Shown here: positions 1 through 64,000 of the stretch, in pieces
How the letters are laid out: each line of letters begins with the position of its first letter
Numbering within the stretch: the stretch's first letter is position 1
Source of the DNA: Naegleria gruberi
Lineage: Eukaryota
NCBI GenBank assembly: GCA_000004985.1
Contig: GG738904.1
Direction: 5' to 3' (one strand)
Length of the DNA stretch: 64,000 bases
Position numbers and translations under genes: made by a program
The notes under the pieces: model-generated
The model's database searches: none
What the model was told of the DNA's origin: nothing
Seen by the model: only the letters and a program-made list of their open reading frames with translations

Positions 1-344
1 GCTTTATATCGGAGCGTGTTTGGTTCATCTTTGAAAGATTCAATATATAGTAGCAAATTTATTATTATCAAGAAGGTTTAAAGGTAAGTATTTGATGTAA
101 TTGATGATTGGAATTTATGGTTGGAAATTCGTGTGATTCTCTCCTCCTGTTGCCGTGGTAGTCGCTGAATATAATACATGCTTAAAAGAACGAAACAAGT
201 TGTTTTTCCACCTCCTCCTTTGCTATTAATTAATAATTATTACACTTCTATCAATTTCCAATTTTTGAATTTTGATATTATCTAGAAATTCTCCTCTCTC
301 TCACAGAAATTAAGAAGAAAAACAACAATACATGATCTTCTTCA

Positions 345-1661
345 ATGTCCTCCCCTCTGAAATCACCAAATAATTTAAAACCACTCACAATTGTCTCGCA
401 TCATCATCATCACCACCACCCTTCTGCTGAGCAATGTGATTGTTTATTTTGCAATGACCAAGGAATGTCAACTCCGACACCTTCATCTACATTGGTTGTT
501 GATGATAAAAAGTTTTTCCTTCCCTCTGAAATGTGGTATGAAATATTCAAATACTCGGATTTGTACACTCTTTCTGTATTGATGCAATGTCAGAGAAAGT
601 GGAAATCAATTTACAAGATGAGAGGATTCAAGTCAAAAATTCAATTTTTAAGAATGATGACTGTAGAGTTGGTTGTGAATCAATTGAATTCTAGTAATGC
701 GAGTATCAATAAGAAGAAATATGACGTTCCACAATATGCCATTAGTGGTAAATGTCAAATATCCCTTAACGAACAATATTTGAACAAGAAACATTGTGAG
801 TACAATGATCTCACTAAAGTAATTAAAAAGTTAGACACTCTCAAAGACTTTATTTTGAAGGAAATAAAGCTTTGGGAAGAAGCTAATGGAAAAGTTGATT
901 GTGACCAAATATTTTCAGTTTTCAAGTTAATGAACGACTTGTTCAAACCTGCAAATACATCACCATCTGGAAAAAGAAATGAAAAGAGGTTTGCAAAAGA
1001 TGCATTTGCCAGAGTTGCTATTGTTGGCGATCATAACATGTCAAAGACTACCTTCTTTAATACTTTCCGTTCTCAGATTGAAAATTTTGAATCAGAAGCT
1101 AACTGCTTAGACGATAATGTTGTCTTACATTCCAATAACTCTAACAAGATGAACAATTCCAGCTCTTATCAAATTTGGGATAATTACCAGAGTATTGATG
1201 TGACAACTATGCCTCCTTATTTCCTTAGACGAATCAATTTTTTGATTCTAATTTTTGACGTTTCGAATTTATCATCCTTCTTCAAGTTGCAAACTTGGGT
1301 AAATCAAGTTGTTTCAGGAAATTTAAAAATTGATACCATGCCAGAGTTTGTGTTAGTCGGTACAAAACATGACTTGCTAAAACCTCAAGATGTTGAGAAA
1401 TATTTAGAAAATCGAAACAAACATTACCAACCATTTGCTGACACTCTTGGAATTCCTTATATTGAAGTGGATTCGACAAATATAACGCATGTTGACTCTA
1501 TAATTCATTATTCACTTTCATGGACCTACTTTGTGCATTTGCTTCAAAATTTGTCCTCTACCCTTAAAACCCAACCAGATTCCAAACTTTACGAGAAAAC
1601 ATCTACTCCATCCTTTCATCTTCCCCAATATAGAACATTCGAGGCTAGACAATTAAACTAA
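345..1661 (+). CDS. F-box domain protein fused to a divergent Rab/Ras-like, probably pseudo-, GTPase domain; 438 aa, single exon
   Basis: ATG at 345, stop at 1661. There is an N-terminal His7 tract. An F-box-like segment reads LPSEMWYEIFKYSDLYTLSVLMQCQRKWKSI. The C-terminal half aligns to the small-GTPase fold with degenerate motifs. G1 is GDHNMSKT, where GxxxxGK[ST] has Ser in place of the second Gly. Switch II reads QIWDNYQS against Rab QIWDTAGQ. G4 is TKHD against NKxD. G5 is DST against SAK. Confidence 0.6.
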   Translation: MSSPLKSPNNLKPLTIVSHHHHHHHPSAEQCDCLFCNDQGMSTPTPSSTLVVDDKKFFLPSEMWYEIFKYSDLYTLSVLMQCQRKWKSIYKMRGFKSKIQFLRMMTVELVVNQLNSSNASINKKKYDVPQYAISGKCQISLNEQYLNKKHCEYNDLTKVIKKLDTLKDFILKEIKLWEEANGKVDCDQIFSVFKLMNDLFKPANTSPSGKRNEKRFAKDAFARVAIVGDHNMSKTTFFNTFRSQIENFESEANCLDDNVVLHSNNSNKMNNSSSYQIWDNYQSIDVTTMPPYFLRRINFLILIFDVSNLSSFFKLQTWVNQVVSGNLKIDTMPEFVLVGTKHDLLKPQDVEKYLENRNKHYQPFADTLGIPYIEVDSTNITHVDSIIHYSLSWTYFVHLLQNLSSTLKTQPDSKLYEKTSTPSFHLPQYRTFEARQLN

Positions 1662-1701
1662 CTTGATTATCCAACAACTCTGTAAATACAAAATAAATAA
1701 T

Positions 1702-4700
1702 TTATTGCTTTCTTTCAATGGTCCATCCCTTTTTCGATGTGATTGTTTCAATAGATTTAAAGTTATTGTCCCACCAAGACTTTGTATACGCATTCATCCT
1801 GTCAATCTTTGCCAAATGTTTCATGCAGTAAAGTAATGAATTATTATCTGTCATTCTGCTCAATGAATCAAAGTACTGATCCAAGCAAAATCCTACTCTT
1901 TCTGATTGTAAAGAATCCTCAATAGTCAACAATGAATCGAATACAAGGAAGTATGAGTCTGAGGATTCAGTTGCCGAGTTAACAATTATTGATTGAATAA
2001 ACAATTCGCAGAATTTTTTGGAAATAGAAATACTATCCCAACACCAATGACATAACATGGCTGAAATATCTTGCAATCTGATATTCATGTTGACTAAATG
2101 ATTGAAGAAGAGTCTGTGGAATAGTTTGTCCTTATCTGATGAACAAAGACTATAAGCGTACGGTTCGGTTCTTGGATTTGGATTAATGAGTGGTCCAGAG
2201 GAAACAATTACTCCAGTAATGGAATCCTCTTGGTCAGTGTCCATAATTGTTGGAGGTCTAGCTGTGGTAGATGCAGAGCATGTTCTAACCAAGATACTGA
2301 AAATTCTAATTATAAAAGCAACTGATAATTGTCCAAAAGTTGTAACAATAGAATATTTTGGATTAAAATTAAAGTAAATTGGTTCGCCTTCGTTTTGATG
2401 TTTTGGTAATAGTCCACCCAAAATTAGAGCAAGTTTTGAGACTAATTGTCTCTTAACACACAACAATCTGTAAGAAATTGGACCAAGTGAAACAATATCT
2501 TCCAATAATCTGAAATAATGAGCTGTAGATTTGTGGAATTGTGGAACAATGCTCAACATATCAATCATGCAATCAATAAAGAATCCTGAAGAACATTCAT
2601 AGTCTTTTTCTGTTACTTCCATTGGCTCATCAAAATTAGGATAATTGTTCATGGTCTTTGTAGTGGTAAATCTCCATTCCTCCTTTTCAAAATACTCAAA
2701 TAGATTCTCAACTGGATATAGTGATCTCAAAGTTGCTATTATTAAATCCACAACAGAATCACGTATTTCTTGGGATGGACATATCAGTAGAGAATCTATC
2801 TTCCATTTATCTGTTCTAGCAAACTCTACTAGGAACCACTTTGCAATTCTACTATGTTTTTCAAAAGTATCTTTCAAATAGGTAATCCACTTAACAATCT
2901 TTGGATTGTAAGATCTGATATAATATCCAAAGATATAATTACATGATAGCTGAACGTTTCTCAACACCATGGCATAATCATTGCTCTGGTAGGTACTTAA
3001 ATTACCAAACAAGTATGAATCAAAAGATTCATCGAAAATATTCTTGTAATGATAGAATTTTTCATTTTCCTTCCAAACCTGGGTCATTACAGAAGAGGCT
3101 GGTTGAATAGCTGAAGTTTCCTTTGTTTCAAATGATTCAGCATTAAGCACGCTCACCCTTTGATAGAATAACATGTAGGCATTATTACATCTGAATAGGG
3201 ATGTCTTTTTTCCTGAAATATTATGTTCTACCAGTCCTCCAAAACATTCCATTTCCATTCTGTTAAGATCGAATGGATTAATTTCTTCATCGTTAAATTC
3301 GTACCACTTCTCTTCTTCATTCTTTCTATCCATTATGAATGAGTAATAGTGGCCAGAGTCAGCACTTCCTGAGTGTACCAAAACACCAACTAGTTTATAT
3401 TGGTAGTAATCGTCAGGTCTATGAGGAGGCGGAATGTCGTAGATTCCTCTATTTTCCTTTCTCTCCATACCTTCTACTGTATACGGTTCCATATTTAATA
3501 AATGTGGGAACTCCACACGATCATTGATTTTTCTGTTTACCATTAGACTGAAATCAAAATCAAATCGTTTCAAATGAAGAATCAGAACATTAGGTAGATC
3601 CTTAATAAGAGTTCTTTTGAGTGCGTCTACATGTCTGTCAAGCTTGTCGCTGAAATATTGATTATTACCTTCGAGCATTTCACCTTGACAGTACAATTCT
3701 AGGGATTCCATAATATTTCTCTTATTTTTAACTTCTAAACTGATAATATTGAAATTTTCTGGTCTCTCTGAAATATTTTCTTCATAGATAATTTGATGGA
3801 GAAGAGATCCTCCATAAACATCCCTCAGGAGATAATCCTTCTTGTAGAACTTTAATGCTTCTTCTACACAATCCATAAATAAGTTGAAAAACTCGTTGGC
3901 ATCATGTTGAGTTGAGCATTCAACAGGTCTGCCATCAACTTTGTAAACCCTACAAAATGGTCGTGTATCATAGAATTTCTTACGTCCATACTCTAAGAAG
4001 GCAAACATATCCTGGACCTCTCTCAACAAAGAAACATTTTCTTGAAGTTTTTCGTTGGTAGGCAGTTCATCCGTATTAACAGTGATTAACTCCTTTCTGA
4101 AAGGAATAGTCATGAAGAATTGTTGAAGTAAAGAGTTCATATAACATGTGGCTCCTTGATTTTTCAATCCTACGAATGGTTTCTTCTTTTCTTGGTAGAT
4201 TGGGTAGACTTGCCAATTTTGTGGTTGTTCACAACCTCGAATATATTCTTCTAATAACTGTAAAATTTCCAAGTAATTATCAGGACAACCATCAACAACT
4301 TCTTGTAAAAAATTGAATGTTGCACTCCTACTTTCTTTTGTTTTACATTTTGGTAAAGGCAAATTATCTGTTTGATCAGTTAATTTTGGTACCTCAAACA
4401 AACCATTCAAAAACAAATCCTTGATATGCTTGTGTAATTCTTGCTTAAGGAATGGATAAGTTCTTATGAGAGCCTTTGCAATATTAAAGTAACCAATCAA
4501 AACTTGATCTGCAGCAGAGGTATTATTCTCCTCAATAATTGGTCTATCAAATATCTTTTTAACTATGGTAAACACCTCCTCTTGTGAAATCTCTGTAAAA
4601 TGTTTAGAGTTCATAATAGAATTTTCCAATAAAAGGAAATAATCATCGCATCTATCCTTGTACAAATCAATGTCCTCAGTCATCATTATATTATAGAGTG

Positions 4701-7700
4701 TTGTAATAAAATAACTTGAAGCTTGACTAGAGGAAGAAGATAATTCCAAAATTGTATTGGCGAACTTCTTTCTAATATTGGCATCAGGAGAGAATAGGAG
4801 ACTCTTTGTAGTGCTCAATGTTGTTTCATGAGTGAGCAGTAGTTGTAATAAATCTGGTTTGGATGATGTTATTTTAAGAATGGTAGTTAAGGCAAAGTCG
4901 TAAAGCATAAAGTGGGCATACTCCGAGGTTGTAGTAAATTGAGGATTATATTGGAAAGAGGTAGTAGGTCTGTGTGTGGTAGATGAATCAGAAAGATTAG
5001 AGTTATTCACCCTTTTTTCTGTTTCCTCTACTATTAATACTCTTAAAGTTTCAAGTAAATTGAGTAAAATTTCATTCAATCTCTCATTATTTTCTGGAAT
5101 AAACTTATTCAAGATCTTCAATAGTAAAGCAGCACATTGTTTCTGGAGAGGATTCTTATAACTCTTTCCAATACATAACAATCCATCCACAAGATGCTTC
5201 AAACCTCCATATTTCACAAAGTTGTCATACATCTTCGATCCAGGAACGAAATTTTTGGAAAACTTTGAATCAAGAATTTGTAAACAATATAATAGCTTGT
5301 GGGTACTGTTAGTTGGTAAAATTTCCATCCAATTAATATTACCTTGCATGTTTTCAATATTTAAGATGTTTTTGGACATTGCATAATTTGTAGGTAAATG
5401 CATTAGTAACATCCAAACCTTTTTGGCTACCTCATCACTGCTTGAACCGTCAAGAAGAGAGAACAATAGCGAGAAATGGCTTTCTTTTGATAGAATGCTC
5501 GCAGGGTTCAATCCATCCTCCAAGTTCAATATCACATATTCCTCATCAAGACCATCATCGTTATGAGTAGAAGATGCTAAAAATCCTCCTTCTTGCTTCT
5601 TACTTTTCTTTGCTGAAGATCTATTTCTAGAGAGGAAAACATTACCAAGTTCAGGAACTCCAAGAGCTTTCAAAGCATTACTCGTTAGGGAGAATGTGAT
5701 ATCTCTTGATGAAATTGGTCTGACATAAATTTCAGCACTTGATTCTAAACCAAGATCTTCCAGTGTTTTGTGTTTGTAACATGATAAATCTTCACCTTTC
5801 TCAGTTTCCAATCTTAATAAATGGGCCGAAGATTCATCACCGAGTTCAGAGGCAATAATATTTGTCAATTCATATATTTTCATCTTTGAAGAAACCGATT
5901 TGACAAAACTTTCATTTGTGTAGCAACTAATCTTCAAAGTGATTGGATATCCAAGGAAACTAATTCCGTGGCCTTTATATCCTCCTCCACCACTCTTTTG
6001 ATTTGCTACTACAATATAATCAATCATAAGACTAATGATGTTACAAATGTAGGCGTCTTTTCTCTTAGATGGACTACTGTACTGTTTAAGAAGTTCCATA
6101 CATTTTGCAATGAACTTTTCTCTATAGTCAGCTATAAAATGTTTCAACTCTTTTGCATAACCTGTCTTGTAATTGTTCAAGCATTCTATTGCCTGTCTTA
6201 ACACCTTTTGATCTTTCACAGATAAAATTAAATTCCAAAAGTGTACTAAACCAATTAAATCATCTGATAACACATCTATTTTCTTAATTTTCTTTACAAC
6301 AGGAACAGGATCCTCCTCCATCTCTTGTGATGGAACAGGAGGCTCAAGAAGTTCTTTTCCTTTTGTGATGATTTTAGAAATAAACTTCTTTCCTGAGTTT
6401 GGTTGTTCAATGATAATGATGTTTTCATTTTCTCCAACTGTTTCATAAATAATTTCCAATCTTCTTGCAATAATATTAACAGCTTTAAAGAATGTTCGGA
6501 AGCAGTTGAAATAATTCTCTGAAATACCACTATACAATGACTCTGACTTACTCAGCGAACAAACTAACTCTTCAAATACAAATCTAGTTGTTTCATCATC
6601 AAAAGAGGTAAAATCTTCACAATAATTTTCTCTCATCTTTGCCATCCATTCCATAACAATGTCCCTGTTACCATGAGTCCATAAAACAATACAATTTTTA
6701 ACAGAAAGGGTAATAGGAGAGTTTCTAATAACAAACTCCAAAAAGTCTAATTGATCCCTCAGTTCTTGGTCTGTCTGACTGGTATTTTCCATGTCACTTG
6801 GAAATTGGATTTCAAAGTTTGTAAAAAAGTGATCCATAAGATTTGTTTTTTCGTTAATAGATGCTATTACACCCCATGTTGATTGTTTTTTCTTTCTCTT
6901 TTGAAGGGAGTATGTAGCTAACAATGTCTTCATAAGAGATACGGTTCCTGATGTATTGTGTCTTGACTTGAGCATATCGATACAGTTTAACAGGTATGTC
7001 TTTCTAATACTCTCAAAACAATCTTGTTTGAATAATTCTGAAAGACATTCAAATGCTTTTCTATTTCCGCCAATAGCTAGTTTCCAAAGTAAATCGAGAG
7101 CAAACCAGTTCTTTTTCTTTTCTTTTAACTTTGAAAATGAATTAACAGCACAAATAGTAAAATGAGAAAGGAAATCTACCATGTGATCTCTTTTGCTGAT
7201 TGTTTCAACTGGAATAGCTTCAATTTTTGAATATAAATAAAGAATATCATTAAGGGAAAGTAATGGTACAAAACCAGCGAGAGTAGAAAGAATTAATCTT
7301 TCTGTTGCCTCGTGCTTGTCAACAGAGGCATTCCACAACAAGTCAAGTTCCTCTCTCGAGAACCCTTTATGTTGGGCTAATAATTTAAGTATTGCTATTG
7401 ATATGTTAAGTATTATTGTGATTTGATAAATAAAACTTACATAAAGATTGTCTTACAAGCTCTCTATGTACATCAGTTTCAAATAAATAACCTAGTAATT
7501 TCTTTTCACTCGACCATGCTATAAAAATTCTAATATGTAAATCTTTCTTTGATATATTTACAGATGACATATTAGAATCATTAGATCCATTTAACTGTGG
7601 ACTAGATCCTCCCTGTTTTGACATTTGGTCAGCCTTGATAAGAGTGTCTACATGAGATCTAATTTCGTTCATTCCCAACATTTTTCTTTCAACTGAGTGA

Positions 7701-9329
7701 CAATGCAATAACCTATAAAAATATTGCAATTTCAATCTGTCATAAAATTCTAAACTCTTCTCATCGTTATAATATAATGAGATGATTTTTGTTCTGAAAA
7801 CTGATAGTAAATCTTTGAATTTCTCTTCTATTTTCAACATTTCATCCGAAAGAGAATCTATATAAATAAACATTGAGTTGATAATTTCAGGTACAAAAGT
7901 TTCTTTTGTTTTTTGATCAAGAAATGCTAATTGATAGGAAATTGTATCAATAATCTTTTCTATTACTCTTATTGGTAAATCTTTGTATTTTTTCAAAAGT
8001 TCATTAAATAAATAATAACCTCCGTTTTGGGCAAAAATGTTAATTGACTATTTAGAGATAAGGTTATTAAATTCATGATTTGTAATAAAAATTGAAACTA
8101 ACCTTGCAACATAATTTGGAAAGAATATTTTCTCCTTTTGGTTTTGGAGTGGAGACAATACAGTTTGCAAAATCTTCATTCCATGTACTTTGTGGATGCT
8201 TTTGAATTAATTCCATATAGTGATTATACTCATTTGTTGCCATTTTGTTGTCTCTTGCAAACACAAGATTTTTTGAATAAATTTCATGTTTTTGGAAGGT
8301 TAGTGATCTACAAACATCAACTCCAAGAACAAGTGATTTTGATATGAGATTAATTTTTTGAACTATTTGTGATTGCTTCTCCTTTTCGCTGAGTTGGGAT
8401 GAGGATTTAGATTCTTCCAATTCAAGAGATTCAGAACTCTTTTCAGTCTTTTCTGACTTTTGTTCTGCTTGACTTTCCATTATCTTTTGAAATAGATCGA
8501 AAGGATAGGTTATTTTGATATAAATATAATCACGAATCGCAGCATTAATCAAATCTCCAATTTTTGAAAGTAAATCATTATCTTCAATCATATGAAGTGA
8601 TGTTGTGTGATTTAAAATAGAAACCATATGTGTTTGAAGAAACCAAATTGCATTAGCACTTTTAAAGTTTGTAATATTGTACTCGTCAAACTCTGTGGCA
8701 TATTGATCTCTGATGAAATCTAACATTTTAATCTCACAATCAATTAAATCTATAATGTCTATATCGTAACCAAATTATTCCACTTAAATTGACAACTTAC
8801 CAAGCAATTCTTGCATGTTTGAATGTCGGGCTAGCCTTTCTTTATAAACATCACTAATTTTCTTATACTTTTCAATAAAACCATTTTCAAATGTTAGTAA
8901 ATCTTCTGGATTCGGAGTCAAATCAGGCTTGACAATTTTCTCTTCCTTTTTGTCTTCTTCCTCTTTAACAATACCATTTTGTTGTACAGAACCAAGATGA
9001 TCATGTTGATGATCATCAGTTTTGTTTGTCAAATTTTCATCAACAAAATTATTTTCAGAATTTTCATCTTCGTGATCCAATGGACTTGTTTCTCCTACAG
9101 TACTAGTATCTTTTTCAGTATTCTCTTCCTCCAATATTGGTTGTGTTTTTTCATTATTATTGTCTTTATCCGATATTTGATCCTCTTCTTCTTTTTCCCT
9201 TCCTTCATCACAAGCAGCAACATTCAATGAAGAAGGTATGTCATTTACAGAAGAAGGTATTGTTTCCTCTGTTGCTGTTGTTGTTGTCGTTGCTTGTTGA
9301 TGGAGTTCCTGATTCTCCTCCGAAGACAT
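1702..9329 (-). CDS. Large USP-family ubiquitin C-terminal hydrolase (USP9X/USP24/USP34-like), about 2488 aa; complement(join(1702..7376,7441..8047,8103..8758,8801..9329))
   Basis: The Cys box is GLKNQGATCYMNSLLQQFF and the His box is YKLVGVLVHSGSADSGHYYSF, both in the 1879-aa 3' exon. Three introns of 42, 55 and 64 nt have GTAAGT/GTTAGT donors and TAG acceptors and keep the frame. ATG is at 9329 (MSSEENQ) and the stop codon is at 1702-1704. Long helical ARM/HEAT-like flanks are typical of USP9X/24/34. Confidence 0.8.
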
Positions 9330-10441
9330 GCTGATAATAAATTAAAAAAGATGACGGAAGCAGAAATCAACAAGGCAATTTTTTCTGGTTTACTTTAACG
9401 AAGGTTCTCACTTCAAAATCATTTCTATTTAGTTATGCCAAGTCACAATTTATTTGCTTGTTTGCAATTTTGGATGACATTGCATACAGTTTTATAAAAT
9501 TGTTTTCAAAGTGTTTGTAAACTCTTAGTAAATGTTTAAGATAAGTTAAACTAGATTCTTCCAAAAATAAAGTAATCCTAGAAAGTAAAATACTGACATG
9601 TTAACAGTTAGAGTTAATTCAATGTTTCAGTATTTCTTTTAGCATTCGTAAAACTTTTCCTATATTAAGCTTGGCAGTAGCCTCAAAAAAGTAGTTTCCA
9701 TTACAAAAAAGATTGGAAGATTTTGAACTACAGTACAAGCAAATAGAGGCACGAATCACCTTGAATATTCCATAACTCAAATTGCCACACTTCATAAATA
9801 AAGATGGTACAGTAAGGCTACTTCAAGTGAACCATTAACTATTTTACTAGATCTTACGAAATGGAAGGATGGTTTACTGAATTGTGACATTTCTCAATTC
9901 TATTTCACAAAATACAGATGAGAAAGAGGCATTTCAAAATGAAGACTTTTTGAAGAATACTAGAAAATATTTAATTACACAAATTACAAATTCATTATTG
10001 TAAAATGATAATATTCATTATGAATTCATAATGACCAAAGTCTTTCCAACCGTTTATTTTCAGAGTTTGAGGGCCCAAGAGTGGTTGTTGTGAAACATAT
10101 CAAGCACAATAGGGAAGATATTGGCAAGCATCCATCAATCAGTTGTGATCAACGCTGCGACACTTGTCACATTTTCACACTTTAAAAAAAATTTCATTCT
10201 GCCACCAGCCCAGGTAATCAAAAATTAAGAGGGCTACTCAACAAACGATTCGTAACAACAACAAACAGAGGCAACGAATCAAAATTTCACTAATCACTGT
10301 TGACACTAATCATCAGCATCATTGTAACAATATCAATCGTGTTCTCGTATAGTAAGTAAAGAAGAATACACAATTATTAGAAAGAGGACCAATAACAATA
10401 ACTATCTGCTAATTCTTCTGCTTCTTCATTCTCTATAGAAA
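9330..10441. promoter_or_regulatory. Divergent 1.1-kb intergenic region between the USP gene (minus) and NF1 (plus); possible 5'-UTR intron of NF1 at about 10350-10438
   Basis: The two start codons face away from each other at 9329 and 10442. A GTAAGT at about 10350 and a CTCTATAG acceptor sit immediately before the NF1 ATG. There is no long ORF in the region. Confidence 0.3.
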
Positions 10442-13400
10442 ATGGAACATTTACTCGTGTTGACTACTGTTGAAAGAATTGGTGATTCTCTTCCAAGTAC
10501 ACCTTCATCACAAAGAAGAAAGGGTTTCAATTTGAAGGGTTATATTAAAACACTCAATGAATTGATTGTTTTGCCAAATATTGACTTACACAAAGTGGTT
10601 CAACCTCTCGTTGATCTCTACGATAATGTCTCTAAAGTAAGTAGTTTTTCAGAAGGCTGTAGTGGTTTATTAACGCTACATGGTTTTTTTGTTGCAAATT
10701 TCATTATCATCATGTTTGGCGCCACAATTTTGTATCTTCCAATGACACAATTTTTCAACAATAACAACAACAAAACAAAATGATGATCAACTAATAATAT
10801 CATCATCATGCTGGTTATTATGTTGATATTTATCTAACAAAAACAAATTATCATATATAGACCACAATCAATGCTACATTAAAACCTTCTGAGAAAAGAA
10901 CAAAATTAGAGTTGATCAACAAATCAAAACTCATCATTCTCAATCTATTATCGGATTATATAAATTTTGCCATCGAAAATAAGGAAGTAAGTATGAATTA
11001 TTGTGAGGTTCATCAATATGAATTTGTTATTATTATTATTAATAATATATTTAATAGCTTGTTTTGCCAAATCATCACTTGAACAATTTGTTCTGTCAAT
11101 TTGATAATGATGATCTCTTGTTGGAAGAGAGACGTCAAGAACAAGATGAAGAAGAAGATGAAGATTTAGTTGCACTTGTTAAGGAACAATCAAAGAATGC
11201 TCATCAACCATCACAATCAGCTTCAACAATTACAGAAAGTACAAATGAAGGTAACGAATCTCCAAGTATTAAAAATGGATCTCTCAATCAGATCAGTGAT
11301 TTCGAATATGGGCATGAAAGAGGTAGATCACCAAGTGGCTTGGGAGCATCTCTTGATTATTTAAATGCTTACAAGCAAAGAAAACAAAAGAAATCTTCAT
11401 CAAAATCACAAAGAAACTTTAATGTAAAGAGAAGTGCTGCCACTTTTACTCAACCAAAAGAATTGGACGAAGCAACAGCTCTCAACATTATTCAATTAGT
11501 TTCCACTAGATTATTATTACAACATGATATGTTCTATGATGCCACACAAGAAGAAATCCAAAAAACAGCAGTTAATAATTATCTTGAACAACAAATTTCC
11601 TATAGATGTATGGAGATACTATTCAAAATAAGTGTTTGTAAACCAGATACTGTTTTCAAGACTATTGTTGGTGATTCATTACCTACATCACTTAATAATA
11701 ACTGTATGGATATCAGTTTTAATACTGATCTTCAATCTGACAAACTTCCTTTCTCTTCCTCTCTTTCACATTTCAAACTGATCGAATATGTAAATTGGAC
11801 AGTTGGTAATTTAGAAAAACTCTTAAAGGCAGTCAATGAAAACATGAAAGGTTTTACCAAATATTTGGAAGTCTTAACACCTCCTTTAAGATTAGCTATA
11901 TGGAACTTTATTACAAACTATAATAATGAATTTGTTGATATCATTAAGAATCCAAATGCTTCAATTGTTAATACAGCTAGAGAAACATTTGATAATATTT
12001 ATAAACAAACAGGAAAGAAACAAAAAAACAAGACATGGCCAGCACTTGCCACTTTATGCGTTTTGACTGCAGATGATCTTCTAAAGTGTGTAAAGGCAGG
12101 TAATGGTAAAAAGTTTGGTGGCAGTGAAAATATGACAACATTTATTCACAAAGATCTCTTAAAAGCAATGGAAGATAAGGATAAGTCTCTTATTTTACCT
12201 CCATTGATTGACATTTATAGAGCTGTATCATATGCACCATCAGATGTAGAAACAGCCTTTGCTGTTCTTTCTCTTTTGGTGGAAGAAAAATTCCTTTCCA
12301 TTTTTGTACCAGAACCAACAACAGGAAAAGTTTCTAAATGCTATAGTCCAGAAGAGTTGAATGAACTCGAAATGTGGACATTTTATGTAACAACACTTTA
12401 TAGAAGAAGCCCAGAAAAATGCAAAAAACAACTAATGATACCAATAATGGCAGATGGTACTTTAGAGCAAAAACAAACAGTTGCCAAAGTACTTCTTTTC
12501 CTTCTTACTGATAGATCTTCTCAATTTACCTACAATAGAAAGTTAGAAGTAGACTTTAAAGTACTTGCTTCATCTCTTCGTGAATTTTTCATTTCGACTA
12601 CAGATCAATTCAAAGGTAAAGCAAGAGAAACTGGTGATGATAATACTCCAACATTAGCACCAAGTGCATCCTTTAGAACACCAAAGAAAGGCTTTGCAGC
12701 TCTTTTAAGAGAGAAAGTAGGTGGTAAGGACAGTAGTAATTCTCCTACTGGATTGGGATCATTCGCAGGTCAACCAAACTTTAAAATGTTTGATACTGTT
12801 AACACAATTCTTCACGTTTTTTGTGCTGATCCAAGGTTTTTCCTTACAAAGTCAAACGAATCCGATCAAAATATCAATAATTTTGCCTATTTGGCTGACT
12901 TCTTTGTGCTAAATTCTGACCCAATTGTACAAGATCAAATAACTAGACTTTTCCAAAAGCTTTTCTTAGAACAATATATTAAGAACTGGGGAGATGATTT
13001 ATTTGTTGGATTCAGTACTATCTCAACAAGAGTTTTGTCAAGACTATCACCTGCTCTTTTCCTTCTTAATGAATTGGAACAATTGCAAGCAACAAAGACC
13101 TTACTTTTCCTTTTGAGAAACATTACCTATTGTGCTAAGAAATTCTATATTGCTAACAGAGACACTTATTTACTTTTGGAACACATTAGAACTAACCCTG
13201 ACAGAATTAATACTCTTGAAGTTTTATGTAGTAACTTATTGGTATGCCTTTGCTCAACTGATAAGGAGATTTGGCAGTCTACTACAAGATGTTTGAGAGA
13301 TGTTTGTGACCAAATTGAAATTTTGAATAATCACAACATTAAGAAGTTGAATTACAATTTTTACAGACAATTGGCAAGCATTGACTTGAATGGTAAATTT

Positions 13401-16400
13401 TACAATGAAAGAAAGTCACAAATCCAACTTTTCAAGAGAGTTGAAACTCAAACACCATCCATTTTGAAAGCCTTTGGTGAGGTTTATAACAGATGGAAGG
13501 AACTTCTTGATCAACTCAAGAGTGAAGATTCTGCTTCAAATATTACCTTGAGAGATTTGTTCCCTAATTACACCTCTTTGCTATGTGCTCTCGGTGGTGT
13601 ATGCATTCAAGATACAAAGGATGAAGATTCAAGCTTTGTTCTTGATTTCTTAAAGCCAGAGGCAACAAGTGCCAATAATGTTGACAGTTATATGGATGAC
13701 TTGATGAAACAAGTTATTTCAGACGATGTCAATGTCAGACAAATGGTAACCATCTCTGTTTCTACTGATTTATCACCAAGTCTTTTCACTAAATTGTTCA
13801 CTGCCATGAAGGCTTCAGTTCAAGAACAATTCGGACAAACATTTGTTATTAGTCAAAAGAATAACTTACTTGTTGATCAATATCTTCACATTCTCAAGAC
13901 AATTGTTGAAAATCCAGATACTAATACTGATCTTTCTCTTGCTCAAGAAATTGATTCCATTACTGATCTCTTTGCTAACTATTGTACACACAGCGAATTT
14001 GATAACAAGGATGTCCTTGAGTTGAAGAAGAAATTATGTCAATTCCTTGAAGTTTTGATGAGCAAAGTTGAATACTTGACTTTCAAGAACATTGAAGAAC
14101 AAAAGTTGAGAAGAACAATCATTGGTCACGTTATGGAATGGACAACTGATTCTGTCTTTAAAGAAAAGACATCAACCGGAGCAAGTGTATCAACTCCTCG
14201 TGTTGCTTCTGAGGCTCCTCTTCTAGAAAACAATTCCCAAGTTTCAACTGAAGTCAAGAAACTCTACACCGATCTTGATTTGTTGTGCATGAAGGCATGT
14301 ACTTCCCTTATCAATGGTATGGTTATTGCAAACGATGAAAAAGGAAGAGAAGAATATTCAAAATACTTTGCTTTCTTATTGAGATTCCTTGAAAAGGCTA
14401 AAGACAGTACTTTTACAGCTACAATTTACAAGGCCTTCTCTAGATTATTGCAAACAAACGTCAGTTTTGGTCTTGAGTATTACATGTCAAAGGTCTACGA
14501 TAATAATAACACTATTAGATCAACATTCTTGGGATTGCTATCTGAATTGATCAAGAAGGGACTTTTGGTTGAAGAAGAAGAAAAAAATAAGCAAGACAGA
14601 GTTTCTATTTCTGAATACCAAGAAATTATCAACAAACTTGTCTTTACCAATAGAAAGAGAGCTCTTTTTGCACTTTTTGATAAGTGCAAGAATCCAGAAA
14701 AAGATGATTTGTGTGAAGCTGTTATTAGAGTTTATCAATCAAAGGGTGAAATTGATAAGAATTTATTAGATTTGTTCCGTCAAAGTGTTACCAGAGAAGT
14801 TGCAACCACACCAAAATCACAACCTGAAACTCTTTTCAGAGCTAACTCAACCTCTACTAAACTCTTAAAGAAGTACTGTTTGAGAGTCAGTAACCCATAC
14901 TTGACAACTGTTATTGGTGGGTTCATCGATACTATGTGTACTAAGCCAACCAAATTTGAAATCGATCCACTGAAGGCTCAACAAAGAGGAGAAAGCGTTG
15001 AAGAAAACGTTGAAAATATTCTTGAAGTATTACAAGAATTTATTGACTGCCTCTGTGATTCAGTCCAACAAACACCTTACACCTTCAGAATGTATTGCAG
15101 ATATTTGTACGAAGAAGTTGGTAAGAAATTCACTAAACCAGATGATGACAATGATGAACAATTTGACTTTAAATATATTGCAGTTGGTGGTTTCTTAATT
15201 TTGAGATTGATTTGTCCAGCCATCACTTCTCCACATTTGTATGGTTTGTCAGGAAGTGATATTCCTGCTGACTCTAGACGTTATGCAATCATTCTTACAA
15301 AGTTGGTTCAAAACTTGGCAAACGGTATTGTTGACTCCAAGAAGGAAGAATTCATGAAGAATTTTGTTGATATTATTAGACTTAATCTTAACAAGATTCA
15401 AACCTATTTTGAAAAGATTGCTGCTCCAATAGTTGAAAATGAAGAAGTTTTGAGAATTGAAGAAACAGTCACTGAAGATGAATTGAAGGAAGCATATGAA
15501 GTTCTCTATAGATTCTTCTATAACTATGCTGATACATTGAGAGAAGAATTAAGTTCACTCTATGATGATATTGAAGATGAGGAAAAGGAAGTATTGGAAG
15601 AAGTTGATATCAATGAAAAGCCATCCTCTAAACAAAACGGTAAATCTCTCAATGATCTCTTAGAAAAGGCTATTGAACAATTTGGTAAACCAGCTGAAGA
15701 AGAAAAAACAGGAAGAAGACTTTCTGTAAAGCTTAGCAAGGATGATGAGTTCTCCAATCCATTACTTAAGGAATTGCTCAGAAAGAATGAAAAGAAAGAT
15801 ACCTCAAAGATTGCTGAAATGAAATTCTTCTCTATCAGTGAACACAAGAATGCTAAGAATCAACGTATAGTTTATTTCATTCCTTACAATTTGGATTTGA
15901 CTAGATTCTCTCTTGATTTATACTTGTACTATGTTCTCAAGAGTATGGAAACCATTTGGAAGGAACCTTATATCATTGTTGTAGATTCTACCTTCTTGAC
16001 AAAGAAATTTGATATTCGTTTGTCTGTATTTATTCAACTTTCCAAACACATTCCACAAGGTGCAAAGAAGAATCTTCAAGAAATTTACTTGGTTAACCCA
16101 AATACATTCTTCAACAAGACCACTAAGAAGCTTGTCTCCATGTTAAGTCATAATCGTTGGAAGGTCATTACTACCAGCTCTTTGCCAGCTGTCACTGACC
16201 AAAAATCAAAGACTCCAACCTCAAAGGATCCATTAGAACTTGTCAAACCTGAACATTCTATGCTTCCATCTCTCACTCAACAATTGTATGAAAAGAGTGA
16301 AATAATATATAATACTGAAGTTGTTCTTGCTTCTCATACAACTGATTGTGAAATTAGACTCTTTGATCAATACATGTTTATTGTTATCAAGGGAGAAAAG

Positions 16401-19337
16401 TTTATTAATAACAAGGTACCAGCAGATTGTTTGGAACATGTCAATGTAACAAAGATTGCCAATATTGCTGTAAAGAAGTCATTGTTTGGTAAATCAAGCA
16501 AGGCCACTAAAGATTTTGTTGTCAAGTATATTGATGATGAAGATGCTGAAGCAGCCTACAACTTTAGAGCTCAAACCATTGAAGAAAGAGACCAAATTAT
16601 GCAAGGTATTAGAAACTATGTTGAAAGAAAATCAAGAGGAACAAAGACTGGAAAATCTCTTGAACGTGAATTTAAGAGACTTAAACTTCAAGATGTACCA
16701 GGTCAACTCCTTGCTATTTCATTCTTCAATCTCGATTCTAAACACACTCCAATTAGAGCTAGTGCTTATTCGTTACTTGCTTCTATCTTTGAACAAGTCA
16801 AGATTTCTTCTCATGGTTTGATTTTAGAAAGTGATGCTGCTTATGTTCCAAGAAATACTGAAAATACTGTTTTGAGAATTAGTGAATACGTTGCCAGAAA
16901 TAAGCCTGAACTCACTTTAGAATTCATTTGTGAAGCTCTCAATGCCTTCAAGACAATCCAAGGAAATAAGTCCAAGTTGAAGTTTGCATCCTTCATCCTC
17001 CCATGGCTCGATAACTTGTCAAGATTTGAAATTTCTACTAGTGTTGATGAAGTTGATGAAAAGACCGAAACAATTAAGAATTGGTTCGAAAACTTTACCA
17101 AACTCTGTATTGCCAATGAAGAAATCTATCCAAAATTACAAAATGTTTGGAAGCACGTCTGTAAACTCTCTTTGCCACTCATTAGAATTGCTATTGAGAG
17201 TGTTATCAAACAAGGTACAACAAGTGAAATGCTCATGAATGGAGAACAATCTATTATTGGCGATATTTTAGGAACTATTTTGTTGCACTCACCTCTTCAA
17301 TGGAATGTGGCTCAATTTATCATTAACAAGATTGTTGAACCACTCATGACAGAGGAATTGAATATTGACCTTTTGAACAAAGCAACAGTTAAAGAGTTGG
17401 TGAAATCAAAAGATATTCTAGGCAAGATTCCAGTTTACATGTCTTATCTCCTTATGTTGTCTTTTAATAGTCAAATCAATTTGTTAGAGAATTTGCCATA
17501 CGTACTCTTTATTATTTCTCTCTTCTTGGGTGTTGGTTCAGATACCTACTTGAGATCAATTGTTTATGGTATTTGTTGTAACTGTGTTCACTCCCTTGTT
17601 TTGGAATTGCCAGCATGTGAACAATTTGAGCATGTAAGAGCCAAATTGCAAAAGCTTCATTTGAGAGTTCTTGAAAAGGACATCAAGTCAAGTTTCATGG
17701 GTGGTGAACATGAACCACAACCTTTTGCCTCATACTCTGATTTTGTCAATAAGGTTTCACAAGGAAAGGTAACATTCGATGAAACTACCATGTACAAGTA
17801 TGAAGATATCATGAGATACTTTAAGGAAATCATTGAATGCTTTGACTTTAGTTACGATAGCCTTATTCAAGCTAGGGGTAAGACTTTGAAATCTCAATTT
17901 GGTTCTACCATTATAACCTCATCCAAGGCAACTCATAGTGTTATTGAAGAATCATCTGAAAATTCCAAGGATATGGATGAAGATGGTACAGAAAATGATA
18001 TGACAGAAGGAGAAGTTGATGATGAGCATAACGGTTCTAATCCAAGCACTAGCACCTCAGATATCGTTAAATCTGGCAGTGATACCATCAAGAGTGTTTG
18101 GTTGAAGATCTTTACCAACTTATGTAAGGATACCATGAAGACAGCCAATCTCTTATTGTTCCCTAAATCTTTAATCTCATTCAGTATTATTTCCACCTCA
18201 GAACAATCATATGATATGATTCCATTTGTTCTTAACTTTATTGGTAAGCGTGGTGTTGAAACTCTCTCCGAAAATGAGCTAATGTTGTCTGTTCTATTGT
18301 CAATTAACCAATTCTGTATTAATATGGTTGTTGAAAAGGATAGAATTGAAACTTTGAGAAAGATTATTATCTTTGGATTCTTCTTGTTGACCATTGCCAA
18401 CACAAAGATTTATTCTGCTGTAACCAAGTTGCTCAGTACAGTTTTTGCCATTCTTTTTGAAGCTAGAGATATTCATGACGGTTTCTTGTCTATTGGTGAT
18501 TACTTTAATCAAGTTTTCAGATCTGACTACTCCAAGTACCTATCCATCACTAAAGAATTTGAAGAAACTGTTGGACTTTCATTTGGCCAACACTTCTCAT
18601 TCACCGTTTCTCTTCTTCTCATGAAGGGACTTGCTATTGATGACTCCACCATTAGAAAGGCAACTATTTCTCTCCTCAAACAAATCCTCTCTATCAGTTA
18701 CAAACTCAAGTTTGAACCACAAAACCAACTAGGCTTTATTGCTGCTTTAATTCCATTCGATAAGCAGTACAACTCTGTATTATATAGTGAACAACTCTAT
18801 TCTGAAAGCATGTTCACTAAGGAAACTGTTTTCCTCTTCCAAAAGTACCTCTTTAGCATTACTGCATCCAACATTGATCTTGATAGCTGTGCTTCTGTTT
18901 ATAGATCACTTGCAAGAGGTTTTGAAGCCATTCCTGATACTTTTGCAGATGTTTTCCAAGATCACCACAGTATGTCTCAAGTCATTAAGGTATACACCTC
19001 CTCTCAAGATGATACTATCATTGAACATAGTTTGAATCTTTTCAAGATTATGAGTAATAATGCCAAATCAAAGAAACTTCAAGTTAAGGAACCATTTGCT
19101 GATTATGGATTCAAAGGTTTCCGTGATCAAACTACATTCCAAACCACTAAGGATGACTTGAAGAAGAAATGTCAAAAGACTTTGATTACATTCTTAACTG
19201 AAAACTTTAATGAACAAGAATATCCATCCATGGATTCTGTAATTATTTCCAAGACTGGTATGAAGAAATCATTCCTTAAAGCCGCCTCTTCAAGTCCAGT
19301 TGTAAGACAAGCATCAGGAACAAACTTTAAGAAATAA
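10442..19337 (+). CDS. NF1: Neurofibromin (NF1) orthologue, RasGAP with Sec14-like region, about 2866 aa; join(10442..10636,10861..10986,11058..19337)
   Basis: The RasGAP signature reads FLRFLEKAKD...FRMYCRYLYEEVGKKF...IAVGGFLILRLICPAITSPHLYGL, matching the FLRxxxPAIxSP finger and switch region. Downstream blocks align closely to human NF1, for example TLEFICEALNAFKTIQGNKSKLKFASFILPWLDNLSRFE and YMSYLLMLSFNSQINLLENLPYVLF. Two 5' introns have GTAAGT donors and ..ATAG/..AATAG acceptors. The third exon is a single 8.3-kb ORF. Confidence 0.85.
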
Positions 19338-19465
19338 AATTTTTATCATAATTCTTTGAATTCAAGAACAATATTTTTGCAATGTTATACATATCTCCTT
19401 ACTAAATATTGATATATTATCTTAAGCACAAATATTATTCATTAGAATATTATTTATTTAAAAAA

Positions 19466-20112
19466 ATGTCAAAACCAACTTTGAATATTTGCCTGTTGGG
19501 AAATGTTGATTGTGGAAAATCAACACTGACAGGAAAATTATTAGAAGTTATCGGAGGTGATTCTTCCTATTCTGAAAAGATTAAAAAATCAACTAGTAAG
19601 AATTTTGTCGAGTCAAAAAATCATTTCTTGAATTTAATGGATGTTTGGGGTATGTGGAATTAATTGTGATTAAAATTGAAAAGTATTGATTTAAAGTGGA
19701 TCAATACCTCCTGCTGGAAGTAGCAAAGGTATTTGAGGAAGATTCGAACAAGGGTATTAGAAATATAGTGATAATTGTATTGGATGCCTCGTCAGGTGGA
19801 TATGAGGCCGGCCTTAGTCAACTAAAACATCTCTTGCTATTTTTGAAAACTCTGGAAGGTATTATGCATAACAAACAATTTATATTTTGTGTGAATAAGA
19901 TGGATCACTCAAGTGTTAATTATTCTGAATTGAGATTTAAAGAAATTGTCAATGAAGTATCTAGAATGGTCACTCGGCTTGGATTCTCACAACCACCACC
20001 ACAATTCATTCCAATATCCTCACTGAAATGCGAAAATATTTTAGAAAATTGTGAAAACATGAGTTGGAATGCAAGTCAACCTTCACTACTGGATGTTATA
20101 AACTCATTGTAG
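19466..20112 (+). CDS. EF1A/eRF3/HBS1-like translational-GTPase G domain only, degenerate, about 199 aa; join(19466..19649,19697..20112)
   Basis: The N-terminus NICLLGNVDCGKSTLTGKLLEVIGG matches the EF1A P-loop region. VIIVLDASSGGYEAG...FIFCVNKMD matches EF1A through the NKMD G4 motif. The end ...MSWNASQPSLLDVINSL corresponds to the end of the EF1A G domain. The switch I region is missing. DxxG with the catalytic His (DAPGH in EF1A) is replaced by DVW-V across a 47-nt GTATGT..TTAAAG intron. Domains II and III are absent. Confidence 0.5.
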
Positions 20113-20335
20113 CAAAAATCTTTCATGTTCCTGCCAGGAATTGAACCCCGGACTTTCTAAAATGGTCCGTTGTAAAATTCTACAGTTTTCAAAATAAATC
20201 AAGAGTATACATTTTTCGCAAAGTTTAATCTCTTGATAGTTAGTAATCTGAAAGGGAATCTTCACCTATTTATCTCTCAGTTTTCATAAAGAAAAATATA
20301 TAAAACAAAATGATAATCAGCTGAGGATAGATTTG

Positions 20336-21073
20336 ATCTTTTCAATGACATTTTTTCTATTGCCACATCAACTGTTGAAAATATTGATTCCTCTTTAATG
20401 TTTGAAATGCTTCTTGCTTTGAAGAATGATGACACTAGTATTTTGTGGGAAAATATGTATCAATCCATTCTCAAACTTCATCAATTGTTGGCCGCCGAAA
20501 GTGTTTCAAACTCATTCTCTAGAATGGTAAAAGATTTGGTTAAAAACAAGTATGAATCAATTGGATGGACCAATGTACCAGGAGCAGATGAAGATGAGGA
20601 AAATCTTGATGAATTACGTCCATCTCAATTTGGCCTGTCGTTTTGGTCTCACTGAATGTGTCACTGAAGCCTTTAAACGTTATCAAGAAAGAAACTCAAC
20701 CATTATTCCTCCAATTCTTCGTAATGCTGTTTATAGAGCTGTTGTTTCTAATGGTGGAGAACGTGAATATTATCAAATTTTGAATCAATTCAAAGCTGAG
20801 CAAGATTCTGTGGAAAGAACCAAGTTAGTGTATGCAAGATTCCACTCTTGCAAACGACCTTGGATTTGGCCCTTTCTCCACCATGTTAAGCCACAAGATA
20901 GTATCTTCCTTATTAGAGAAGTTGCAAGAAATGTACCAAGTGGACCAAACGTTGCTTTTGTCAGAACTAGATATGATGCCATTCTCTCAAAATGTGGACA
21001 AGATCAAGTCAGTAATAGATTATCATATGGGGTTGGTTCTCTATTCACTAATATCTTTGAAAGGGATGAATAG
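20336..21073 (+). pseudogene. C-terminal fragment (domain IV, about 230 aa) of an M1-family aminopeptidase (ERAP/PSA-like), frameshifted and lacking the catalytic N-terminal 550 aa
   Basis: Two overlapping ORFs in different frames, 20398..20655 and 20552..21073, together align to the M1 aminopeptidase C-terminus. Matching blocks include ESIGWTN.PGADEDEENLDELRPSQ, LACRFGLTECVTEAFKRYQER and IPPILRNAVYRAVVSNGGEREYYQILNQFK. A single +1 frame change lies near 20625-20635. No HEXXH or GAMEN region exists upstream, where the GTPase-like gene sits instead. Confidence 0.6.
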
Positions 21074-21103
21074 ATTCAATATTTTGCTCCAAATATTGAA
21101 AAA

Positions 21104-21688
21104 TTGAGCATGAAGCATTATTATATTAGTGGAATGAAACAATTAACATTACTTAATATTGGGAACAATCAAATTGGTGTAGAAGGATCCAAATTCATAC
21201 ATGAAATGAAACAATTAACATCACTTGATATATATTATAATGAAATTGGTGTAGAGGGATCCAAATTCATAAGTGATATGAAACAATTAACATCACTTAA
21301 TATTAATTACAATCGAATTGGTGATGAAGGAGCCAAATTTATAAGTGAAATGAAACAATTAACATCACTTGATATTTATAACAATGAAATTGGTGTTGAA
21401 GGAGTCAAATCAATAAGTGAAATGAAACAATTAACATCACTTAATATCAGTGGAAATCAAAGTGGTGCCGAAGGAGTCAAATTAATAAGTGAAATGAAAC
21501 AATTAACATCACTTAGTATTAATTACAATCGAATTGGTGATGAAGGAGTCAAATTAATAAGTAAAATGAAACAATTAGCATCACTTGATATTAGTGGAAA
21601 TGGAATTGGTGATGAGGGAGCCAAATTAATAAGTGAAATGAAACAATTAAAATCGCTTAGTATTCATAACCAACAGATGTTTAAGTAA
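21104..21688. repeat. Tandem 72-nt coding repeat array (LRR units)
   Basis: The core gaaatgaaacaattaacatcacttgatat recurs about every 72 nt. Confidence 0.8.
21110..21688 (+). CDS. RNI-like leucine-rich-repeat protein, 24-aa repeats, apparently lacking an F-box; paralogue of the 38442..39115 gene
   Basis: Eight tandem 72-nt units encode ..MKQLTSLDIxxNxIGxEGxKxISE.. The units are nearly identical at nucleotide level to the repeats at 38790..39115. ATG is at 21110, directly after the aminopeptidase fragment. Confidence 0.55.
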   Translation: MKHYYISGMKQLTLLNIGNNQIGVEGSKFIHEMKQLTSLDIYYNEIGVEGSKFISDMKQLTSLNINYNRIGDEGAKFISEMKQLTSLDIYNNEIGVEGVKSISEMKQLTSLNISGNQSGAEGVKLISEMKQLTSLSINYNRIGDEGVKLISKMKQLASLDISGNGIGDEGAKLISEMKQLKSLSIHNQQMFK

Positions 21689-21793
21689 AATCCAAAAAAA
21701 AGGATTTGGCCAGACTCTGCCTCACACTCATTATAATAACTGTTAAGATTCTACTCTTTTTTTTTACTTAATGTATCTAAATCTCTGCCCATT

Positions 21794-23454
21794 CTATCCT
21801 AAGGTGTGAACTCCTTGTTGCGAATTAAATGGTGCTTCGGTTGATGTTGTTGGGTTATCATCTTGTGCAATAGGTGTGGTGGCTGTTGATTCAGTTGCAT
21901 AATTTGTAGTTGCATTGGATTGTGAACTGCTTGTGGCACTACTATCAACAGGTGTTGTAATGTTAGTGTTAGCAGCAGGTTGTGTCATGGTATTGATTAT
22001 CCTTGGTTTGACATCTTCCAAAAGGGTTGGAATAGATTGAGAAAGTTCCTTCTCTGTTAACTCCCACAACTTTGGAAGAAAGTCTGAATACTTCAATATT
22101 ATTCATTACAAGTATCATATTCTTCAACAATTCTGGAAGAGCCTCCCTCAAATGATCACTCTTTGGTTTGACGAGTAAAAAGTTGTACATAACTTGAAGA
22201 ATGGTGAGCCACAATGAAGAGAAACCATTATCTTGTTGACTTTCAGTATTATTCACAGGTAACATTCTTGGTAAAAAGTGCAGGAATATTCTAGCAAGTA
22301 AGTTGTTGGCTCTGACCCTAAGCTCTTCTAAAGAGGAAATATCCATTTCTGTATTGTGATTGGTTTGATATTCAGTTGTCTTTGGTTTGAGTGTGAGAAG
22401 AGTTTGGAAAAATGTCTTGAGCAATACACGATCCATACACATCATTAAGAGTTGATCATTGAGGAGATATTTTAGATTTTGTGAGTCTTCTTGGTTGGCA
22501 GTGAATGAATATCTGAAATCACAACTATAAACAAGAGATCTTTGTAAGGTTGAAAGTGCTTGGGTTCTAATATCTCTTTGGAGGTGGCTCAACATTTGAA
22601 TTTGACTATTATTCAATTGTGACATTAGTAAGTTCAGAACATTGACCGGTCCACTAGTGTTAATGCCACCAGTGCAACACAATACTGCTATACCTTCAAG
22701 AATTGAAAGCCAAGCATTGATCCACTTGTTATCCAATTTGATGACGTTTTGGGATGAGTTAGCAGATGAATAGGCAATGGATACAATTCTCTTCAAAATT
22801 TCCATAACCAAATTTTCCAAAATGATTAAAATGTCCATTGTGAGAGCCATAAGCTTTTTAAGGGTGGATACAAATTGTTGGGAGCTATTGCTTCCATTGG
22901 AGGTGTTTTGAATATTTACATTTGTTGTAATGGAAGAACTCAAAACGGACAAGATACTTTGGACAATGTTGGGAAATTATCAGGAACAACAAACCATAAC
23001 CCGAAATGAGTAGTATCATCCTGTAATGTAGAGTATTGAAAACTGAGAGTAAGTACATCTAATGATCTGGTAATTAATTGTAATGGTTGTGAAGGTTTGA
23101 TGGATGTGAAGAGTGAGCTATTAGGATTATTATTTATCCATGAGGAGGAAACGTTGGAAATACTTCTCAAAATCTTGAAAACTAAATGATCCCACAAATC
23201 TACAATAAGTCTTGATGAGCTATCAGTAAATATTGTGGAAGGATTAAGATTGGTAGCATTTGTACGATCTTGAATTTGGTAGCCATTGGTGAGAGTAGAG
23301 TTTCACCTTGTCTCGACAAGAACATGTGAATCATAGGAAGTAAACTATTATGGAAAACACCCAACATGGTTTCACTCCATTGCTTACCAAGGTTATCAAT
23401 AAGGACAGAGCATTTCTTTTTGACCAATCTCCCATTCTGCTTGATTTTCAACAC
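21794..23454 (-). pseudogene. Fragmentary minus-strand gene (helical protein of unknown family) with at least three frame discontinuities; pseudogene or poorly assembled
   Basis: Consecutive minus-strand ORFs 23200..23454, 22940..23197, 21969..22952 and 21794..22096 abut in different frames. The break at about 22100 cannot be bridged by any GT..AG intron of at least 40 nt, since only a 19-nt candidate exists. The 5' end runs into the next plus-strand gene, so no start is visible. Confidence 0.35.
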
Positions 23455-24051
23455 TATTGAATTGGGTAATGTTGCTTGGTCATTCTTGTTCTGATTGGTT
23501 GATTATTTGTTACTGGGAGTGGGCTGTTTCTATCGCTACCAGAACTAGTACCGAAAGGATTGGATGAACCTACAGATGGTGGAGCATTATGTACTTACAA
23601 GGAAAAGTCAAAAGTTTCTTGACTACTTTGGGAAAGAATGAATCTTTTGGAAGATTGGAAGAATTTACAATTGGAATGTATGTCGAGGCAACAGAATTGC
23701 AAAAATTGAAGAAATCTCTCAAACGTTTGACTCGAGTTAAATCTGAAGAGAATGACTGTTAGGTCCGTTATTAACTTGGTAAATGGATTGAATGGTACTG
23801 ATTGGTTGGTATAATTGCAAAATGGAAATCATTAATTTGTAAACGTGTATACTGTAAACATAATTCCAAATAAGTTTCAATCTTTCGCAACCAGTATTTC
23901 TATTCAAATTATTATTAATCAAAACATCACACAATAAATCCAAACAGAAGAGGGAAGTATCAAAGTCTCTTTCATAATAGTAATAGGTTGCATTTTGTTG
24001 TTGTTTTCAATGTGAACAAGTGAGGAGCAGAATGAATGTGCCAATTAAAAA

Positions 24052-27000
24052 ATGCAAGACGATAAATCATCAATTCCCGAAGGTGTCGTTGCTGATGAAG
24101 AAACAAATCCAACTATTCCAGGACATGAATCCACCATTGAACAAAATCCTTCTTCAACGGAGGAGAGCAAAATGACCTATCCAACACTCCACAAAAGTTT
24201 GAAGAAATCTTTCAGTCAAATTGTGTCTTGTGGAGGAAGTTTTGTTTGTTCTGATAAGTTTGATGGTGTGACACTTCCTGGATTGGAATTACTTGTTTCT
24301 GCTGCTCAAGATTCTGATAAGAAATATAAAGCAATGCCCTTTCCGATTGTTTATAAAGAGCAAGCTGATGAAATTATTAGAATTGCAAAGAAATCACCTT
24401 ATGGAAAGGGAGAGGAAACAATTTATGATGACAATGTGAGAAATTCCTATGAATTGGAACCAAATCAATTTAGAATTACAAATACAATGTGGCAAAAAGA
24501 ATTAAATCAATTATTGGAAACAAAAATTAAAAGTGGACTGGGAATTGACAAGTACAAGAATGTGGAATGTAAATTGTACAAATTACTATTGTATGAAAAA
24601 GGAGGACATTTTGAATATCACAAAGATTCTGAAAAAGAATGTAAACAAACATGCACATTGGTTATTATTTTACCATCCATCTTTGAAGGAGGAGAATTCA
24701 AAATCAAACACAATGATTATGAAATGGAAATTGCCACAACAAATGATTATGCAACTGAGTGAGTATTATAGTATGAACAATTTATTGAAAATTAATTTCA
24801 AATCTCCCATTATTGAATTTAATCATGATGAATTCTTGGCAGTTGTCATTTCATTTCATTTTACTCTGATTGTGATCATGCTGTTATGCCACTCACAAGT
24901 GGATACAGAACTTGCCTTATCTATAATATTATTGTAACAACTCATCAAGAAAATCAGCAATTATCCATTGCAGATAATCATGTACATTCTGAAAATGTAA
25001 GAGAACAATTATCAGAGTGGTTGAAAACTGATTTGTCCAAGAAACCATTAGTTTATTTGCTGGAACACGAATATACAACAGAAAGTTTAGTTTTTGGATG
25101 TGAAAATTTGAAAGGAAATGATTACAAAATTTATTCTGCACTCAAAGCATCCAAATTGCCATTGCTCTTGTTTCCATCTTTCTTTACAAAACGTGTTAAT
25201 GAAGGGTTTAGTGATGATGATTTCTTTGAAGAGGGAGTGTTTTTAACCATCTCTAAAATGTACTTTGATGAAAAGGCAATACTTTCCGATGTCTCTGTTT
25301 CGCCATCTCAGGTTTTTTCATTTCCAGGAAAAGATATGAAAGATATGAAACTAACAAAGTCAACTGAACATCAAACAGGTAAGTACGAGAGAATTATTTA
25401 GATAGTTAATCATTCTAACAGGAAATTATGGAACTCAATCATCTAAATGGTATCAAAAAACATGCTTGATCATTTCTTCTAATCAATTTAGTTCAATTGT
25501 GGAGCTAGGATTTAATTTTGGTATGAACTACTTTGAATTTCTTTCTAAAGCTGAAAGTGAGCAGATTAACGAATTTTATGAATCATTTACAAAGGAAGAA
25601 TGGAAATTACCATACAGACATACTATTAGCAAGCAAGAGATGTTCGTAATGACATTAATTAAAACTGGCAAGAAAGATTTGACCAAAAAATTCCTTGAGG
25701 AAGAGTGTAGCTCGGCCTCAATCACAGCAAAAGCTTTAAAACAATGTTTGAATGTATTTGAAGACCAAGAGTTTAAACAGATTGTTTTTCAATATTGTAT
25801 TGATAGTTTAACAAATCTTGAACACGGACATAAGCTTGATATTGATGAATACTTGGAAGCACTAGAGCCGTTCGTTACCCCTAAAATGGTAAACTATATT
25901 GAAACACAGCTGGTCAAATCAGTCGATTCAATCCGTAATCTAAACTCATTCTACTTATTTTGTGAAAAAAAGCGAGACAAATTTAGTTATACATTTAATA
26001 AGGGTTAGTTTTCTACATTTATTTCAATGCTCACCCTATTTAGATTTATTTTTACCGATATTTAGATCTCTTTATAGCCAATTAAAACACTGCAAAGCTC
26101 AATATTTTCCTCTTTGTGACACTTATATGTGTGAGGAATTTGTAAAAGGTACAATAGAATTCTACTTTAACAATGATTATAATAGAGGTTTACAACTCAT
26201 TCAAAAGTATGGATACAATACATTTGATCCAAATAAGGTTTTTTCAGTTTTGAACCCATCCCATTATTTTGAAAATTACAAAAAAGATATTGAAGACAAT
26301 GAGTTGAAATTGTTCTATTCTGGATTTAGAAAATACATGATTGAAAAACGATTACTTGATAACCGATCTGAGAGAGAAGTAGTTCTCAAACATTTACTCG
26401 AAAAAGAAGAGTATGAAACTCTCTTGCATACTTTGAAAACCTATAATAAGAATGTCATTAGTAATATTTATATTTTGGATAGATTTCTAAAGAATTTCAA
26501 ACCAATAGTTGATAATACTATATTGCAACAATGGATTAATATAACGCAAATGTGTATCTCCTCTATTAAGGGAGGCTTGTCTAGAAGCTATATTGAAATA
26601 TTAACCTACAAACTTCCTCACACTTTGCCATGCACTTGTGAGCTGTGTGCATCTGTACAAAAGTTTTTAAAGAGTTCTAAAGACTCCTTTTCCAAAATTG
26701 GAGTTTCTAAAACAAGCTATGATCACGTGAAAAGTTATTTGGAAAAATTAGAACGTTTGAGTCAATATTGGTCAAATGAAAAATTAACGATTAACAAGAG
26801 TGGTTATTCTAGCAAATATAGTGAAAATATTATGAGATATGCTTTAGAAAACCTCAATGAATTATTACAATTTTTGATCCACCACCAAACTGATAAAGAC
26901 TCTAGACCTCAATTTAGCTTTACAAGAATTACAGCATCTAGCCCAGCTGGAGAAGAGAGTGTAAAAAGAGAAGCAGAACGGGTAGAGAAAGAGAAGAAAG

Positions 27001-27728
27001 AAAGACTCGAAAGGGAAGAAGCCAAAAAAAGAGAAGCAGAAGAAAAGCTACTTCAAAAGAAAAAATTGGAAGAAGAAGCTCTGCTTAAAAAGAAAAAACG
27101 AGAGGAACAAAGATTACTCAAAAAGAAACAAAAAGAAGAAGAAAATAGACTCAAGAAAGAAAGAGAGGAAGAAGATAAAGAACTTCGTAAAGTTGAAAAA
27201 GAGTTAAAGAAGAGGAAGAAGGAAGAGATAAAAAAGGAGCAGCCAACACCAGCCAGCTCAAGTCAATCCAGCTCAACAATTAATACTCAATCACATACTG
27301 TACAAGGTACCAATTCAGCAATTCAAACACAACCAATAGTTCCACAGCTTACATGTCAACTGGGAACAGTTTATTCTCAAATGCAGGGTATGCCACTTGT
27401 TCCAATCTCAGGTAATCTTATCCCACCTAACTTGGTTAATTTAAATACTTTTTTTAAAATGAAGAATGACATCCAATTATCCCAATACTTTAGCACGGCT
27501 ATGATTTGGACACCATTATCTACACCTCCAGAGCTGATCACTTTATCTGCTAATTGGGTTTCTCAATATTTATGCACTGCTGTACAAATTTCACCTAGTC
27601 TTTACTTTTTGTTGATGCCAATTCAAAGATATTTTCAAACTTCCCCAACTGATTTGCGTTTCATTTCTATTGTCACAGATTTGAAAGGAATTCAAATGAT
27701 ACTTGCTCCAATAGTTAAAAAAGAATAG
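24052..27728 (+). CDS. 2-oxoglutarate/Fe(II)-dependent oxygenase (prolyl-hydroxylase-like) domain protein with a long C-terminal charged coiled-coil region, about 1169 aa; join(24052..24758,24843..25378,25422..26003,26044..27728)
   Basis: The HxD...H facial triad context reads YEKGGHFEYHKDSE...TLVIILPS..EGGEF...SDCDHAVMPLTSGYRTCLIYNI, where R is the 2OG-binding Arg. Three GT..AG introns of 84, 43 and 40 nt each restore the frame exactly between the annotated ORFs. The C-terminal region is KE-rich, for example EREEAKKREAEEKLLQKKKLEEE. Confidence 0.65.
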
Positions 27729-27744
27729 TTTTCAACACAGATGT

Positions 27745-27812
27745 TTACATTTAATTAAGGATGATGACAGGTATAATAAAGGAATAGTCCAATAATTATC
27801 CCAAGGAATGAC
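27745..27812 (-). repeat. Partial duplicate of the 3' end (TM-tail codons) of the gene at 28564..29520
   Basis: The segment taaggatgatgacaggtataataaaggaatagtccaataattatcccaa is nearly identical to 28569..28620. On the minus strand it encodes ..GIIIGLFLYYTCHHP* against ..GIIIGLFLYYTFSSSSIKM* in the intact gene. Flanking similarity extends about 150 nt, for example ctttaccaatt. Confidence 0.5.
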
Positions 27813-28563
27813 ATTGTAGGAATGCATGTTCAGAGTTTTTATTGCAAATTAATCTGTAGATTCTGTAATCGTCATTCCTATTACTATGATTTCCCATTAT
27901 TTACGAAAATCTATTTGTGTAATAAATATAAATAAGGAGATTTTAAATTATTTAGGCTCTTTACCAATTTATTGAACACGTATCTAATGAAATCCATTTA
28001 AAACCTGAAGATGGACGCAATAGCCAAACAATAATCAATTTAAAAATGATCAGTCTTGAACACTTTGGAGAACAATCAGACGTTTTCCTTGAACAGTATT
28101 GTAAACAAAAGGCAACCATATTGAAGAGTTTCTTTGAAGAGGTTGATATGAAATTGTTTGGAAAAGTTAATCAGATTTCAAAAAATTGGGGGAAATTGAA
28201 GATTTTCTTTTAGCACTAAAGTTTTCTCTTCCAGATATTTTTGGAGATGGTAATGGAGGGGAAATTCCAGTCCAACAATTAAGTCGTTGAATTGGTTGAA
28301 TAAAGTTCAAATCTATTGAGACCTCACAACGTATTGTTATTATTAAGCTTTCTTCATCAATAAACTGAGTTTAAACAACTAAGCAAGTATGCAATTTCTT
28401 GTGTTTATCGATGTATCAACACTCTGATAAAAGAAATTGAAAATTGTAGAGTTTCATTATGGATGGTTGAAGTAGGGATCTCTAGAATGTAACAATAAAC
28501 ATGTTATTTCTGAATGAAAAGTTCATAATTAATAATACCTTTAAATTATGTGATTTACAATAT

Positions 28564-29520
28564 TTACATTTTAATTGAGGATGATGAAAAGGTATAATAA
28601 AGGAATAGTCCAATAATTATCCCAACAGTAGTAAAAAATAATACAAAGTAAGCATTCTCTTGCTTTTGTGCAATGACACCAAACATTTCCTTATGTTGCT
28701 CCTTGCTCTTCTTTACCAATTCCTCGTAACCAACATGTTTGATAAATATTTGTGCCTTCTTTTCAACCTCATTTTGGGTTCCATCCTTCTTCTTCTTTTT
28801 CAATAGGTTTTTAAGAGACATTGCAATAGAGGATGATTTTTTGGAAGTATCCTTTGTTTCTTTCGATTCCTTTGATTCTTTAGATTTGAATAAAGAAAAT
28901 CCCTTCTTTTCCTCCTTATTTGATTCTTCTACATTTGTTGGTTCAACATCCATACTATCGATAATACAAGGAATGACATCATAGGCCATTTCAATCCATT
29001 TGCAAAACAACTTGTTCTCATTCTTGATCAATGCATTTTCTACAAAATCAGTAACAGTCCAAATAAGTTTTTTAAATTCTGCCTTCATATCAATGGTTAA
29101 TTCTACACTTTGAAAATTGTCATCATTACTCTTTTGTGCAAAATCAAAAATTGCTGAAATTTCAAAAAATTCCTTCATTGGAGATTCTCCGACAAGACAA
29201 ATATCACAAATAACTCTACATTTATCCCTTGATTCCATCACTAATGATTCCGTAACTTGAAGATCAACTCTTTTAATTCCTAAAATTGCAGGCGCATTAA
29301 TTTTATCCACAACCACTGATGTTTCTCTCATAAAAGTCTCCTTTACTCTCGGATCATCTTTATCTAAATTACTATTCCATCCTTTAGAAATTGAAACTGT
29401 TGATACTTCTTTACGTTGTTGCAAAAATCGTATTTGAAAATCATCATTAAAGAATGTATGTTTTAAAACCTTGTCAATTGAAGTATCGGGAAAAACATGT
29501 CTGATCGCATCTTGTTTCAT
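28564..29520 (-). CDS. Tail-anchored membrane protein of unknown function, 318 aa
   Basis: ATG is at 29520 (MKQDAIRHVF) and the ORF is continuous. A single C-terminal hydrophobic segment reads FVLFFTTVGIIIGLFLYYTF. There is a K/E-rich linker. I do not recognise the family. Confidence 0.55.
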   Translation of the reverse strand: MKQDAIRHVFPDTSIDKVLKHTFFNDDFQIRFLQQRKEVSTVSISKGWNSNLDKDDPRVKETFMRETSVVVDKINAPAILGIKRVDLQVTESLVMESRDKCRVICDICLVGESPMKEFFEISAIFDFAQKSNDDNFQSVELTIDMKAEFKKLIWTVTDFVENALIKNENKLFCKWIEMAYDVIPCIIDSMDVEPTNVEESNKEEKKGFSLFKSKESKESKETKDTSKKSSSIAMSLKNLLKKKKKDGTQNEVEKKAQIFIKHVGYEELVKKSKEQHKEMFGVIAQKQENAYFVLFFTTVGIIIGLFLYYTFSSSSIKM

Positions 29521-30050
29521 TTTTTATTTTATAATTAAATTAATTTTTAATATAGAATTAAAATTAGCAATCGAGTTCATTGTTGCTTTTTATTGAATAA
29601 TCGAATAGGTGATGTAATTAAAGGAGTTTACAACAATTTAATATTAAATAGTATTTTTTTTAAATATATTATTATTTCAATCCATTCATTGTAAAAATAA
29701 CAAAATCGAAACGAGATCAAAAGCTAAATATACATTAAGAATTGAATTAGAGTCAATGACCAGTGTCTACGATTATTTAGAACCCAAAATATTAAACAAC
29801 AAGTAACTCCGGGATCCGATAAACGGAGAAGAAATTGTAAAGTTTTATTCCGGTGGTATTTTTTTTAGAGCCTTGCTGAACAAGCAGGCTTCAACAACAG
29901 CGAGGCTTGCTTGACTTTTGGTTTTATTGCTGTGAAGAGCAAGACTACCAAATCGTTTCTCTTGAAAAAATAAAATAAATTTAAAAATTATTTAACAAAT
30001 TTACGTAAAAAAAATAAGACCATACACACTCTACCCATCATCCAATAAAA

Positions 30051-31871
30051 ATGAGAGAAGGAGAAAGTCAATACGGTGATATCTTGTCTGTTTCAGGACC
30101 AGTCGTCGTTGCTGAAAAGATGGAAGGTGCTGCCATGTACGAACTTGTTCGTGTTGGTAATCAACAACTTGTGGGTGAAATTATTCGTTTGGAAGGTGAT
30201 ACTGCCACAATCCAAGTCTACGAAGAAACATCAGGTTTGACTGTTGGTGATCCAGTATTGAGAACTGGACAACCATTGTCTGTTCACTTGGGTCCAGGTA
30301 TCATGGGTAGTATTTTCGACGGTATCCAACGTCCTTTGGAAGTCATTTATAAAAACTGCAATGAAGATATTTACATTCCTAGAGGTATTAACGTAAATTC
30401 ATTGGATATGGATAAGAACTGGTTTTTCAACCCAACAAACTTCTCTATTGGTGATAAAATCACTGGAGGTGACATTTTCGGTGAAGTTGAAGAAAATGAC
30501 TTTATTAATCACAAAATCCTCCTTCCACCAGGTGCTATGGGTGAAATTACTTATATTGCTAGCCCAGGTAACTATACTCTTAACGATGCTGTCATTGAAG
30601 TTGATTTCAATGGTATGAAGAGACAATTCGGTATGGCCCACTTCTGGCCTGTACGTCAACCTCGTCCAGTTATTGAAAAGTTAGCTGGTGATTATCCAAT
30701 TTTGACTGGTCAACGTGTTTTGGATGCTGTCTTCCCTTCTGTCCAAGGTGGTACTTGTGCTATTCCAGGTGCCTTTGGTTGTGGTAAGACTGTCATTTCC
30801 CAAGCTATTTCTAAATATTCTAACTCTGAAGCTATTATCTACGTTGGTTGTGGTGAACGTGGTAACGAAATGGCTGAAGTATTGATGGAATTCCCTCACC
30901 TTACTGTTACTAATCAAAAGACTGGTAAGGAAGTTTCTATCATGAACAGAACTTGTCTTGTTGCTAACACTTCAAACATGCCTGTTGCTGCCAGAGAAGC
31001 TTCTATTTATACTGGTATTACATTGTCCGAATATTTCAGAGATATGGGTATGAACGTTGCTATGATGGCTGACTCTACTTCTCGTTGGGCTGAAGCTTTG
31101 AGAGAAATTTCTGGTCGTCTTGCTGAAATGCCTGCTGACTCTGGTTATCCAGCTTATTTGGGTGCTCGTTTGGCTTCTTTCTATGAACGTGCTGGTAAGG
31201 TTCGTTGTATTGGTAATCCAGGTCGTACTGGTTCAATTACTATTGTCGGTGCTGTTTCTCCACCTGGTGGTGACTTTGCCGATCCAGTTACTGCTTCAAC
31301 TTTGGGTATTGTCCAAGTCTTTTGGGGTTTGGATAAGAAATTGGCTCAAAGAAAGCACTTCCCTTCAGTCAACTGGCTCATTTCCTACTCTAAATACATT
31401 AACTCTTTGGAACCTTTCTATGAAAAGGTCGATCCTGAATTCGTTCGTTTGCGTACAATCATGAGAGAAATTCTCCAACAAGAAGAAGATTTGACAGAAA
31501 TTGTCCAATTGGTCGGTAAGGACTCACTCCCAGAAAACGATAAGGTTACATTGGAAGTTGCTAAATTATTGAGAGAAGATTTCTTGCAACAAAACTCATT
31601 CACTGATTATGACAAGTATTGTCCATTCTTTAAGACTATTCTCATGTTGCGTAACTTTATTAAATTCTATGAAGATTCTCAAAAGGCTGTTCAAGAATCA
31701 GGTGCCAAGATTACATGGAACACAATTAAGAATGCCATGACTGATTTGACTTACAAGTTGTCAAGCCAAAAGTTTATCAAGCCATCCCTTGGTGAAGCTG
31801 GTGTTAAACAACAACTTAACGACCTTTATCAAGAAATTTCAAATGCTTTCAAGAATCTTGAAGAAGAGTAA
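30051..31871 (+). CDS. vatA: V-type proton ATPase catalytic subunit A, 606 aa, single exon
   Basis: Near-full-length identity blocks to V-ATPase subunit A include [50 protein letters not shown], the Walker [10 protein letters not shown] and [12 protein letters not shown]. Confidence 0.95.
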
Positions 31872-31956
31872 ATATATAAACCAATTTTGTAATAATATTG
31901 AAAATTTAAAAAACACGTGTTTAATTTTCTTCAATTTAACACAAACAAGGCAAAAA

Positions 31957-34512
31957 ATGTTTAAATTTAGTCATCATCAAAATATTAACAACAGTTCGGA
32001 TCAACATTTACCTAACCATAAAGCCGAGAATTTACTGTTATTATCAACAACAACAATACGAGATAAGAAAATGTCATCATCACATTCTACCACCACAACT
32101 ACTACGCAATATGTACATCAAAACAAGCCAAAATTTAAATCAAGAAGGCTATTATCGGAATTGTCAGACACTTCTTCACAACTTTCTCGGACAATCACAA
32201 CTCCAATCATATCTTTCCTTGTATTTGTATTAATCATTCTTATTTATTTAGATAATTCATCCTCTTCAACATATAACCTCTTCGTCCATGCCTCTACCTC
32301 ACCAACAGCAACAATAAACAATACTCAACAACAGCCTAATACTAATACTAATACAAATACAAATAATAATAATATAGGATCTTCATCATCATCAGCAACA
32401 ATTGAACAACAATCAACGACATCTAGTACTCCAACAGCAACAGCACCTCCTCCTCCTCGACAACCCAAGATTAATGTTGGATTTAATTTTGCATCGGAAG
32501 AAGCAGGAGCCAAGATATTATCATCAAATCGAGAGGCAAAAGTATGTTCTTTAAAGATTCGAATATATTGAATTAATTGATTTAGAAAGTTTCAAGGATA
32601 TTGAATGAAGATAGTGATAAATATTGTCTCATTCCAAGATCAGTTCCTAAAAAGTGGATTGTTGTGGAATTATCTGAGGAAATATTAATGAAAAGTATTG
32701 CCATTGCCAATTATGAATATTATTCATGCTCTTTTAAACATTTTAAGGTTTATGCATCTGTGAAATATCCATGTAAGGAAAAATCAAATTGTTGGGAATT
32801 GTTGGGGACTTTTCAAGCAGCAAATAGTCGAAAAGTTCAACATTTTACATTTAAAAAACCATCCATTACAAGATATGTTAAATTGGAATTTTTATCACAT
32901 TATGGAGAGAATGAATATTATTGTACTTTGAGTTTGTTAAGAGTTCATGGATCTACTTTATTGGAAGATTTGAAAAAATCTCTTCAAAAATCCAGTAAGA
33001 AAAATTCAGAATCAACTCAAATTACAAATGAACAAACACAATCTAATAATCATGGAAGTATTGAATATGATATTAAGAAGGAAGAGGCAAATTTGAATGA
33101 ATTAATCAAGGAAAATACTGAACAGATAGCATCTATTCATAATTCAGATAAGGAGAATTCTAAAAGATTGGATCAATTGGAAGAATCATTTGGAAAATTA
33201 TTGAATGATGACATTTCAAATTTAATTAAGGAAAAGATTACAAACAGTCGTATGAATTCAAAAACTGAATTTTGGGCAATGTTGGTAAAGAAGAAATTTC
33301 AAAGTTTTGGATTTTGCAATATTGGACGTTTGAATGATGGGAATGATAGGATATCATTTATCATTGAACAGGAAAGGGATGTCATTAATTGTACATGTTT
33401 TAAGGTTTTGAAAAAGGATTTTATTGAAAGAGTTGGATTTTTAAAGAATAGTGATAAGGGATTTTCACTTTACAATAGAACATTACATTCCAATAATACT
33501 ATGAATAGTCAAGATATGAATACCATTTCAAATAAGAATAGGGAAATTTGGGGAGTTTGTCAATACAGAGTTACTTACTTTAGTTTGAAATGTATCACTA
33601 ATGGAACACTCAAGTTTGAGAATATTCAACCAACGAAAAAGCCATCTGCTAAGGATTCTAAGAAGAAGCAAAAAGTAGTTGTTGATGATGAAACAGATGG
33701 TTTAGATGAAAAGACTCCTATGAAGAGTACTCTTTCTCACTTATTGAATGAAAAGCAAAATATCCTCAAATCCTTATTTAATGCTAGTAAGTATTTCATG
33801 ATTGAATTAGTTGTTGAGTAACGTTTGTAAAAGTTAAAATTCATGGAGAGAATGAAAATATTTTGAAAAATCAAATCAAAGCGCTTGAAATGAAGAATGC
33901 CAAGACATTCCAATATATTCATCAAATTTTGGAAAAGAATGGAGAAGATCACAAGCTCATTGCCAACAGTTTTATATCACTGACACAGAAGAATAGAGAG
34001 CAAATAATTAATGATATGGTATGTTTCTTTGTTTGATAGGATAATTAATAATTATTTAGAAAATTGAAATAGAAAACAAACTAAAACAAAAGATTGATCA
34101 ATTCAGTTCAAGTATGGATCAAAAGATTTTAAAATTGTCACAAGAAAATATTGAAAGAATGGCTACAATGAGACGTGAAATTTTGAATTATGGATTTATT
34201 GCAGTTTTTATTTTGCTCTTACTCATTATATCAACGAGAACAGTGCCATACGATGACTCAAAGAGAGCAAGTGAGAAGGATTCTAGCTCTACTTCCACTG
34301 CTAATATTAAGCCTCACATAGAAATTAAGAAGGATGTACCAAAGAAAGTTGGAAATTCATCCTTACTAGGAATTCTATACTCATTTTTCTTCCAAGGAAT
34401 TAGAGAGCCAGTTAGTCCAGAGCCCTCCTCTCCACAAAATTATTCTTCCTCATCAGATTCTTTCAGGAATCAATCTAGAAGATCAAAGAGAAAATCTAAA
34501 AATCAGGAATAA
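31957..34512 (+). CDS. Mid-SUN (SUCO/Slp1-like) SUN-domain protein, about 802 aa; join(31957..32541,32586..33786,33849..34018,34060..34512)
   Basis: The protein has an N-terminal hydrophobic segment IISFLVFVLIILIYL. The SUN (Sad1/UNC-84) domain reads NFASEEAGAKILSSNREAK...YCLIPRSVPKKWIVVELSEEILMKSIAIANYEYYSCSFKHFKVYASVKYP...LLGTFQAAN...YVKLEFLSHYGENEYYCTLSLLRVHG. A coiled coil follows, then a C-terminal TM GFIAVFILLLLIIST and a short tail. Three introns of 44, 62 and 41 nt (GTATGT/GTAAGT..AG) link the frames exactly. Confidence 0.7.
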
Positions 34513-35863
34513 ATCTAGGTACTTGGACCTCCTCCTCTGTCTTGTTTTGGAGAGAAGCATATTCTTCAATTAAACTTGCAGCATTTTCCAAAGCTTCATC
34601 AAAGAGAGCTTCAGGCATGTATTCAGTATAGTGGTGAGTGTAAATTTTCTTCTTGTAGAGCTTCTTAAATCTTGTATGCATGTCAGAGAAAACATTTCCA
34701 ATACAGCAATTATTAGCCAAGCAAAGAAGAGAGTAAGGTTGATTGTGTGGTGCTACGTGACAAAGACCTACTTTGAATCCTTCTTGGTTCCAATATATCA
34801 TATCCATTTCACCCTTCATTTTAGCAATGTTTCTGTTAATATCAGAGATATTTGCTTGTTGGCCTCTTAAAATCAAACCACATGATAAATATTTGTGATG
34901 GATTGGATCACATTTCAATAATTGATAATCTCTGGAAAGAACATCCTTAAACATTTGATCCATTCTTCTTGGAGGAAGATGCACATCCTTTGGCATCACA
35001 AAAGGAGATAAACTGCTGAGTAAAAATTTCAACCTTGGATAAGGAACCAAATTCATGGTTATTTCGTTAAGATCGACGTTGAGAGAGCCTTCAAATCTCA
35101 TTGAGCTGGTTAAATTGGTAAGCAAGGTGGCGGCGATATCGTTCATTTGGTCAAATGGTTTTGAATCTTCTTCTTTTGACAGGGTGCTGGTCACATCCTT
35201 TTTCTTTTCGAGTGAATTTACAAATTTACACATGTCATATAGTGCTTGATTTTCAATAGGTAAAACACAATCCGAGTTTTCTGATAATTCATTGAGTGAT
35301 AGTAAGGAGTTATAAGGTGAGGTGATAACGTCATCGTCTTTGGAAGGGAAAACACAAGCAGAAAATGTATAAATATCAGGAAATTCATCATGGAGGACTT
35401 GTGTAATAAAAGATCCCAAACCAGAACCTGTACCACCTCCTAAACTATGAAGTAAAAAGAAACTCTGAATCGAATCACATTCTTCAACTTCCCATCTAAT
35501 TTTCTCCAATATTTCCTCATGATATTTAGGTCCATACACTTCATGACCATGTGCCCAATTGTTTCCTGAACCACTCACATCAGAAATAACTTGTCTATCT
35601 CTATTAAACAATCCTCCAATATCACTTTTAAATATTTGATTCACAACTCCTTCTTCCATGTCCACTAGTAATGCTCTTGCTTTAATATCTGGCATGCCGG
35701 CCCTTCTCGATTTCTGCTCCATATCCCATTTGAAAAAGGTTGATAACGGTTCATCATACAAAATATCGGGATTTTGATTTTTCTTATTTTGAAACACTGC
35801 AGCATGTTCCCTCAATACTAAATCCCACATTCTTCCTCCGATTTGATTACCACATTGTCCCAC
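34496..35863 (-). CDS. TUBE1: Epsilon-tubulin, 455 aa, single exon
   Basis: Tubulin motifs GQCGNQIG and GGGTGSG are present. The protein is collinear with epsilon-tubulin across its length, for example WDLVLREHAAV, RALLVDMEEGVVNQIF, SGSGNNWAHGH, NLTSSMRFEGSLNVDLNEITMNLVPYP and LANNCCIG. ATG is at 35863. Confidence 0.85.
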   Translation of the reverse strand: MGQCGNQIGGRMWDLVLREHAAVFQNKKNQNPDILYDEPLSTFFKWDMEQKSRRAGMPDIKARALLVDMEEGVVNQIFKSDIGGLFNRDRQVISDVSGSGNNWAHGHEVYGPKYHEEILEKIRWEVEECDSIQSFFLLHSLGGGTGSGLGSFITQVLHDEFPDIYTFSACVFPSKDDDVITSPYNSLLSLNELSENSDCVLPIENQALYDMCKFVNSLEKKKDVTSTLSKEEDSKPFDQMNDIAATLLTNLTSSMRFEGSLNVDLNEITMNLVPYPRLKFLLSSLSPFVMPKDVHLPPRRMDQMFKDVLSRDYQLLKCDPIHHKYLSCGLILRGQQANISDINRNIAKMKGEMDMIYWNQEGFKVGLCHVAPHNQPYSLLCLANNCCIGNVFSDMHTRFKKLYKKKIYTHHYTEYMPEALFDEALENAASLIEEYASLQNKTEEEVQVPRFIPDF

Positions 35864-36393
35864 TTGAATTGTTCTTTTTATTATTGTTTGTTAAAATTAA
35901 TATTAATATTATATAATATTGCCGATCGTTTTTGTTCATCATCAAAAGTTGTATTTTCCCAACATATAACAATAAGGCATGGTAATAAAATTTGATTTTG
36001 CGTGTTTAAAAATACAAAGCCTTGCAATAAAAAACATACACTATTTCTCGAGGCATTTTTTTCAAGTATTTAGTAATGGTATTTTTGTAATTTCAAGAAT
36101 AATATAAATTATTGAATTAAATAGTGTAATTGAGTTTACAAAATACTTTAAAGGTGTAACTAAGGTTAAGGAAAAAACAACTTGGAAAAAAATAACAGTC
36201 CAATGTTGATAGTAACAAAGAGTTTGGAATGGATGAAGCAAGATAACAAAGATACATTGTTTAATGGTTTCAGGAAAGAAACAACAGATTCACTCTGCTT
36301 ACATGGAATGGAAATGCTTTTTCCTTTTTCAATAGAGATTCCGAATTTAGTAAGTTTAAATAGTTTAATAGTATTTACAAAATATTGAAAAGT

Positions 36394-38079
36394 TTAAAAT
36401 CTGACAATATCATACTTTGCACTACATTCCTTTTGTTTTTCTTTGGAAATGAGAGGACACTTTTCCAACCATAAAACTTGTAATTCAAGTTTGGAGTTTA
36501 CAATTGTATCAATGGTCTTATTTGTGAGGCGTGCATTTCCACTTAGGAATAGTCTGGTGAGTTGAGGTTGTTGTTCAATGAGTTTTTGAATGGCATCATC
36601 TGTAAAATCATTTCCAATAACTCTGAATGCTTGTAAACATGGAATTTGTTCTTGAGATAATTTAGTTTCCAATATAAATTCATCAGTCAAGTTACATTTC
36701 TCAAGAGTGAGATAGGTAATCTCACATGGATGAGCAATAATCCTTTTGGCTTCTTGATTTCCAATTGGGTTGGCACTCAAATTGAGGAAATCCAATTTTT
36801 TAGGTAAATGTTCTAATAACCAATCAATGTTGGTAATTTTGTTATCTTCCAATTTGATTAATTTCAAGTTTTCATATCTACTTGGATCTATGGTAATATA
36901 ATTATCATCTCCAACGTTTGGGAATGTTATGGCATTGGATACAAGTTGAAGTTTGTGAAGTTTAGAACAATTTTCTAAAATATAACTAAATCCATCAAAG
37001 GTTATTCCACACTGATTCAATTTCAAAATCTTGACAGTTTTACATATTGATTTGACAAGTGTCTTGACACCAACATCTGAAAGGTTTGAACAATAATTGA
37101 AATCAACAGTTTCCAAATTATCAAATTGGAAATTTTTTAAATTTTGTAAAGCAGTTCCAACCATCAAATTCTTGCTCATTTCCAAGTATTTAAGCTGATT
37201 CAACAATTGAGCATTGTTTGGATGGAATAGTGACTTTAGTCCTTGGCTTCTTATTGAACACGCTGACAATTTCAAAGTTTCCAAATTTGGGCAATTAGTT
37301 TTAGACAAGGCATTAGCTCCAACGTCAGTCAATTTGTAACACTTATCAAAACATAATTCTTTACAGTTCAGATAAGCAAATTTAAATGATTCTTTTGTAA
37401 TATTTTGATTTTCCAGATAGAGAATAACCAATTTAGGAAACTTGAATAAATTACATAATTGATGTTCATCAGAAAATCCATAAATTGATGATAATACTAT
37501 TTGTCTCAATTCTGAATCCTCATAAACAATTCCATCAAAATTAAAATCAACTAAATTTTGAGTTTGGAATCCAGTAGATACATATAAAAATCTTAATTTA
37601 GGTAAAGTATTAAATAAAATCTTGAAGGAAGTGTCATAGACAGTGTTCAACTTTAAAAATCTCAAAGATTTACAATGAGATAATGATTCACACATATTAG
37701 AATTGAAGTGTTTTTGACTTCCTGTATAAACAAATCTCTTCAATTGTTGATTCTTCTCAAGGGCCAAACAATTTTCATCCCGAATCTGAAATTGTTCAAT
37801 TTTAATTCCAGTCGCTAATTTAAATATCGAATTGATTAAATAATTATCAATTTCCAACTTGGATTTAATATGAAAATGTTTATACAAAAAATAAATTAAT
37901 CTATTAGAATCCCAATTTTTATATCCGAAAAGAATATGTAGTAAATTAGCATTTGATTGTAAAGTTTCGAATTGTTTCTTTTTTAATGTGAGAAAGGAAT
38001 AAATTTCCAGAATGACATCCATTGGAAGAATGGAATAATCGGCTTCCTCCGATTCACCGTGTTCTTGATGTGATTGCAT
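36394..38079 (-). CDS. F-box/LRR-repeat protein (FBXL-like), 561 aa
   Basis: The F-box is ILPMDVILEIYSFLTLKK. Multiple Cys-containing LRRs include CPNLETLKLSACSIRSQGLKSL and LSDVGVKTLVKSICKTVKILKLNQCGITFDGF. ATG is at 38079 and the ORF is uninterrupted. Confidence 0.75.
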   Translation of the reverse strand: MQSHQEHGESEEADYSILPMDVILEIYSFLTLKKKQFETLQSNANLLHILFGYKNWDSNRLIYFLYKHFHIKSKLEIDNYLINSIFKLATGIKIEQFQIRDENCLALEKNQQLKRFVYTGSQKHFNSNMCESLSHCKSLRFLKLNTVYDTSFKILFNTLPKLRFLYVSTGFQTQNLVDFNFDGIVYEDSELRQIVLSSIYGFSDEHQLCNLFKFPKLVILYLENQNITKESFKFAYLNCKELCFDKCYKLTDVGANALSKTNCPNLETLKLSACSIRSQGLKSLFHPNNAQLLNQLKYLEMSKNLMVGTALQNLKNFQFDNLETVDFNYCSNLSDVGVKTLVKSICKTVKILKLNQCGITFDGFSYILENCSKLHKLQLVSNAITFPNVGDDNYITIDPSRYENLKLIKLEDNKITNIDWLLEHLPKKLDFLNLSANPIGNQEAKRIIAHPCEITYLTLEKCNLTDEFILETKLSQEQIPCLQAFRVIGNDFTDDAIQKLIEQQPQLTRLFLSGNARLTNKTIDTIVNSKLELQVLWLEKCPLISKEKQKECSAKYDIVRF

Positions 38080-38441
38080 TTTTTTTGTTTTTTTTAAAAA
38101 TTCAAAATTATTTTAAATTTTTATTGCATTTTAAACTTGAAAATCTCAATTTCAAGATTGTTAAAGTTATTTTTAGACAATTTTTAATACATGATTAGTA
38201 CAAAACATCAAGATGGATTAGGTTTTGAAGAGTTTGAATTCAATATAAGTTTACAAAATCTGTGTCAACCTCCAATGTGAATCAATTCATACCCCTCATA
38301 GTATTTATGCAGAGGTTCACATATTTTCAAGATCCAACGAACAATCGTTAAAAAACTTGTTAATTTTCTGAGTCAGGAATGAGAAATAATTGTGACAAGT
38401 AATCACGTTTCTTGTGTTGTTGCATCGCACAAATTTAAAAA

Positions 38442-39115
38442 ATGAGCAAACGAAAAAGACAAGATTTTGAAAATCATCAATTAATTAATTCGGTGAAGGA
38501 AATATTCACTAACAATAGTTTGGAAGAGAAATCAAAAAAGAGTGGGAAATTCCAACAAGAAATATTTTCAGATGATGTTTGTTTTGAAATAATTTCCATG
38601 CTCGATGATTCGTGGTTTATTTTGAATAATTGTTCCTTGATTTCAAAACAATTCTTTAATGTGATCAAGGAACGCAATTTAAAAAAAAAATTACAGAGAA
38701 ACGAGTTGAATTATTCATGAAAAGTCAGTTTAGGAATAGAATTATTAATCTTAAAGTTTTTAGATATTTGCTTGACTCTTTTGAAAAACTCAAATTCATT
38801 AGTGATATGAAACGATTAACGTCACTTGATATTTCTTTCAATCAAATTGGTGTACAAGGGGTCAAATTCATTAGTGAAATGAAACAATTAACATCACTTG
38901 ATATTTCTTTCAATCAAGCTAGTGATGAAGGTGCTAAATACATAAGTGAAATGAAACAATTAACATCACTTAATATTACTAATAATGAAATTGGTGATGA
39001 AGGAGCTAAATACATTAGTGAAATGAAACAATTAATATCACTTATTATATCTAGGAATCAAATTGGTGATGAAGGTGCTAAGTACATTAGTGAAATGACA
39101 CCACTAGGAAAATAA
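38442..39115 (+). CDS. F-box plus RNI-like LRR protein; tentative join(38442..38704,38764..39115)
   Basis: The F-box-like N-terminus is FSDDVCFEIISMLDDSWFILNNCSLISKQFFNVIKE (ORF 38442..38720). Four and a half 24-aa LRR units follow in the ORF at 38717..39115. The two frames can be joined by a 59-nt intron with a weak GTTGAA donor and a TTTTTAG acceptor. A frameshift is an alternative. Confidence 0.5.
38790..39115. repeat. Tandem 72-nt LRR coding repeats, paralogous to 21104..21688
   Basis: The same gaaatgaaacaattaacatcacttgatat core recurs. The encoded units are EMKQLTSLDISFNQIG.EG.KYISE. Confidence 0.8.
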
Positions 39116-39399
39116 GCTGCGTTGGGTATTGGAAAACAAAAAAACACATTGATAAACCAAGTGGGTGGTAAATATCTGCTCCTATTCTTCATCCAAAAGG
39201 TGTGCACCATTTTCGTCGATGTGAAATGGATGTTAAAGTCGTAAATGGTGACACAAGACCCAAAATTACAAATGGATATTACGAATGCTTGAAACGTTTG
39301 ACGAATTCTTTCAGCATCAAGTATTCGAAAGGAAGTCAGTGTATTCAATATTAAATACAACATTCAAAAAGAAATTGCAATCCCAAACTACACTACAAT

Positions 39400-40721
39400 A
39401 TGAAAACAAGCTTTTTTGCTATTGTATTGGCGATGATTTTGCTTTGTGTCATGGTTCTAACCACACATGCAACAACACTTACCACTCAACATGTTGAGAT
39501 GGCAAACAACATTCAAAAATTTGAATCTACAAAGAGAAAGATGGATGATACATGTACATGTGTTGATTGTAGGAGTCATGAATTTGTTAATGGTGTATTT
39601 GTGAAAGCTGTTTCTTGTTCAGATAGTAAATCCCCAGTAATTGGTTCCATCAAAATGGAAATAGATGGTTTTCTTTTTGATGAAACCTTTTCGTATTACA
39701 TTATTGATAATGTTGATGACTTGTTCATGTTCAAGGCAGGCAAACAGTTTGCCTATGACATTATCAAAAGTAGACCAATAGTCAAAACTGTTCTCAAGAT
39801 ACAACAATTTCAAGATATGATAATACACACACTGTTTATGTTGTTGCAAAAGCTAACGACATGGACTTTGCTGTTTTGTTACATGAAATAGAGGGTTATT
39901 GCACATCAAGGGCCGCCAATGATGTAGCCTATGATCTCTCTGAACCAAATCCTAAATATTACTATGGGACTAGTGTCAGAGTAGATATTACATTTGTTAA
40001 TCTACAATATTCAACTGTAGATTTCTACCTTCAAGGTACAATTAGTGTTCAAAATGCCAAAACACCACAACCAACAGCTGTTGTAAGGGATGGAGTTGGT
40101 AGACTTATTGTGAATCTCAATGAAGAAGAATTTACTAATGGTAATGAACTTTTACTTGAATTCACACCACGTAGTTTCTTCAATGATCAAAAGATTAGAA
40201 ACATTCGAATCAAAATTCCTGTTGTTAAAAAGGCATCTAAGGGAGAATTACTTATTCACAATAATCAATTGATTTATTCTGGCAAAGAATTCACATTGTA
40301 TTTCAAATTATTTGATAGTGATAACAAACCAACACCAGTTATTGATATTCCACTCCTTTCCATTTCATCTGCAAATCCTAACGACAAGTTATATTGTCAA
40401 TTGACAAACTATATTAACGGTTATGGTTTTGCAACATGTGCTAATATTGATACAAGTGGTCAACATTCACTTGTTTTAAAGTATAATAATGTGGTATTGG
40501 ACGAATATGAAATTACTGTAGAAGAGAATCCATATCAATTTGTCAATGAAGCCATTGTCTTGCTATTGGTCATTTTGGTTATTGTCTCATTGTTGATTCT
40601 CTGTGTTGGAATAGTTTCTTTCGTATTCTTCTATAAGAAACTTAATAAGCAAAATGGAATGAATACAAGACCTGGTCGTGTGAATAGAGAAGAAGATGCT
40701 GAAGAATTGGATAATTTGTAA
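39400..40721 (+). CDS. Putative type I membrane glycoprotein, with a signal peptide in ORF 39400..39891 and a C-terminal TM in ORF 39861..40721; frame break unresolved
   Basis: The N-terminal signal peptide is MKTSFFAIVLAMILLCVMVLTTHA. The C-terminal TM is AIVLLLVILVIVSLLILCVGIVSFVFFY followed by a basic tail. The two ORFs overlap in different frames between about 39780 and 39890. No frame-restoring GT..AG intron was found there. Confidence 0.4.
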
Positions 40722-40750
40722 ACTCTATTCTCAAATGTGTTTTAATAAAT

Positions 40751-41413
40751 TTATTTTCTGTAAGCAGCACAAACACCACTTGTACACAAATTTTCACAAT
40801 TTTGTGGCGCATCAATTAGTGATCTATCGAATGGTTTCGTATTATAAGTTTCAACCTTAAAATCCCATTGTTTCAAAATATGTTTAGGTCCCCACAATTC
40901 ATTAAATCTTATTGGAATTCTAATCTTATCACTATTAGTACAATAATAATGATTCAAATATTGACCTTGTTTCGTCCAATGTTGAACTTGATATCCTAAC
41001 AAATTTTCAACACCAACAAATGTTGAATTCTTTTCCATCCAATTTCCCTTCACTGCTCCAAATTGATTTTCACATTTACAACAGAAATTAACTTTTGGAA
41101 ATTGTAAATAAGACCAACCATTAGTAGCAAATATAACATTACACTGTTGATCACTTCCATATGGTAATCCAGTACACATTTCATCATATTGTGGTGGAAA
41201 ATGTTCATATCTTTCAGCATTTAAATCGGAATCATGATAATAAGCAAATAACCAATTAGTAATTGGGTCAGGATTTGTTAAATTAACTAAAACTCGGAAT
41301 GTTGAAACTCCTCCCCATAATGGTGGTAATGGTATTGTTGCAGAAGCAAGAGAAACAATATTCAATGTAATGATGAAACTACACAATAATAGTAGGACTA
41401 GAGATTTCGACAT
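40751..41413 (-). CDS. Secreted Cys-rich protein of unknown function, 220 aa
   Basis: ATG is at 41413. The signal peptide is MSKSLVLLLLCSFIITLNIVSLASA. There are ten Cys residues and no TM. Confidence 0.55.
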   Translation of the reverse strand: MSKSLVLLLLCSFIITLNIVSLASATIPLPPLWGGVSTFRVLVNLTNPDPITNWLFAYYHDSDLNAERYEHFPPQYDEMCTGLPYGSDQQCNVIFATNGWSYLQFPKVNFCCKCENQFGAVKGNWMEKNSTFVGVENLLGYQVQHWTKQGQYLNHYYCTNSDKIRIPIRFNELWGPKHILKQWDFKVETYNTKPFDRSLIDAPQNCENLCTSGVCAAYRK

Positions 41414-42294
41414 TTTTTTAGGAGTTTAATTGAACTAACTCCGCGTTCAATCAATTTCGTAATCTCATTAATAACACAGTAGACCATAAATTATTTACAC
41501 ATTAACTTTGTTAATTTTTGTTCAATCTCTTAGAAACGCTGAAATATTTAACCTTTTACCTTCCAATTATTTGATTATCAACCAAATAAGAATTAAGGTT
41601 TATTGAAAGTGTTAGAGTTGTTTGTCTGGGTTATAGTTGTGGTATTAAGTATATTCATAACATTATTAATGTTTGATTGATAAATTTTTGTAATGTTTGA
41701 TAATAAACTTGGTGTGTTCCTATTTTGATAAATGATATATTTGAGCAATTGGATCAATCCAGGTAAGAAGTATGCTTTGTAGATTGGTTCAACATTTTCA
41801 GTATCATTAACTAATTTTTCAAAATATCTGATCACACTGTTGCCATATTCTTTGAAAGTTTGAGATGAATTAATAATTCTTGAAATTCTTGAAAATCTTC
41901 AACTATGATTCTTCTAACAAGTTTTGCAATAAAAATAGCCATTGCATAATTATCTTGCACTATGCCAAGTGTATGGAAATTTAAATGCATCAGGACGTGT
42001 TATGGTTTTTCTTTCTTCATTGTCTGAAGAGCCCTGTAATTGAAATGCTGTATTAAATCGGATATTACTAAATCACAAACCAACCCATCAGCCATGTTAC
42101 ATTCTTTGAGAATGAATTGACCAATTATGTCACCACCATTGCTTTTTCTTGTTAGAATATTGTCAATTTAATTATCGAAATGTAATATATTCAATTTTAA
42201 ATGTAATTGTTGTAAAATTGTTAAACATTGACCTATCCATCTAATAGTGATGAGTAATTTAATCTTTGGTGTGTTTGGGGTCAATATTTTAATA

Positions 42295-43358
42295 TTATTT
42301 AGTTCTCGTTGACAGATTCTTAGATTCAAGAGGTTCACCTGCGTTAAATTGTATGTTATTGACATGATCGAATGTATGTTGTAAAATCATCAAAGACTTT
42401 GATAAACCTTGAACTGTGGTCAAGTCATAAATATCAGAAACTTTCAAAGCATATGTAAAAGGGGGAAGAGACTGACCATTTACAAGATCAAATTCGTTGT
42501 GGAATTTCAATCTCATTTCTAACCACACTATTGTAGTACCTGCAACTAAAGAACCAAACACACGAATCTTCTCCATATTATCACATGTTAGCAATTGATT
42601 GGTGGATAATCTTTCAATCCAGTTTTTAAATATACATCTCATGTATAGTACTAGATTACACACATCCTTGTGGAGAAAAACATCTTCGTTTTCTAATTCA
42701 TATCTCTGAACCTCACATAGAAGGAATGTTTCAAAAGTACAACCATCACCAAAAACATTCTTGTGGGAAAGGAAAAAGTCAGGGAATAAATCTTGGTTGT
42801 TCTCAAGTTTGGTATGCTTCGTCAACCATGCAGCTCTTTTTGTCAAAGATTCAGATAGGTAGTATTCGTTGGAAACGAAAAGGGAGATAGTTTGTTATTG
42901 TATTGATTGGACTTGGTGAAAGACCTTAAAAAAGAAACTTCACTTTTTTGATTTTGCTCAGCCTCAAATATACTTTCAAGTAGTTCACCTTCTTTTAACT
43001 TTTCTTCTGTTTTTTGAAATTCAAACACATCCTGAAAGTGAGTTTTAAATAATAGTAAATAACAGGATCTGTGCATGTAACTTACTTGATCCAGTTCCAC
43101 CAAAAGTTGTGAAAAGAAGAGTTGTTGAATTTCGTCCAAGTCCCAACGATTGAAACTTGCATTTAAAACTTTCACCTTATGTTGTAAAGTTGAAAGTTCA
43201 CCAAATGTTTCCTCTGTTTTCATATCAATATCAAGTGGTGTGAGTTCAGAATAATAATCTACATATTTCTTAGCCTTTCTAGGATTCTCCACTTGTTCAT
43301 CACCTCTTTTCCTCTTTTTGAAGTTAATGAAACGAATGATTGCTAATTCTTCTGACAA
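42295..43358 (-). CDS. Hypothetical nuclear protein (KKRKRG NLS-like), about 324 aa; complement(join(42295..42835,42925..43358))
   Basis: ATG is at 43358 (MSEELAIIRFINFKKRKRG). An 89-nt intron with a GTCTTT donor and an AAAAAG acceptor joins the two ORFs in frame. I do not recognise the family. Confidence 0.45.
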
Positions 43359-44075
43359 GCAGATTGTTATTTATTCACCTAACAAATATACTTCATATAT
43401 TACTCTTTTGCTTACCAATGTTAAATTCCTGTGATTGATACAAACTTCTTAACTAGTTACACACAGAATAATACACATTATTTGATTATCAAGCTGCCAT
43501 TGAGTAAGTTATTTTTGTTTACTCTCCAAGTTCAACTATATGATACATGATGAATGAGCCACCATTCTTCAATATCAAATTTTCCACTTGTTTTTTCTCC
43601 GATCCTCTAAGAGTTTGAAAGTAGTAAGTAGCCTTGAAACATTTTTTTTGAAAATTGGCGGTTTCGTTCTTAGTAGTTAATAAGGCACAAATTTTGAATT
43701 ACAACTTTTAATAACAGTGAATAATAATAGCCAATTCAAATAATACAAGAAACCAATTCTTTAATTCTAAAATGTAGTTGATCTTCTATAAATAGAAGAG
43801 ACAAGTTATTTTCTGAGGTGCCTACTTTCATTGATGCATTCTTGATTCTCATTGAGATTCAGGCTATTTTTTAAAAGTTCCATAAATCAAACTACAACGA
43901 CAATAAAAAAAAAGCCTCAAAACTGACATCTCTCAACAGCTCATTTGAAATTTCCCTTTTTTGCGCACAATTTGTGATTCAAAGAATCAAAACTGAACCT
44001 GCAATTATGATACAAAGAAACAAACCTCCATAAAATATTTGTAGTTTTGTATTTTTGAAGATAGTATAAGAAGAA

Positions 44076-45980
44076 ATGTCATTCTCAGTAGTTTCGAATA
44101 GTTGTTCTTCAGCTGTTACTACTAATGGACCACCATTAGAAAGTGTAAATATTGAAATGAGGTTGGATAGTGAGGTGTCAATGTATTCTGTTTCATTAGA
44201 TGGTATTTATGGAAATGTGTTATCTGAAGCAAATGTTGTCTCATCACCTGCTTTGAATAGTTGTGTTTCGTCCTTTTCATTGAAGAAACCTTCTCCATTG
44301 GATCAACGCTTGGATTTGTTGAAGTTTGTGAAACAATTTGTCAGAGTAGAGAAGAATGAAAGTAAGGAAGTAATTGAAGAGGAATTGAGAATTGTTTCAA
44401 CTTGGAGTCAACAAGATATGATGAACACTCCATCAGTGGCAAGCATGTCAAGTTTAAACTCTGAAATGAGTTTAATGTCAATGACCTCTGACAGATCATT
44501 AGCAAATATGATCAAAGATGATTATTTCAAAGTTCCAGAAAAGAAGGAAAAGAAGAATGGTAAAAGAAAGAGATCTCTAATTTATGATAAGAAGACAGGC
44601 ATATTCTTGTCAGTATTCAATTTGATTAATGATGTTTTGAGTCCAGGTACTTTGAGTATGTCTCAAATGACAGCTCAATCAGGTATTTTCTCAAGTTTGA
44701 TTCTTACCGTGTTCTTTGGATTGGTAACTTTATTTACTTTAATGATTTTATATGAATTGAGAAGAAAGTATTTGAAAACTAGTTTATTGGAATTGTCAGA
44801 ATTGGCATTTGGTAAACCAGGTGTTGTCATTGCAAGTATTCCAATTCTATTATTCAACTTTGGTGGGGCATTAGGCATGTTTATCATGTTTGGGCATTTA
44901 GTTCCAGATTTACTTTTACTAGTTGAAAAGAATTTCAGTTCTATTCTTAGTGGATATTCTTTCCTTTTTAGTAGAGAATCTGTATTGATAATTTTGACAA
45001 TTATTATGATTCCATTTGCTTTGAGAAAGAATTTGGGAAGTTACGCAATTACTTCATTCATTTCAGTTAGCTCCGTATTGCTGGTTGGAATTTGGTTGGC
45101 AATTGAAAAGATGACAGGTCAAAGAGCTCTCATTCCATCTTCTAATGCATTTGATTTTGCAAAGAGTGAAATTTTATCTGCTTTTGGAGCTTTGGCATTT
45201 ATCTATGTTTGCCACGATATAGTATTTCACATATTTTCCAATTTAAGAAGACCTACCAGATTTAGATTCTTTCTAGTGGCACTATTTGTAGTGATTATTA
45301 CAATCCTAACTATTACATGTGTTGGAATGAGTGGATATTTAATATTTTATGATAAGTGTCTAGATGACGCCAATGTATTGAACTTGTTTCCTTTCAATGA
45401 TCCAATGGCAATCATTGCAAGAATAATCATTTCCCTCAATATTATCATGTCTATTCCTTATGCATTATTCATGCCAAGGGATTGTTTGCATACATTGTTA
45501 AAGACAATTTTACCAAAAGTTTACAAGCGAATTCAAAAGACAAAAGTGAGAAGAAACATTCTTCATGTAATTTTGACAATGACAGTTTTATTGACATCTT
45601 TTGGAGTGGCTATTGGTGTTACTGATTTAGGCATTGTAGCAGATTTATTTGGAGCAGTAGCTGCTAGTTCATTAGCATATATTATTCCACCAAGTCTTTA
45701 TTTAAAATTGGAATTTTCATTTGGATGTTCATTAAAGAGATCAAATGATGAAAATATTGAACTTTCCAACACAAAATCAGTAACCGAAACCAATAACACT
45801 ATTATTGAACATCCATTGGAAGAGTATTACGCAAAGAAGAGCAATGATGCACATTCAAATTCTCTCAGACAACAATTATTTAGAATTCTAATTGGAGTTA
45901 CTTGTATGATGGTTTTGCTATTGGGTATTTTCATTCTAGTTGGAACCATTACAAGTGTAATTATTCATAAATTTGTCTAA
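44076..45980 (+). CDS. Aa_trans-family transmembrane amino-acid transporter (SLC38/AVT-like), 634 aa
   Basis: About 11 predicted TM helices are present. The characteristic N-terminal block reads IFLSVFNLINDVLSPGTLSMSQMTAQSGIFSSLILTVFFGLVTLFT. The ORF is uninterrupted. Confidence 0.8.
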   Translation: MSFSVVSNSCSSAVTTNGPPLESVNIEMRLDSEVSMYSVSLDGIYGNVLSEANVVSSPALNSCVSSFSLKKPSPLDQRLDLLKFVKQFVRVEKNESKEVIEEELRIVSTWSQQDMMNTPSVASMSSLNSEMSLMSMTSDRSLANMIKDDYFKVPEKKEKKNGKRKRSLIYDKKTGIFLSVFNLINDVLSPGTLSMSQMTAQSGIFSSLILTVFFGLVTLFTLMILYELRRKYLKTSLLELSELAFGKPGVVIASIPILLFNFGGALGMFIMFGHLVPDLLLLVEKNFSSILSGYSFLFSRESVLIILTIIMIPFALRKNLGSYAITSFISVSSVLLVGIWLAIEKMTGQRALIPSSNAFDFAKSEILSAFGALAFIYVCHDIVFHIFSNLRRPTRFRFFLVALFVVIITILTITCVGMSGYLIFYDKCLDDANVLNLFPFNDPMAIIARIIISLNIIMSIPYALFMPRDCLHTLLKTILPKVYKRIQKTKVRRNILHVILTMTVLLTSFGVAIGVTDLGIVADLFGAVAASSLAYIIPPSLYLKLEFSFGCSLKRSNDENIELSNTKSVTETNNTIIEHPLEEYYAKKSNDAHSNSLRQQLFRILIGVTCMMVLLLGIFILVGTITSVIIHKFV

Positions 45981-46577
45981 TTGACTAGTCTTTTCTAACT
46001 TTCTTGAACATTTGTTCTCTTTATGGACATGCACTATAGTTAACAAGTTTCCAATCATGAGAGAGTTTCATTCATTGAAATTCAACAAGAAATTCAAAGG
46101 AGGGATTGAGTAAGAAATTCGAAACAGTTGAAACATTTATTGAGGATTTGGTAGAATTAGTGGTGAGAAAACCAATCATTGATGCTTTCTATTGTGCTCC
46201 TGTGGAACATATGAGAGTTTATTTTCATTCTTGAAAGGAAAAGTTGAATAATTAGCTCCTCATTATAAAATTGATGCTTTCTTCATCATTAAAATTAATT
46301 AATATTTTTATTTTTAATAAGAACTATTTAAATTGTCCTCATCGGAAATGATAAGAATGGACTAATTAACTTCAACTCTGATATTTATTCAAACAACTTC
46401 CGATATCCTATCTATAATAAACATATTGTTATTCAACCAACTCTTCAAGTTTTCAAAGCCTTCGATTATTAATTGTGTTGCTGATGATTCTACTCTTTTG
46501 TTGAACTTAAAAAAAATCAACAACGTTGGTTAGAAGAACAAATACATAAACAACAAACAATAATTAATATATAACAA

Positions 46578-47951
46578 ATGGCATTAGGAAGTGAAAAATC
46601 GGATACACCAATGGAAAATGGAGAAAATTATGATTTGAGTGAGGATTATATAACTGATGATGAAGGTGATGAAGCCTTTATTAATGAAGAAGATATTGAA
46701 GAAGTAGCAGGAGAATATGGTGAAGATGATGCACCACCAAGTGATGAAGAAGATAATGAAGGAGAAGAATGGGTAGATGATGATGGAATGGAAGATGAAA
46801 GACCACTCCGAAATGTACCAGATCATTCTAATGCTTCATTCAATGAACATACAGATGCAATTTATTCAATTAGTGTTATTAATGATGGAAATGATAAATT
46901 TATTTGTGCTACTTCATCAGGAGATGATTCTGCATATTTGTGGACTTTTGATACAACAACAATGACAACAAGTCCAATTGCAAAACTTGCTGGACATACT
47001 GATACAGTTTTACAATCAAAATTCAATTTTGATAAGACAATTTTAGCAACTGCTGCTATGGATGGAACTGTTAAACTTTGGAATGCCAAGTCAGGTGCTT
47101 TTATTTCTTCATTAGAAGGTCCAGGTGATAGTATTGAATGGATTGATTGGCATCCAAGAGGTAATATTATCATTGGTGGTTCACAAGATGCTACTACATG
47201 GATGTGGAATACTCAAAAAGAAGTTTGTTTGAATGTATTTTCTGGTCACTCTGAAAGTGTTACAAATGGTTGTTTCACAACTGATGGAAAATTAATGGTA
47301 ACTGCTTCTGATGATGCTACTGTTAAAATTTGGAATCCAAAAACTGCTGAATGTATTGTCAATTACTCTGCTCATGAAAAGAATATCAAATCATTCTGTG
47401 AAGAACCAATTACATCTTTGAAATGTAGTACTCTTAATCCTTCAGTATTTTTATGTGGTTCTTTGGATGGTTCTATTGCACTTTGTCAATTGGAACAACA
47501 AAGAGTTATTAGCCATCTTAAAAACAAACATGCTCATACAAATTCAGTTGAAGAAGTTTTATTCCATCCAGAAAATCAAAGTTTACTTGTTTCTTGTGGT
47601 ATGGATGGTCAAATTGTTGTATGGGATACTAATGCTGGATCAGCTCGTCTAGTTTTAAAGAATTATCCAATAATAGAAAATCCAGAACTCGGATCAAGCA
47701 GTAGCAGTGATTTGAACTTTGATACAAATGGTACTCTTACTGGTGTTACACGTGCCTTCTTTGATTCTACTCAATCATACATTATTTATTCAGGTGATAT
47801 TTTAGGTAATATTCTCAGTTGGGATATCAGAACTGGAAAAGTTTTGAAATTATATCAAGGACATGCTGATGTTGTTTCTGATTTATCTCAATCATCAAAG
47901 TATATCTTTTCAACTTCAGAAGACAAGAGAGCACTCATTTTCAATAAATAA
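46578..47951 (+). CDS. WD40-repeat protein with an acidic N-terminal region, AAMP/Sqt1-like, 457 aa
   Basis: The N-terminal 90 aa are D/E-rich (DDEGDEAFINEEDIEEVAGEYGEDDAPPSDEEDNEGEEW). About seven WD repeats follow, for example GHTDTVLQSKFNF...WD. This architecture is typical of AAMP/Sqt1. Confidence 0.6.
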   Translation: MALGSEKSDTPMENGENYDLSEDYITDDEGDEAFINEEDIEEVAGEYGEDDAPPSDEEDNEGEEWVDDDGMEDERPLRNVPDHSNASFNEHTDAIYSISVINDGNDKFICATSSGDDSAYLWTFDTTTMTTSPIAKLAGHTDTVLQSKFNFDKTILATAAMDGTVKLWNAKSGAFISSLEGPGDSIEWIDWHPRGNIIIGGSQDATTWMWNTQKEVCLNVFSGHSESVTNGCFTTDGKLMVTASDDATVKIWNPKTAECIVNYSAHEKNIKSFCEEPITSLKCSTLNPSVFLCGSLDGSIALCQLEQQRVISHLKNKHAHTNSVEEVLFHPENQSLLVSCGMDGQIVVWDTNAGSARLVLKNYPIIENPELGSSSSSDLNFDTNGTLTGVTRAFFDSTQSYIIYSGDILGNILSWDIRTGKVLKLYQGHADVVSDLSQSSKYIFSTSEDKRALIFNK

Positions 47952-47999
47952 ACATTTTCTTTTACAATTAAAGATATTACTATTTACAATCTCAAAGTG

Positions 48000-48913
48000 T
48001 TAACAACCATCAAATGGATCACCACCAAACTCACGAAGAAGTTTGAAATCTTGTACATGTTTCCTTACTCCATCCAAAATGTCTTCAACATCCTGAGGTG
48101 AGAATTTGCTAAGCATTGCTGAAAATTGGTTATAGATTTCCAAATCTCTTTTATCCTCGAAAAATCGTTCCCTAGGTGTATTGATAATGAATTGGTCATA
48201 CTGAGATCTTCTCTCAGTAGCTGTATCTTTATCCATTTGATGTGAGATTTGATTGCTTAATTCTTCAATTTCTTGTATTTCTTGAAAACTTAATGGTGTT
48301 ACATTCCTTATTTCTTCCGACATTGATGATATACAACGTTGTCTCAAACTCATTGCTGATTGAGAACGATTTCCAGCAGCACTGCTAGAATTAACAGATT
48401 TTGGACTCTTGGATCTAACACTGGGACAACTATTAGAATGTCAATCATTCGAAATTAAGAGGTAAGGTGATGTAGTTTAAAACATAATAGAGTTTCAATT
48501 AATGATGATGTTTGATGATTGAAGTTACGGAATGAAATACTTACCGACTTGGAGAAGCAGCACTTCTTGGCGAATTTAAAAATCCGGACAATGAAGGTGA
48601 TCCAAAGTTATAGGATTTATCTTCTTTTACCGAGTGGCTAATATCACCATTCAAGTGTTGGTCCTCTTCTTTATCAAATAGTAAGGACATTATTGTCAAA
48701 GCGCAACAGCCAATAAGATTTAAAAATTGATGAAGACTACTTACTCTTCTTTTTAGGTCTCGCATGCATTGTCCTTGGTGTTTTATTATCTATACAAGAC
48801 CTAGAATTGTCCAATCGAGATCTATGCAAAAAATAGTGAATAGACAGGGCATCTCTCCCTCCTCTATTCTTGAATGAATAAGCAAAGTAAGGTGATCTCT
48901 CCGATGAAGACAT
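48000..48913 (-). CDS. Hypothetical Ser-rich protein, about 240 aa; complement(join(48000..48429,48545..48668,48745..48913))
   Basis: ATG is at 48913 (MSSSERSPYF). Introns of 76 and 115 nt (GTAAGT..AAAG/AATAG) join three ORFs in frame. The C-terminus is ..KLLREFGGDPFDGC. I do not recognise the family. Confidence 0.45.
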
Positions 48914-49154
48914 TTTTTTTAAATTTTTAAAGCTGTATTTTTACGCGCCCTCAATAACAGTTACAGATGTTTGCTGTTTATTGTTCGTTTTTTTTAATTG
49001 TCAGCTGAAGAACAGTGAATGGAAATTTACAGCCCTTTTCTTTGCTGTCATCTATGAGTGGTCAATTTTTGAATCTAGTAAAATGATTCAAAAGAATTCT
49101 TTAGATATAAAAGTATTGAGCATTTAAAAGAGATACTAGCAGTAGTAGTTTTTA

Positions 49155-51152
49155 CTAATTTTTGTAATGTTGTTGCATTTGTTTTTGTAATTTCAATTTG
49201 TGAGCATTTTGTAAAACATCTCCTTTATCCACAGTCATTGATTTTGATTGAAAATATGGTTGATTCATTGTTTGTTTACAATAATCTTCTGGATTAAAAT
49301 CAAATACACAACTTCCAACTGTTAAATGATGAATTTCATCATGTTCATAATTATTTGGAATGGACAAATAAATAACCTTTTCATAGGGACATACTTTCTT
49401 AACTAATCCAATACATTTCAATTGAGTTTTTAATTCTTGATTTGTTTTAATGGTCATGAGTGGATATTCACTTGATTGATTGGAAATTAACTTGTTATGA
49501 TATTCATTTGTAATTATTCCATTATTATTTTTAGGAGGTTTAAATGAATAAACTCCAACAAATGATCCATTTAAATAATATAATCCTTTTGATAATTCAC
49601 TTGAATCTGTATTTAGTAATGTAATTATTACTTGATTCCATTTTAATTTAATTGTAGGAAGTTCTGCAAAGAATTCATAAATACTTTTAGAATTTCCCAT
49701 TGTTGTTGCAATTGTTGTTGTTGAGTTATTATTACTACTACTATTACTACTATTACTAATATTACTATTTTTAGAAATATTGAATGCAATTGTTTGCTGT
49801 AATGATTTTGTAAAAACCAAATCAAAAATTCTTTTAAATTCCTCAATTTCATAACAATATGAAAAATAAAACAAGTGTTGTAAATTAATTTTAGAAAAAT
49901 AATGATTTCTATAACCTTGTTTCGATCCAATAATAAATAAAGTTTCTAAATTTCTCAAATCAACAATTGAAGTATTTTCACCTGTAATTTCCCTATTATT
50001 AATATTATTAAAGAATATAGTATTATTTTTAATATTATTGTAATCTATTAATCCAGAAGGTGATGGATTCAAATTAATATTTTTATAATTACTTAATACT
50101 ATTAAATCTGTCATACCATTTTTGGTATTTTGATTTAAAATTTGAAGTAATTCCAAAATAATTTGATATCCACTTGAAGGTAATAAAGATTGACTATTAA
50201 TAATTAATGGAATATTTGAATATTTTTTACAATAAATTTGATATAATTCAAGTGATTGTTTTAAATAAGTTTCAATTTGAATATCAGTTGTTGAATGACC
50301 ATGATATATTTGGTAAATTAATTCATTTTTAGTATTTTGAAAAAGTGGTCCAAATGTTGGATTTGAATGAATTGAAAGTGATAATGTACCTCTAATTCCA
50401 AATGTAGGAACATTAATATTTAAATTTAAAAATGCTACTTTTGGATAATAATTTAATAATTCATTCATTAAATAATTACTAAATAAGGATTTACCTGATA
50501 AGGCATGTCCACATATTACATATTTTCTTAATTCTTTTCTTGTACATCTATTTATAACTCTTTTCATAAAATCATTTGCAAAATCAAATTTAATTAAATG
50601 TGTTGGAATATTAGAATTTCCATAAATGTAAAGTGATTCAAGTTTACGTTTTGATTTTTCTAATTTTAAATTATTAAATATTTGTAAATTTTTATGTAAA
50701 TAATAACATCTTGTATATAAATCATATTCTTCACTTTCCTTATTTGGTATATAAAATTTAATTAAACTTTCTTGATTTGTATTTTCAATTGCAATCATTC
50801 CATACATGCAATTACTATTTAATAAATAACTATTTGATGAATTTTTAATATTCTTTCCCAATATTTTAATACTTCCTTGTAAAACTTGAAAATAACAAAC
50901 TCCAATTAAGTAAATTGTTGAATTTAAATTCTTTAATTTAATTTCAATAGAATTTTTCATTTCCGAATTTAAAGATGATTCTTTTTCATCATCATTCATT
51001 TCATCAATATCTTCTTCTTGTTGATTCATTAATTCATTTGCATCATCATTATCTTCTTCTTGTTGATCATCGGAATTTTCTTGATTAATTTCCTCTTCAT
51101 TGATTTCATCATCGGAATCAACAATTTCTTCATTTTCTTTAAATTGTTTCAT
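49155..51152 (-). CDS. Clp1/Grc3/NOL9-family polynucleotide 5'-kinase-like protein, 665 aa
   Basis: A Walker-A-like block reads KYVICGHALSGKSLFSNYLMNELLNYYPKVAFLNLNINVPTFGIRGTLSL. It has the same layout as the Clp1/Grc3 motif vlvvGp..GKST..lLlNy.....vayldlDvGQ. The acidic N-terminus and overall length fit Grc3/NOL9. The ORF contains a poly-Asn/Ser tract. Confidence 0.6.
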   Translation of the reverse strand: MKQFKENEEIVDSDDEINEEEINQENSDDQQEEDNDDANELMNQQEEDIDEMNDDEKESSLNSEMKNSIEIKLKNLNSTIYLIGVCYFQVLQGSIKILGKNIKNSSNSYLLNSNCMYGMIAIENTNQESLIKFYIPNKESEEYDLYTRCYYLHKNLQIFNNLKLEKSKRKLESLYIYGNSNIPTHLIKFDFANDFMKRVINRCTRKELRKYVICGHALSGKSLFSNYLMNELLNYYPKVAFLNLNINVPTFGIRGTLSLSIHSNPTFGPLFQNTKNELIYQIYHGHSTTDIQIETYLKQSLELYQIYCKKYSNIPLIINSQSLLPSSGYQIILELLQILNQNTKNGMTDLIVLSNYKNINLNPSPSGLIDYNNIKNNTIFFNNINNREITGENTSIVDLRNLETLFIIGSKQGYRNHYFSKINLQHLFYFSYCYEIEEFKRIFDLVFTKSLQQTIAFNISKNSNISNSSNSSSNNNSTTTIATTMGNSKSIYEFFAELPTIKLKWNQVIITLLNTDSSELSKGLYYLNGSFVGVYSFKPPKNNNGIITNEYHNKLISNQSSEYPLMTIKTNQELKTQLKCIGLVKKVCPYEKVIYLSIPNNYEHDEIHHLTVGSCVFDFNPEDYCKQTMNQPYFQSKSMTVDKGDVLQNAHKLKLQKQMQQHYKN

Positions 51153-51334
51153 TTTTTTTGTTGAATTTTGTTAAAAAGTAAGATTGCATTTAAGACCAAA
51201 TATTATTGTTTTAACTAAATTCAACTTAAAATTTTGTATTATATTTCACAATAGTTGAAATTATTATCATTAAAATATGGATTTGTAAAGTTTATTTTTT
51301 TGTAATATTTACAAGTGAGAGAGTTCAGTCGCGA

Positions 51335-51384
51335 NNNNNNNNNNNNNNNNNNNNNNNNNNNNNNNNNNNNNNNNNNNNNNNNNN
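51335..51384. other. Assembly gap (50 N)
   Basis: This is a run of n characters. Confidence 0.99.
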
Positions 51385-51512
51385 GGTTTTTTAAACTTCA
51401 TTCACCTTCTTTAAATTATTAGCATGTGAATGACCATTAGTGGTGGCGGTGGTGGTATTATTATTATTGAGTGGAGGAGAAGGAGTGGTTGTTGTGGTTG
51501 GTTGTGGAATAG

Positions 51513-52715
51513 TCATGATGGTGGTTGGTTGTGGTGGTGGAGTTGTGGTGGTGGAGGATGTGGCATTGATGATGATGGTGGACTCAAGTATTCCTGTTGG
51601 TGATCTTGGTGATGATGTGAAATTTGATCCTGATGCTCACTTTTAACACTCTTTGAACTTCTTGTACTTGTTGTGCTATTTGTACTTAGTGATGAATTAG
51701 CTCTCTTTCTACCACTTGAAGAGGTGCTGGAAGTATTCTTTCGTTTAGTTGTGCTTGTTGAAGTAGCACTTGAAGTATTTGAATCTGTTTGTTGATTCAA
51801 CTTTTTCCATTGATATAAATCATGGAAATAACAATAATTACAAATATTATTCCAGAACTTGGCAATATAATCTGGCTTGAACTCTGTTTCACATCTGAGA
51901 GAAAATCTTAAACGATTTGAAACATCCTTTGTACAATTTTGAATACAACACGTGGTTTGATGTACAAAAGCATTGAGCTCCTGAGTATTTGATGAACTAG
52001 AAGCAACTGTTTGATCATTTGAATGATTTGATTGATTGGAATGACTTCTTCGTCTTGTATTTGATGTTCTTCTCGTTGATTTTCTCTTCTTTGATTCTGG
52101 ACTACTTGTATTATTTGAATGACTACTACTGCTACCAGTACTACTACTGTTGGTAGATTGATTGACTAATGGTTCAGCAATATTGAGTTGTTCAGTCATT
52201 TCTTCATCTTCATCAGAAGGACTTGACAGTGATGATAATCTATTATTAGATTCATAAACGTGTTGATGAGTCATGGTTGATGAACTAGTTGGATGAGATG
52301 CAGTTGTTTGTGTGCCTTGTAGGAGTGGAGGTGGAAATACAATGCTCTGATTTGTAATTACTGGTACAGATGCAGTAGTGCTAATATTATTATATGGAAT
52401 GACATGAATGGATGATTGTATCATGTGTTGTTGTTGTTGTGGTGGTGATTGTTGCTGCTGATGATGATGAACATTACCTATTAATTGTGATGGCAATGTG
52501 AATGGATTGACAATGGTGTTAATAGCAGTATTGTTAGCATTGGTATTAGGAGAAGTGTTATTAGACCCAGTTGAATGTCCACCACTAGCATATGGTTTAG
52601 ATTGTAAAGTGTTAAATTCAGGATGAGTATGTGAAAAATCTTCACGGACCTTATCGAGTAGAATTTTTCTCATCCTTTTCTCTCTTTTTAATATTGAAGT
52701 AAGTGTGTAATACAA
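51513..52715 (-). CDS. Low-complexity (S/T/Q/H/N-rich) protein with one Cys-rich module; possible transcription regulator; about 400 aa
   Basis: ATG is at 52715. The Cys-rich module reads CCIQNCTKDVSNRLRFSLRCETEFKPDYIAKFWNNICNYCYFH. There are polyQ, polyH and polyS tracts. The 3' end lies 130 nt from the assembly gap. Confidence 0.4.
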   Translation of the reverse strand: MYYTLTSILKREKRMRKILLDKVREDFSHTHPEFNTLQSKPYASGGHSTGSNNTSPNTNANNTAINTIVNPFTLPSQLIGNVHHHQQQQSPPQQQQHMIQSSIHVIPYNNISTTASVPVITNQSIVFPPPLLQGTQTTASHPTSSSTMTHQHVYESNNRLSSLSSPSDEDEEMTEQLNIAEPLVNQSTNSSSTGSSSSHSNNTSSPESKKRKSTRRTSNTRRRSHSNQSNHSNDQTVASSSSNTQELNAFVHQTTCCIQNCTKDVSNRLRFSLRCETEFKPDYIAKFWNNICNYCYFHDLYQWKKLNQQTDSNTSSATSTSTTKRKNTSSTSSSGRKRANSSLSTNSTTSTRSSKSVKSEHQDQISHHHQDHQQEYLSPPSSSMPHPPPPQLHHHNQPPS

Positions 52716-54482
52716 TAGTGTTGCAATATAATAGTATTAGTAATATAATACAAAGTAATATTAATAATGATTAAACAAGTTGTCGCAATATATGTTACAA
52801 AATATAAGGAGTTATACAAAATATACAAATTCACTCCTATAACAGCAAGAACAATTTGACTATTTTCACAAATTGCGTTCTAGTCGAGTTAAGAAAAAAA
52901 CAAAGCCTTTGATCGGATTGTTATTATATTAACAACAGCAACTACTGTGTGTGTGCACTCGAGATTCACTGTGTGTGTTAAGAAAAAGGCTCAAGAGAGT
53001 GAATAAGAGAGTTTACAAGTTTTTTTTAAATGAAAGTTATTTTTATTTTGGTGTTTGAAGTTCTAAAATTGATTCCCCTGATAAAATCGTCGAAGGCTTC
53101 TCATGGTTGTGTGTGTGAATGTAATGTGGAAGGCTACTTGAAGAGGCTTCGTAGAATAGGATTAATATTCAATCAGTCAGTTATTCTCAGCGATGTATCG
53201 TGTGTGAGTGTGGATTAATAAGAATACTTCTGAGATGGTTGATGATGATTGAAATAGTTGTTGGTTGACTTGAGAGATGAATTAATTTTAGAAATTGAAT
53301 AATAAACGGTAAGATTGACCTTTAATGTTTAGTGATGGATAGATGTGAATCTCTTGTAAAGAATCTTAAAAGTAACTTGATCATGACAAGTAGTGTTGTT
53401 GATGACTTTTACAACACTTTTATAGATTTTACATGAAACATGGTCAATGTTTCCACTATTTCAGATTCTATATATTGAGTTTCGAATAGTTTTGGTGTTG
53501 TATATTTATTGAAGAATGGTAAAATTGTAAAGAAAGGAATTATGCAAACATGTTCAATGTTCTATTGTTGGTGAATTAACATGAAATGCAATTTTAACAT
53601 GAATCTATTTGCAACTTTACAATGTCGGTTATATTGGTTGAAAATGTTCCTTATTACCAAAAAATGCTCATTTAGGAAAGTAAGTTGTTAAAATATTGAA
53701 ACAATTCCTTTTTGTCCATTTGTAAATATTTGATCAATATTTGTAAAGTGTGAAAACCTTCCTTACTGAGCTTTCACACAAAATTATTCTATTATGAATA
53801 AAACTACAGAGATCACGCAAGGATTTGTACAGCAAGCACCTTCCATGATCCTTCCCTGCAGCTTTGGTTCACAACTTTTTAATTGCAGTATGATTGCTAC
53901 ATTATCTAACAAATATCTACATCTCTATGAATTGTTTTATTTTCAATGTATTTTTAACTTTTGGTTCCTAAATATCAAAAATAGTTGAAATGTATTTTGT
54001 TTCATTAATAAAATCTATTATTATTTTGTGTTTTCAAAAGTAAAACAGAAACCTGTTGTTGGGTTGGGGGTGTTGTTTGTTTTTTTTTGAGGGTTTTTCA
54101 AGTTGTTTTTTTTTGTTGTACAAGAATCGTGTGCTGCAAGGTTTCTTATTAGTAGTTGATCCAATTTGATTATTTAGATCTCCTTTTCTTGAATTCAATT
54201 AACAACTTGTGGTGTGAGAGTATAACAATATTAATTAATCACAAAAGAAACTGAATGTAAATTGTGAATTTGATTCTTCATAAAATTTATTACTTCTCGC
54301 ACAATAAATTTACTGAGAAATTCTATCATAATTGAACCTTGTTCCACAATATTGAAGAATATTGATATTCAAGTTTGTTCAATGATTGTTTTGGGCAGAA
54401 CTTTGTGATATCTTGACACCTTCTTAATATGGATTATAAATCCACGAATGAAAACATTTTTTAAAACATCACACACAAAAAA

Positions 54483-55577
54483 ATGAGAAAAGAAGACCTT
54501 GTGAGTGTCATTACATTGATTATTACTGCAGCACTTTTAAATTTCTATCCAATTCTCTTCAATAACCAACAAACACTTGAAGAAATTGAACAACATCATA
54601 AAATTAATATGGAAACTCCTCTTAATACAGAAAGTAGAATAAACTCCATCCTATTGAAAGGAGCTTCAGGATATTCATGTATCCTTCCACCATCAGAAAC
54701 CAATAAGAAATACTTTAATTTAGGTGAGACAATTTACACTGGTAGTTCAGATATGTTACAATTTATTTGTGAATATTTAAAGAGACGAAACTTGGTGAAT
54801 GAAATTATTCCAAATTCAAGAAAATTGATGAAGAGATTAATATACGAAGCTCACTTGTTGGAAATGTTCGATTTGAGGGATAAAGTGATTAGAAAATATG
54901 TGAGCCCCTTTGTCGCAATTGATATGGTTGGATATCCTCAAAAAAAGAAAGAATTTATTATTCGAAACATACTTATTCGAAAGGCAATCACCAATTTTTA
55001 TAATACTAAGGGACCCTCCTTCACAAACACTCTTCCTACAAAGATTAGAGCTGCCCTATTTGATATTAGGAAGGAATTGAGCAATACTGCTTTTTTCATA
55101 TTCATCAATATTAGTAATGAACGAACTTTGAGAGGAATTTCAAAAGAAATTGTTGACTTGTTACCAAAATACTTATTTGAAATTGCAAATAGCTGTGAAT
55201 TGGAAAATATTATGAAAGAGCAATTTACAGAGCTACTTTTTTATTTGTTACAAAATATTGGAAATCGAGAATTGGTCCAAAGTGGAATGGCATTAACATC
55301 TCTACCAAAAATAGCTTTATTTATTCAACATAGACGAAATCTGTTTAATAATTATGAAAATTGTTTTACCAATTTTAGTGTTAGACCCATGATTGGATGT
55401 ATTGGATTTATAAAGAATATGTCAGGATCGTTATCTGCTTCGATTATTAGACAACTATATTCAGATAGTGAGTTGGCAGCATTCACTGAATTGCAGTATG
55501 ATAATTTAGGTGAACTGAAGGATCATTTTGATAAAATACTTTTGAGAACTCTCCATCATATCCTCAATTCATTTTAG
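54483..55577 (+). CDS. Hypothetical protein, 364 aa
   Basis: ATG is at 54483 and the ORF is uninterrupted. There is one N-terminal hydrophobic segment. No recognisable motifs were found. Confidence 0.45.
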   Translation: MRKEDLVSVITLIITAALLNFYPILFNNQQTLEEIEQHHKINMETPLNTESRINSILLKGASGYSCILPPSETNKKYFNLGETIYTGSSDMLQFICEYLKRRNLVNEIIPNSRKLMKRLIYEAHLLEMFDLRDKVIRKYVSPFVAIDMVGYPQKKKEFIIRNILIRKAITNFYNTKGPSFTNTLPTKIRAALFDIRKELSNTAFFIFINISNERTLRGISKEIVDLLPKYLFEIANSCELENIMKEQFTELLFYLLQNIGNRELVQSGMALTSLPKIALFIQHRRNLFNNYENCFTNFSVRPMIGCIGFIKNMSGSLSASIIRQLYSDSELAAFTELQYDNLGELKDHFDKILLRTLHHILNSF

Positions 55578-55889
55578 TACTCTACTTCCACCATTAAACA
55601 ATTTTCTAATAAATAAAAAATTGAAGAAGCATCTAAAGATATCACTTGATTCACCTTAGTGTTCATTCGGTTGATTCAATCACTAAGGTGAATTAGCTAA
55701 AGAGTTTGAATACATTGAGGTTGAACCATGTAGATTGTTCAAAACATAACACACTTTGTAATGTTTATTTTTTTGCAGTTTGGACTCTGAAGTGCAAACT
55801 CATCATTTTGAAAATGTGTTGTACTTTCTGAATTACTACTTATTGAACTGTATTATGTGCTCACCATGACACGTTCATCATCTTGTCGC

Positions 55890-57596
55890 TCATCTCTTTT
55901 TTTCTCTAAGAGTTTGATAAAATCTTGCCTTCTCGAAATCATATTCCTCAATTCCTGCAACAGGTTGATCATAACCTTCATGGTAGAAGGGGCATTTCGT
56001 ACCATTTTTACATTGACCTTTAACAAAATAAAGACATTTAATTGGTTTGAATAATCTAGGTTCACCTTGATGTTGGGCAGGAGGTTGTTTGCTGTTACTA
56101 TACTGATTTGTAGGTGGTTTGTTTTTTTGAGCTCCAGAAGAATTATTTTGATAGGAATGTTGGGAATGATAATTCATATTATGTTGTTGAGGAGGCATGT
56201 GACCACTCGATCTATTTTGATAGTAAGATCCTTGATTCGCTGGGGGTTGAGATCTTTGATAAGGTGAAGGTTGATGTTGATAAGGAGATTGGTGATGAGA
56301 ATGTGGGTAAGAATTGTTTGAATAATTATTTGCTGGAGGTAAAGGTTGTTGTTGATAAGGACTATGATTTGAAAGTGGAGGATTAGTAATTGGAGTTGGT
56401 GTGGTTGTTGGAAATCTATTGCTTGTAGTATTCAAAGAAGTAGGACTATTAGATATTATTCCAATGGTATTAAGTAAATTGTTGACAGAACTCTCAGTTG
56501 GTGAAGGAACTGGAGATGAAGGTGATTCTGTCACAATAATGGAAGGAGATGATCTAACCATTTCCTCAATAATTTTAGCTTCATTGCTGACAACTTCAAC
56601 TGGTGGCATCTTGTCATTTGGTTGTAAAATTCTTAATGGAGTAACATAATTCACTGTATTTCTCATATTGGAAAGAATCATAATCTTCACTTGTTTTTGT
56701 TGATTCATTAAAACTCTCTCATTTGATTTTTCCTCATTCATTAATTCTTGAACAGATCTATGATTAACTTCTTCCACATAGGCTTGTCTTGGTTCAATAA
56801 GTCTAACTTTTTCCAATTCTGTTGACCAACTAACTCTCTTTTTTTTCTTTGATGATTCTTCAGATTTAACTATTTCAAAATATTAAAGATGAATTATAAT
56901 AGAATGCATACCTTTCTTTGTAACACTTTCCACTGAATCACTTCGATTCAAATTTGAAGTTTGTGTTTCTTCTTGAGGTGAAGTTTGATCATCAGCTCTT
57001 TTTCTTTTTTCTCCACCTGTTGTAGTTGGTGTGGCTGGTTTTTTCTTTGGTATAGTTGGAGAGGAGGTTTCAGTTGGTGTGGTAGGAGTTGTTGGACCCT
57101 CCTTCACGAATTTTTGTTTCCAGTCTTGAATCAACTCATCAACACTTGTCTTTATTGTTTTGGAAAAGTTAGTTGACTTTGAAATAGAAGAAAGTATTTT
57201 ACCAATTTTTGCCTTTTTGATAATAGCCACATCTAATCCTCCACATTCATTCAACTTGTTGACAATGGAAATTAATTCCTTCAACATACTAATAAGATAT
57301 TAGGAAAATAATCCAATAAATAATACATACGTTTCATCTACGTGATCAGAACAATTAGTAATCCACTCGGACAGAATTGATAATCCATCCATAGTAAGAA
57401 AGTCTCTTAATATATTCTTCTTGACCGTAGAGTTTAGAACTTTGGTACATTCCATCCTCATTAACCTGATAGAGTCGGCTTGGGAAGATGTATATTTTAG
57501 CTGTTTGCATATTTCAACAAACGCAGGCAAATTTTCCTTCTTTGTTATTTTGTAGTTGTTGGTCAGGCTTTTAATTCTTTCCGTTACATCGATCAT
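55890..57596 (-). CDS. PNUTS (PPP1R10)-like PP1 regulatory protein with TFIIS N-terminal domain, RVxF motif and C-terminal CCCH zinc finger, about 536 aa; complement(join(55890..56857,56912..57288,57331..57596))
   Basis: The TFIIS-N/LW domain reads LRDFLTMDGLSILSEWI...LKELISIVNKLNECGGLDVAIIKKAKIGKILSSISKST.NFSKTIKTSVDELIQDWKQKF. A basic stretch followed by RVSW (KKKKRVSWSTE) spans the exon 2/3 junction. The C-terminal zinc finger is C-x7-C-x5-C-x3-H (CLYFVKGQCKNGTKCPFYH). Two introns of 42 and 54 nt (GTATGT..TTAG/..GAAG) are frame-exact. Confidence 0.65.
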
Positions 57597-58520
57597 TGTT
57601 GTATTTACTCCAAATAAATAATATTCAAAATTGATGATGAGGTAAAACCTCTGATGTTATTTAGTAAACAATAAATATTACTACGGAGAAATAATATAAA
57701 TTGTCTACAATATAGAAGGAATTATTCTAAAATTTTGTTGAACACAGGTTGATACTTTCTAGCTTTTGCCAAAACCTCGCCGTTTTGTGGTGATGCAAGT
57801 AATTGCAATTTAATATTTTTTTTTTCAATTCAAATTTTTTTTCTCTCACCAAAACTTTCTAGACAAAACTCGACGTTGAAGGCTTTTTGTTGTTTTTGCT
57901 TCAGTCTTGAGACTTTACAATGTCAAAGGTGTAGAAAGCATTGAGAGGTTGATAATAAATGATATTGAAAAATACAATGAGAAAACATACATCTCTTTGA
58001 ATTTTTTTCAAATATAGTGAATAATTGAAAATAATAGAATCAAAAAAAGTAAATTTCTAAACACAGTCAACATTGAACAAGTGAGGGTGATGAATTGTTT
58101 CGAACAATTCAAGGGGAGAGTCCTACATGAACATTCGAATATTAAGGTTTGTTGGTAATTCATCTCAAAAAAACATTGTACGGTATCATAAAAGTAAAGA
58201 ATAATTTCCAATTTGATATTAAATCCTTATTAAAAAAAGCAGAATTTATAGGCAACGCCATAATTTCCTCAAGGTCCAGAGCAATTTGAAGTTTACAAAC
58301 ATGTTGAGGTCGCATTTATCACCAAATTTATTGTCCAACAGATTCATATAACTGCAATGATCCAAGCCTTATTTAGTGGATTATAACATTTGCCGCTGTT
58401 TTTCTCTGCGTCCCTTCACAAGCCTTCATGCTGCTTTACTATATCGCCACCATCATCAAAGCATTGCGTTTGTTGTTGATGTTTGTCTACAGCTTCTTAA
58501 TAAATACATAATTAAAAAAA

Positions 58521-59483
58521 ATGTATAAACAGCCTAAAGTGAATATTTATTCCTTAAAATTGGAAGAGCTTACAGAGGTGTTTTCTTTCTGTTCCCTATT
58601 TGATTTTTATTCAATATCATTGACTTGTAGAGATTGGTGTGAGGTTGTTAGTGCATCAATGTCTGATAATAAATTTGCAAAGAGATATTATGGTTTAACG
58701 AGAGACAATATGATTCCTCTCCTCGGACCAGAAGTAATTTATCAAGAAGATGATAAAGCTTGTCGTCAAGAAAAGATTTCCAAGTTTTTATTCAATTGGG
58801 TTGATATTGTGGAAGAAAAGTATGAAAATGAACTTTGGATGAAAGGGTTTAAAGAATTAAGGAAGGATTTTCAAATTTCTACTGAAGAGCAAGTTGATAT
58901 GGAAATAGTATATAGAAGAGTTGTTAGATTAACAGGAGAGCACAAGTATAGAAATTGGACAGCTTTCAGTTTAATTTTAAATGGTGTTAGAATTCCATTG
59001 TTTGCAACTCTTGGAAAAGTACATGGTGAGATTAGATATTTATTTGTTATGGCTTTCTTTGATGAAGATGATAACATTACTTATGATATTGAAAATGCAG
59101 TTAGAACTGAAGAGGCTTCTTTTTATCATGAATTTAGTGGAGTTGATGCATCAAAATATGCTAGAAACTTTAAATGGATTCTAAACAGTTTTCCAAATTA
59201 TATTTCTCAGAAAAGATTTGGTTTTGAATTATTCCTATCAGTGTTAGAGGGTTATTTGAGACAAATGGATATTAATCCATTGTCGAAACGTCATTATCAA
59301 GGAAAACCACATACATCTCACAAAACTGACTTTTATATTATTAAGAAAATGGATACTTTTGTTTCCTTTTGGCCTTTACAAGAAGATCAATACGATGTAA
59401 TATCAATGCATGGAAGAGTTGTGGCTTCAATTTATCACATTAAGAAATTCTATGATAAAGGAAAGACTTTTGGATATACTTAA
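58521..59483 (+). CDS. F-box domain protein of unknown function, 320 aa
   Basis: ATG is at 58521. The N-terminus carries an F-box-like LKLEELTEVFSFCSLFDFYSISLTCRDWCEVV. The ORF is uninterrupted. Confidence 0.55.
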   Translation: MYKQPKVNIYSLKLEELTEVFSFCSLFDFYSISLTCRDWCEVVSASMSDNKFAKRYYGLTRDNMIPLLGPEVIYQEDDKACRQEKISKFLFNWVDIVEEKYENELWMKGFKELRKDFQISTEEQVDMEIVYRRVVRLTGEHKYRNWTAFSLILNGVRIPLFATLGKVHGEIRYLFVMAFFDEDDNITYDIENAVRTEEASFYHEFSGVDASKYARNFKWILNSFPNYISQKRFGFELFLSVLEGYLRQMDINPLSKRHYQGKPHTSHKTDFYIIKKMDTFVSFWPLQEDQYDVISMHGRVVASIYHIKKFYDKGKTFGYT

Positions 59484-59582
59484 TAAAGTATTACCATCAT
59501 GAAAGAATGGAACATGTTTAAAATCAAATTAACTACAAAATTCTCTTGTATAAAGACATGGAATCTTTAACTTAATAAAATT

Positions 59583-59655
59583 TGCCGACACCAGGGATCG
59601 AACCAGGGACCTTAAGATCTTCAGTCTTACGCTCTCCCAACTGAGCTATGTCGGC
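59583..59655 (-). tRNA. tRNA-Phe (anticodon GAA), 73 nt, no intron
   Basis: The minus-strand sequence is GCCGACATAGCTCAGTTGGGAGAGCGTAAGACTGAAGATCTTAAGGTCCCTGGTTCGATCCCTGGTGTCGGCA. It has a 7-bp acceptor stem, a D-loop AGCTCAGTTGGGAGAGC, an anticodon loop CTGAAGA and a T-loop GGTTCGATCC. Confidence 0.95.
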
Positions 59656-60175
59656 TTCTGTTGTAAAGAAATCCTTAATAAATTGGGTAATGTAAGGGTA
59701 TTGGTAATTGAGAGAAACCATTCACAATTAGAAAGAATTACTTTTGTAATTGCCAATTGTCAAACCACAAATAGTAACAAATGAAGAAAAGATGTTTCTC
59801 TCATGTCAATACTAACAAGATTCCTTCCAAATTTTAACTTGTAGAGTCAACAACATTTTTAAAGCTTGTTCTAATGAACTAATTTTCATTGATTCTCAAC
59901 AGGATACATTGTTAGTAATGCACTCTTATCTGTTTGTATTGTAAATAGTCGGATGCCAACAAAGCAAATCCTTTCCAACGTTCTTCTAATCTAATTTTAA
60001 AAACCCGAGTTGTTTTCTATTTTTATGCTACTGTGGTTGATGTCTTTTGTCTAAATTTTTTCAATTCTTCATAACGGACAAAGCTACATGGAAGTAGCGA
60101 TAAAGCCTTTAAATTTTAAAAAAAAATTATTGTAAAAAATATCTAAACATCTCCCGTTCTCTTTCTTTTAAAACA

Positions 60176-60928
<753 letters not shown>

Positions 60929-60992
60929 ATTTTTCTGTACATTTATATTAAATACTTTAAAATCGTTTATGAAAAACACATAAACATTAATT

Positions 60993-62914
60993 TCACTTTT
61001 TATTGAAATTATTTTCTATATATGGATCTGCAAATCTTAGTGAGTCTTTTAAATATTTAGACAATAGAGAATCAATAAATTCTTTCAATTGTTCTTTTTT
61101 AAGGAATGGACTGTTAGTATTAAGATGTTTGAGAATTTCAGCATTACTAAAATCGGTCAATAGTGGAGATACAGTTGGTAGTTGTGTTATTTCAGTTCCA
61201 TCGAGTTGAGATTGTTTATCAGTTACAGTGGTGAATTCATTATTTTCAATTACATAATAAATAAATAATTCTTCAAGAGTATGATTTGATTGTAGATAAT
61301 TTAAACATTCTTTACAATTCTTTACTAGTAACTTGCTTAATTTCTTAAACATGTTCAAAAGTATTTCATCTAAATTCAGATAATTATGTTTACAATCAAT
61401 AATTAATTTCATTAAATAAAATGATAAATTATATTGGCATTGCATCTTGTTAATTCTTGATCGTTTTTTAAATAATATTTGTATAAATTTAATTGTATTA
61501 TTTTCAAATAAATTTAAATAGTGTTTAATTTTGGTTTCAACATGTTGTTGAATTGATAAAATATACTTGTTAATATCTTTTAATTTATCATTATTATAAT
61601 TAATTGTTTGTTGTTTATATTTTACAAGAGTTTTTTCAAGTAAATCTTTTTGTAAATTATTTTCCTTCACTTGTTCTTTTATAATATTAATATTATTATT
61701 ATTGGAACTTTTTTGTTTTTCTAATTTAATATTCATATTATAAATTAAATTTTGAATTTTTAAAATATTTTCATTTCTACTTGTTAATAAATAATTTCTT
61801 TGATTATAAAGAGTATTTCTATTTTTAGATAAAATAATATCATTTTCTGTTTTTATCATTTTTCTTTGAAATTTGGCAACTAGTAATTTTAAATATTCAT
61901 TTTTAATAAAATAATTACTAATAAAATATTCCCAAAATGATTCATTACTATATATATTATAAAATGATTCATTAATTTCAAAATTTTCATTTGGATTTTG
62001 AATATAAAAGGAACTAAGTGCTTTTTGTAAAATTAATAAATTTCTTTCATCTCTTAAAATGTAACTTGTTAAATATTTTATAAATTCATTTCTATATTTG
62101 GATGGAATGTTAGAAAAATTAAAATTTGGATTAAATTCTTCTAAATTTGTTTCATTATTTAATAAATTATTTGATAAGTTAGATGTATTATTATTATTAT
62201 TATTATTATTATTTGATGGATTGGAAGATGTTGAATTATTTAATTTTTGTGGAATTTTTCTTTCCAAATTAATTTTATCAGTTCTAATATATTTTTAATA
62301 AAATCAAGTAAAAATAATAAAAATTACCTTTCTTGTATTAATCTTCTAATTCTATTTATATAAATTTTAAATTTTTCAATTTCATTATTTAAAATTTTCA
62401 TTAAAATTGAATTTTGTTTAATATCATTTCTAATATTTCCATAATTAATTTTATCATTTATATTCCAATTTAATTGTTGATTTTGAATTGATTGAAGATT
62501 TCTATAAATTTTTTGTGCATTTGATAAATTTAATTTTAAATTTTTAATTTGTTTTTTTAAATTTAATTGTTTTCTATTTGAAATTTCTAAAATTTCCATT
62601 AATTCATCAATTCCACCATTATTTAAATATTCTTTAAATGTAATATTTAATAAATTATTATTATTATTAACATTTTCAATTGTTGTTTGATTATTTTCAT
62701 TAAAATTTAAATTAAATTTATAATCATCAGAAATTTTTAATAAATTTTCATCTCGTTGACTTTTTAATTGTTCTAATAGTAAATTTTCTCTTCCATCAAA
62801 TTCTCTATTTAAAATTATTTCCGATAGGATCGTATTATCATCTATTAGATTATTTATTTGTGCTATGGATGGTGATGATTGATGACTTGGTGATGATAGA
62901 GGTGATGACATCAT
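60993..62914 (-). CDS. Asn-rich coiled-coil protein of unknown function, about 626 aa; complement(join(60993..62283,62328..62914))
   Basis: ATG is at 62914 (MMSSPLSSPSHQ). A 44-nt GTAATT..ATATTAG intron joins the two ORFs in frame. It has extensive heptad-like K/N/L/Q composition and a poly-Asn tract. Confidence 0.5.
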
Positions 62915-63035
62915 TCTCTTGTGTTGTCATTTTTTTTAAAGTAAATTTGATAAAAATATTTACTTGAAATTGTTCCCGCCAAAATCAACTACAATTTTTG
63001 CGCCAAAGGCTAAATTAAAAATCCTCATAAAAAAA

Positions 63036-64000
63036 ATGTCTTCAATTCCACCTTCAATTTCTGCTACACCTGCTCTCGATGATTCAAAGAATTCAAACTT
63101 TCCAAAGGTCAACTTTTCAGAGAAACAATTGAGAGAATACAGGGAAGCTTTTGATATGTTCGTCAAGATGGATATTGATAAGAATAATAATAGTTTCGTT
63201 GGTGGATTGAATACATCATTCACTAGAAGTGCTTCTTTTGTTAGTAATACATCATTTACTGCTAAGAATATAAAACCAAGTTCTTCTCCTAAACCACCTT
63301 CACCAAGACGATCAGAATCAAGATCTTCAAAATCATCAACAAGATATGTAGAATCGGAAGATGAAGACTCTGAATATGAAGGAATTAATTCGGAAGACTC
63401 ATCAGATGGAGAAGAAGATGAACCAAGTATTAACTTGGATAAATTGGGTGGTATTATGAGAAGTTTGTTTCAGAACCCAACTGAAACTGAATTAAAAGAT
63501 ATGATTAAGGAAGTTGATGCTGATGGTAATGGTGAAATTGAATTTGATGTAAGTTTGACATCAATTGATTGCTAATTTCATTGATCTTTTATAAACTGAA
63601 TAGGAATTTTTATTATTGATGGCTAGTAAATCTCAAGAATTGGATTCTTATGAAGAAATGAAAGAAGCTTTCCATTTATTTGATAAAGATAACGATGGTT
63701 TAATAACAGTTGGTGAATTACAAAAATTATTTGTACATATTGGATGTGATTTAACATTGGATGAATGTGATTTAATGATTAAGGAAGTTGATGAAACAGG
63801 TAGAGGAATTGGAATTGAATTTGAAGATTTTGTTAAATTAATGAAATTGAGTAAGGAAGAATTAGCAGAAGGATTTAATTATATTCATGAATATGATTTC
63901 GTTAGGGCAACATTAGAAGATTTGAAAAAAGAATTTCATTTGGCAAATAGTGAAGAACAGAAAGAACTTCAACAAAAGATTCAAGACTGTCAACATGAAC
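63036..64000 (+). CDS. Calmodulin-like EF-hand protein with a Ser-rich insert, 3'-partial because it runs off the window; join(63036..63548,63604..>64000)
   Basis: EF-hand loops are [13 protein letters not shown] (split by a 55-nt GTAAGT..AATAG intron), [13 protein letters not shown] and [17 protein letters not shown] is at 63036. Confidence 0.6.

What the first reader, a model, noticed from the sequence alone, without database searches (positions are those of the whole stretch)
345..1661. F-box fused to a degenerate Rab-like GTPase domain
An F-box (LPSEMWYEIFKYSDLYTLSVLMQCQRKWKSI) is followed by a small-GTPase fold. The P-loop retains only the Lys and Thr (GDHNMSKT). Switch II has lost the Gly (WDNYQS). 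G4 is TKHD and G5 is DST. A 30-aa Asn/Ser-rich insertion lies in the switch I region. The protein would place a nucleotide-insensitive or weakly binding Rab-like module on an SCF ubiquitin ligase adaptor. I do not recognise this as a standard family. The His7 tract at the N-terminus is also unusual.
Basis: partly seen in the sequence, partly recalled or inferred. Interest (0 to 1): 0.55.

Follow-up and report, generated by a model that had tools for sequence, protein, structure and literature searches.

The report
Naegleria F-box protein with degenerate Rab-like domain
This is a real Naegleria gruberi gene that joins a ubiquitin-ligase adaptor motif (F-box) to a Rab-like GTPase domain lacking its catalytic residues; this kind of fusion is already published for Naegleria and the gene is already catalogued, so only the F-box call and the motif analysis are new.

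Summary
The ORF at 345..1661 (+, 438 aa) is real. The window is Naegleria gruberi (Heterolobosea), not an amoebozoan.

The C-terminal half is a Ras-superfamily fold. It scores 47 bits against Pfam Ras (cut-off 21.6), and the confident part of the model matches Rab structures.

The F-box is below the Pfam cut-off on the single sequence. A profile of three orthologues hits almost only F-box proteins in the PDB, in register, and matches independent Naegleria F-boxes (hhalign E 9e-6).

Motif claims are mostly right, with two corrections:
- The P-loop GDHNMSKT keeps Gly, Asp, Lys and Thr. Only the second Gly is replaced, by Ser.
- There is no 30-aa insertion. The spacing is 43 residues against a Rab median of 40.

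The switch I Thr and the catalytic Gln are lost in all orthologues. The P-loop Lys/Thr, the switch II Asp and [TS]KxD are invariant.

Herman et al. 2021 already list this exact protein as "RasGTPase7", a newly created gene model with no extra domain recorded. They also describe F-box–GTPase fusions as common in Naegleria.

It is not a TbFRP orthologue.

Most likely it is an SCF substrate receptor with a non-hydrolysing Rab-like binding module. Interest is low to moderate.

The parts
345..1661 (+). Complete single-exon coding sequence, 438 aa plus stop. It is N. gruberi 'RasGTPase7' of Herman et al. 2021.
   Evidence: ORF list. The identical sequence is in Table S8 of PMC8296547 as a newly created gene model on ACER01000578.1. 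Full-length orthologues exist: P0002 at 48% identity and Willaertia P0003 at 36%. A second N. gruberi strain (L001) differs inside the ORF only by two in-frame 3-nt indels and one synonymous change.
399..419 (+). His7 tract, (CAT)4(CAC)3, aa 19-25. It is a simple codon repeat.
   Evidence: Sequence. It is His6 in strain L001, HHH in P0002 and absent in Willaertia. It is therefore variable and not conserved.
471..485 (+). TP[TS]PS motif (TPTPS, aa 43-47) upstream of the F-box. T43, P44, P46 and S47 are invariant in all three orthologues. It could be a proline-directed phosphorylation site; this is inference only.
   Evidence: Alignment A1 invariant columns T43, P44, P46, S47.
519..620 (+). F-box, aa 59-92: LPSEMWYEIFKYSDLYTLSVLMQCQRKWKSIYKM.
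   Evidence: Pfam F-box and F-box-like match aa 59-91, model positions 4-36, at E 0.08-0.12, below cut-off. The same models hit the same place in both orthologues at E 0.003-0.02. With a three-orthologue profile against the PDB, 10 of 11 hits at E<10 are F-box proteins aligned at their F-box, best KDM2B at E 0.0015. hhalign against four independent Naegleria F-boxes gives probability 83% and E 9e-6, in register.
621..1004 (+). Mostly helical linker, aa 93-220, with no known domain. Conserved patches are KIQF.R (aa 98-103) and IFSVF.L..D.F (aa 189-200).
   Evidence: No significant Pfam hit in this region; the only match, T3RM_EcoP15I_C at aa 141-179, scored 14.4 bits against a cut-off of 25. 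Conservation is shown in A1. The model predicts helices at low confidence.
1005..1544 (+). Divergent Rab-like GTPase fold, aa 221-400.
   Evidence: Pfam Ras 47.4 bits and Roc 37.1 bits, both above cut-off. Best PDB sequence hits are Rab27B, Rab33B and Rab1. In the AlphaFold model with a 95-sequence alignment, 10-residue block means of pLDDT are mostly 87-97 over aa 221-240 and 291-400, with aa 321-330 at 78. Foldseek top hits are Rab11, Rab1, Rab35 and Rab8.
1026..1049 (+). G1/P-loop GDHNMSKT, aa 228-235. Gly, Asp, Lys and Thr are kept. The Gly before the Lys (Ras G15 position) is Ser in all three orthologues.
   Evidence: Alignments A3 and A1: GDHNMSKT / GDVSMSKT / GDKGVSKT against Rab consensus GDSGVGKT.
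1128..1166 (+). Asn/Ser-rich low-complexity stretch, aa 262-274 (HSNNSNKMNNSSS). It sits in the beta2-beta3 (interswitch) hairpin and is not an insertion. The switch I Thr position just upstream is Cys (C254).
   Evidence: Spacing of 43 residues against a Rab median of 40. Alignment. pLDDT is below 50 for aa 251-269.
1176..1193 (+). G3/switch II WDNYQS, aa 278-283. The Asp is kept. The DxxG Gly is replaced by Gln and the catalytic Gln by Ser.
   Evidence: Alignment: WDNYQS / WDSYTS / WDANGE against WDTAGQE. Willaertia keeps DxxG.
1362..1373 (+). G4 TKHD, aa 340-343, of the [NT]KxD type. Lys and Asp are invariant in the family.
   Evidence: TKHD / SKHD / TKTD.
1467..1475 (+). G5 position DST, aa 375-377, in place of Rab SAK.
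   Evidence: DST / NST / SCK against SAK.

Best explanation
The gene encodes a single-copy F-box protein restricted to Heterolobosea (Naegleria and Willaertia).

Proposed mechanism:
- The N-terminal F-box docks the protein on Skp1, and so on an SCF (Cul1-type) ubiquitin ligase.
- A helical linker connects the F-box to a C-terminal Rab-derived GTPase fold. That fold takes the place of the WD40 or LRR substrate-binding domain of ordinary F-box proteins.
- The fold keeps the residues that hold nucleotide and Mg: the P-loop Lys and Thr, the switch II Asp, and the Lys and Asp of [TS]KxD.
- It has lost what is needed to hydrolyse GTP and to switch: the switch I Thr and the catalytic Gln in all three orthologues, and the DxxG Gly in the two Naegleria-type sequences. 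The P-loop also carries an unusual Gly-to-Ser change.
- It therefore most likely acts as a constitutive, non-cycling binding module of the 'pseudoGTPase' type, possibly with weak or locked nucleotide binding. It would present Rab-partner-like proteins for ubiquitination.
- It has no C-terminal Cys prenylation motif, so it is not membrane-anchored like a true Rab.

Shown here: the ORF, both domains, the motif states, and conservation across genera.

Inferred, not shown: Skp1/SCF binding, nucleotide state, substrates.
For: - The ORF and its orthologues are intact in N. gruberi (two strains), in an unidentified heterolobosean from a metagenome (P0002), and in Willaertia magna. Herman et al. report a one-to-one N. 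fowleri orthologue, g2951.
- F-box: consistent sub-threshold Pfam hits at the same position in all three proteins. The orthologue profile hits F-box proteins almost exclusively in the PDB. hhalign against independent Naegleria F-boxes gives E 9e-6.
- GTPase fold.
- Motif pattern: G228, K234, T235, D279, K341 and D343 are invariant. The switch I Thr and the catalytic Gln are absent in all three orthologues, and the DxxG Gly is absent in the two Naegleria-type sequences but kept in Willaertia.
- No Cys in the last 10 residues.
- Precedent from established knowledge, not tested here: Rab40 (Rab plus SOCS box, CRL5) and RhoBTB (atypical Rho plus BTB, CRL3) are cullin-ligase substrate receptors built on GTPase domains.
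- Herman et al. propose 'GTPase-dependent ubiquitination' for the Naegleria F-box-GTPases.
Against: - The F-box does not reach the Pfam gathering score in any of the three proteins.
- The N-terminal half of the model is low confidence, so the F-box fold could not be checked structurally.
- No binding, nucleotide or expression data exist.
- The invariant nucleotide-binding residues fit a still-functional switch as well as a locked state.
- Ser at the Ras G15 position could abolish binding altogether. From my own knowledge, Ras G15A is nucleotide-binding deficient.
- With only three or four orthologues the conservation statistics are weak.
Confidence: 0.5

Rival explanations
1. The domain is a genuine GTP/GDP switch. 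It still binds and cycles guanine nucleotide, perhaps using non-canonical catalytic residues or a GAP that supplies them. Substrate recruitment to the SCF would then depend on GTP, which is the 'GTPase-dependent ubiquitination' suggested by Herman et al.
For: K234, T235, D279, K341 and D343 are invariant. The Willaertia orthologue keeps DxxG and an SCK G5 motif.
Against: The switch I Thr is lost in all three (C/C/I). The catalytic Gln is lost in all three (S/S/E). The DxxG Gly is lost in both Naegleria-type sequences. The P-loop Gly before Lys is Ser in all three. The switch I and interswitch region is low-complexity with pLDDT below 50.
Confidence: 0.2
2. The F-box does not build an SCF ligase for third-party substrates. 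Either it controls the protein's own rapid turnover, as proposed for TbFRP, or it forms a non-SCF Skp1 complex that acts in membrane traffic. Yeast Rcy1-Skp1, which works with the Ypt31/32 Rabs, is an example of the second kind (my own knowledge).
For: The TbFRP authors link its F-box to rapid proteolysis of the protein itself. The Rab-like origin of the C-terminal domain suggests a trafficking context.
Against: There is no prenylation motif or membrane-targeting domain. There is no specific relationship to FRP. Nothing in the sequence distinguishes this reading from a standard substrate receptor.
Confidence: 0.12
3. The N-terminal motif is only F-box-like and is not a working Skp1-binding F-box. 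The protein would then be a divergent Rab-like (pseudo)GTPase with a lineage-specific helical N-terminal extension.
For: All Pfam F-box scores are below the gathering cut-offs. Herman et al., who used Pfam, SMART and CDD, recorded no additional domain for this protein. There is no confident structural model of the region.
Against: The LPxE...IF...L...V..[RK][RK]W pattern is invariant across orthologues at 36-48% identity. Ten of eleven PDB profile hits are F-boxes in register. hhalign against independent F-boxes gives E 9e-6.
Confidence: 0.13
4. The locus is a decaying or non-expressed gene. Herman et al. describe birth-and-death turnover in the Naegleria Rab-like expansions.
For: The gene is absent from the official N. 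gruberi annotation. The G motifs are degenerate. Low-complexity tracts are present.
Against: A full-length intact ORF is conserved in at least four taxa, including another genus. Between strains the ORF shows only in-frame indels and one synonymous change, while 1-nt indels occur upstream. Herman et al. did not flag it as a pseudogene.
Confidence: 0.03

Closest known systems
Naegleria F-box-GTPase fusions (Herman et al. 2021, BMC Biol 19:142, PMC8296547, Supplementary Material 4 and Table S8)
   Same: Same organism and same architecture: an N-terminal F-box, a helical linker and a Ras-superfamily GTPase domain. [quoted passage not shown] This exact protein is in their table as RasGTPase7, with N. 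fowleri orthologue g2951.
   Different: For RasGTPase7 the 'Additional domain(s)' column is empty, and it is filed as an unassigned 'divergent lineage-specific paralog', not among the F-box Rab-likes. Its family profile scores at most 36 bits against the four sampled F-box Rab-likes, compared with 58-78 bits for the best canonical Rab-likes. Unlike the expanding birth-and-death subgroups, it is single-copy and conserved out to Willaertia.
TbFRP (Tb927.7.3790), the FYVE-F-box-GTPase of Euglenozoa (Adung'a and Field 2013, PMC3593210)
   Same: A Discoba protein with an F-box N-terminal to a Rab-related GTPase domain and no C-terminal prenylation motif.
   Different: There is no FYVE domain here. 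The FRP P-loop is canonical (GPCGVGKT) and kinetoplastid FRPs lack NKxD, which is the opposite pattern. hhalign aligns only part of the GTPase core at probability 45%, and the F-box and linker do not align. The family HMM scores TbFRP at 1.3 bits. It is not an orthologue, in agreement with the authors' failed Naegleria search.
Rab40 (Rab plus SOCS box, CRL5 receptor) and RhoBTB (atypical Rho plus BTB, CRL3 receptor)
   Same: Both place a small-GTPase fold in one chain with a cullin-RING-ligase adaptor module. The RhoBTB GTPase domain is likewise atypical and non-hydrolysing. This comes from established knowledge and was not tested here. RhoBTB is reported in Naegleria.
   Different: The adaptor module differs (F-box/Skp1/Cul1), as does the domain order (adaptor at the N-terminus). 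There is no sequence relationship beyond the Ras superfamily.
PseudoGTPases (general class: a GTPase fold with degenerate G motifs)
   Same: The catalytic Gln and switch I Thr are lost in all three orthologues, the DxxG Gly is lost in the two Naegleria-type sequences, and the P-loop is non-canonical.
   Different: The binding residues (Lys, Thr, Asp, [TS]KxD) are conserved. If it belongs to this class at all, it would be the 'binds but does not hydrolyse' type. That has not been tested.

Membership tests
F-box domain (Pfam PF00646 / PF12937) | Score at or above the Pfam gathering cut-off | tested here: not met
   PF00646 scores 13.4 bits against 20.5. PF12937 scores 12.6 against 24.3. The orthologues reach 15.0-17.5 bits, also below cut-off.
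F-box domain (Pfam PF00646 / PF12937) | Profile-level homology to recognised F-boxes, in register (LPxE ... hydrophobic heptads ... [KR]xW) | tested here: met
   Orthologue profile against the PDB: 10 of 11 hits are F-box proteins, best KDM2B at E 0.0015. hhalign against four independent Naegleria F-boxes: probability 83%, E 9e-6.
F-box domain (Pfam PF00646 / PF12937) | Binds Skp1 | not testable with these tools
   This needs a pull-down, yeast two-hybrid or a complex prediction. The N-terminal half of the model has pLDDT below 50.
Ras-superfamily small GTPase fold (Pfam PF00071) | Profile hit above cut-off and matching fold | tested here: met
   47.4 bits against 21.6. Foldseek hits Rab structures at E about 1e-7 with target TM-score about 0.7.
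Ras-superfamily small GTPase fold (Pfam PF00071) | G1 Walker A motif GxxxxGK[ST] | tested here: not met
   GDHNMSKT: the second Gly is Ser in all three orthologues.
Ras-superfamily small GTPase fold (Pfam PF00071) | G2 switch I Thr, G3 DxxG, and the catalytic Gln | tested here: not met
   The Thr position is C/C/I. DxxG is DNYQ/DSYT, with only Willaertia keeping DANG. The Gln position is S/S/E.
Ras-superfamily small GTPase fold (Pfam PF00071) | G4 [NT]KxD | tested here: met
   TKHD / SKHD / TKTD, with Lys and Asp invariant.
Ras-superfamily small GTPase fold (Pfam PF00071) | Binds and hydrolyses GTP | not testable with these tools
   This needs biochemistry.
Rab family in the strict sense | RabF1-F5 motifs (IGVDF, KLQIW, RFRSIT, YYRGA, LVYDIT; motif definitions are from my own knowledge) | tested here: not met
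   The aligned residues are CLDDN, SYQIW, IDVTTM, YFLRR and LIFDVS. Only F2 and F5 are partly kept.
Rab family in the strict sense | C-terminal Cys prenylation motif | tested here: not met
   The protein ends ...PQYRTFEARQLN, with no Cys in the last 10 residues.
Rab family in the strict sense | Closest relatives are Rabs | tested here: met
   All top PDB sequence hits and most top fold hits are Rabs. The consensus of the best database hits carries Rab hallmarks. Herman et al. left the protein unassigned within the superfamily.
FRP (FYVE-F-box-GTPase of Euglenozoa) | N-terminal FYVE domain | tested here: not met
   No FYVE hit in Pfam even at E up to 10.
FRP (FYVE-F-box-GTPase of Euglenozoa) | Co-linear homology of the F-box, linker and GTPase | tested here: not met
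   hhalign aligns only part of the GTPase core, at probability 45%. hmmsearch scores TbFRP at 1.3 bits.
Naegleria F-box Rab-like subgroups (Herman et al. 2021) | N-terminal F-box extension followed by a divergent Rab-like domain | tested here: met
   The class is described.
Naegleria F-box Rab-like subgroups (Herman et al. 2021) | Specific sequence affinity to members of those subgroups | tested here: inconclusive
   Only four F-box-bearing members plus one related Rab-like were available. The best scores 36 bits and the others 13 bits or less. One pairwise match in the pre-GTPase helix (FKLMN...) has E 0.012. No phylogeny was run.

The most novel reading that the evidence does not exclude
RasGTPase7 would be an old, single-copy F-box pseudoGTPase that predates the Naegleria-Willaertia split, distinct from the fast-turnover F-box Rab-like expansions. 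Its Rab fold would have been converted step by step into a constitutive substrate-recognition domain: Willaertia still has DxxG and SCK, and Naegleria has lost them. It would work as a functional pair with the neighbouring USP9X/USP24-like deubiquitinase, whose adjacency is conserved in both genera.
Probability: 0.1. Interest if true: 0.5.

Novelty: new member of a known kind. Interest (0 to 1): 0.25.

Why it matters
The value is modest. It adds an F-box assignment and a residue-level motif analysis to a gene that is missing from the official N. gruberi annotation and that the literature lists only as an unclassified Ras-superfamily paralogue.

It also shows the gene is conserved out to Willaertia, with the GTPase motifs degenerating step by step.

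If the Rab-like fold really serves as the substrate-binding domain of an SCF receptor, it would be a third independent route by which eukaryotes have joined small-GTPase folds to cullin ligases, after Rab40-SOCS and RhoBTB. It would also be a tractable single-copy entry point into the many F-box-GTPase genes of Naegleria, including the pathogen N. fowleri.

Tried and rejected
- Single-sequence AlphaFold gave mean pLDDT 34.5 and was useless. The run with a 95-sequence alignment resolved only the GTPase core.
- The three word-indexed homologue searches returned only the strain variant P0001, Willaertia P0003 and P0002 itself. The exhaustive HMMER search was what found P0002 and P0003.
- FRP orthology was considered because both lineages are Discoba, both proteins have an F-box before a GTPase, and the N-terminus has an HHH...CxC..C pattern that might have been a FYVE remnant. 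It was rejected because there is no FYVE hit and no co-linear profile match.
- The '30-aa insertion in switch I' was rejected on spacing.
- The His7 tract as a functional feature was rejected. It varies in length between strains and is not conserved.
- Close kinship with the sampled Naegleria F-box Rab-likes is not supported.
- The metagenome scan for more orthologues found none.
- No expression data for N. fowleri g2951 could be found in the supplements held.
- The pseudogene reading was rejected on conservation.
Full report
**What is there.**
The window holds an ATG-to-TAA ORF at 345..1661 on the + strand. Nothing longer than 65 codons lies on the opposite strand within it.

Several other ORFs of the window are identical to annotated Naegleria gruberi proteins. 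Examples are V-ATPase A (EFC38853/XP_002671597) and EFC38857 to EFC38859. The organism is therefore N. gruberi, a heterolobosean of the Discoba, not an amoebozoan.

The target protein itself is not in the 15-billion-protein collection. A 99.2%-identical copy from another strain sits on a metagenome contig (P0001/L001). Inside the ORF the two strains differ only by two in-frame 3-nt indels (His7 to His6, KKK to KK) and one synonymous change. Indels of 1 nt occur only upstream of the ATG.

**Domains.**
- Pfam Ras (47.4 bits, cut-off 21.6) and Roc (37.1 bits) match aa 223-387.
- The best PDB sequence matches are Rab27B, Rab33B and Rab1, at E about 1e-8 to 1e-7.
- An AlphaFold model built on a 95-sequence alignment is confident over most of aa 221-240 and 291-400, where 10-residue block means of pLDDT are 87-97 apart from 78 at aa 321-330. 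It is below 50 for the N-terminal half and for aa 251-269.
- Foldseek against the PDB returns Rab11, Rab1, Rab35 and Rab8, at E about 1e-7 with target TM-score about 0.7.

The F-box is weaker on the single sequence: PF00646 scores 13.4 bits (cut-off 20.5, E 0.08) at aa 59-91. Three further results support it:
- The same Pfam models hit the same position in both orthologues, at E 0.003-0.02.
- A profile of the three orthologues' aa 53-113, searched against all PDB sequences, gave 11 hits at E<10. Ten are F-box proteins aligned at their F-box: KDM2B (E 0.0015), KDM2A, FBXL2, FBXL5 and FBXW12/19/21/24.
- hhalign of that profile against four independent Naegleria F-boxes taken from the literature gave probability 83% and E 9e-6, in register from LP to W.

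I take the F-box as real with roughly 85% confidence. Skp1 binding is untested.

**Family.**
An exhaustive HMMER scan of 1.84 billion representative proteins found only three clusters at E<1e-30:
- the N. gruberi protein itself;
- P0002, 450 aa and 48% identical, from a metagenome contig of 42% GC;
- P0003, 432 aa and 36% identical, annotated as Willaertia magna KAL9647341.1, hypothetical protein.

All other hits are ordinary Rab-type domains matching only aa ~215-400. A metagenome DNA scan found no further members. The F-box core (LPSE.W..IF...DLY...V.M..Q.KW), a TP[TS]PS motif just upstream, two linker patches and the GTPase core are conserved in all three.

**GTPase motifs** (invariance). 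The order is N. gruberi / P0002 / Willaertia.

| Motif | Family | Rab consensus | Comment |
|---|---|---|---|
| G1 | GDHNMSKT / GDVSMSKT / GDKGVSKT | GDSGVGKT | Gly, Asp, Lys, Thr kept; only the Gly before Lys (Ras G15) replaced, by Ser, in all three |
| Switch I Thr | C / C / I | T | lost in all three |
| G3 | WDNYQS / WDSYTS / WDANGE | WDTAGQ | Asp invariant; DxxG Gly lost in the two Naegleria-type sequences, kept in Willaertia |
| Catalytic Gln | S / S / E | Q | lost in all three |
| G4 | TKHD / SKHD / TKTD | NKxD | Lys and Asp invariant |
| G5 | DST / NST / SCK | SAK | only Willaertia near-canonical |

P-loop Lys to switch II Trp spans 43 residues, against a median of 40 (range 35-49) in 89 Rab-like comparators. 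The Asn/Ser-rich stretch simply occupies the beta2-beta3 hairpin. Willaertia does have about 22 extra residues there.

There is no C-terminal Cys, and the Rab-family motifs in the switch regions are lost.

The pattern is this. Every canonical residue that still matches (G228, K234, T235, D279, K341, D343) is invariant in the family. The residues needed for hydrolysis and for sensing the gamma-phosphate are gone. To me that suggests retained, possibly weak, nucleotide binding without hydrolysis or switching. This is inference from three sequences. From my own knowledge of Ras G15A, the Gly-to-Ser change could abolish binding altogether.

**Prior knowledge.**
Herman et al. 2021 (PMC8296547) re-annotated the Ras-superfamily genes of N. 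gruberi. Their Table S8 contains this exact sequence as 'RasGTPase7'.
- It is a newly created gene model (**) on scaffold ACER01000578.1.
- It carries no pseudogene flag, no additional domain and no orthologue outside Heterolobosea.

Their supplementary text states that the F-box is the most frequent extra domain fused to Naegleria GTPase domains (Rab, Rho, Ran, G-alpha). It also says that three expanded Rab-like subgroups carry N-terminal F-box extensions, and that this points to GTPase-dependent ubiquitination.

So the architecture is published and the gene is catalogued. What is new here is the F-box call for this gene, the motif analysis, the Willaertia orthologue and the corrected details.

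**Relation to other F-box-GTPases.**
The family HMM scores the four sampled Naegleria F-box Rab-likes at 36 bits or less, and TbFRP at 1.3 bits. The best canonical Rab-likes score 58-78 bits, although those comparators were pre-selected as best hits.

TbFRP, the FYVE-F-box-GTPase of Euglenozoa (PMC3593210), was a natural candidate. I rebuilt FRP sequences from the paper's supplementary alignment. hhalign aligned only part of the GTPase core at probability 45%. There is no FYVE hit, and the motif degeneration is the opposite: FRP has a canonical P-loop and kinetoplastid FRPs lack NKxD. It is not an FRP orthologue.

**Mechanism.**
The best-supported reading (confidence about 0.5) is an SCF substrate receptor. 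The F-box docks on Skp1, and the non-hydrolysing Rab-derived fold replaces the usual WD40 or LRR substrate-binding domain. This is analogous to Rab40-SOCS/CRL5 and RhoBTB/CRL3 (established knowledge, not tested here).

The rivals are:
- a true GTP-dependent switch (0.2);
- self-turnover or a non-SCF Skp1 complex (0.12);
- a non-functional F-box-like motif (0.13);
- a decaying gene (0.03).

**Context.**
The gene lies tail-to-tail with a USP9X/USP24-like deubiquitinase ORF at 1702..7341 on the - strand (UCH domain). In Willaertia the orthologous USP, 52% identical over 1,418 aa, ends 1.6 kb from the orthologous F-box gene. Two small genes lie between them and the relative orientation differs. 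The third species' 4.8-kb contig shows a cathepsin downstream instead. This may be plain residual synteny.

**Verdict.**
This is a real gene with a correctly perceived architecture, though several details were wrong. It belongs to a kind already described for this genus. Novelty: new member of a known kind. Interest: 0.25.

Noticed in passing
window 1702-7341 (-); L003 1-6411: A USP9X/USP24-like deubiquitinase ORF (UCH plus DUF3517, at least 1,879 aa) lies 40 bp downstream, tail-to-tail with the F-box gene. The orthologous USP (52% identity) is also within 1.6 kb of the orthologous F-box gene in Willaertia magna. This could be an E3-DUB pairing or simply conserved synteny.
   Followed up: partly
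window 345-1661: The gene has no model in the official N. gruberi protein set. The exact sequence is absent from the collection while its neighbours are present. It exists only as a 'newly created gene model' in a supplementary table of Herman et al. 2021.
   Followed up: yes
L001 (ENA ERZ929261, contig k127_400908), aligned to window 1-2969: A metagenome contig is 99.2% identical to the window, so it comes from a second N. gruberi strain in an environmental or host-associated sample. It shows codon-repeat length differences (His7/His6, KKK/KK).
   Followed up: partly
window 471-485 (aa 43-47): A TP[TS]PS motif just upstream of the F-box has T, P, P and S invariant in all three orthologues, in an otherwise poorly conserved N-terminus. 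It could be a proline-directed phosphorylation site or a degron. A CL[FM]CND.G motif before it is shared only by the two Naegleria-type sequences.
   Followed up: no
L003 8001-9299 (Willaertia magna KAL9647341.1): The Willaertia orthologue is less degenerate: GDKGVSKT, an intact DxxG (DANG) and SCK at G5. It carries an acidic insertion of about 22 aa in the beta2-beta3 hairpin. This suggests stepwise loss of GTPase motifs along the Naegleria lineage.
   Followed up: partly
window 11064-19337 (+): A 2,757-aa ORF with RasGAP and CRAL_TRIO_2 domains has a neurofibromin (NF1)-like architecture.
   Followed up: no
window 36394-38079 (-): A 561-aa LRR protein gives weak hits to the LRRs of plant FBD-associated F-box proteins. 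It may be an FBXL-type F-box protein. The N-terminus was not examined for an F-box.
   Followed up: no
window 30051-31871 (+), 34496-35863 (-), 32601-33821 (+), 59583-59655 (-): Housekeeping genes confirm an ordinary chromosomal context with few introns at about 31% GC. They are V-ATPase subunit A, a tubulin-family gene, a SUN (Sad1/UNC) domain protein and tRNA-Phe(GAA).
   Followed up: partly
Table S8 of PMC8296547 (XP_002680400.1, corrected model): At least one other Naegleria F-box Rab-like has a badly degenerate P-loop (IAMFGSEISQLYHH). Loss of GTPase motifs may therefore be common among the Naegleria F-box-GTPases, not special to this gene.
   Followed up: no

What the first reader, a model, noticed from the sequence alone, without database searches (positions are those of the whole stretch)
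19466..23700. A 4-kb stretch packed with gene fragments: a G-domain-only EF1A paralogue, a frameshifted M1-aminopeptidase tail, a truncated LRR copy and a frame-broken minus-strand gene
Four adjacent units are each incomplete relative to their family. The first, at 19466..20112, is an EF1A-like G domain that stops exactly at the G-domain/domain-II boundary. It lacks switch I and has lost the DxxG-His catalytic residues. The second, at 20336..21073, is only the last 230 aa of an M1 aminopeptidase and carries a +1 frameshift. The third, at 21110..21688, is an LRR array without the F-box that its paralogue at 38442 has. The fourth, at 21794..23454, is a minus-strand gene with at least three frame breaks and no visible 5' end. 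Such clustering suggests a decaying segmental duplication or insertion, or alternatively a locally poor assembly. The GTPase fragment still has an intact ATG, an A-rich leader and a frame-preserving intron. It might therefore be expressed as a dead G-domain protein.
Basis: partly seen in the sequence, partly recalled or inferred. Interest (0 to 1): 0.6.

Follow-up and report, generated by a model that had tools for sequence, protein, structure and literature searches.

The report
Row of decayed gene remnants in Naegleria
A 4.5-kb stretch of the Naegleria gruberi genome, flanked by intact genes, holds four truncated genes side by side; two are clearly broken pseudogenes that the public annotation lists as proteins, and one is an unannotated, still-open, catalytically dead fragment of an elongation-factor-like GTPase, so the finding is real but mostly ordinary.

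Summary
The window is Naegleria gruberi NEG-M. ORF 20552-21073 is identical to XP_002671594.1.

All four units are real and incomplete:
- **eEF1A-like G domain.** Two exons, 199 aa, no domains II/III. Its closest relative is the full-length divergent N. gruberi paralogue NAEGRDRAFT_60891 (34% identity). Both have D-x-x-V in place of DxxG-His.
- **ERAP1_C tail of an M1 aminopeptidase.** It has one certain frameshift, probably two more, and a nonsense codon.
- **LRR array.** Eight repeats, beginning mid-repeat about 20 bp after the aminopeptidase remnant.
- **Minus-strand GBF1-like C-terminal fragment.** It has at least one real frameshift, two further frame breaks and no Sec7 domain.

An independent public contig reproduces one frameshift, so that break is not a reference sequencing error; the other breaks have no independent sequence. 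Consensus tiny introns do not explain the breaks. No close parental copies, terminal repeats or viral relatives were found.

The best reading is deletional decay of a former gene row, not a recent segmental duplication. Two remnants are annotated as "predicted proteins", one through an implausible 22-nt intron. The GTPase ORF is unannotated. Its intactness is only weakly significant (P about 0.05-0.34), so whether it is expressed remains open.

The parts
19466..19649 (+). eEF1A-like GTPase, exon 1. Contains the P-loop GNVDCGKS, a shortened region in place of switch I, and beta2-beta3 up to D59-V-W.
19650..19696 (+). 47-nt phase-1 intron, GTATGT...TTTAAAG. If it is retained, the frame stops at 19661-19663.
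   Evidence: Splicing gives an ungapped alignment with NAEGRDRAFT_60891 (DVWV versus DAPV). Other introns in the window are 40-55 nt.
19697..20112 (+). eEF1A-like GTPase, exon 2. NKMD (G4) and the G5 serine are kept. The ORF ends at LLDVINSL-TAG, at the boundary between the G domain and domain II.
   Evidence: Codon-usage score is 0.125 per codon, against 0.37±0.12 for intact genes.
20113..20322 (.). Non-coding spacer and presumed deletion junction. It has no remnant of EF-Tu domains II/III or of the peptidase domain. It contains a tRNA-like T-arm motif that is not statistically significant.
20323..21103 (+). Remnant of an M1 (PSA-type) aminopeptidase covering only the ERAP1_C domain (profile 36-300 of 318). 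Lesions: a frameshift at about 20617-20630, probable compensating shifts at about 20833-20838 and 20878-20886, and nonsense TAG at 21071-21073. The annotated protein NAEGRDRAFT_73400 (XP_002671594.1) is ORF 20552-21073 inside it.
21110..21688 (+). LRR_6 (RNI-like) array of 8 x 24 aa, open, with no F-box. It starts mid-repeat about 20 bp after the aminopeptidase remnant and is in the same reading frame.
21794..23454 (-). C-terminal helical-repeat fragment of a GBF1-like ArfGEF (TPR_28), with its own stop codon at 21794-21796. Frame changes lie at 22077-22099, about 22955-22994 and about 23200-23306. The annotated NAEGRDRAFT_73402 (XP_002671648.1) covers 22850-22071 plus 22048-21794 and uses a 22-nt 'intron'.
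23455..23943 (-). Possible upstream continuation of the minus-strand remnant. A consensus GTAAGT..TAG 145-nt intron (23454-23598) would link it to ORF 23599-23722. There is coding-like signal at 23740-23920, no start codon and no family match.
   Evidence: weak.

Best explanation
Between an intact neurofibromin-like RasGAP gene (ending at 19337) and an intact 2OG-oxygenase-like gene (starting at 24052), N. gruberi carries the eroded remains of four older, lineage-specific, divergent genes.

**The four genes.** An eEF1A-derived pseudo-GTPase, an M1 aminopeptidase paralogue, an LRR protein, and (convergently oriented) a GBF1-like ArfGEF paralogue.

**Inferred history.** A few deletions cut the row.
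- One deletion, now the 20113-20322 spacer, removed the GTPase's domains II/III together with the aminopeptidase's catalytic N-terminal ~600 aa.
- One junction at about 21100-21120 removed the last part of ERAP1_C and the 5' part of the LRR gene.
- One removed the Sec7-containing 5' two-thirds of the GBF1-like gene.

The aminopeptidase and GBF1 remnants have since collected small frameshifts and a nonsense codon, and are non-functional.

**What is shown.** Family identity, truncation, frame lesions, and the reality of one lesion in independent sequence.

**What is inferred.** The deletion history, the in-situ origin, and non-function of the GTPase and LRR ORFs, which are still open.
For: - **Identity of the pieces:**
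- **Source and annotation:**
- **Frame lesions:**
- **Tiny introns do not explain the breaks.**
  - No consensus-donor short intron bridges the first aminopeptidase break or the 22077-22099 break.
  - The near-consensus candidates at the other aminopeptidase sites would delete homologous, domain-internal sequence.
- **Independent sequence:** contig L001 is identical across the 22077-22099 frameshift.
- **Missing domains are really absent:** the spacers hold no Sec7, EF-Tu D2/D3 or peptidase remnants.
- **Complementary truncation pattern on one strand:** 3'-cut GTPase, then 5'- and 3'-cut aminopeptidase, then 5'-cut LRR. The tail-to-tail LRR/GBF1 ends both keep their stop codons.
- **Host origin:** all pieces keep host-like codon usage in the homologous frame and host-like GC.
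- **No close parent:**
- **Intact neighbourhood:**
- **Room for relics:** N. gruberi is 57.8% coding against 71-73% in N. fowleri (PMC8296547).
Against: - Synteny with other Naegleria species could not be examined, so in-situ decay is not shown to be more likely than ancient insertion of fragments.
- The word-indexed homology search missed the paralogue P0152. The negative results for aminopeptidase and GBF1 parents therefore only exclude close copies.
- The GTPase and LRR ORFs carry no disabling lesion.
- All indels of the GTPase relative to its paralogue are in frame.
- Two remnants are annotated as proteins.
- The 22955-22994 and 23200-23306 breaks could be non-consensus 38-44-nt introns.
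Confidence: 0.68

Rival explanations
1. Recent segmental duplication or insertion. The fragments would be copies of pieces of extant N. gruberi genes, pasted here by ectopic recombination, end-joining or transposon capture, and now decaying.
For: Four unrelated partial genes packed into 4 kb resemble gene-fragment mosaics. The LRR repeats are 80% identical in DNA to another LRR locus at 38.8 kb.
Against: - There are no parental copies in the window except the multicopy LRR.
- The closest relative of the GTPase is 34-45% identical.
- The aminopeptidase and GBF1 searches returned only self or nothing.
- There are no terminal inverted repeats or flanking repeats.
- There are no viral relatives.
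- Few lesions combined with very high divergence means each piece evolved for a long time as a coding gene, not as a recent dead copy.
Confidence: 0.12
2. Assembly or sequencing artefact. The genes would be intact and the frame breaks would be errors in a low-quality stretch.
For: Several breaks lie within 3 kb. The paralogous LRR locus has a break at an A10 run, which shows that such error-prone sites exist in the window.
Against: - An independent contig reproduces the 22077-22099 break exactly.
- The aminopeptidase and GBF1 breaks are not in homopolymers.
- Even with frames repaired, the catalytic and Sec7 domains and domains II/III are absent and there is no room for them.
- Neighbouring ORFs of 2757, 1879 and 606 aa are intact.
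Confidence: 0.04
3. Some units are functional short genes. In particular, the 199-aa G-domain-only eEF1A-like protein (and perhaps the LRR-only protein) would be expressed. It would bind nucleotide through intact G1, G4 and G5 motifs but could not hydrolyse GTP or bind tRNA, and would act as a pseudo-GTPase.
For: - It has an intact ATG, a typical short intron that restores frame and homology, and no stops or frameshifts in 199 codons.
- All indels against the paralogue are in frame (a 29-aa gap and two short insertions of about 3 and 7 aa).
- G1, G4 and G5 residues are conserved.
- It shares the DxxV state with the full-length NAEGRDRAFT_60891. The catalytic loss therefore predates the split and was compatible with retention of a gene.
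- N. gruberi is known to have several highly divergent eEF1A versions (PMC4342817).
Against: - There is no orthologue at 50% identity or more in 1.84 billion representatives.
- It is not in the annotated proteome.
- Codon-usage score is about 2 SD below intact genes.
- Absence of lesions is expected by chance with P 0.05-0.34 if it died together with its neighbours.
- It sits in a block of demonstrable pseudogenes and ends at a probable deletion junction.
Confidence: 0.16

Closest known systems
NAEGRDRAFT_60891 (XP_002671928.1). A divergent N. gruberi eEF1A paralogue, one of the 'several, highly divergent versions of eEF1A' noted for this species (PMC4342817).
   Same: It is the best single-domain relative: 34% identity over the G domain and 45% over exon 2. 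The N-terminus is similar (KPTLN...GKSTL.G.LL). Both have the same 3-aa deletion after EAG, IFCVNKMD, and D-x-x-V replacing DxxG-His at the same ungapped position.
   Different: The paralogue is full length (432 aa with domains II and III) and keeps the switch-I region. The window copy lacks about 29 aa of switch I, has two short insertions of about 7 and 3 aa, ends at the domain I/II boundary and is unannotated.
Divergent, functionally re-modelled EF-1alpha paralogues of protists (PMC3699394).
   Same: Lineage-specific eEF1A copies with degenerate GTPase motifs that probably no longer act in elongation.
   Different: As far as I know (from memory, not checked in that paper), those are complete three-domain proteins. 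This one is a G domain only, in a pseudogene-rich block.
Unprocessed pseudogenes and gene relics produced by partial deletion.
   Same: Truncation, frameshifts and a nonsense codon, with retained introns and host codon usage. The annotation pipeline rescues them as short ORFs or with a micro-intron.
   Different: Four unrelated relics are contiguous in a compact protist genome. The relics are far diverged from any extant paralogue but carry few lesions.
Puromycin-sensitive-type M1 aminopeptidases (ERAP1_C domain).
   Same: The tail aligns with PSA residues about 572-794 and with aminopeptidase N to about residue 864-899. ERAP1_C scores 138 bits after repair.
   Different: The catalytic domain (Peptidase_M1, with its GAMEN and HEXXH-E motifs) is absent, and the frame is broken.
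GBF1/Gea-family ArfGEFs.
   Same: A C-terminal helical-repeat domain, PF23325, including the ...LPELLKNMILVM... stretch.
   Different: There are no Sec7, DCB or HUS domains. There is at least one real frameshift. No PDB sequence match was found.
Naegleria RNI-like LRR_6 / F-box-LRR multigene family.
   Same: 24-aa repeats with the MKQLTSL..N.IG.EGAK motif, 80% DNA identity to the locus at 38.8 kb.
   Different: It has no N-terminal F-box-like region, and the array begins mid-repeat.

Membership tests
eEF1A / EF-Tu-type translational GTPase | G1 P-loop GxxxxGK[ST] | tested here: met
   G12-NVDC-G17-K18-S19 is invariant in the alignment. GTP_EFTU 2.7e-14.
eEF1A / EF-Tu-type translational GTPase | Switch I / G2 (RGITI threonine) | tested here: not met
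   There is a gap of about 29 aa against NAEGRDRAFT_60891 and eEF1A covering this segment.
eEF1A / EF-Tu-type translational GTPase | G3 DxxG followed by the catalytic His | tested here: not met
   The spliced product reads D59-V-W-V62. Both Gly and His are replaced by a single Val, as in the paralogue (DAPV).
eEF1A / EF-Tu-type translational GTPase | G4 NKxD and G5 SAx | tested here: met
   NKMD and the PIS-S-LK serine are conserved (numbered N129-D132 and S170 in that alignment's 200-aa first model, N128-D131 and S169 in the corrected 199-aa product).
eEF1A / EF-Tu-type translational GTPase | Domains II and III (beta-barrels that bind aa-tRNA) | tested here: not met
   The ORF stops at the domain I/II boundary. 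No D2/D3 match was found in the ORF or in any frame of 20095-20335. The paralogue has both.
M1 aminopeptidase | Peptidase_M1 catalytic domain with GAMEN and HEXXH-E motifs | tested here: not met
   Only ERAP1_C is detected. Upstream lie a 210-bp spacer with no family match and then the GTPase.
M1 aminopeptidase | ERAP1-like C-terminal domain in one open frame | tested here: not met
   The domain is present (138 bits), but only after joining frames and reading through the TAG.
GBF1/Gea ArfGEF | Sec7 catalytic domain | tested here: not met
   There is no Sec7 match in the joined 554-aa reading or in the three minus-strand frames of 23380-24051.
GBF1/Gea ArfGEF | C-terminal GBF1-like TPR/HDS domain | tested here: met
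   PF23325, 47.5 bits against a cut-off of 27, profile 72-180 of 185. The match spans the 22077-22099 frameshift.
F-box / LRR protein | N-terminal F-box plus LRR array | tested here: not met
   LRR_6 8.7e-33, but no F-box. The array begins mid-repeat at about 21120.
Pseudogene (aminopeptidase and GBF1 units) | Disabling lesions relative to homologues that are real in the DNA | tested here: met
   Frameshifts and a nonsense codon. One frameshift is reproduced in independent contig L001. No consensus intron explains them.
Pseudogene (GTPase and LRR units) | Disabling lesions, or lack of expression or selection | tested here: inconclusive
   Both are truncated but open. P(no lesion) is 0.05-0.34. 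Expression and dN/dS are not testable with these tools.

The most novel reading that the evidence does not exclude
The unannotated 199-aa ORF is a living gene: a G-domain-only, switch-I-less, DxxG-His-less descendant of eEF1A. Together with the full-length NAEGRDRAFT_60891, it would define a Naegleria-specific family of eEF1A-derived pseudo-GTPases that kept nucleotide-binding motifs but left translation elongation. The truncated member would work as a stand-alone nucleotide-binding module.
Probability: 0.16. Interest if true: 0.5.

Novelty: new member of a known kind. Interest (0 to 1): 0.25.

Why it matters
The main value is for curation.
- Two N. gruberi RefSeq "predicted proteins" (XP_002671594.1 and XP_002671648.1) are pseudogene fragments. 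One model relies on a 22-nt intron.
- An eEF1A-like ORF next to them is missing from the annotation.

The locus also gives a concrete example of how the extra non-coding DNA of N. gruberi, compared with N. fowleri, can arise from deletional erosion of lineage-specific paralogues.

It points to a small N. gruberi clade of eEF1A paralogues that share loss of the catalytic DxxG-His. That clade would be worth a look for anyone studying re-modelled translational GTPases.

None of this is surprising to a specialist, and it opens no long-standing question.

Tried and rejected
- **Transposon or Pack-type capture.** No terminal inverted repeats or flanking repeats beyond chance. No dispersed copies in the window.
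- **Viral origin.** No relative of the GBF1-like ORF in IMG/VR. GC and codon usage are host-like.
- **RNA genes.** ARAGORN and Rfam find nothing in 19300-24100. A T-arm-like motif at about 20125-20160 (minus strand) scores no better than shuffled sequence.
- **Tiny introns as the cause of the breaks.**
  - All GT..AG pairs were enumerated.
  - None with a consensus donor fits the first aminopeptidase break or the 22077-22099 break.
  - GTTAGT and GTCAGT candidates in the aminopeptidase would delete homologous sequence.
  - The 22955-22994 and 23200-23306 breaks remain ambiguous.
- **A chimeric GTPase-aminopeptidase transcript.** It is possible only with the non-consensus donor GTAGCA.
- **Orthologous loci.** Two metagenome scans, using the RasGAP C-terminus and GTPase exon 2, found nothing.
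- **Exact look-ups.** Other ORFs were not found in the public assemblies.
- **Structure.** The single-sequence AlphaFold model of the 327-aa GBF1-like ORF had pLDDT 37.7, so no fold search was run.
- **PDB sequence search.** The GBF1 fragment gave nothing.
- **Source of the independent contig.** The accession ERR1078381 is not mentioned in the paper library.
- **Tool restriction.** The spliced GTPase could not be submitted to tools that accept only exact window sequences.

Full report
**Source and setting**

ORF 20552-21073 is identical to N. gruberi XP_002671594.1 / NAEGRDRAFT_73400, on a 297,120-bp scaffold. The V-ATPase A ORF at 30051-31871 is XP_002671597.1, on the same scaffold. GC is about 33%, which matches N. 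gruberi NEG-M (PMC8296547).

The block lies between intact genes.
- A 2757-aa RasGAP/CRAL-TRIO (neurofibromin-like) ORF ends at 19337.
- A multi-exon 2OG-oxygenase-like gene starts at 24052.
- Further out are a USP-type hydrolase, V-ATPase A, a SUN-domain protein, tubulin, an amino-acid transporter and a WD40 protein.

**Unit 1: the GTPase**

- Pfam GTP_EFTU scores 2.7e-14.
- The nearest PDB sequences are archaeal and eukaryotic EF1A (4e-19), then eRF3 and HBS1.
- The gene has two exons, 19466-19649 and 19697-20112.
- The 47-nt GTATGT..AAG intron is typical in size. Introns that bridge long ORFs elsewhere in the window are 40-55 nt with GTAAGT, GTATGT or GTTAGT donors.
- My first model carried an extra Gly. 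The donor splits the GGT codon, so the product is 199 aa and reads D59-V-W-V62.

An exhaustive HMMER search of 1.84 billion representatives with exon 2 found no orthologue at 50% identity or more. The best single-domain hit belongs to a cluster that contains N. gruberi NAEGRDRAFT_60891. That protein is a 432-aa divergent eEF1A paralogue with domains II and III.

The two proteins align at 34% identity (121 bits, 3e-37). At the G3 position they show an ungapped DVWV against DAPV. They also share a 3-aa deletion and IFCVNKMD. Loss of DxxG-His is therefore a shared, older trait of this N. gruberi clade. This agrees with the published remark that N. gruberi has several highly divergent eEF1A versions (PMC4342817).

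The window copy differs from its paralogue in four further ways.
- It lacks about 29 aa of switch I.
- It has two short insertions of about 7 and 3 aa.
- It ends at LLDVINSL*, the domain I/II boundary.
- Nothing resembling domain II or III follows it.

G1, G4 and G5 residues are kept. The copy is not in the annotated proteome.

**Unit 2: the aminopeptidase tail**

ERAP1_C scores 5.6e-36, and the best PDB match is puromycin-sensitive aminopeptidase.
- The frame opens at 20317 and homology starts at 20323.
- tblastn with the PSA segment shows the switch from one frame to another between 20616 and about 20630.
- The 16 codons at 20836-20883 read in the other frame (KIPLLQTTLDLALSP) align with PSA LLPDLIQKVLTFALSEE.
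- Using that reading and passing through the TAG at 21071 raises the Pfam score from 125 to 138.4 bits. It also extends the match to profile position 300 of 318.
- The remnant therefore carries three frameshifts (one certain, two probable) and one nonsense codon.
- It is cut at both ends.
- The annotated 173-aa protein is simply the longest ORF inside it.

**Unit 3: the LRR array**

The array has eight 24-aa LRR_6 repeats: 7.6 copies of 72 nt, 83% matches and no indels. Repeat homology starts at about 21120, roughly 20 bp after the aminopeptidase homology ends. It is in the same reading frame.

**Unit 4: the minus-strand fragment**

PF23325 (GBF1-like TPR) scores 47.5 bits, and the match spans the 22077-22099 break. 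Coding signal runs from 21797 to about 23370, with frame changes at about 22090, 22960 and 23200-23300. No Sec7 domain is found anywhere up to 24051.

The annotated NAEGRDRAFT_73402 (344 aa) starts at an internal ATG. It bridges the first break with a 22-nt "intron", which is far below the intron sizes seen here.

**Are the breaks real?**

A 905-bp Logan contig from run ERR1078381 matches 22545-21621. It has one SNP (22260, Leu to Phe) and a 20-nt deletion in the spacer at 21692-21713. It is identical at the 22077-22099 frameshift.

No consensus-donor intron explains the first aminopeptidase break or the 22077-22099 break. The near-consensus candidates at the other aminopeptidase sites would delete homologous sequence. 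Two GBF1 breaks could be non-consensus 38-44-nt introns.

**Origin**

- No parental copies lie in the window.
- There are no terminal repeats.
- There are no viral relatives.
- Composition and codon usage are host-like.
- Each piece is very divergent from any known relative yet carries few lesions. It must therefore have been a coding gene for most of its history.
- The truncations are complementary along the strand.

I therefore favour a few deletions within a former gene row, followed by point decay, over insertion of duplicated fragments.

One caveat applies. The word-indexed search missed the paralogue that HMMER found. therefore exclude only close parents.

**Status of the GTPase ORF**

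At the lesion density of its neighbours, 600 bp would stay lesion-free with P between 0.05 and 0.34. Its codon-usage score is about 2 SD below intact genes. The in-frame indels and conserved nucleotide-binding motifs show past constraint, not present function. I put about 16% on a living pseudo-GTPase.

**Verdict**

The pseudogene reading is right for two units and open for two. The duplication and assembly-error readings are not supported. The finding has low to moderate interest.

Noticed in passing
The ORF changes frame right after an A10 run (38681-38690). It has only about 4.5 LRRs, and its F-box match is below threshold (E 0.078).
   Followed up: partly
window 22049-22070 (minus strand): RefSeq/JGI model NAEGRDRAFT_73402 uses a 22-nt 'intron' to bridge a genuine frameshift. 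NAEGRDRAFT_73400 is just an ORF inside an aminopeptidase remnant. Both look like annotation artefacts.
   Followed up: yes
window 21692-21713 and 22260; L001 1-905: The independent Logan contig (ERR1078381) differs from the reference by a 20-nt deletion in the 105-bp spacer between the convergent stops and by one non-synonymous SNP. It is either an allelic haplotype or another strain. The nature of the run is unknown.
   Followed up: partly
window 20125-20160 (minus strand): A tRNA T-arm-like motif (GGGGTTCAATTCCTGG) lies in the spacer after the GTPase. ARAGORN and Rfam do not call it, and it scores no better than shuffles against the window's tRNA-Phe.
   Followed up: yes
window 23589-23762 (+) and 23737-23943 (-): Short ORFs with coding-like codon usage and no family match lie between the GBF1-like remnant and the next gene. 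They may be further relic exons. A consensus 145-nt intron (23454-23598) could link one of them to the remnant.
   Followed up: partly
window 11064-19337: A single uninterrupted 2757-aa ORF encodes a neurofibromin-like protein (RasGAP plus a CRAL-TRIO-like domain) immediately upstream. It shows that the local sequence quality is high.
   Followed up: partly
method: The word-indexed protein search returned no hit for the GTPase. The exhaustive HMMER search found an N. gruberi paralogue cluster at E 7e-17 that shares the 8-mer IFCVNKMD. Negative results from the indexed search are weak evidence.
   Followed up: yes

What the first reader, a model, noticed from the sequence alone, without database searches (positions are those of the whole stretch)
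55890..57596. PNUTS-like protein: TFIIS-N domain plus KRVSW PP1-docking motif plus CCCH zinc finger
The three-exon model gives a protein with the hallmark PNUTS/PPP1R10 architecture. It has a TFIIS N-terminal (LW) domain with the IGK...WK core. It has a basic patch followed by a canonical RVxF-type motif, RVSW. It has a single C-terminal C-x7-C-x5-C-x3-H finger. The RVSW motif is created right at the exon 2/3 splice junction. A long-ORF-only annotation would therefore miss it. PNUTS-PP1 complexes control RNA polymerase II termination in animals and kinetoplastids. A clear amoebozoan counterpart would be worth documenting.
Basis: partly seen in the sequence, partly recalled or inferred. Interest (0 to 1): 0.6.

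Follow-up and report, generated by a model that had tools for sequence, protein, structure and literature searches.

The report
PNUTS-type PP1 scaffold gene in Naegleria
This three-exon Naegleria gruberi gene, listed in public databases only as a "predicted protein", encodes a clear relative of PNUTS, the scaffold that docks protein phosphatase 1 onto the RNA polymerase II machinery; it is a new member of a known family, in a heterolobosean rather than an amoebozoan.

Summary
The minus-strand gene at 57596..55890 encodes a 540-aa protein with an N-terminal TFIIS-N domain (TND), a disordered middle with one KKKKRVSW motif, and one C-terminal C-x7-C-x5-C-x3-H finger.

Four details are wrong:
- The window is Naegleria gruberi (Heterolobosea, Discoba), not an amoebozoan.
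- The gene is already annotated with three exons (EFC38910.1 / XP_002671654.1 / D2VWK9, "predicted protein").
- Intron 2 is 56911..56870 (42 nt), not 56911..56858.
- RVSW (56837..56826) lies wholly in exon 3 and is not made by the junction.

Family assignment is well supported. Orthologues in N. lovaniensis, N. fowleri and Willaertia keep every block. A heterolobosean-only profile finds proteins combining a TND, an RVxF motif and/or a CCCH finger in fungi, a choanoflagellate, Rhodelphis and a green alga, one cluster being named PPP1R10. The central region alone matches theirs (hhalign 98.2%, E 3.6e-14). The family profile prefers the human PNUTS TND (87 bits) over SETD2 and IWS1 (48 and 47 bits). 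The top Foldseek hit is PNUTS:Tox4.

PP1 and WDR82 binding and a role in termination are inferred, not shown. This is a new member of a known kind, of modest interest. Its main value is as the undivided discoban counterpart of the reduced kinetoplastid PNUTS.

The parts
57331..57596 (-). Exon 1 (residues 1-89, first part of the TND)
   Evidence: ATG at 57596 is preceded by in-frame stops. The N-terminus MIDVTERIK aligns with MVDVTERIK of N. lovaniensis. The model matches EFC38910.1 exactly.
57289..57330 (-). Intron 1, 42 nt, GTATGT...TTAG, phase 2
   Evidence: It contains an in-frame TAA. The spliced junction DET|MLKEL is gap-free against the orthologues.
56912..57288 (-). Exon 2 (rest of the TND, Thr/Pro-rich linker, conserved EKRK basic patch)
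56870..56911 (-).
   Evidence: Only the product made with this acceptor (540 aa) is identical to EFC38910.1 / XP_002671654.1 / D2VWK9. The 536-aa alternative is absent from the collection. VKSE aligns with VKTD and MKME in the orthologues.
55890..56869 (-). Exon 3 (RVxF region, helix, WDR82-binding-like motifs, low-complexity Q/N/P/S tract, CCCH finger, stop TGA at 55892..55890)
57102..57539 (-). TFIIS N-terminal domain (TND), residues ~20-151, interrupted by intron 1
   Evidence: Pfam PF08711 scores 24.1 bits, above the 20.6 cut-off. AlphaFold pLDDT is about 80-94 with nine helices. The top Foldseek hit is 9ci7_A PNUTS:Tox4, TM 0.79. The family profile matches the human PPP1R10 TND at 1e-23.
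56826..56849 (-). Basic patch plus RVxF-type PP1-docking motif, KKKKRVSW (residues 222-229)
   Evidence: V227, S228 and W229 are invariant in the Heterolobosea. It is the single strict RVxF match. It aligns with the human PNUTS [8 protein letters not shown] peptide of 4MOY.
56796..56816 (-). L-E-K-V-R-L-I (residues 233-239), candidate phi-phi/Phe-type extension of the PP1 docking site
   Evidence: It matches the family consensus L-x-x-[VI]-[KR]-x-[FYI]. It aligns with LREYFYF of the 4MOY peptide and with LTMVKVF of PPP1R3B.
56655..56753 (-). Long conserved helix VQELMNEEKSNER...ILSNM (residues 254-286)
   Evidence: AlphaFold pLDDT is 81-91. The block is nearly invariant in the Heterolobosea. 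It aligns with F..L..EK..ER in the other lineages. Its position matches the human PNUTS helix 429-452 described in PMC12187157.
56625..56648 (-). YVTPLRIL (residues 289-296), candidate WDR82/Swd2-contact motif
   Evidence: It aligns with VPWKAPQLL, IPWRTPDLI and EWRTPPRVL in the other lineages. It resembles human PNUTS 461-WVCPRPLVL-469, reported as a WDR82 contact (PMC12187157).
56511..56600 (-). S-x-E-A...SP-x-SP block (residues 305-334), second part of the WDR82-binding-like region
   Evidence: S309, E311, P331 and P334 are conserved. The block aligns with S.E...Q..R...L..Y....IPxTPxEP in fungi, a choanoflagellate, Rhodelphis and an alga.
55980..56036 (-). Single CCCH zinc finger, C-x7-C-x5-C-x3-H (residues 493-511)
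   Evidence: The pattern is exact. KPIKCL..KG.CKNG.KC..YHEG is invariant in the orthologues. Pfam zf-CCCH scores 18.0 bits against a 20.5 cut-off and Torus 25.8 against 29. The heterolobosean profile matches the RBM22 finger at E 2e-4.
55902..55979 (-). Heterolobosean-conserved C-terminal tail EGxD..G[VI]EEY[DN]FEKA..[YF]Q.L (residues 512-537)
   Evidence: The block is invariant or nearly so. A helix is predicted at 526-538 with low confidence. A partial match occurs in the JGI protein P0027.

Best explanation
The gene encodes the Naegleria gruberi member of the PNUTS (PPP1R10) / Ppn1 / Ref2 / LUMINIDEPENDENS family. These are largely disordered nuclear scaffolds that turn the PP1 catalytic subunit into an RNA-polymerase-II-associated phosphatase.

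Shown here:
- A folded N-terminal TND.
- A disordered centre carrying one conserved basic-RVxF motif (KKKKRVSW) followed by a hydrophobic strand (LEKVRLI).
- A conserved long helix and two further conserved linear motifs (YVTPLRIL and S.EA...SP.SP).
- One C-terminal CCCH finger.
- All of these are collinear with proteins of the same layout from other eukaryotic supergroups.

Inferred from what is established for human, yeast, plant and Leishmania PNUTS-type proteins:
- The RVxF and hydrophobic strand dock PP1.
- The helix and the following motifs wrap a WDR82/Swd2 beta-propeller.
- The TND captures a short motif on a chromatin or elongation-factor partner.
- The CCCH finger contacts RNA.
- The holoenzyme dephosphorylates Pol II CTD/Spt5 to slow elongation and promote termination.
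For: - Gene model. The 540-aa spliced product is identical to GenBank EFC38910.1 / D2VWK9. It is collinear over 99% of its length with the N. lovaniensis protein (E 6e-115; alignment).
- TND. Pfam PF08711 scores above its gathering cut-off in N. gruberi and in all three full-length heterolobosean orthologues. The AlphaFold model is confident over residues 20-151. The top Foldseek PDB hit is PNUTS in the PNUTS:Tox4 complex (E 1.8e-4, TM 0.79).
- PNUTS preference of the TND. The heterolobosean-only profile ranks the PPP1R10 TND first among TND structures (E 0.0025, against 0.033 for IWS1). The 13-sequence family profile gives 87 bits (1e-23) for PPP1R10, against 48 bits for SETD2 and 47 bits for IWS1.
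- Wider family. The heterolobosean-only profile searched against 1.84 billion proteins recovers members from Endogone, Obelidium, Salpingoeca, Rhodelphis and Tetraselmis at E 2e-10 to 1e-5. Most of them combine a TND, an RVxF motif and a C-terminal CCCH finger. The Tetraselmis cluster is named PPP1R10 by UniRef.
- Central region alone. hhalign of the heterolobosean alignment against the other lineages gives 98.2% probability, E 3.6e-14, over 125 columns.
- PP1-docking peptide. The central profile's best PDB hit is the PNUTS PP1-binding peptide of 4MOY. The second is the RVxF segment of PPP1R3B.
- RVxF motif. The strict motif occurs once per protein, at the homologous site, in 12 of 14 family members.
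- Literature mapping. Human PNUTS has RVxF at 398-401, a helix at 429-452, and WDR82 contacts at 461-WVCPRPLVL-469 and 520-IPLD-523 (PMC12187157). The first three appear in the same order and with similar spacing here; an IPLD equivalent is not recognisable.
Against: - No experiment or co-fold was possible. PP1 binding, WDR82 binding, nuclear localisation and any effect on termination are inferred.
- With the heterolobosean sequences alone, the TND prefers PNUTS over IWS1 by only about 4 bits. An IWS1-like protein (P0097) is hit at a similar E-value to an animal-type PNUTS fragment (P0093).
- The match to the 4MOY peptide is weak in absolute terms (E 0.072).
- The human IPLD WDR82 contact has no recognisable equivalent in the Heterolobosea.
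- The Phe position of the docking strand is Ile.
- The finger is C-x7 rather than the C-x8 seen in the other lineages, and it misses Pfam's zf-CCCH cut-off.
- I could not obtain a full-length animal PNUTS for a direct end-to-end comparison.
- I could not check that N. gruberi encodes PP1 and WDR82.
Confidence: 0.78

Rival explanations
1. It descends from the PNUTS family but does not work as a PP1-targeting termination factor in Naegleria. It could instead be mainly an RNA-binding or chromatin-linked adaptor, as parts of the plant LUMINIDEPENDENS function appear to be. The RVxF motif might then be vestigial or used with another partner.
For: Several features differ from the other lineages. The IPLD contact is not recognisable, and the Phe position is Ile. 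The finger is C-x7 and carries a heterolobosean-specific conserved tail EEYDFEKAKYFQSL. It scores closest to the RBM22/Cwc2 Torus-type fingers. No functional data exist for any heterolobosean member.
Against: The basic-RVSW block and the following strand are invariant or nearly so across Naegleria and Willaertia, inside an otherwise fast-evolving disordered linker. That argues for continued selection on the PP1 docking site. The helix and the [WY]..P motif that follow it are also retained.
Confidence: 0.12
2. It is a different TND protein (IWS1/Spn1, TFIIS, Elongin A or Med26 type) that carries an RVxF-like string and a CCCH finger by chance.
For: With N. gruberi alone, the PDB sequence matches to PPP1R10 (E 0.048) and IWS1 (E 0.16) are both weak. 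IWS1 structures follow closely behind PNUTS in Foldseek.
Against: No TFIIS domain II/III, Elongin A or Med26 middle/C-terminal domain is detected at E <= 1. IWS1 carries its TND at the C-terminus and has no finger. The central region is homologous over 125 columns to that of the other TND+RVxF+CCCH proteins. The family profile prefers PPP1R10 by about 40 bits.
Confidence: 0.04
3. The three-exon model wrongly joins two genes, a small TND protein and a separate CCCH protein, as the N. fowleri reference annotation has it.
For: The N. fowleri reference annotation lists FDP41_009041 (161 aa, TND) and FDP41_009042 (390 aa, C3H1) as separate genes. Exon 2 begins with an ATG. No transcript data were available here.
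Against: Joined models exist for N. gruberi, N. lovaniensis, Willaertia magna and N. fowleri (CAG4719568.1). Both introns are in-frame-restoring GT..AG introns of 42 nt. The sequence across both junctions aligns without gaps. The same single-chain layout is found in fungi, a choanoflagellate and an alga.
Confidence: 0.04
4. The RVSW...ELMN stretch is the start of a GARP/Myb-like DNA-binding domain, as in plant ARR1, rather than a PP1 docking site.
For: phmmer of residues 211-300 hits the ARR1 GARP domain (KKPRVVWSVELHQ...ILELMN) at E 0.03, with the same W-to-LMN spacing.
Against: The orthologues carry insertions of about 10-20 residues between IEPR and HK.VQELMN, which a compact three-helix domain would not tolerate. 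AlphaFold gives pLDDT below 50 for residues 233-251 and one long helix instead of a Myb fold. The central profile hits PNUTS and PPP1R3B docking peptides, not Myb domains.
Confidence: 0.02

Closest known systems
Human/animal PNUTS (PPP1R10), scaffold of the PTW/PP1 complex (PNUTS-Tox4-WDR82-PP1)
   Same: The order of parts is the same: N-terminal extended TND (~150 aa), a basic patch plus RVxF (human RKRKTVTW, here KKKKRVSW) followed by a hydrophobic strand, then a helix, then a [WY]-V-x-P...L motif (human WVCPRPLVL, here YVTPLRIL), a long low-complexity tract and a single C-terminal CCCH finger. The TND is the best PDB match by profile and by fold.
   Different: The Naegleria protein is 540 aa against 940 aa in human. 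It has no recognisable IPLD motif. The Phe position of the docking strand is Ile. The finger is C-x7 with a lineage-specific conserved tail. Tox4, the animal TND partner, is not known outside animals, so the Naegleria TND partner is unknown.
Kinetoplastid PNUTS (Leishmania/T. brucei PJW/PP1 complex: PNUTS, JBP3, Wdr82, PP1-8e)
   Same: Both belong to the same supergroup (Discoba). Both carry a central RVxW docking motif (Leishmania RVCW, here RVSW) with a following hydrophobic strand in a disordered scaffold (PMC10731240).
   Different: Leishmania PNUTS is 264 aa and has no identifiable domain other than the RVxF region. A PNUTS-like TND sits instead on JBP3 (PMC8544896). The Naegleria protein keeps the TND, the docking site and the CCCH finger in one chain. 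I could not align the two directly because no kinetoplastid sequence was obtainable.
Arabidopsis LUMINIDEPENDENS, yeast Ref2 and S. pombe Ppn1 (regulatory subunits of the CPF/APT phosphatase module with Swd2/APRF1 and Glc7/TOPP4)
   Same: All are TND-containing, largely disordered scaffolds that bind a WDR82-type propeller and a PP1 (PMC7616277).
   Different: LD has an N-terminal homeodomain, which is also present in the chytrid relative P0118 but absent here. Sequence similarity of Ref2 and LD to PNUTS is reported as low, and no direct comparison was made here. S. pombe Ppn1 is named from my own knowledge and was not checked.
IWS1/Spn1 TND
   Same: It has an extended TND fold of about 150 residues. 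It is among the closest structural matches after PNUTS.
   Different: The IWS1 TND is C-terminal and binds Spt6. IWS1 has no RVxF/WDR82-binding centre and no CCCH finger.

Membership tests
PNUTS / PPP1R10 family | N-terminal TFIIS-N (TND) helical bundle of the extended, PNUTS type | tested here: met
   PF08711 scores 24.1 bits, above the 20.6 cut-off. The AlphaFold model is confident over residues 20-151. The top Foldseek hit is 9ci7_A PNUTS:Tox4, TM 0.79. PPP1R10 is the best TND in the PDB for the heterolobosean profile (E 0.0025, against 0.033 for IWS1). For the family profile it scores 87 bits against 48 bits or fewer for other TND families.
PNUTS / PPP1R10 family | Central RVxF PP1-docking motif preceded by basic residues and followed by a hydrophobic (phi-phi/Phe) strand | tested here: met
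   KKKKRVSW-STE-LEKVRLIE fits both published consensus forms (PMC10731240, PMC8544896). It is the single strict match and is invariant in the orthologues. It aligns to the 4MOY PNUTS peptide, which is the top PDB hit of the central profile.
PNUTS / PPP1R10 family | Physical binding of the PP1 catalytic subunit through that motif | not testable with these tools
   No complex prediction or experiment is available, and no N. gruberi PP1 sequence could be retrieved.
PNUTS / PPP1R10 family | WDR82/Swd2-binding region downstream of the PP1 site (human residues 453-524: WVCPRPLVL ... IPLD) | tested here: inconclusive
   YVTPLRIL and S.EA..SP.SP align with W..P and IPxTPxEP of the other lineages. They sit at the human-like distance from RVxF. 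An IPLD equivalent is not recognisable in the Heterolobosea. Binding was not tested.
PNUTS / PPP1R10 family | Single C-terminal CCCH (C3H1) zinc finger | tested here: met
   The exact C-x7-C-x5-C-x3-H pattern lies at residues 493-511 and is invariant in the orthologues. Several CCCH Pfam models hit at E 0.0015-0.03 but below their cut-offs. The heterolobosean profile matches the RBM22 finger at E 2e-4.
PNUTS / PPP1R10 family | Homology to other members beyond the promiscuous TND and CCCH modules | tested here: met
   hhalign restricted to the central region gives 98.2% probability, E 3.6e-14, over 125 columns. Whole-library hits at E 2e-10 to 1e-5 are to proteins of this layout, one cluster of which is named PPP1R10.
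PNUTS / PPP1R10 family | Role in Pol II CTD/Spt5 dephosphorylation and transcription termination | not testable with these tools
   Functional data are needed, and none exist for any heterolobosean.
IWS1/Spn1 | C-terminal TND preceded by an acidic disordered N-terminus, with no zinc finger | tested here: not met
   The TND starts at residue ~20. A CCCH finger is present. The IWS1 TND scores lower than PPP1R10.
TFIIS / Elongin A / Med26 | TND combined with TFIIS domains II/III (zinc ribbon), the Elongin A BC-box region, or the Med26 middle/C-terminal domains | tested here: not met
   None of these domains is found at E <= 1 in Pfam. Their TNDs score 36-39 bits against 87 bits for PPP1R10 with the family profile.
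GARP/Myb-like (ARR1-type) DNA-binding domain | Compact three-helix domain with fixed spacing | tested here: not met
   The only support is an E 0.03 sequence match. The orthologues have variable insertions in this stretch. No Myb fold appears in the model.

The most novel reading that the evidence does not exclude
The heterolobosean protein may be the undivided, ancestral discoban form of the PNUTS scaffold. In kinetoplastids the same module appears to have been taken apart. Their PNUTS is a 264-aa remnant with only the RVxF/Wdr82-binding part. A PNUTS-like TND sits on the base-J reader JBP3, and the CCCH finger is lost. If so, Naegleria would be a free-living discoban in which to ask how PP1-dependent Pol II termination worked before polycistronic transcription and base J evolved. 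It could also show what the TND originally bound.
Probability: 0.3. Interest if true: 0.5.

Novelty: new member of a known kind. Interest (0 to 1): 0.33.

Why it matters
- It gives a functional name to a "predicted protein" in Naegleria gruberi and to its unnamed orthologues in N. lovaniensis, N. fowleri (a human pathogen) and Willaertia.
- It shows that the full PNUTS layout occurs in Discoba as well as in opisthokonts and green algae. That layout is the TND, the RVxF site, the helix, WDR82-binding-like motifs and the CCCH finger. Its spread suggests that the whole arrangement, not just the PP1 docking site, dates back to early eukaryotes.
- It provides an outgroup for interpreting the much reduced kinetoplastid PNUTS and the TND on JBP3.
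- It flags an annotation error: the N. fowleri reference annotation splits the orthologue in two.
- It is not surprising to a specialist, because the PNUTS/Ref2/LD module is already regarded as conserved in animals, fungi, plants and kinetoplastids.

Tried and rejected
Its product is not in the collection, whereas the product of the 42-nt version equals GenBank EFC38910.1 and aligns better.
- The search for homologous proteins with the trimmed 13-sequence family alignment returned only 5 hits. With the human PNUTS TND it returned only fragments of 200 aa or fewer. No full-length animal PNUTS was obtained, so the link to human PNUTS rests on PDB chains (the TND and the 4MOY peptide) and on motifs quoted in papers.
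- The GARP/ARR1 similarity of RVSW..ELMN was rejected on indel variation and the structure model.
- The neighbouring WD40 gene at 46578..47951 was checked as a possible WDR82. Its best PDB matches are generic or designed WD40 proteins and WDR5, so there is no specific link.
- The short TND-only hits of the big profile search were inspected. They are truncated models, one animal-type PNUTS fragment (P0093) and one IWS1-like protein (P0097). The TND alone therefore discriminates weakly.
- A second, 99.1%-identical strain (metagenome contig L001) was compared for coding constraint. Only two substitutions fall in the gene, which is too few to test.
- Literature searches for PNUTS or PPP1R10 with Naegleria or Heterolobosea, and for the accession numbers, found nothing relevant.
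Full report
**What is in the sequence**

On the minus strand an ATG at 57596, preceded by in-frame stops, opens a reading frame that is interrupted twice.

- Intron 1 (57330..57289) is a 42-nt GTATGT...TTAG intron containing an in-frame TAA.

Splicing gives 540 or 536 residues respectively. The 540-aa product is letter-for-letter the GenBank/UniProt protein EFC38910.1 / XP_002671654.1 / D2VWK9 (NAEGRDRAFT_81490, "predicted protein"). The 536-aa product is not in the 15-billion-protein collection. The extra four residues, VKSE, align with VKTD, MKME and AKMD in the orthologues. I therefore take 56911..56870 as intron 2.

The codons for R226-V-S-W229 lie at 56837..56826, entirely inside exon 3 and 32 nt from the acceptor. 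The motif is therefore not created by splicing. It does lie upstream of the first start codon of the long ORF. A prokaryote-style gene call on a 99.1%-identical metagenome contig cuts the gene into ORFs of 98, 134 and 308 aa, none of which contains RVSW.

**Organism**

Nine neighbouring single-ORF proteins in the window are exact matches to Naegleria gruberi proteins on one 297-kb scaffold. They include the two flanking genes, D2VWK8 and D2VWL0. Naegleria is a heterolobosean (Discoba), not an amoebozoan. This changes the comparative context, because its best-studied relatives for this pathway are the kinetoplastids.

**Domains and motifs**

- TND: Pfam PF08711 (TFIIS helical bundle-like, TND) scores 24.1 bits against a gathering cut-off of 20.6, over residues 110-147. 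The same holds for N. lovaniensis, N. fowleri and Willaertia.
- Finger: several CCCH models hit residues 489-511 at E 0.0015-0.03 but below their cut-offs. PF00642 scores 18.0 against 20.5, and Torus 25.8 against 29. The pattern CLYFVKGQCKNGTKCPFYH is an exact C-x7-C-x5-C-x3-H.
- RVxF: KRVSW is the only match in the protein to a strict RVxF consensus that I recalled from memory. A shuffled copy of the protein carries such a match 3.5% of the time. It also fits the two consensus forms quoted in PMC10731240 and PMC8544896.
- Structure: an AlphaFold model built on the four-sequence alignment is confident for residues 20-151 (nine helices, pLDDT about 80-94) and for one long helix at 254-286 (pLDDT 81-91). 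It is disordered elsewhere. A folded head on a disordered body with short linear motifs is the expected shape of a PP1 regulatory scaffold.

**Orthologues**

The closest full-length relatives are from N. lovaniensis (E 6e-115, 99% coverage), Willaertia magna and a JGI metagenome, plus N. fowleri. Inside an otherwise fast-changing linker the following are invariant or nearly so:
- EKRK, a candidate nuclear localisation signal;
- KKK[RK]VSWS..LE.[VI].[LM]I[ED].R;
- HK.VQELMNEEKS.ER..L.QQ.Q.K..IL..M;
- S.EA...SP.SP;
- KPIKCL..KG.CKNG.KC..YHEG.D...G[VI]EEY.FEKA.

Both splice junctions are bridged without gaps.

**Relatives outside the Heterolobosea**

A profile made only from the four heterolobosean sequences was run against 1.84 billion representative proteins. 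It found 230 hits at E <= 0.001. Many are CCCH-only proteins. A distinct set has a TND, and most of these also carry a single basic-RVxF motif and a C-terminal CCCH finger:

| Protein | Source | RVxF region | Whole-library E-value |
|---|---|---|---|
| P0037 | Endogone (fungus) | KKRKRVTW | 2e-10 |
| P0069 | JGI metagenome | KKRKRVSW | 1.7e-7 |
| P0066 | Rhodelphis marinus (model lacks the finger) | RKRKKVSW | 1.3e-7 |
| P0115 | Salpingoeca urceolata (choanoflagellate) | KRRVHW | 8e-6 |
| P0118 | Obelidium (chytrid) | KKKKAVKF | 9e-6 |
| P0067/P0169 | Tetraselmis (green alga) | KAKAVKW | 1.6e-7 |

A 14-sequence alignment shows collinear blocks:
- the TND;
- basic-RVxW followed by L..[VI][KR].[FYI];
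- F..L..EK..ER;
- M...V.[WY]..P;
- S.E...Q..R...L..Y....IP.TP.EP;
- the CCCH finger.

hhalign restricted to the central region, with no TND and no finger, compares the heterolobosean sequences with the other lineages. It gives 98.2% probability, E 3.6e-14, over 125 aligned columns. The similarity is therefore not just two promiscuous domains plus a short motif.

**Link to bona fide PNUTS**

- Family profile against the PDB: human/rodent PPP1R10 TND structures score 85-87 bits (about 1e-23). SETD2 scores 48 bits, IWS1 47, Elongin A 39, TFIIS 38 and MED26 36.
- Heterolobosean-only profile: it also ranks PPP1R10 first among TND structures, but narrowly (E 0.0025, against 0.033 for IWS1).
- N. gruberi alone: PPP1R10 E 0.048, IWS1 E 0.16.
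- Foldseek with the model: PNUTS in the PNUTS:Tox4 complex is first (9ci7_A, E 1.8e-4, TM 0.79, rmsd 3.3 Å). A chain of a Pol II elongation complex (9s3g_O) comes next, followed by IWS1/Spn1 and further PNUTS entries.
- Central-region profile against the PDB: the best hit among 177,635 sequences is the PNUTS PP1-binding peptide crystallised with PP1 (4MOY/4MP0; [21 protein letters not shown]). The E-value is weak (0.072). The next hit is the RVxF segment of PPP1R3B.
- Published human features, in order: RVxF at 398-401, a helix at 429-452, and WDR82 contacts at 461-WVCPRPLVL-469 and 520-IPLD-523 (PMC12187157).
- N. gruberi shows RVSW at 226-229, a helix at 254-286 and YVTPLRIL at 289-296, in the same order and with similar spacing. 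IPLD-like strings are present in the fungal, choanoflagellate and metagenome members but not recognisably in the Heterolobosea.

**How it most likely works**

Shown: the anatomy above and its conservation.

Inferred from the human, yeast, plant and Leishmania systems:
- KKKKRVSW and the LEKVRLI strand dock the PP1 catalytic subunit away from its active site.
- The helix and the following motifs bind a WDR82/Swd2 propeller.
- The TND binds a short TND-interacting motif on an unknown partner. In animals this partner is Tox4.
- The CCCH finger contacts RNA.
- The assembled phosphatase acts on the Pol II CTD and Spt5 to slow elongation and allow termination.

I put about 0.8 on family membership. 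I am somewhat less confident of the full mechanism.

**Rivals**

- A PNUTS descendant with a diverged job remains possible (about 0.12). The reasons are the missing IPLD, Ile at the Phe position, and a C-x7 finger with a lineage-specific tail that scores nearest to RBM22/Cwc2 fingers.
- A different TND family is unlikely. The partner domains of TFIIS, Elongin A and Med26 are absent. IWS1 has the opposite domain order and no finger.
- A mis-joined gene is unlikely. Joined models exist in four heterolobosean species, and the single-chain layout is found elsewhere. However, the N. fowleri reference annotation does split it, and I had no transcript data.
- A GARP/Myb-like reading (E 0.03 to ARR1) is rejected. 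The orthologues insert about 10-20 residues in the middle of the supposed domain, and the model shows no Myb fold.

**Novelty and interest**

No paper in the library mentions PNUTS or PPP1R10 together with Naegleria or Heterolobosea in a relevant way, or cites this protein's accession numbers. The family itself is well known and is already regarded as conserved in animals, yeasts, plants (LUMINIDEPENDENS) and kinetoplastids. This is therefore a new member of a known kind.

The most interesting angle is comparative. Leishmania PNUTS is a 264-aa protein with no recognisable domain besides the RVxF region, and a PNUTS-like TND sits on JBP3. Naegleria, in the same supergroup, keeps everything in one chain. 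That suggests the kinetoplastid arrangement is derived.

Noticed in passing
Relatives of the window gene: P0019/P0176/P0177 (N. fowleri): The N. fowleri reference annotation splits the orthologue into two genes: FDP41_009041 (161 aa, TND) and FDP41_009042 (390 aa, C3H1). A second annotation, CAG4719568.1 (590 aa), has the joined protein. The split hides the PNUTS layout in this pathogen's reference proteome.
   Followed up: partly
L001:1-4739 = window 54940..59659: An ENA metagenome contig (ERZ929261, PRJEB11402) is 99.1% identical to this part of the window, so a near-identical Naegleria strain is present in that sample. Its indels are intergenic, apart from one 3-nt in-frame insertion in D2VWK8. 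Only two substitutions fall in the PNUTS-like gene, both in the low-complexity part of exon 3.
   Followed up: partly
P0118 (Obelidium mucronatum, chytrid), found by the profile search: This protein has a homeodomain (PF00046, 44 bits), a TND, an RVxF motif (KAVKF) and a C-terminal CCCH finger in one chain. That resembles the plant LUMINIDEPENDENS layout in a fungus. Rhodelphis P0066 also looks homeodomain-like at its N-terminus by eye, but Pfam did not report a homeodomain there.
   Followed up: no
window 49155..51152 (-): A 665-aa protein (D2VWK6) with a CLP1 P-loop domain (PF16575, 64 bits) lies about 4.7 kb from the PNUTS-like gene. By length it is more like Grc3/NOL9 than the 3'-end factor Clp1. 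The proximity is probably coincidental.
   Followed up: no
window 46578..47951 (+): A 457-aa WD40 protein (D2VWK5) was checked as a possible WDR82. Its best PDB matches are generic or designed WD40 proteins and WDR5, so there is no specific link.
   Followed up: yes
window 51335..51384: A run of 50 N (assembly gap) lies between the CLP1-like gene and the ORF at 51513..52715.
   Followed up: no
window 1702..7341 (-) and 11064..19337 (+): Two very long ORFs (1879 and 2757 aa) were not examined. Other neighbours are V-ATPase subunit A (30051..31871), an amino-acid transporter (44076..45980), a Ras/Roc GTPase (345..1661) and an LRR protein (36394..38079).
   Followed up: no
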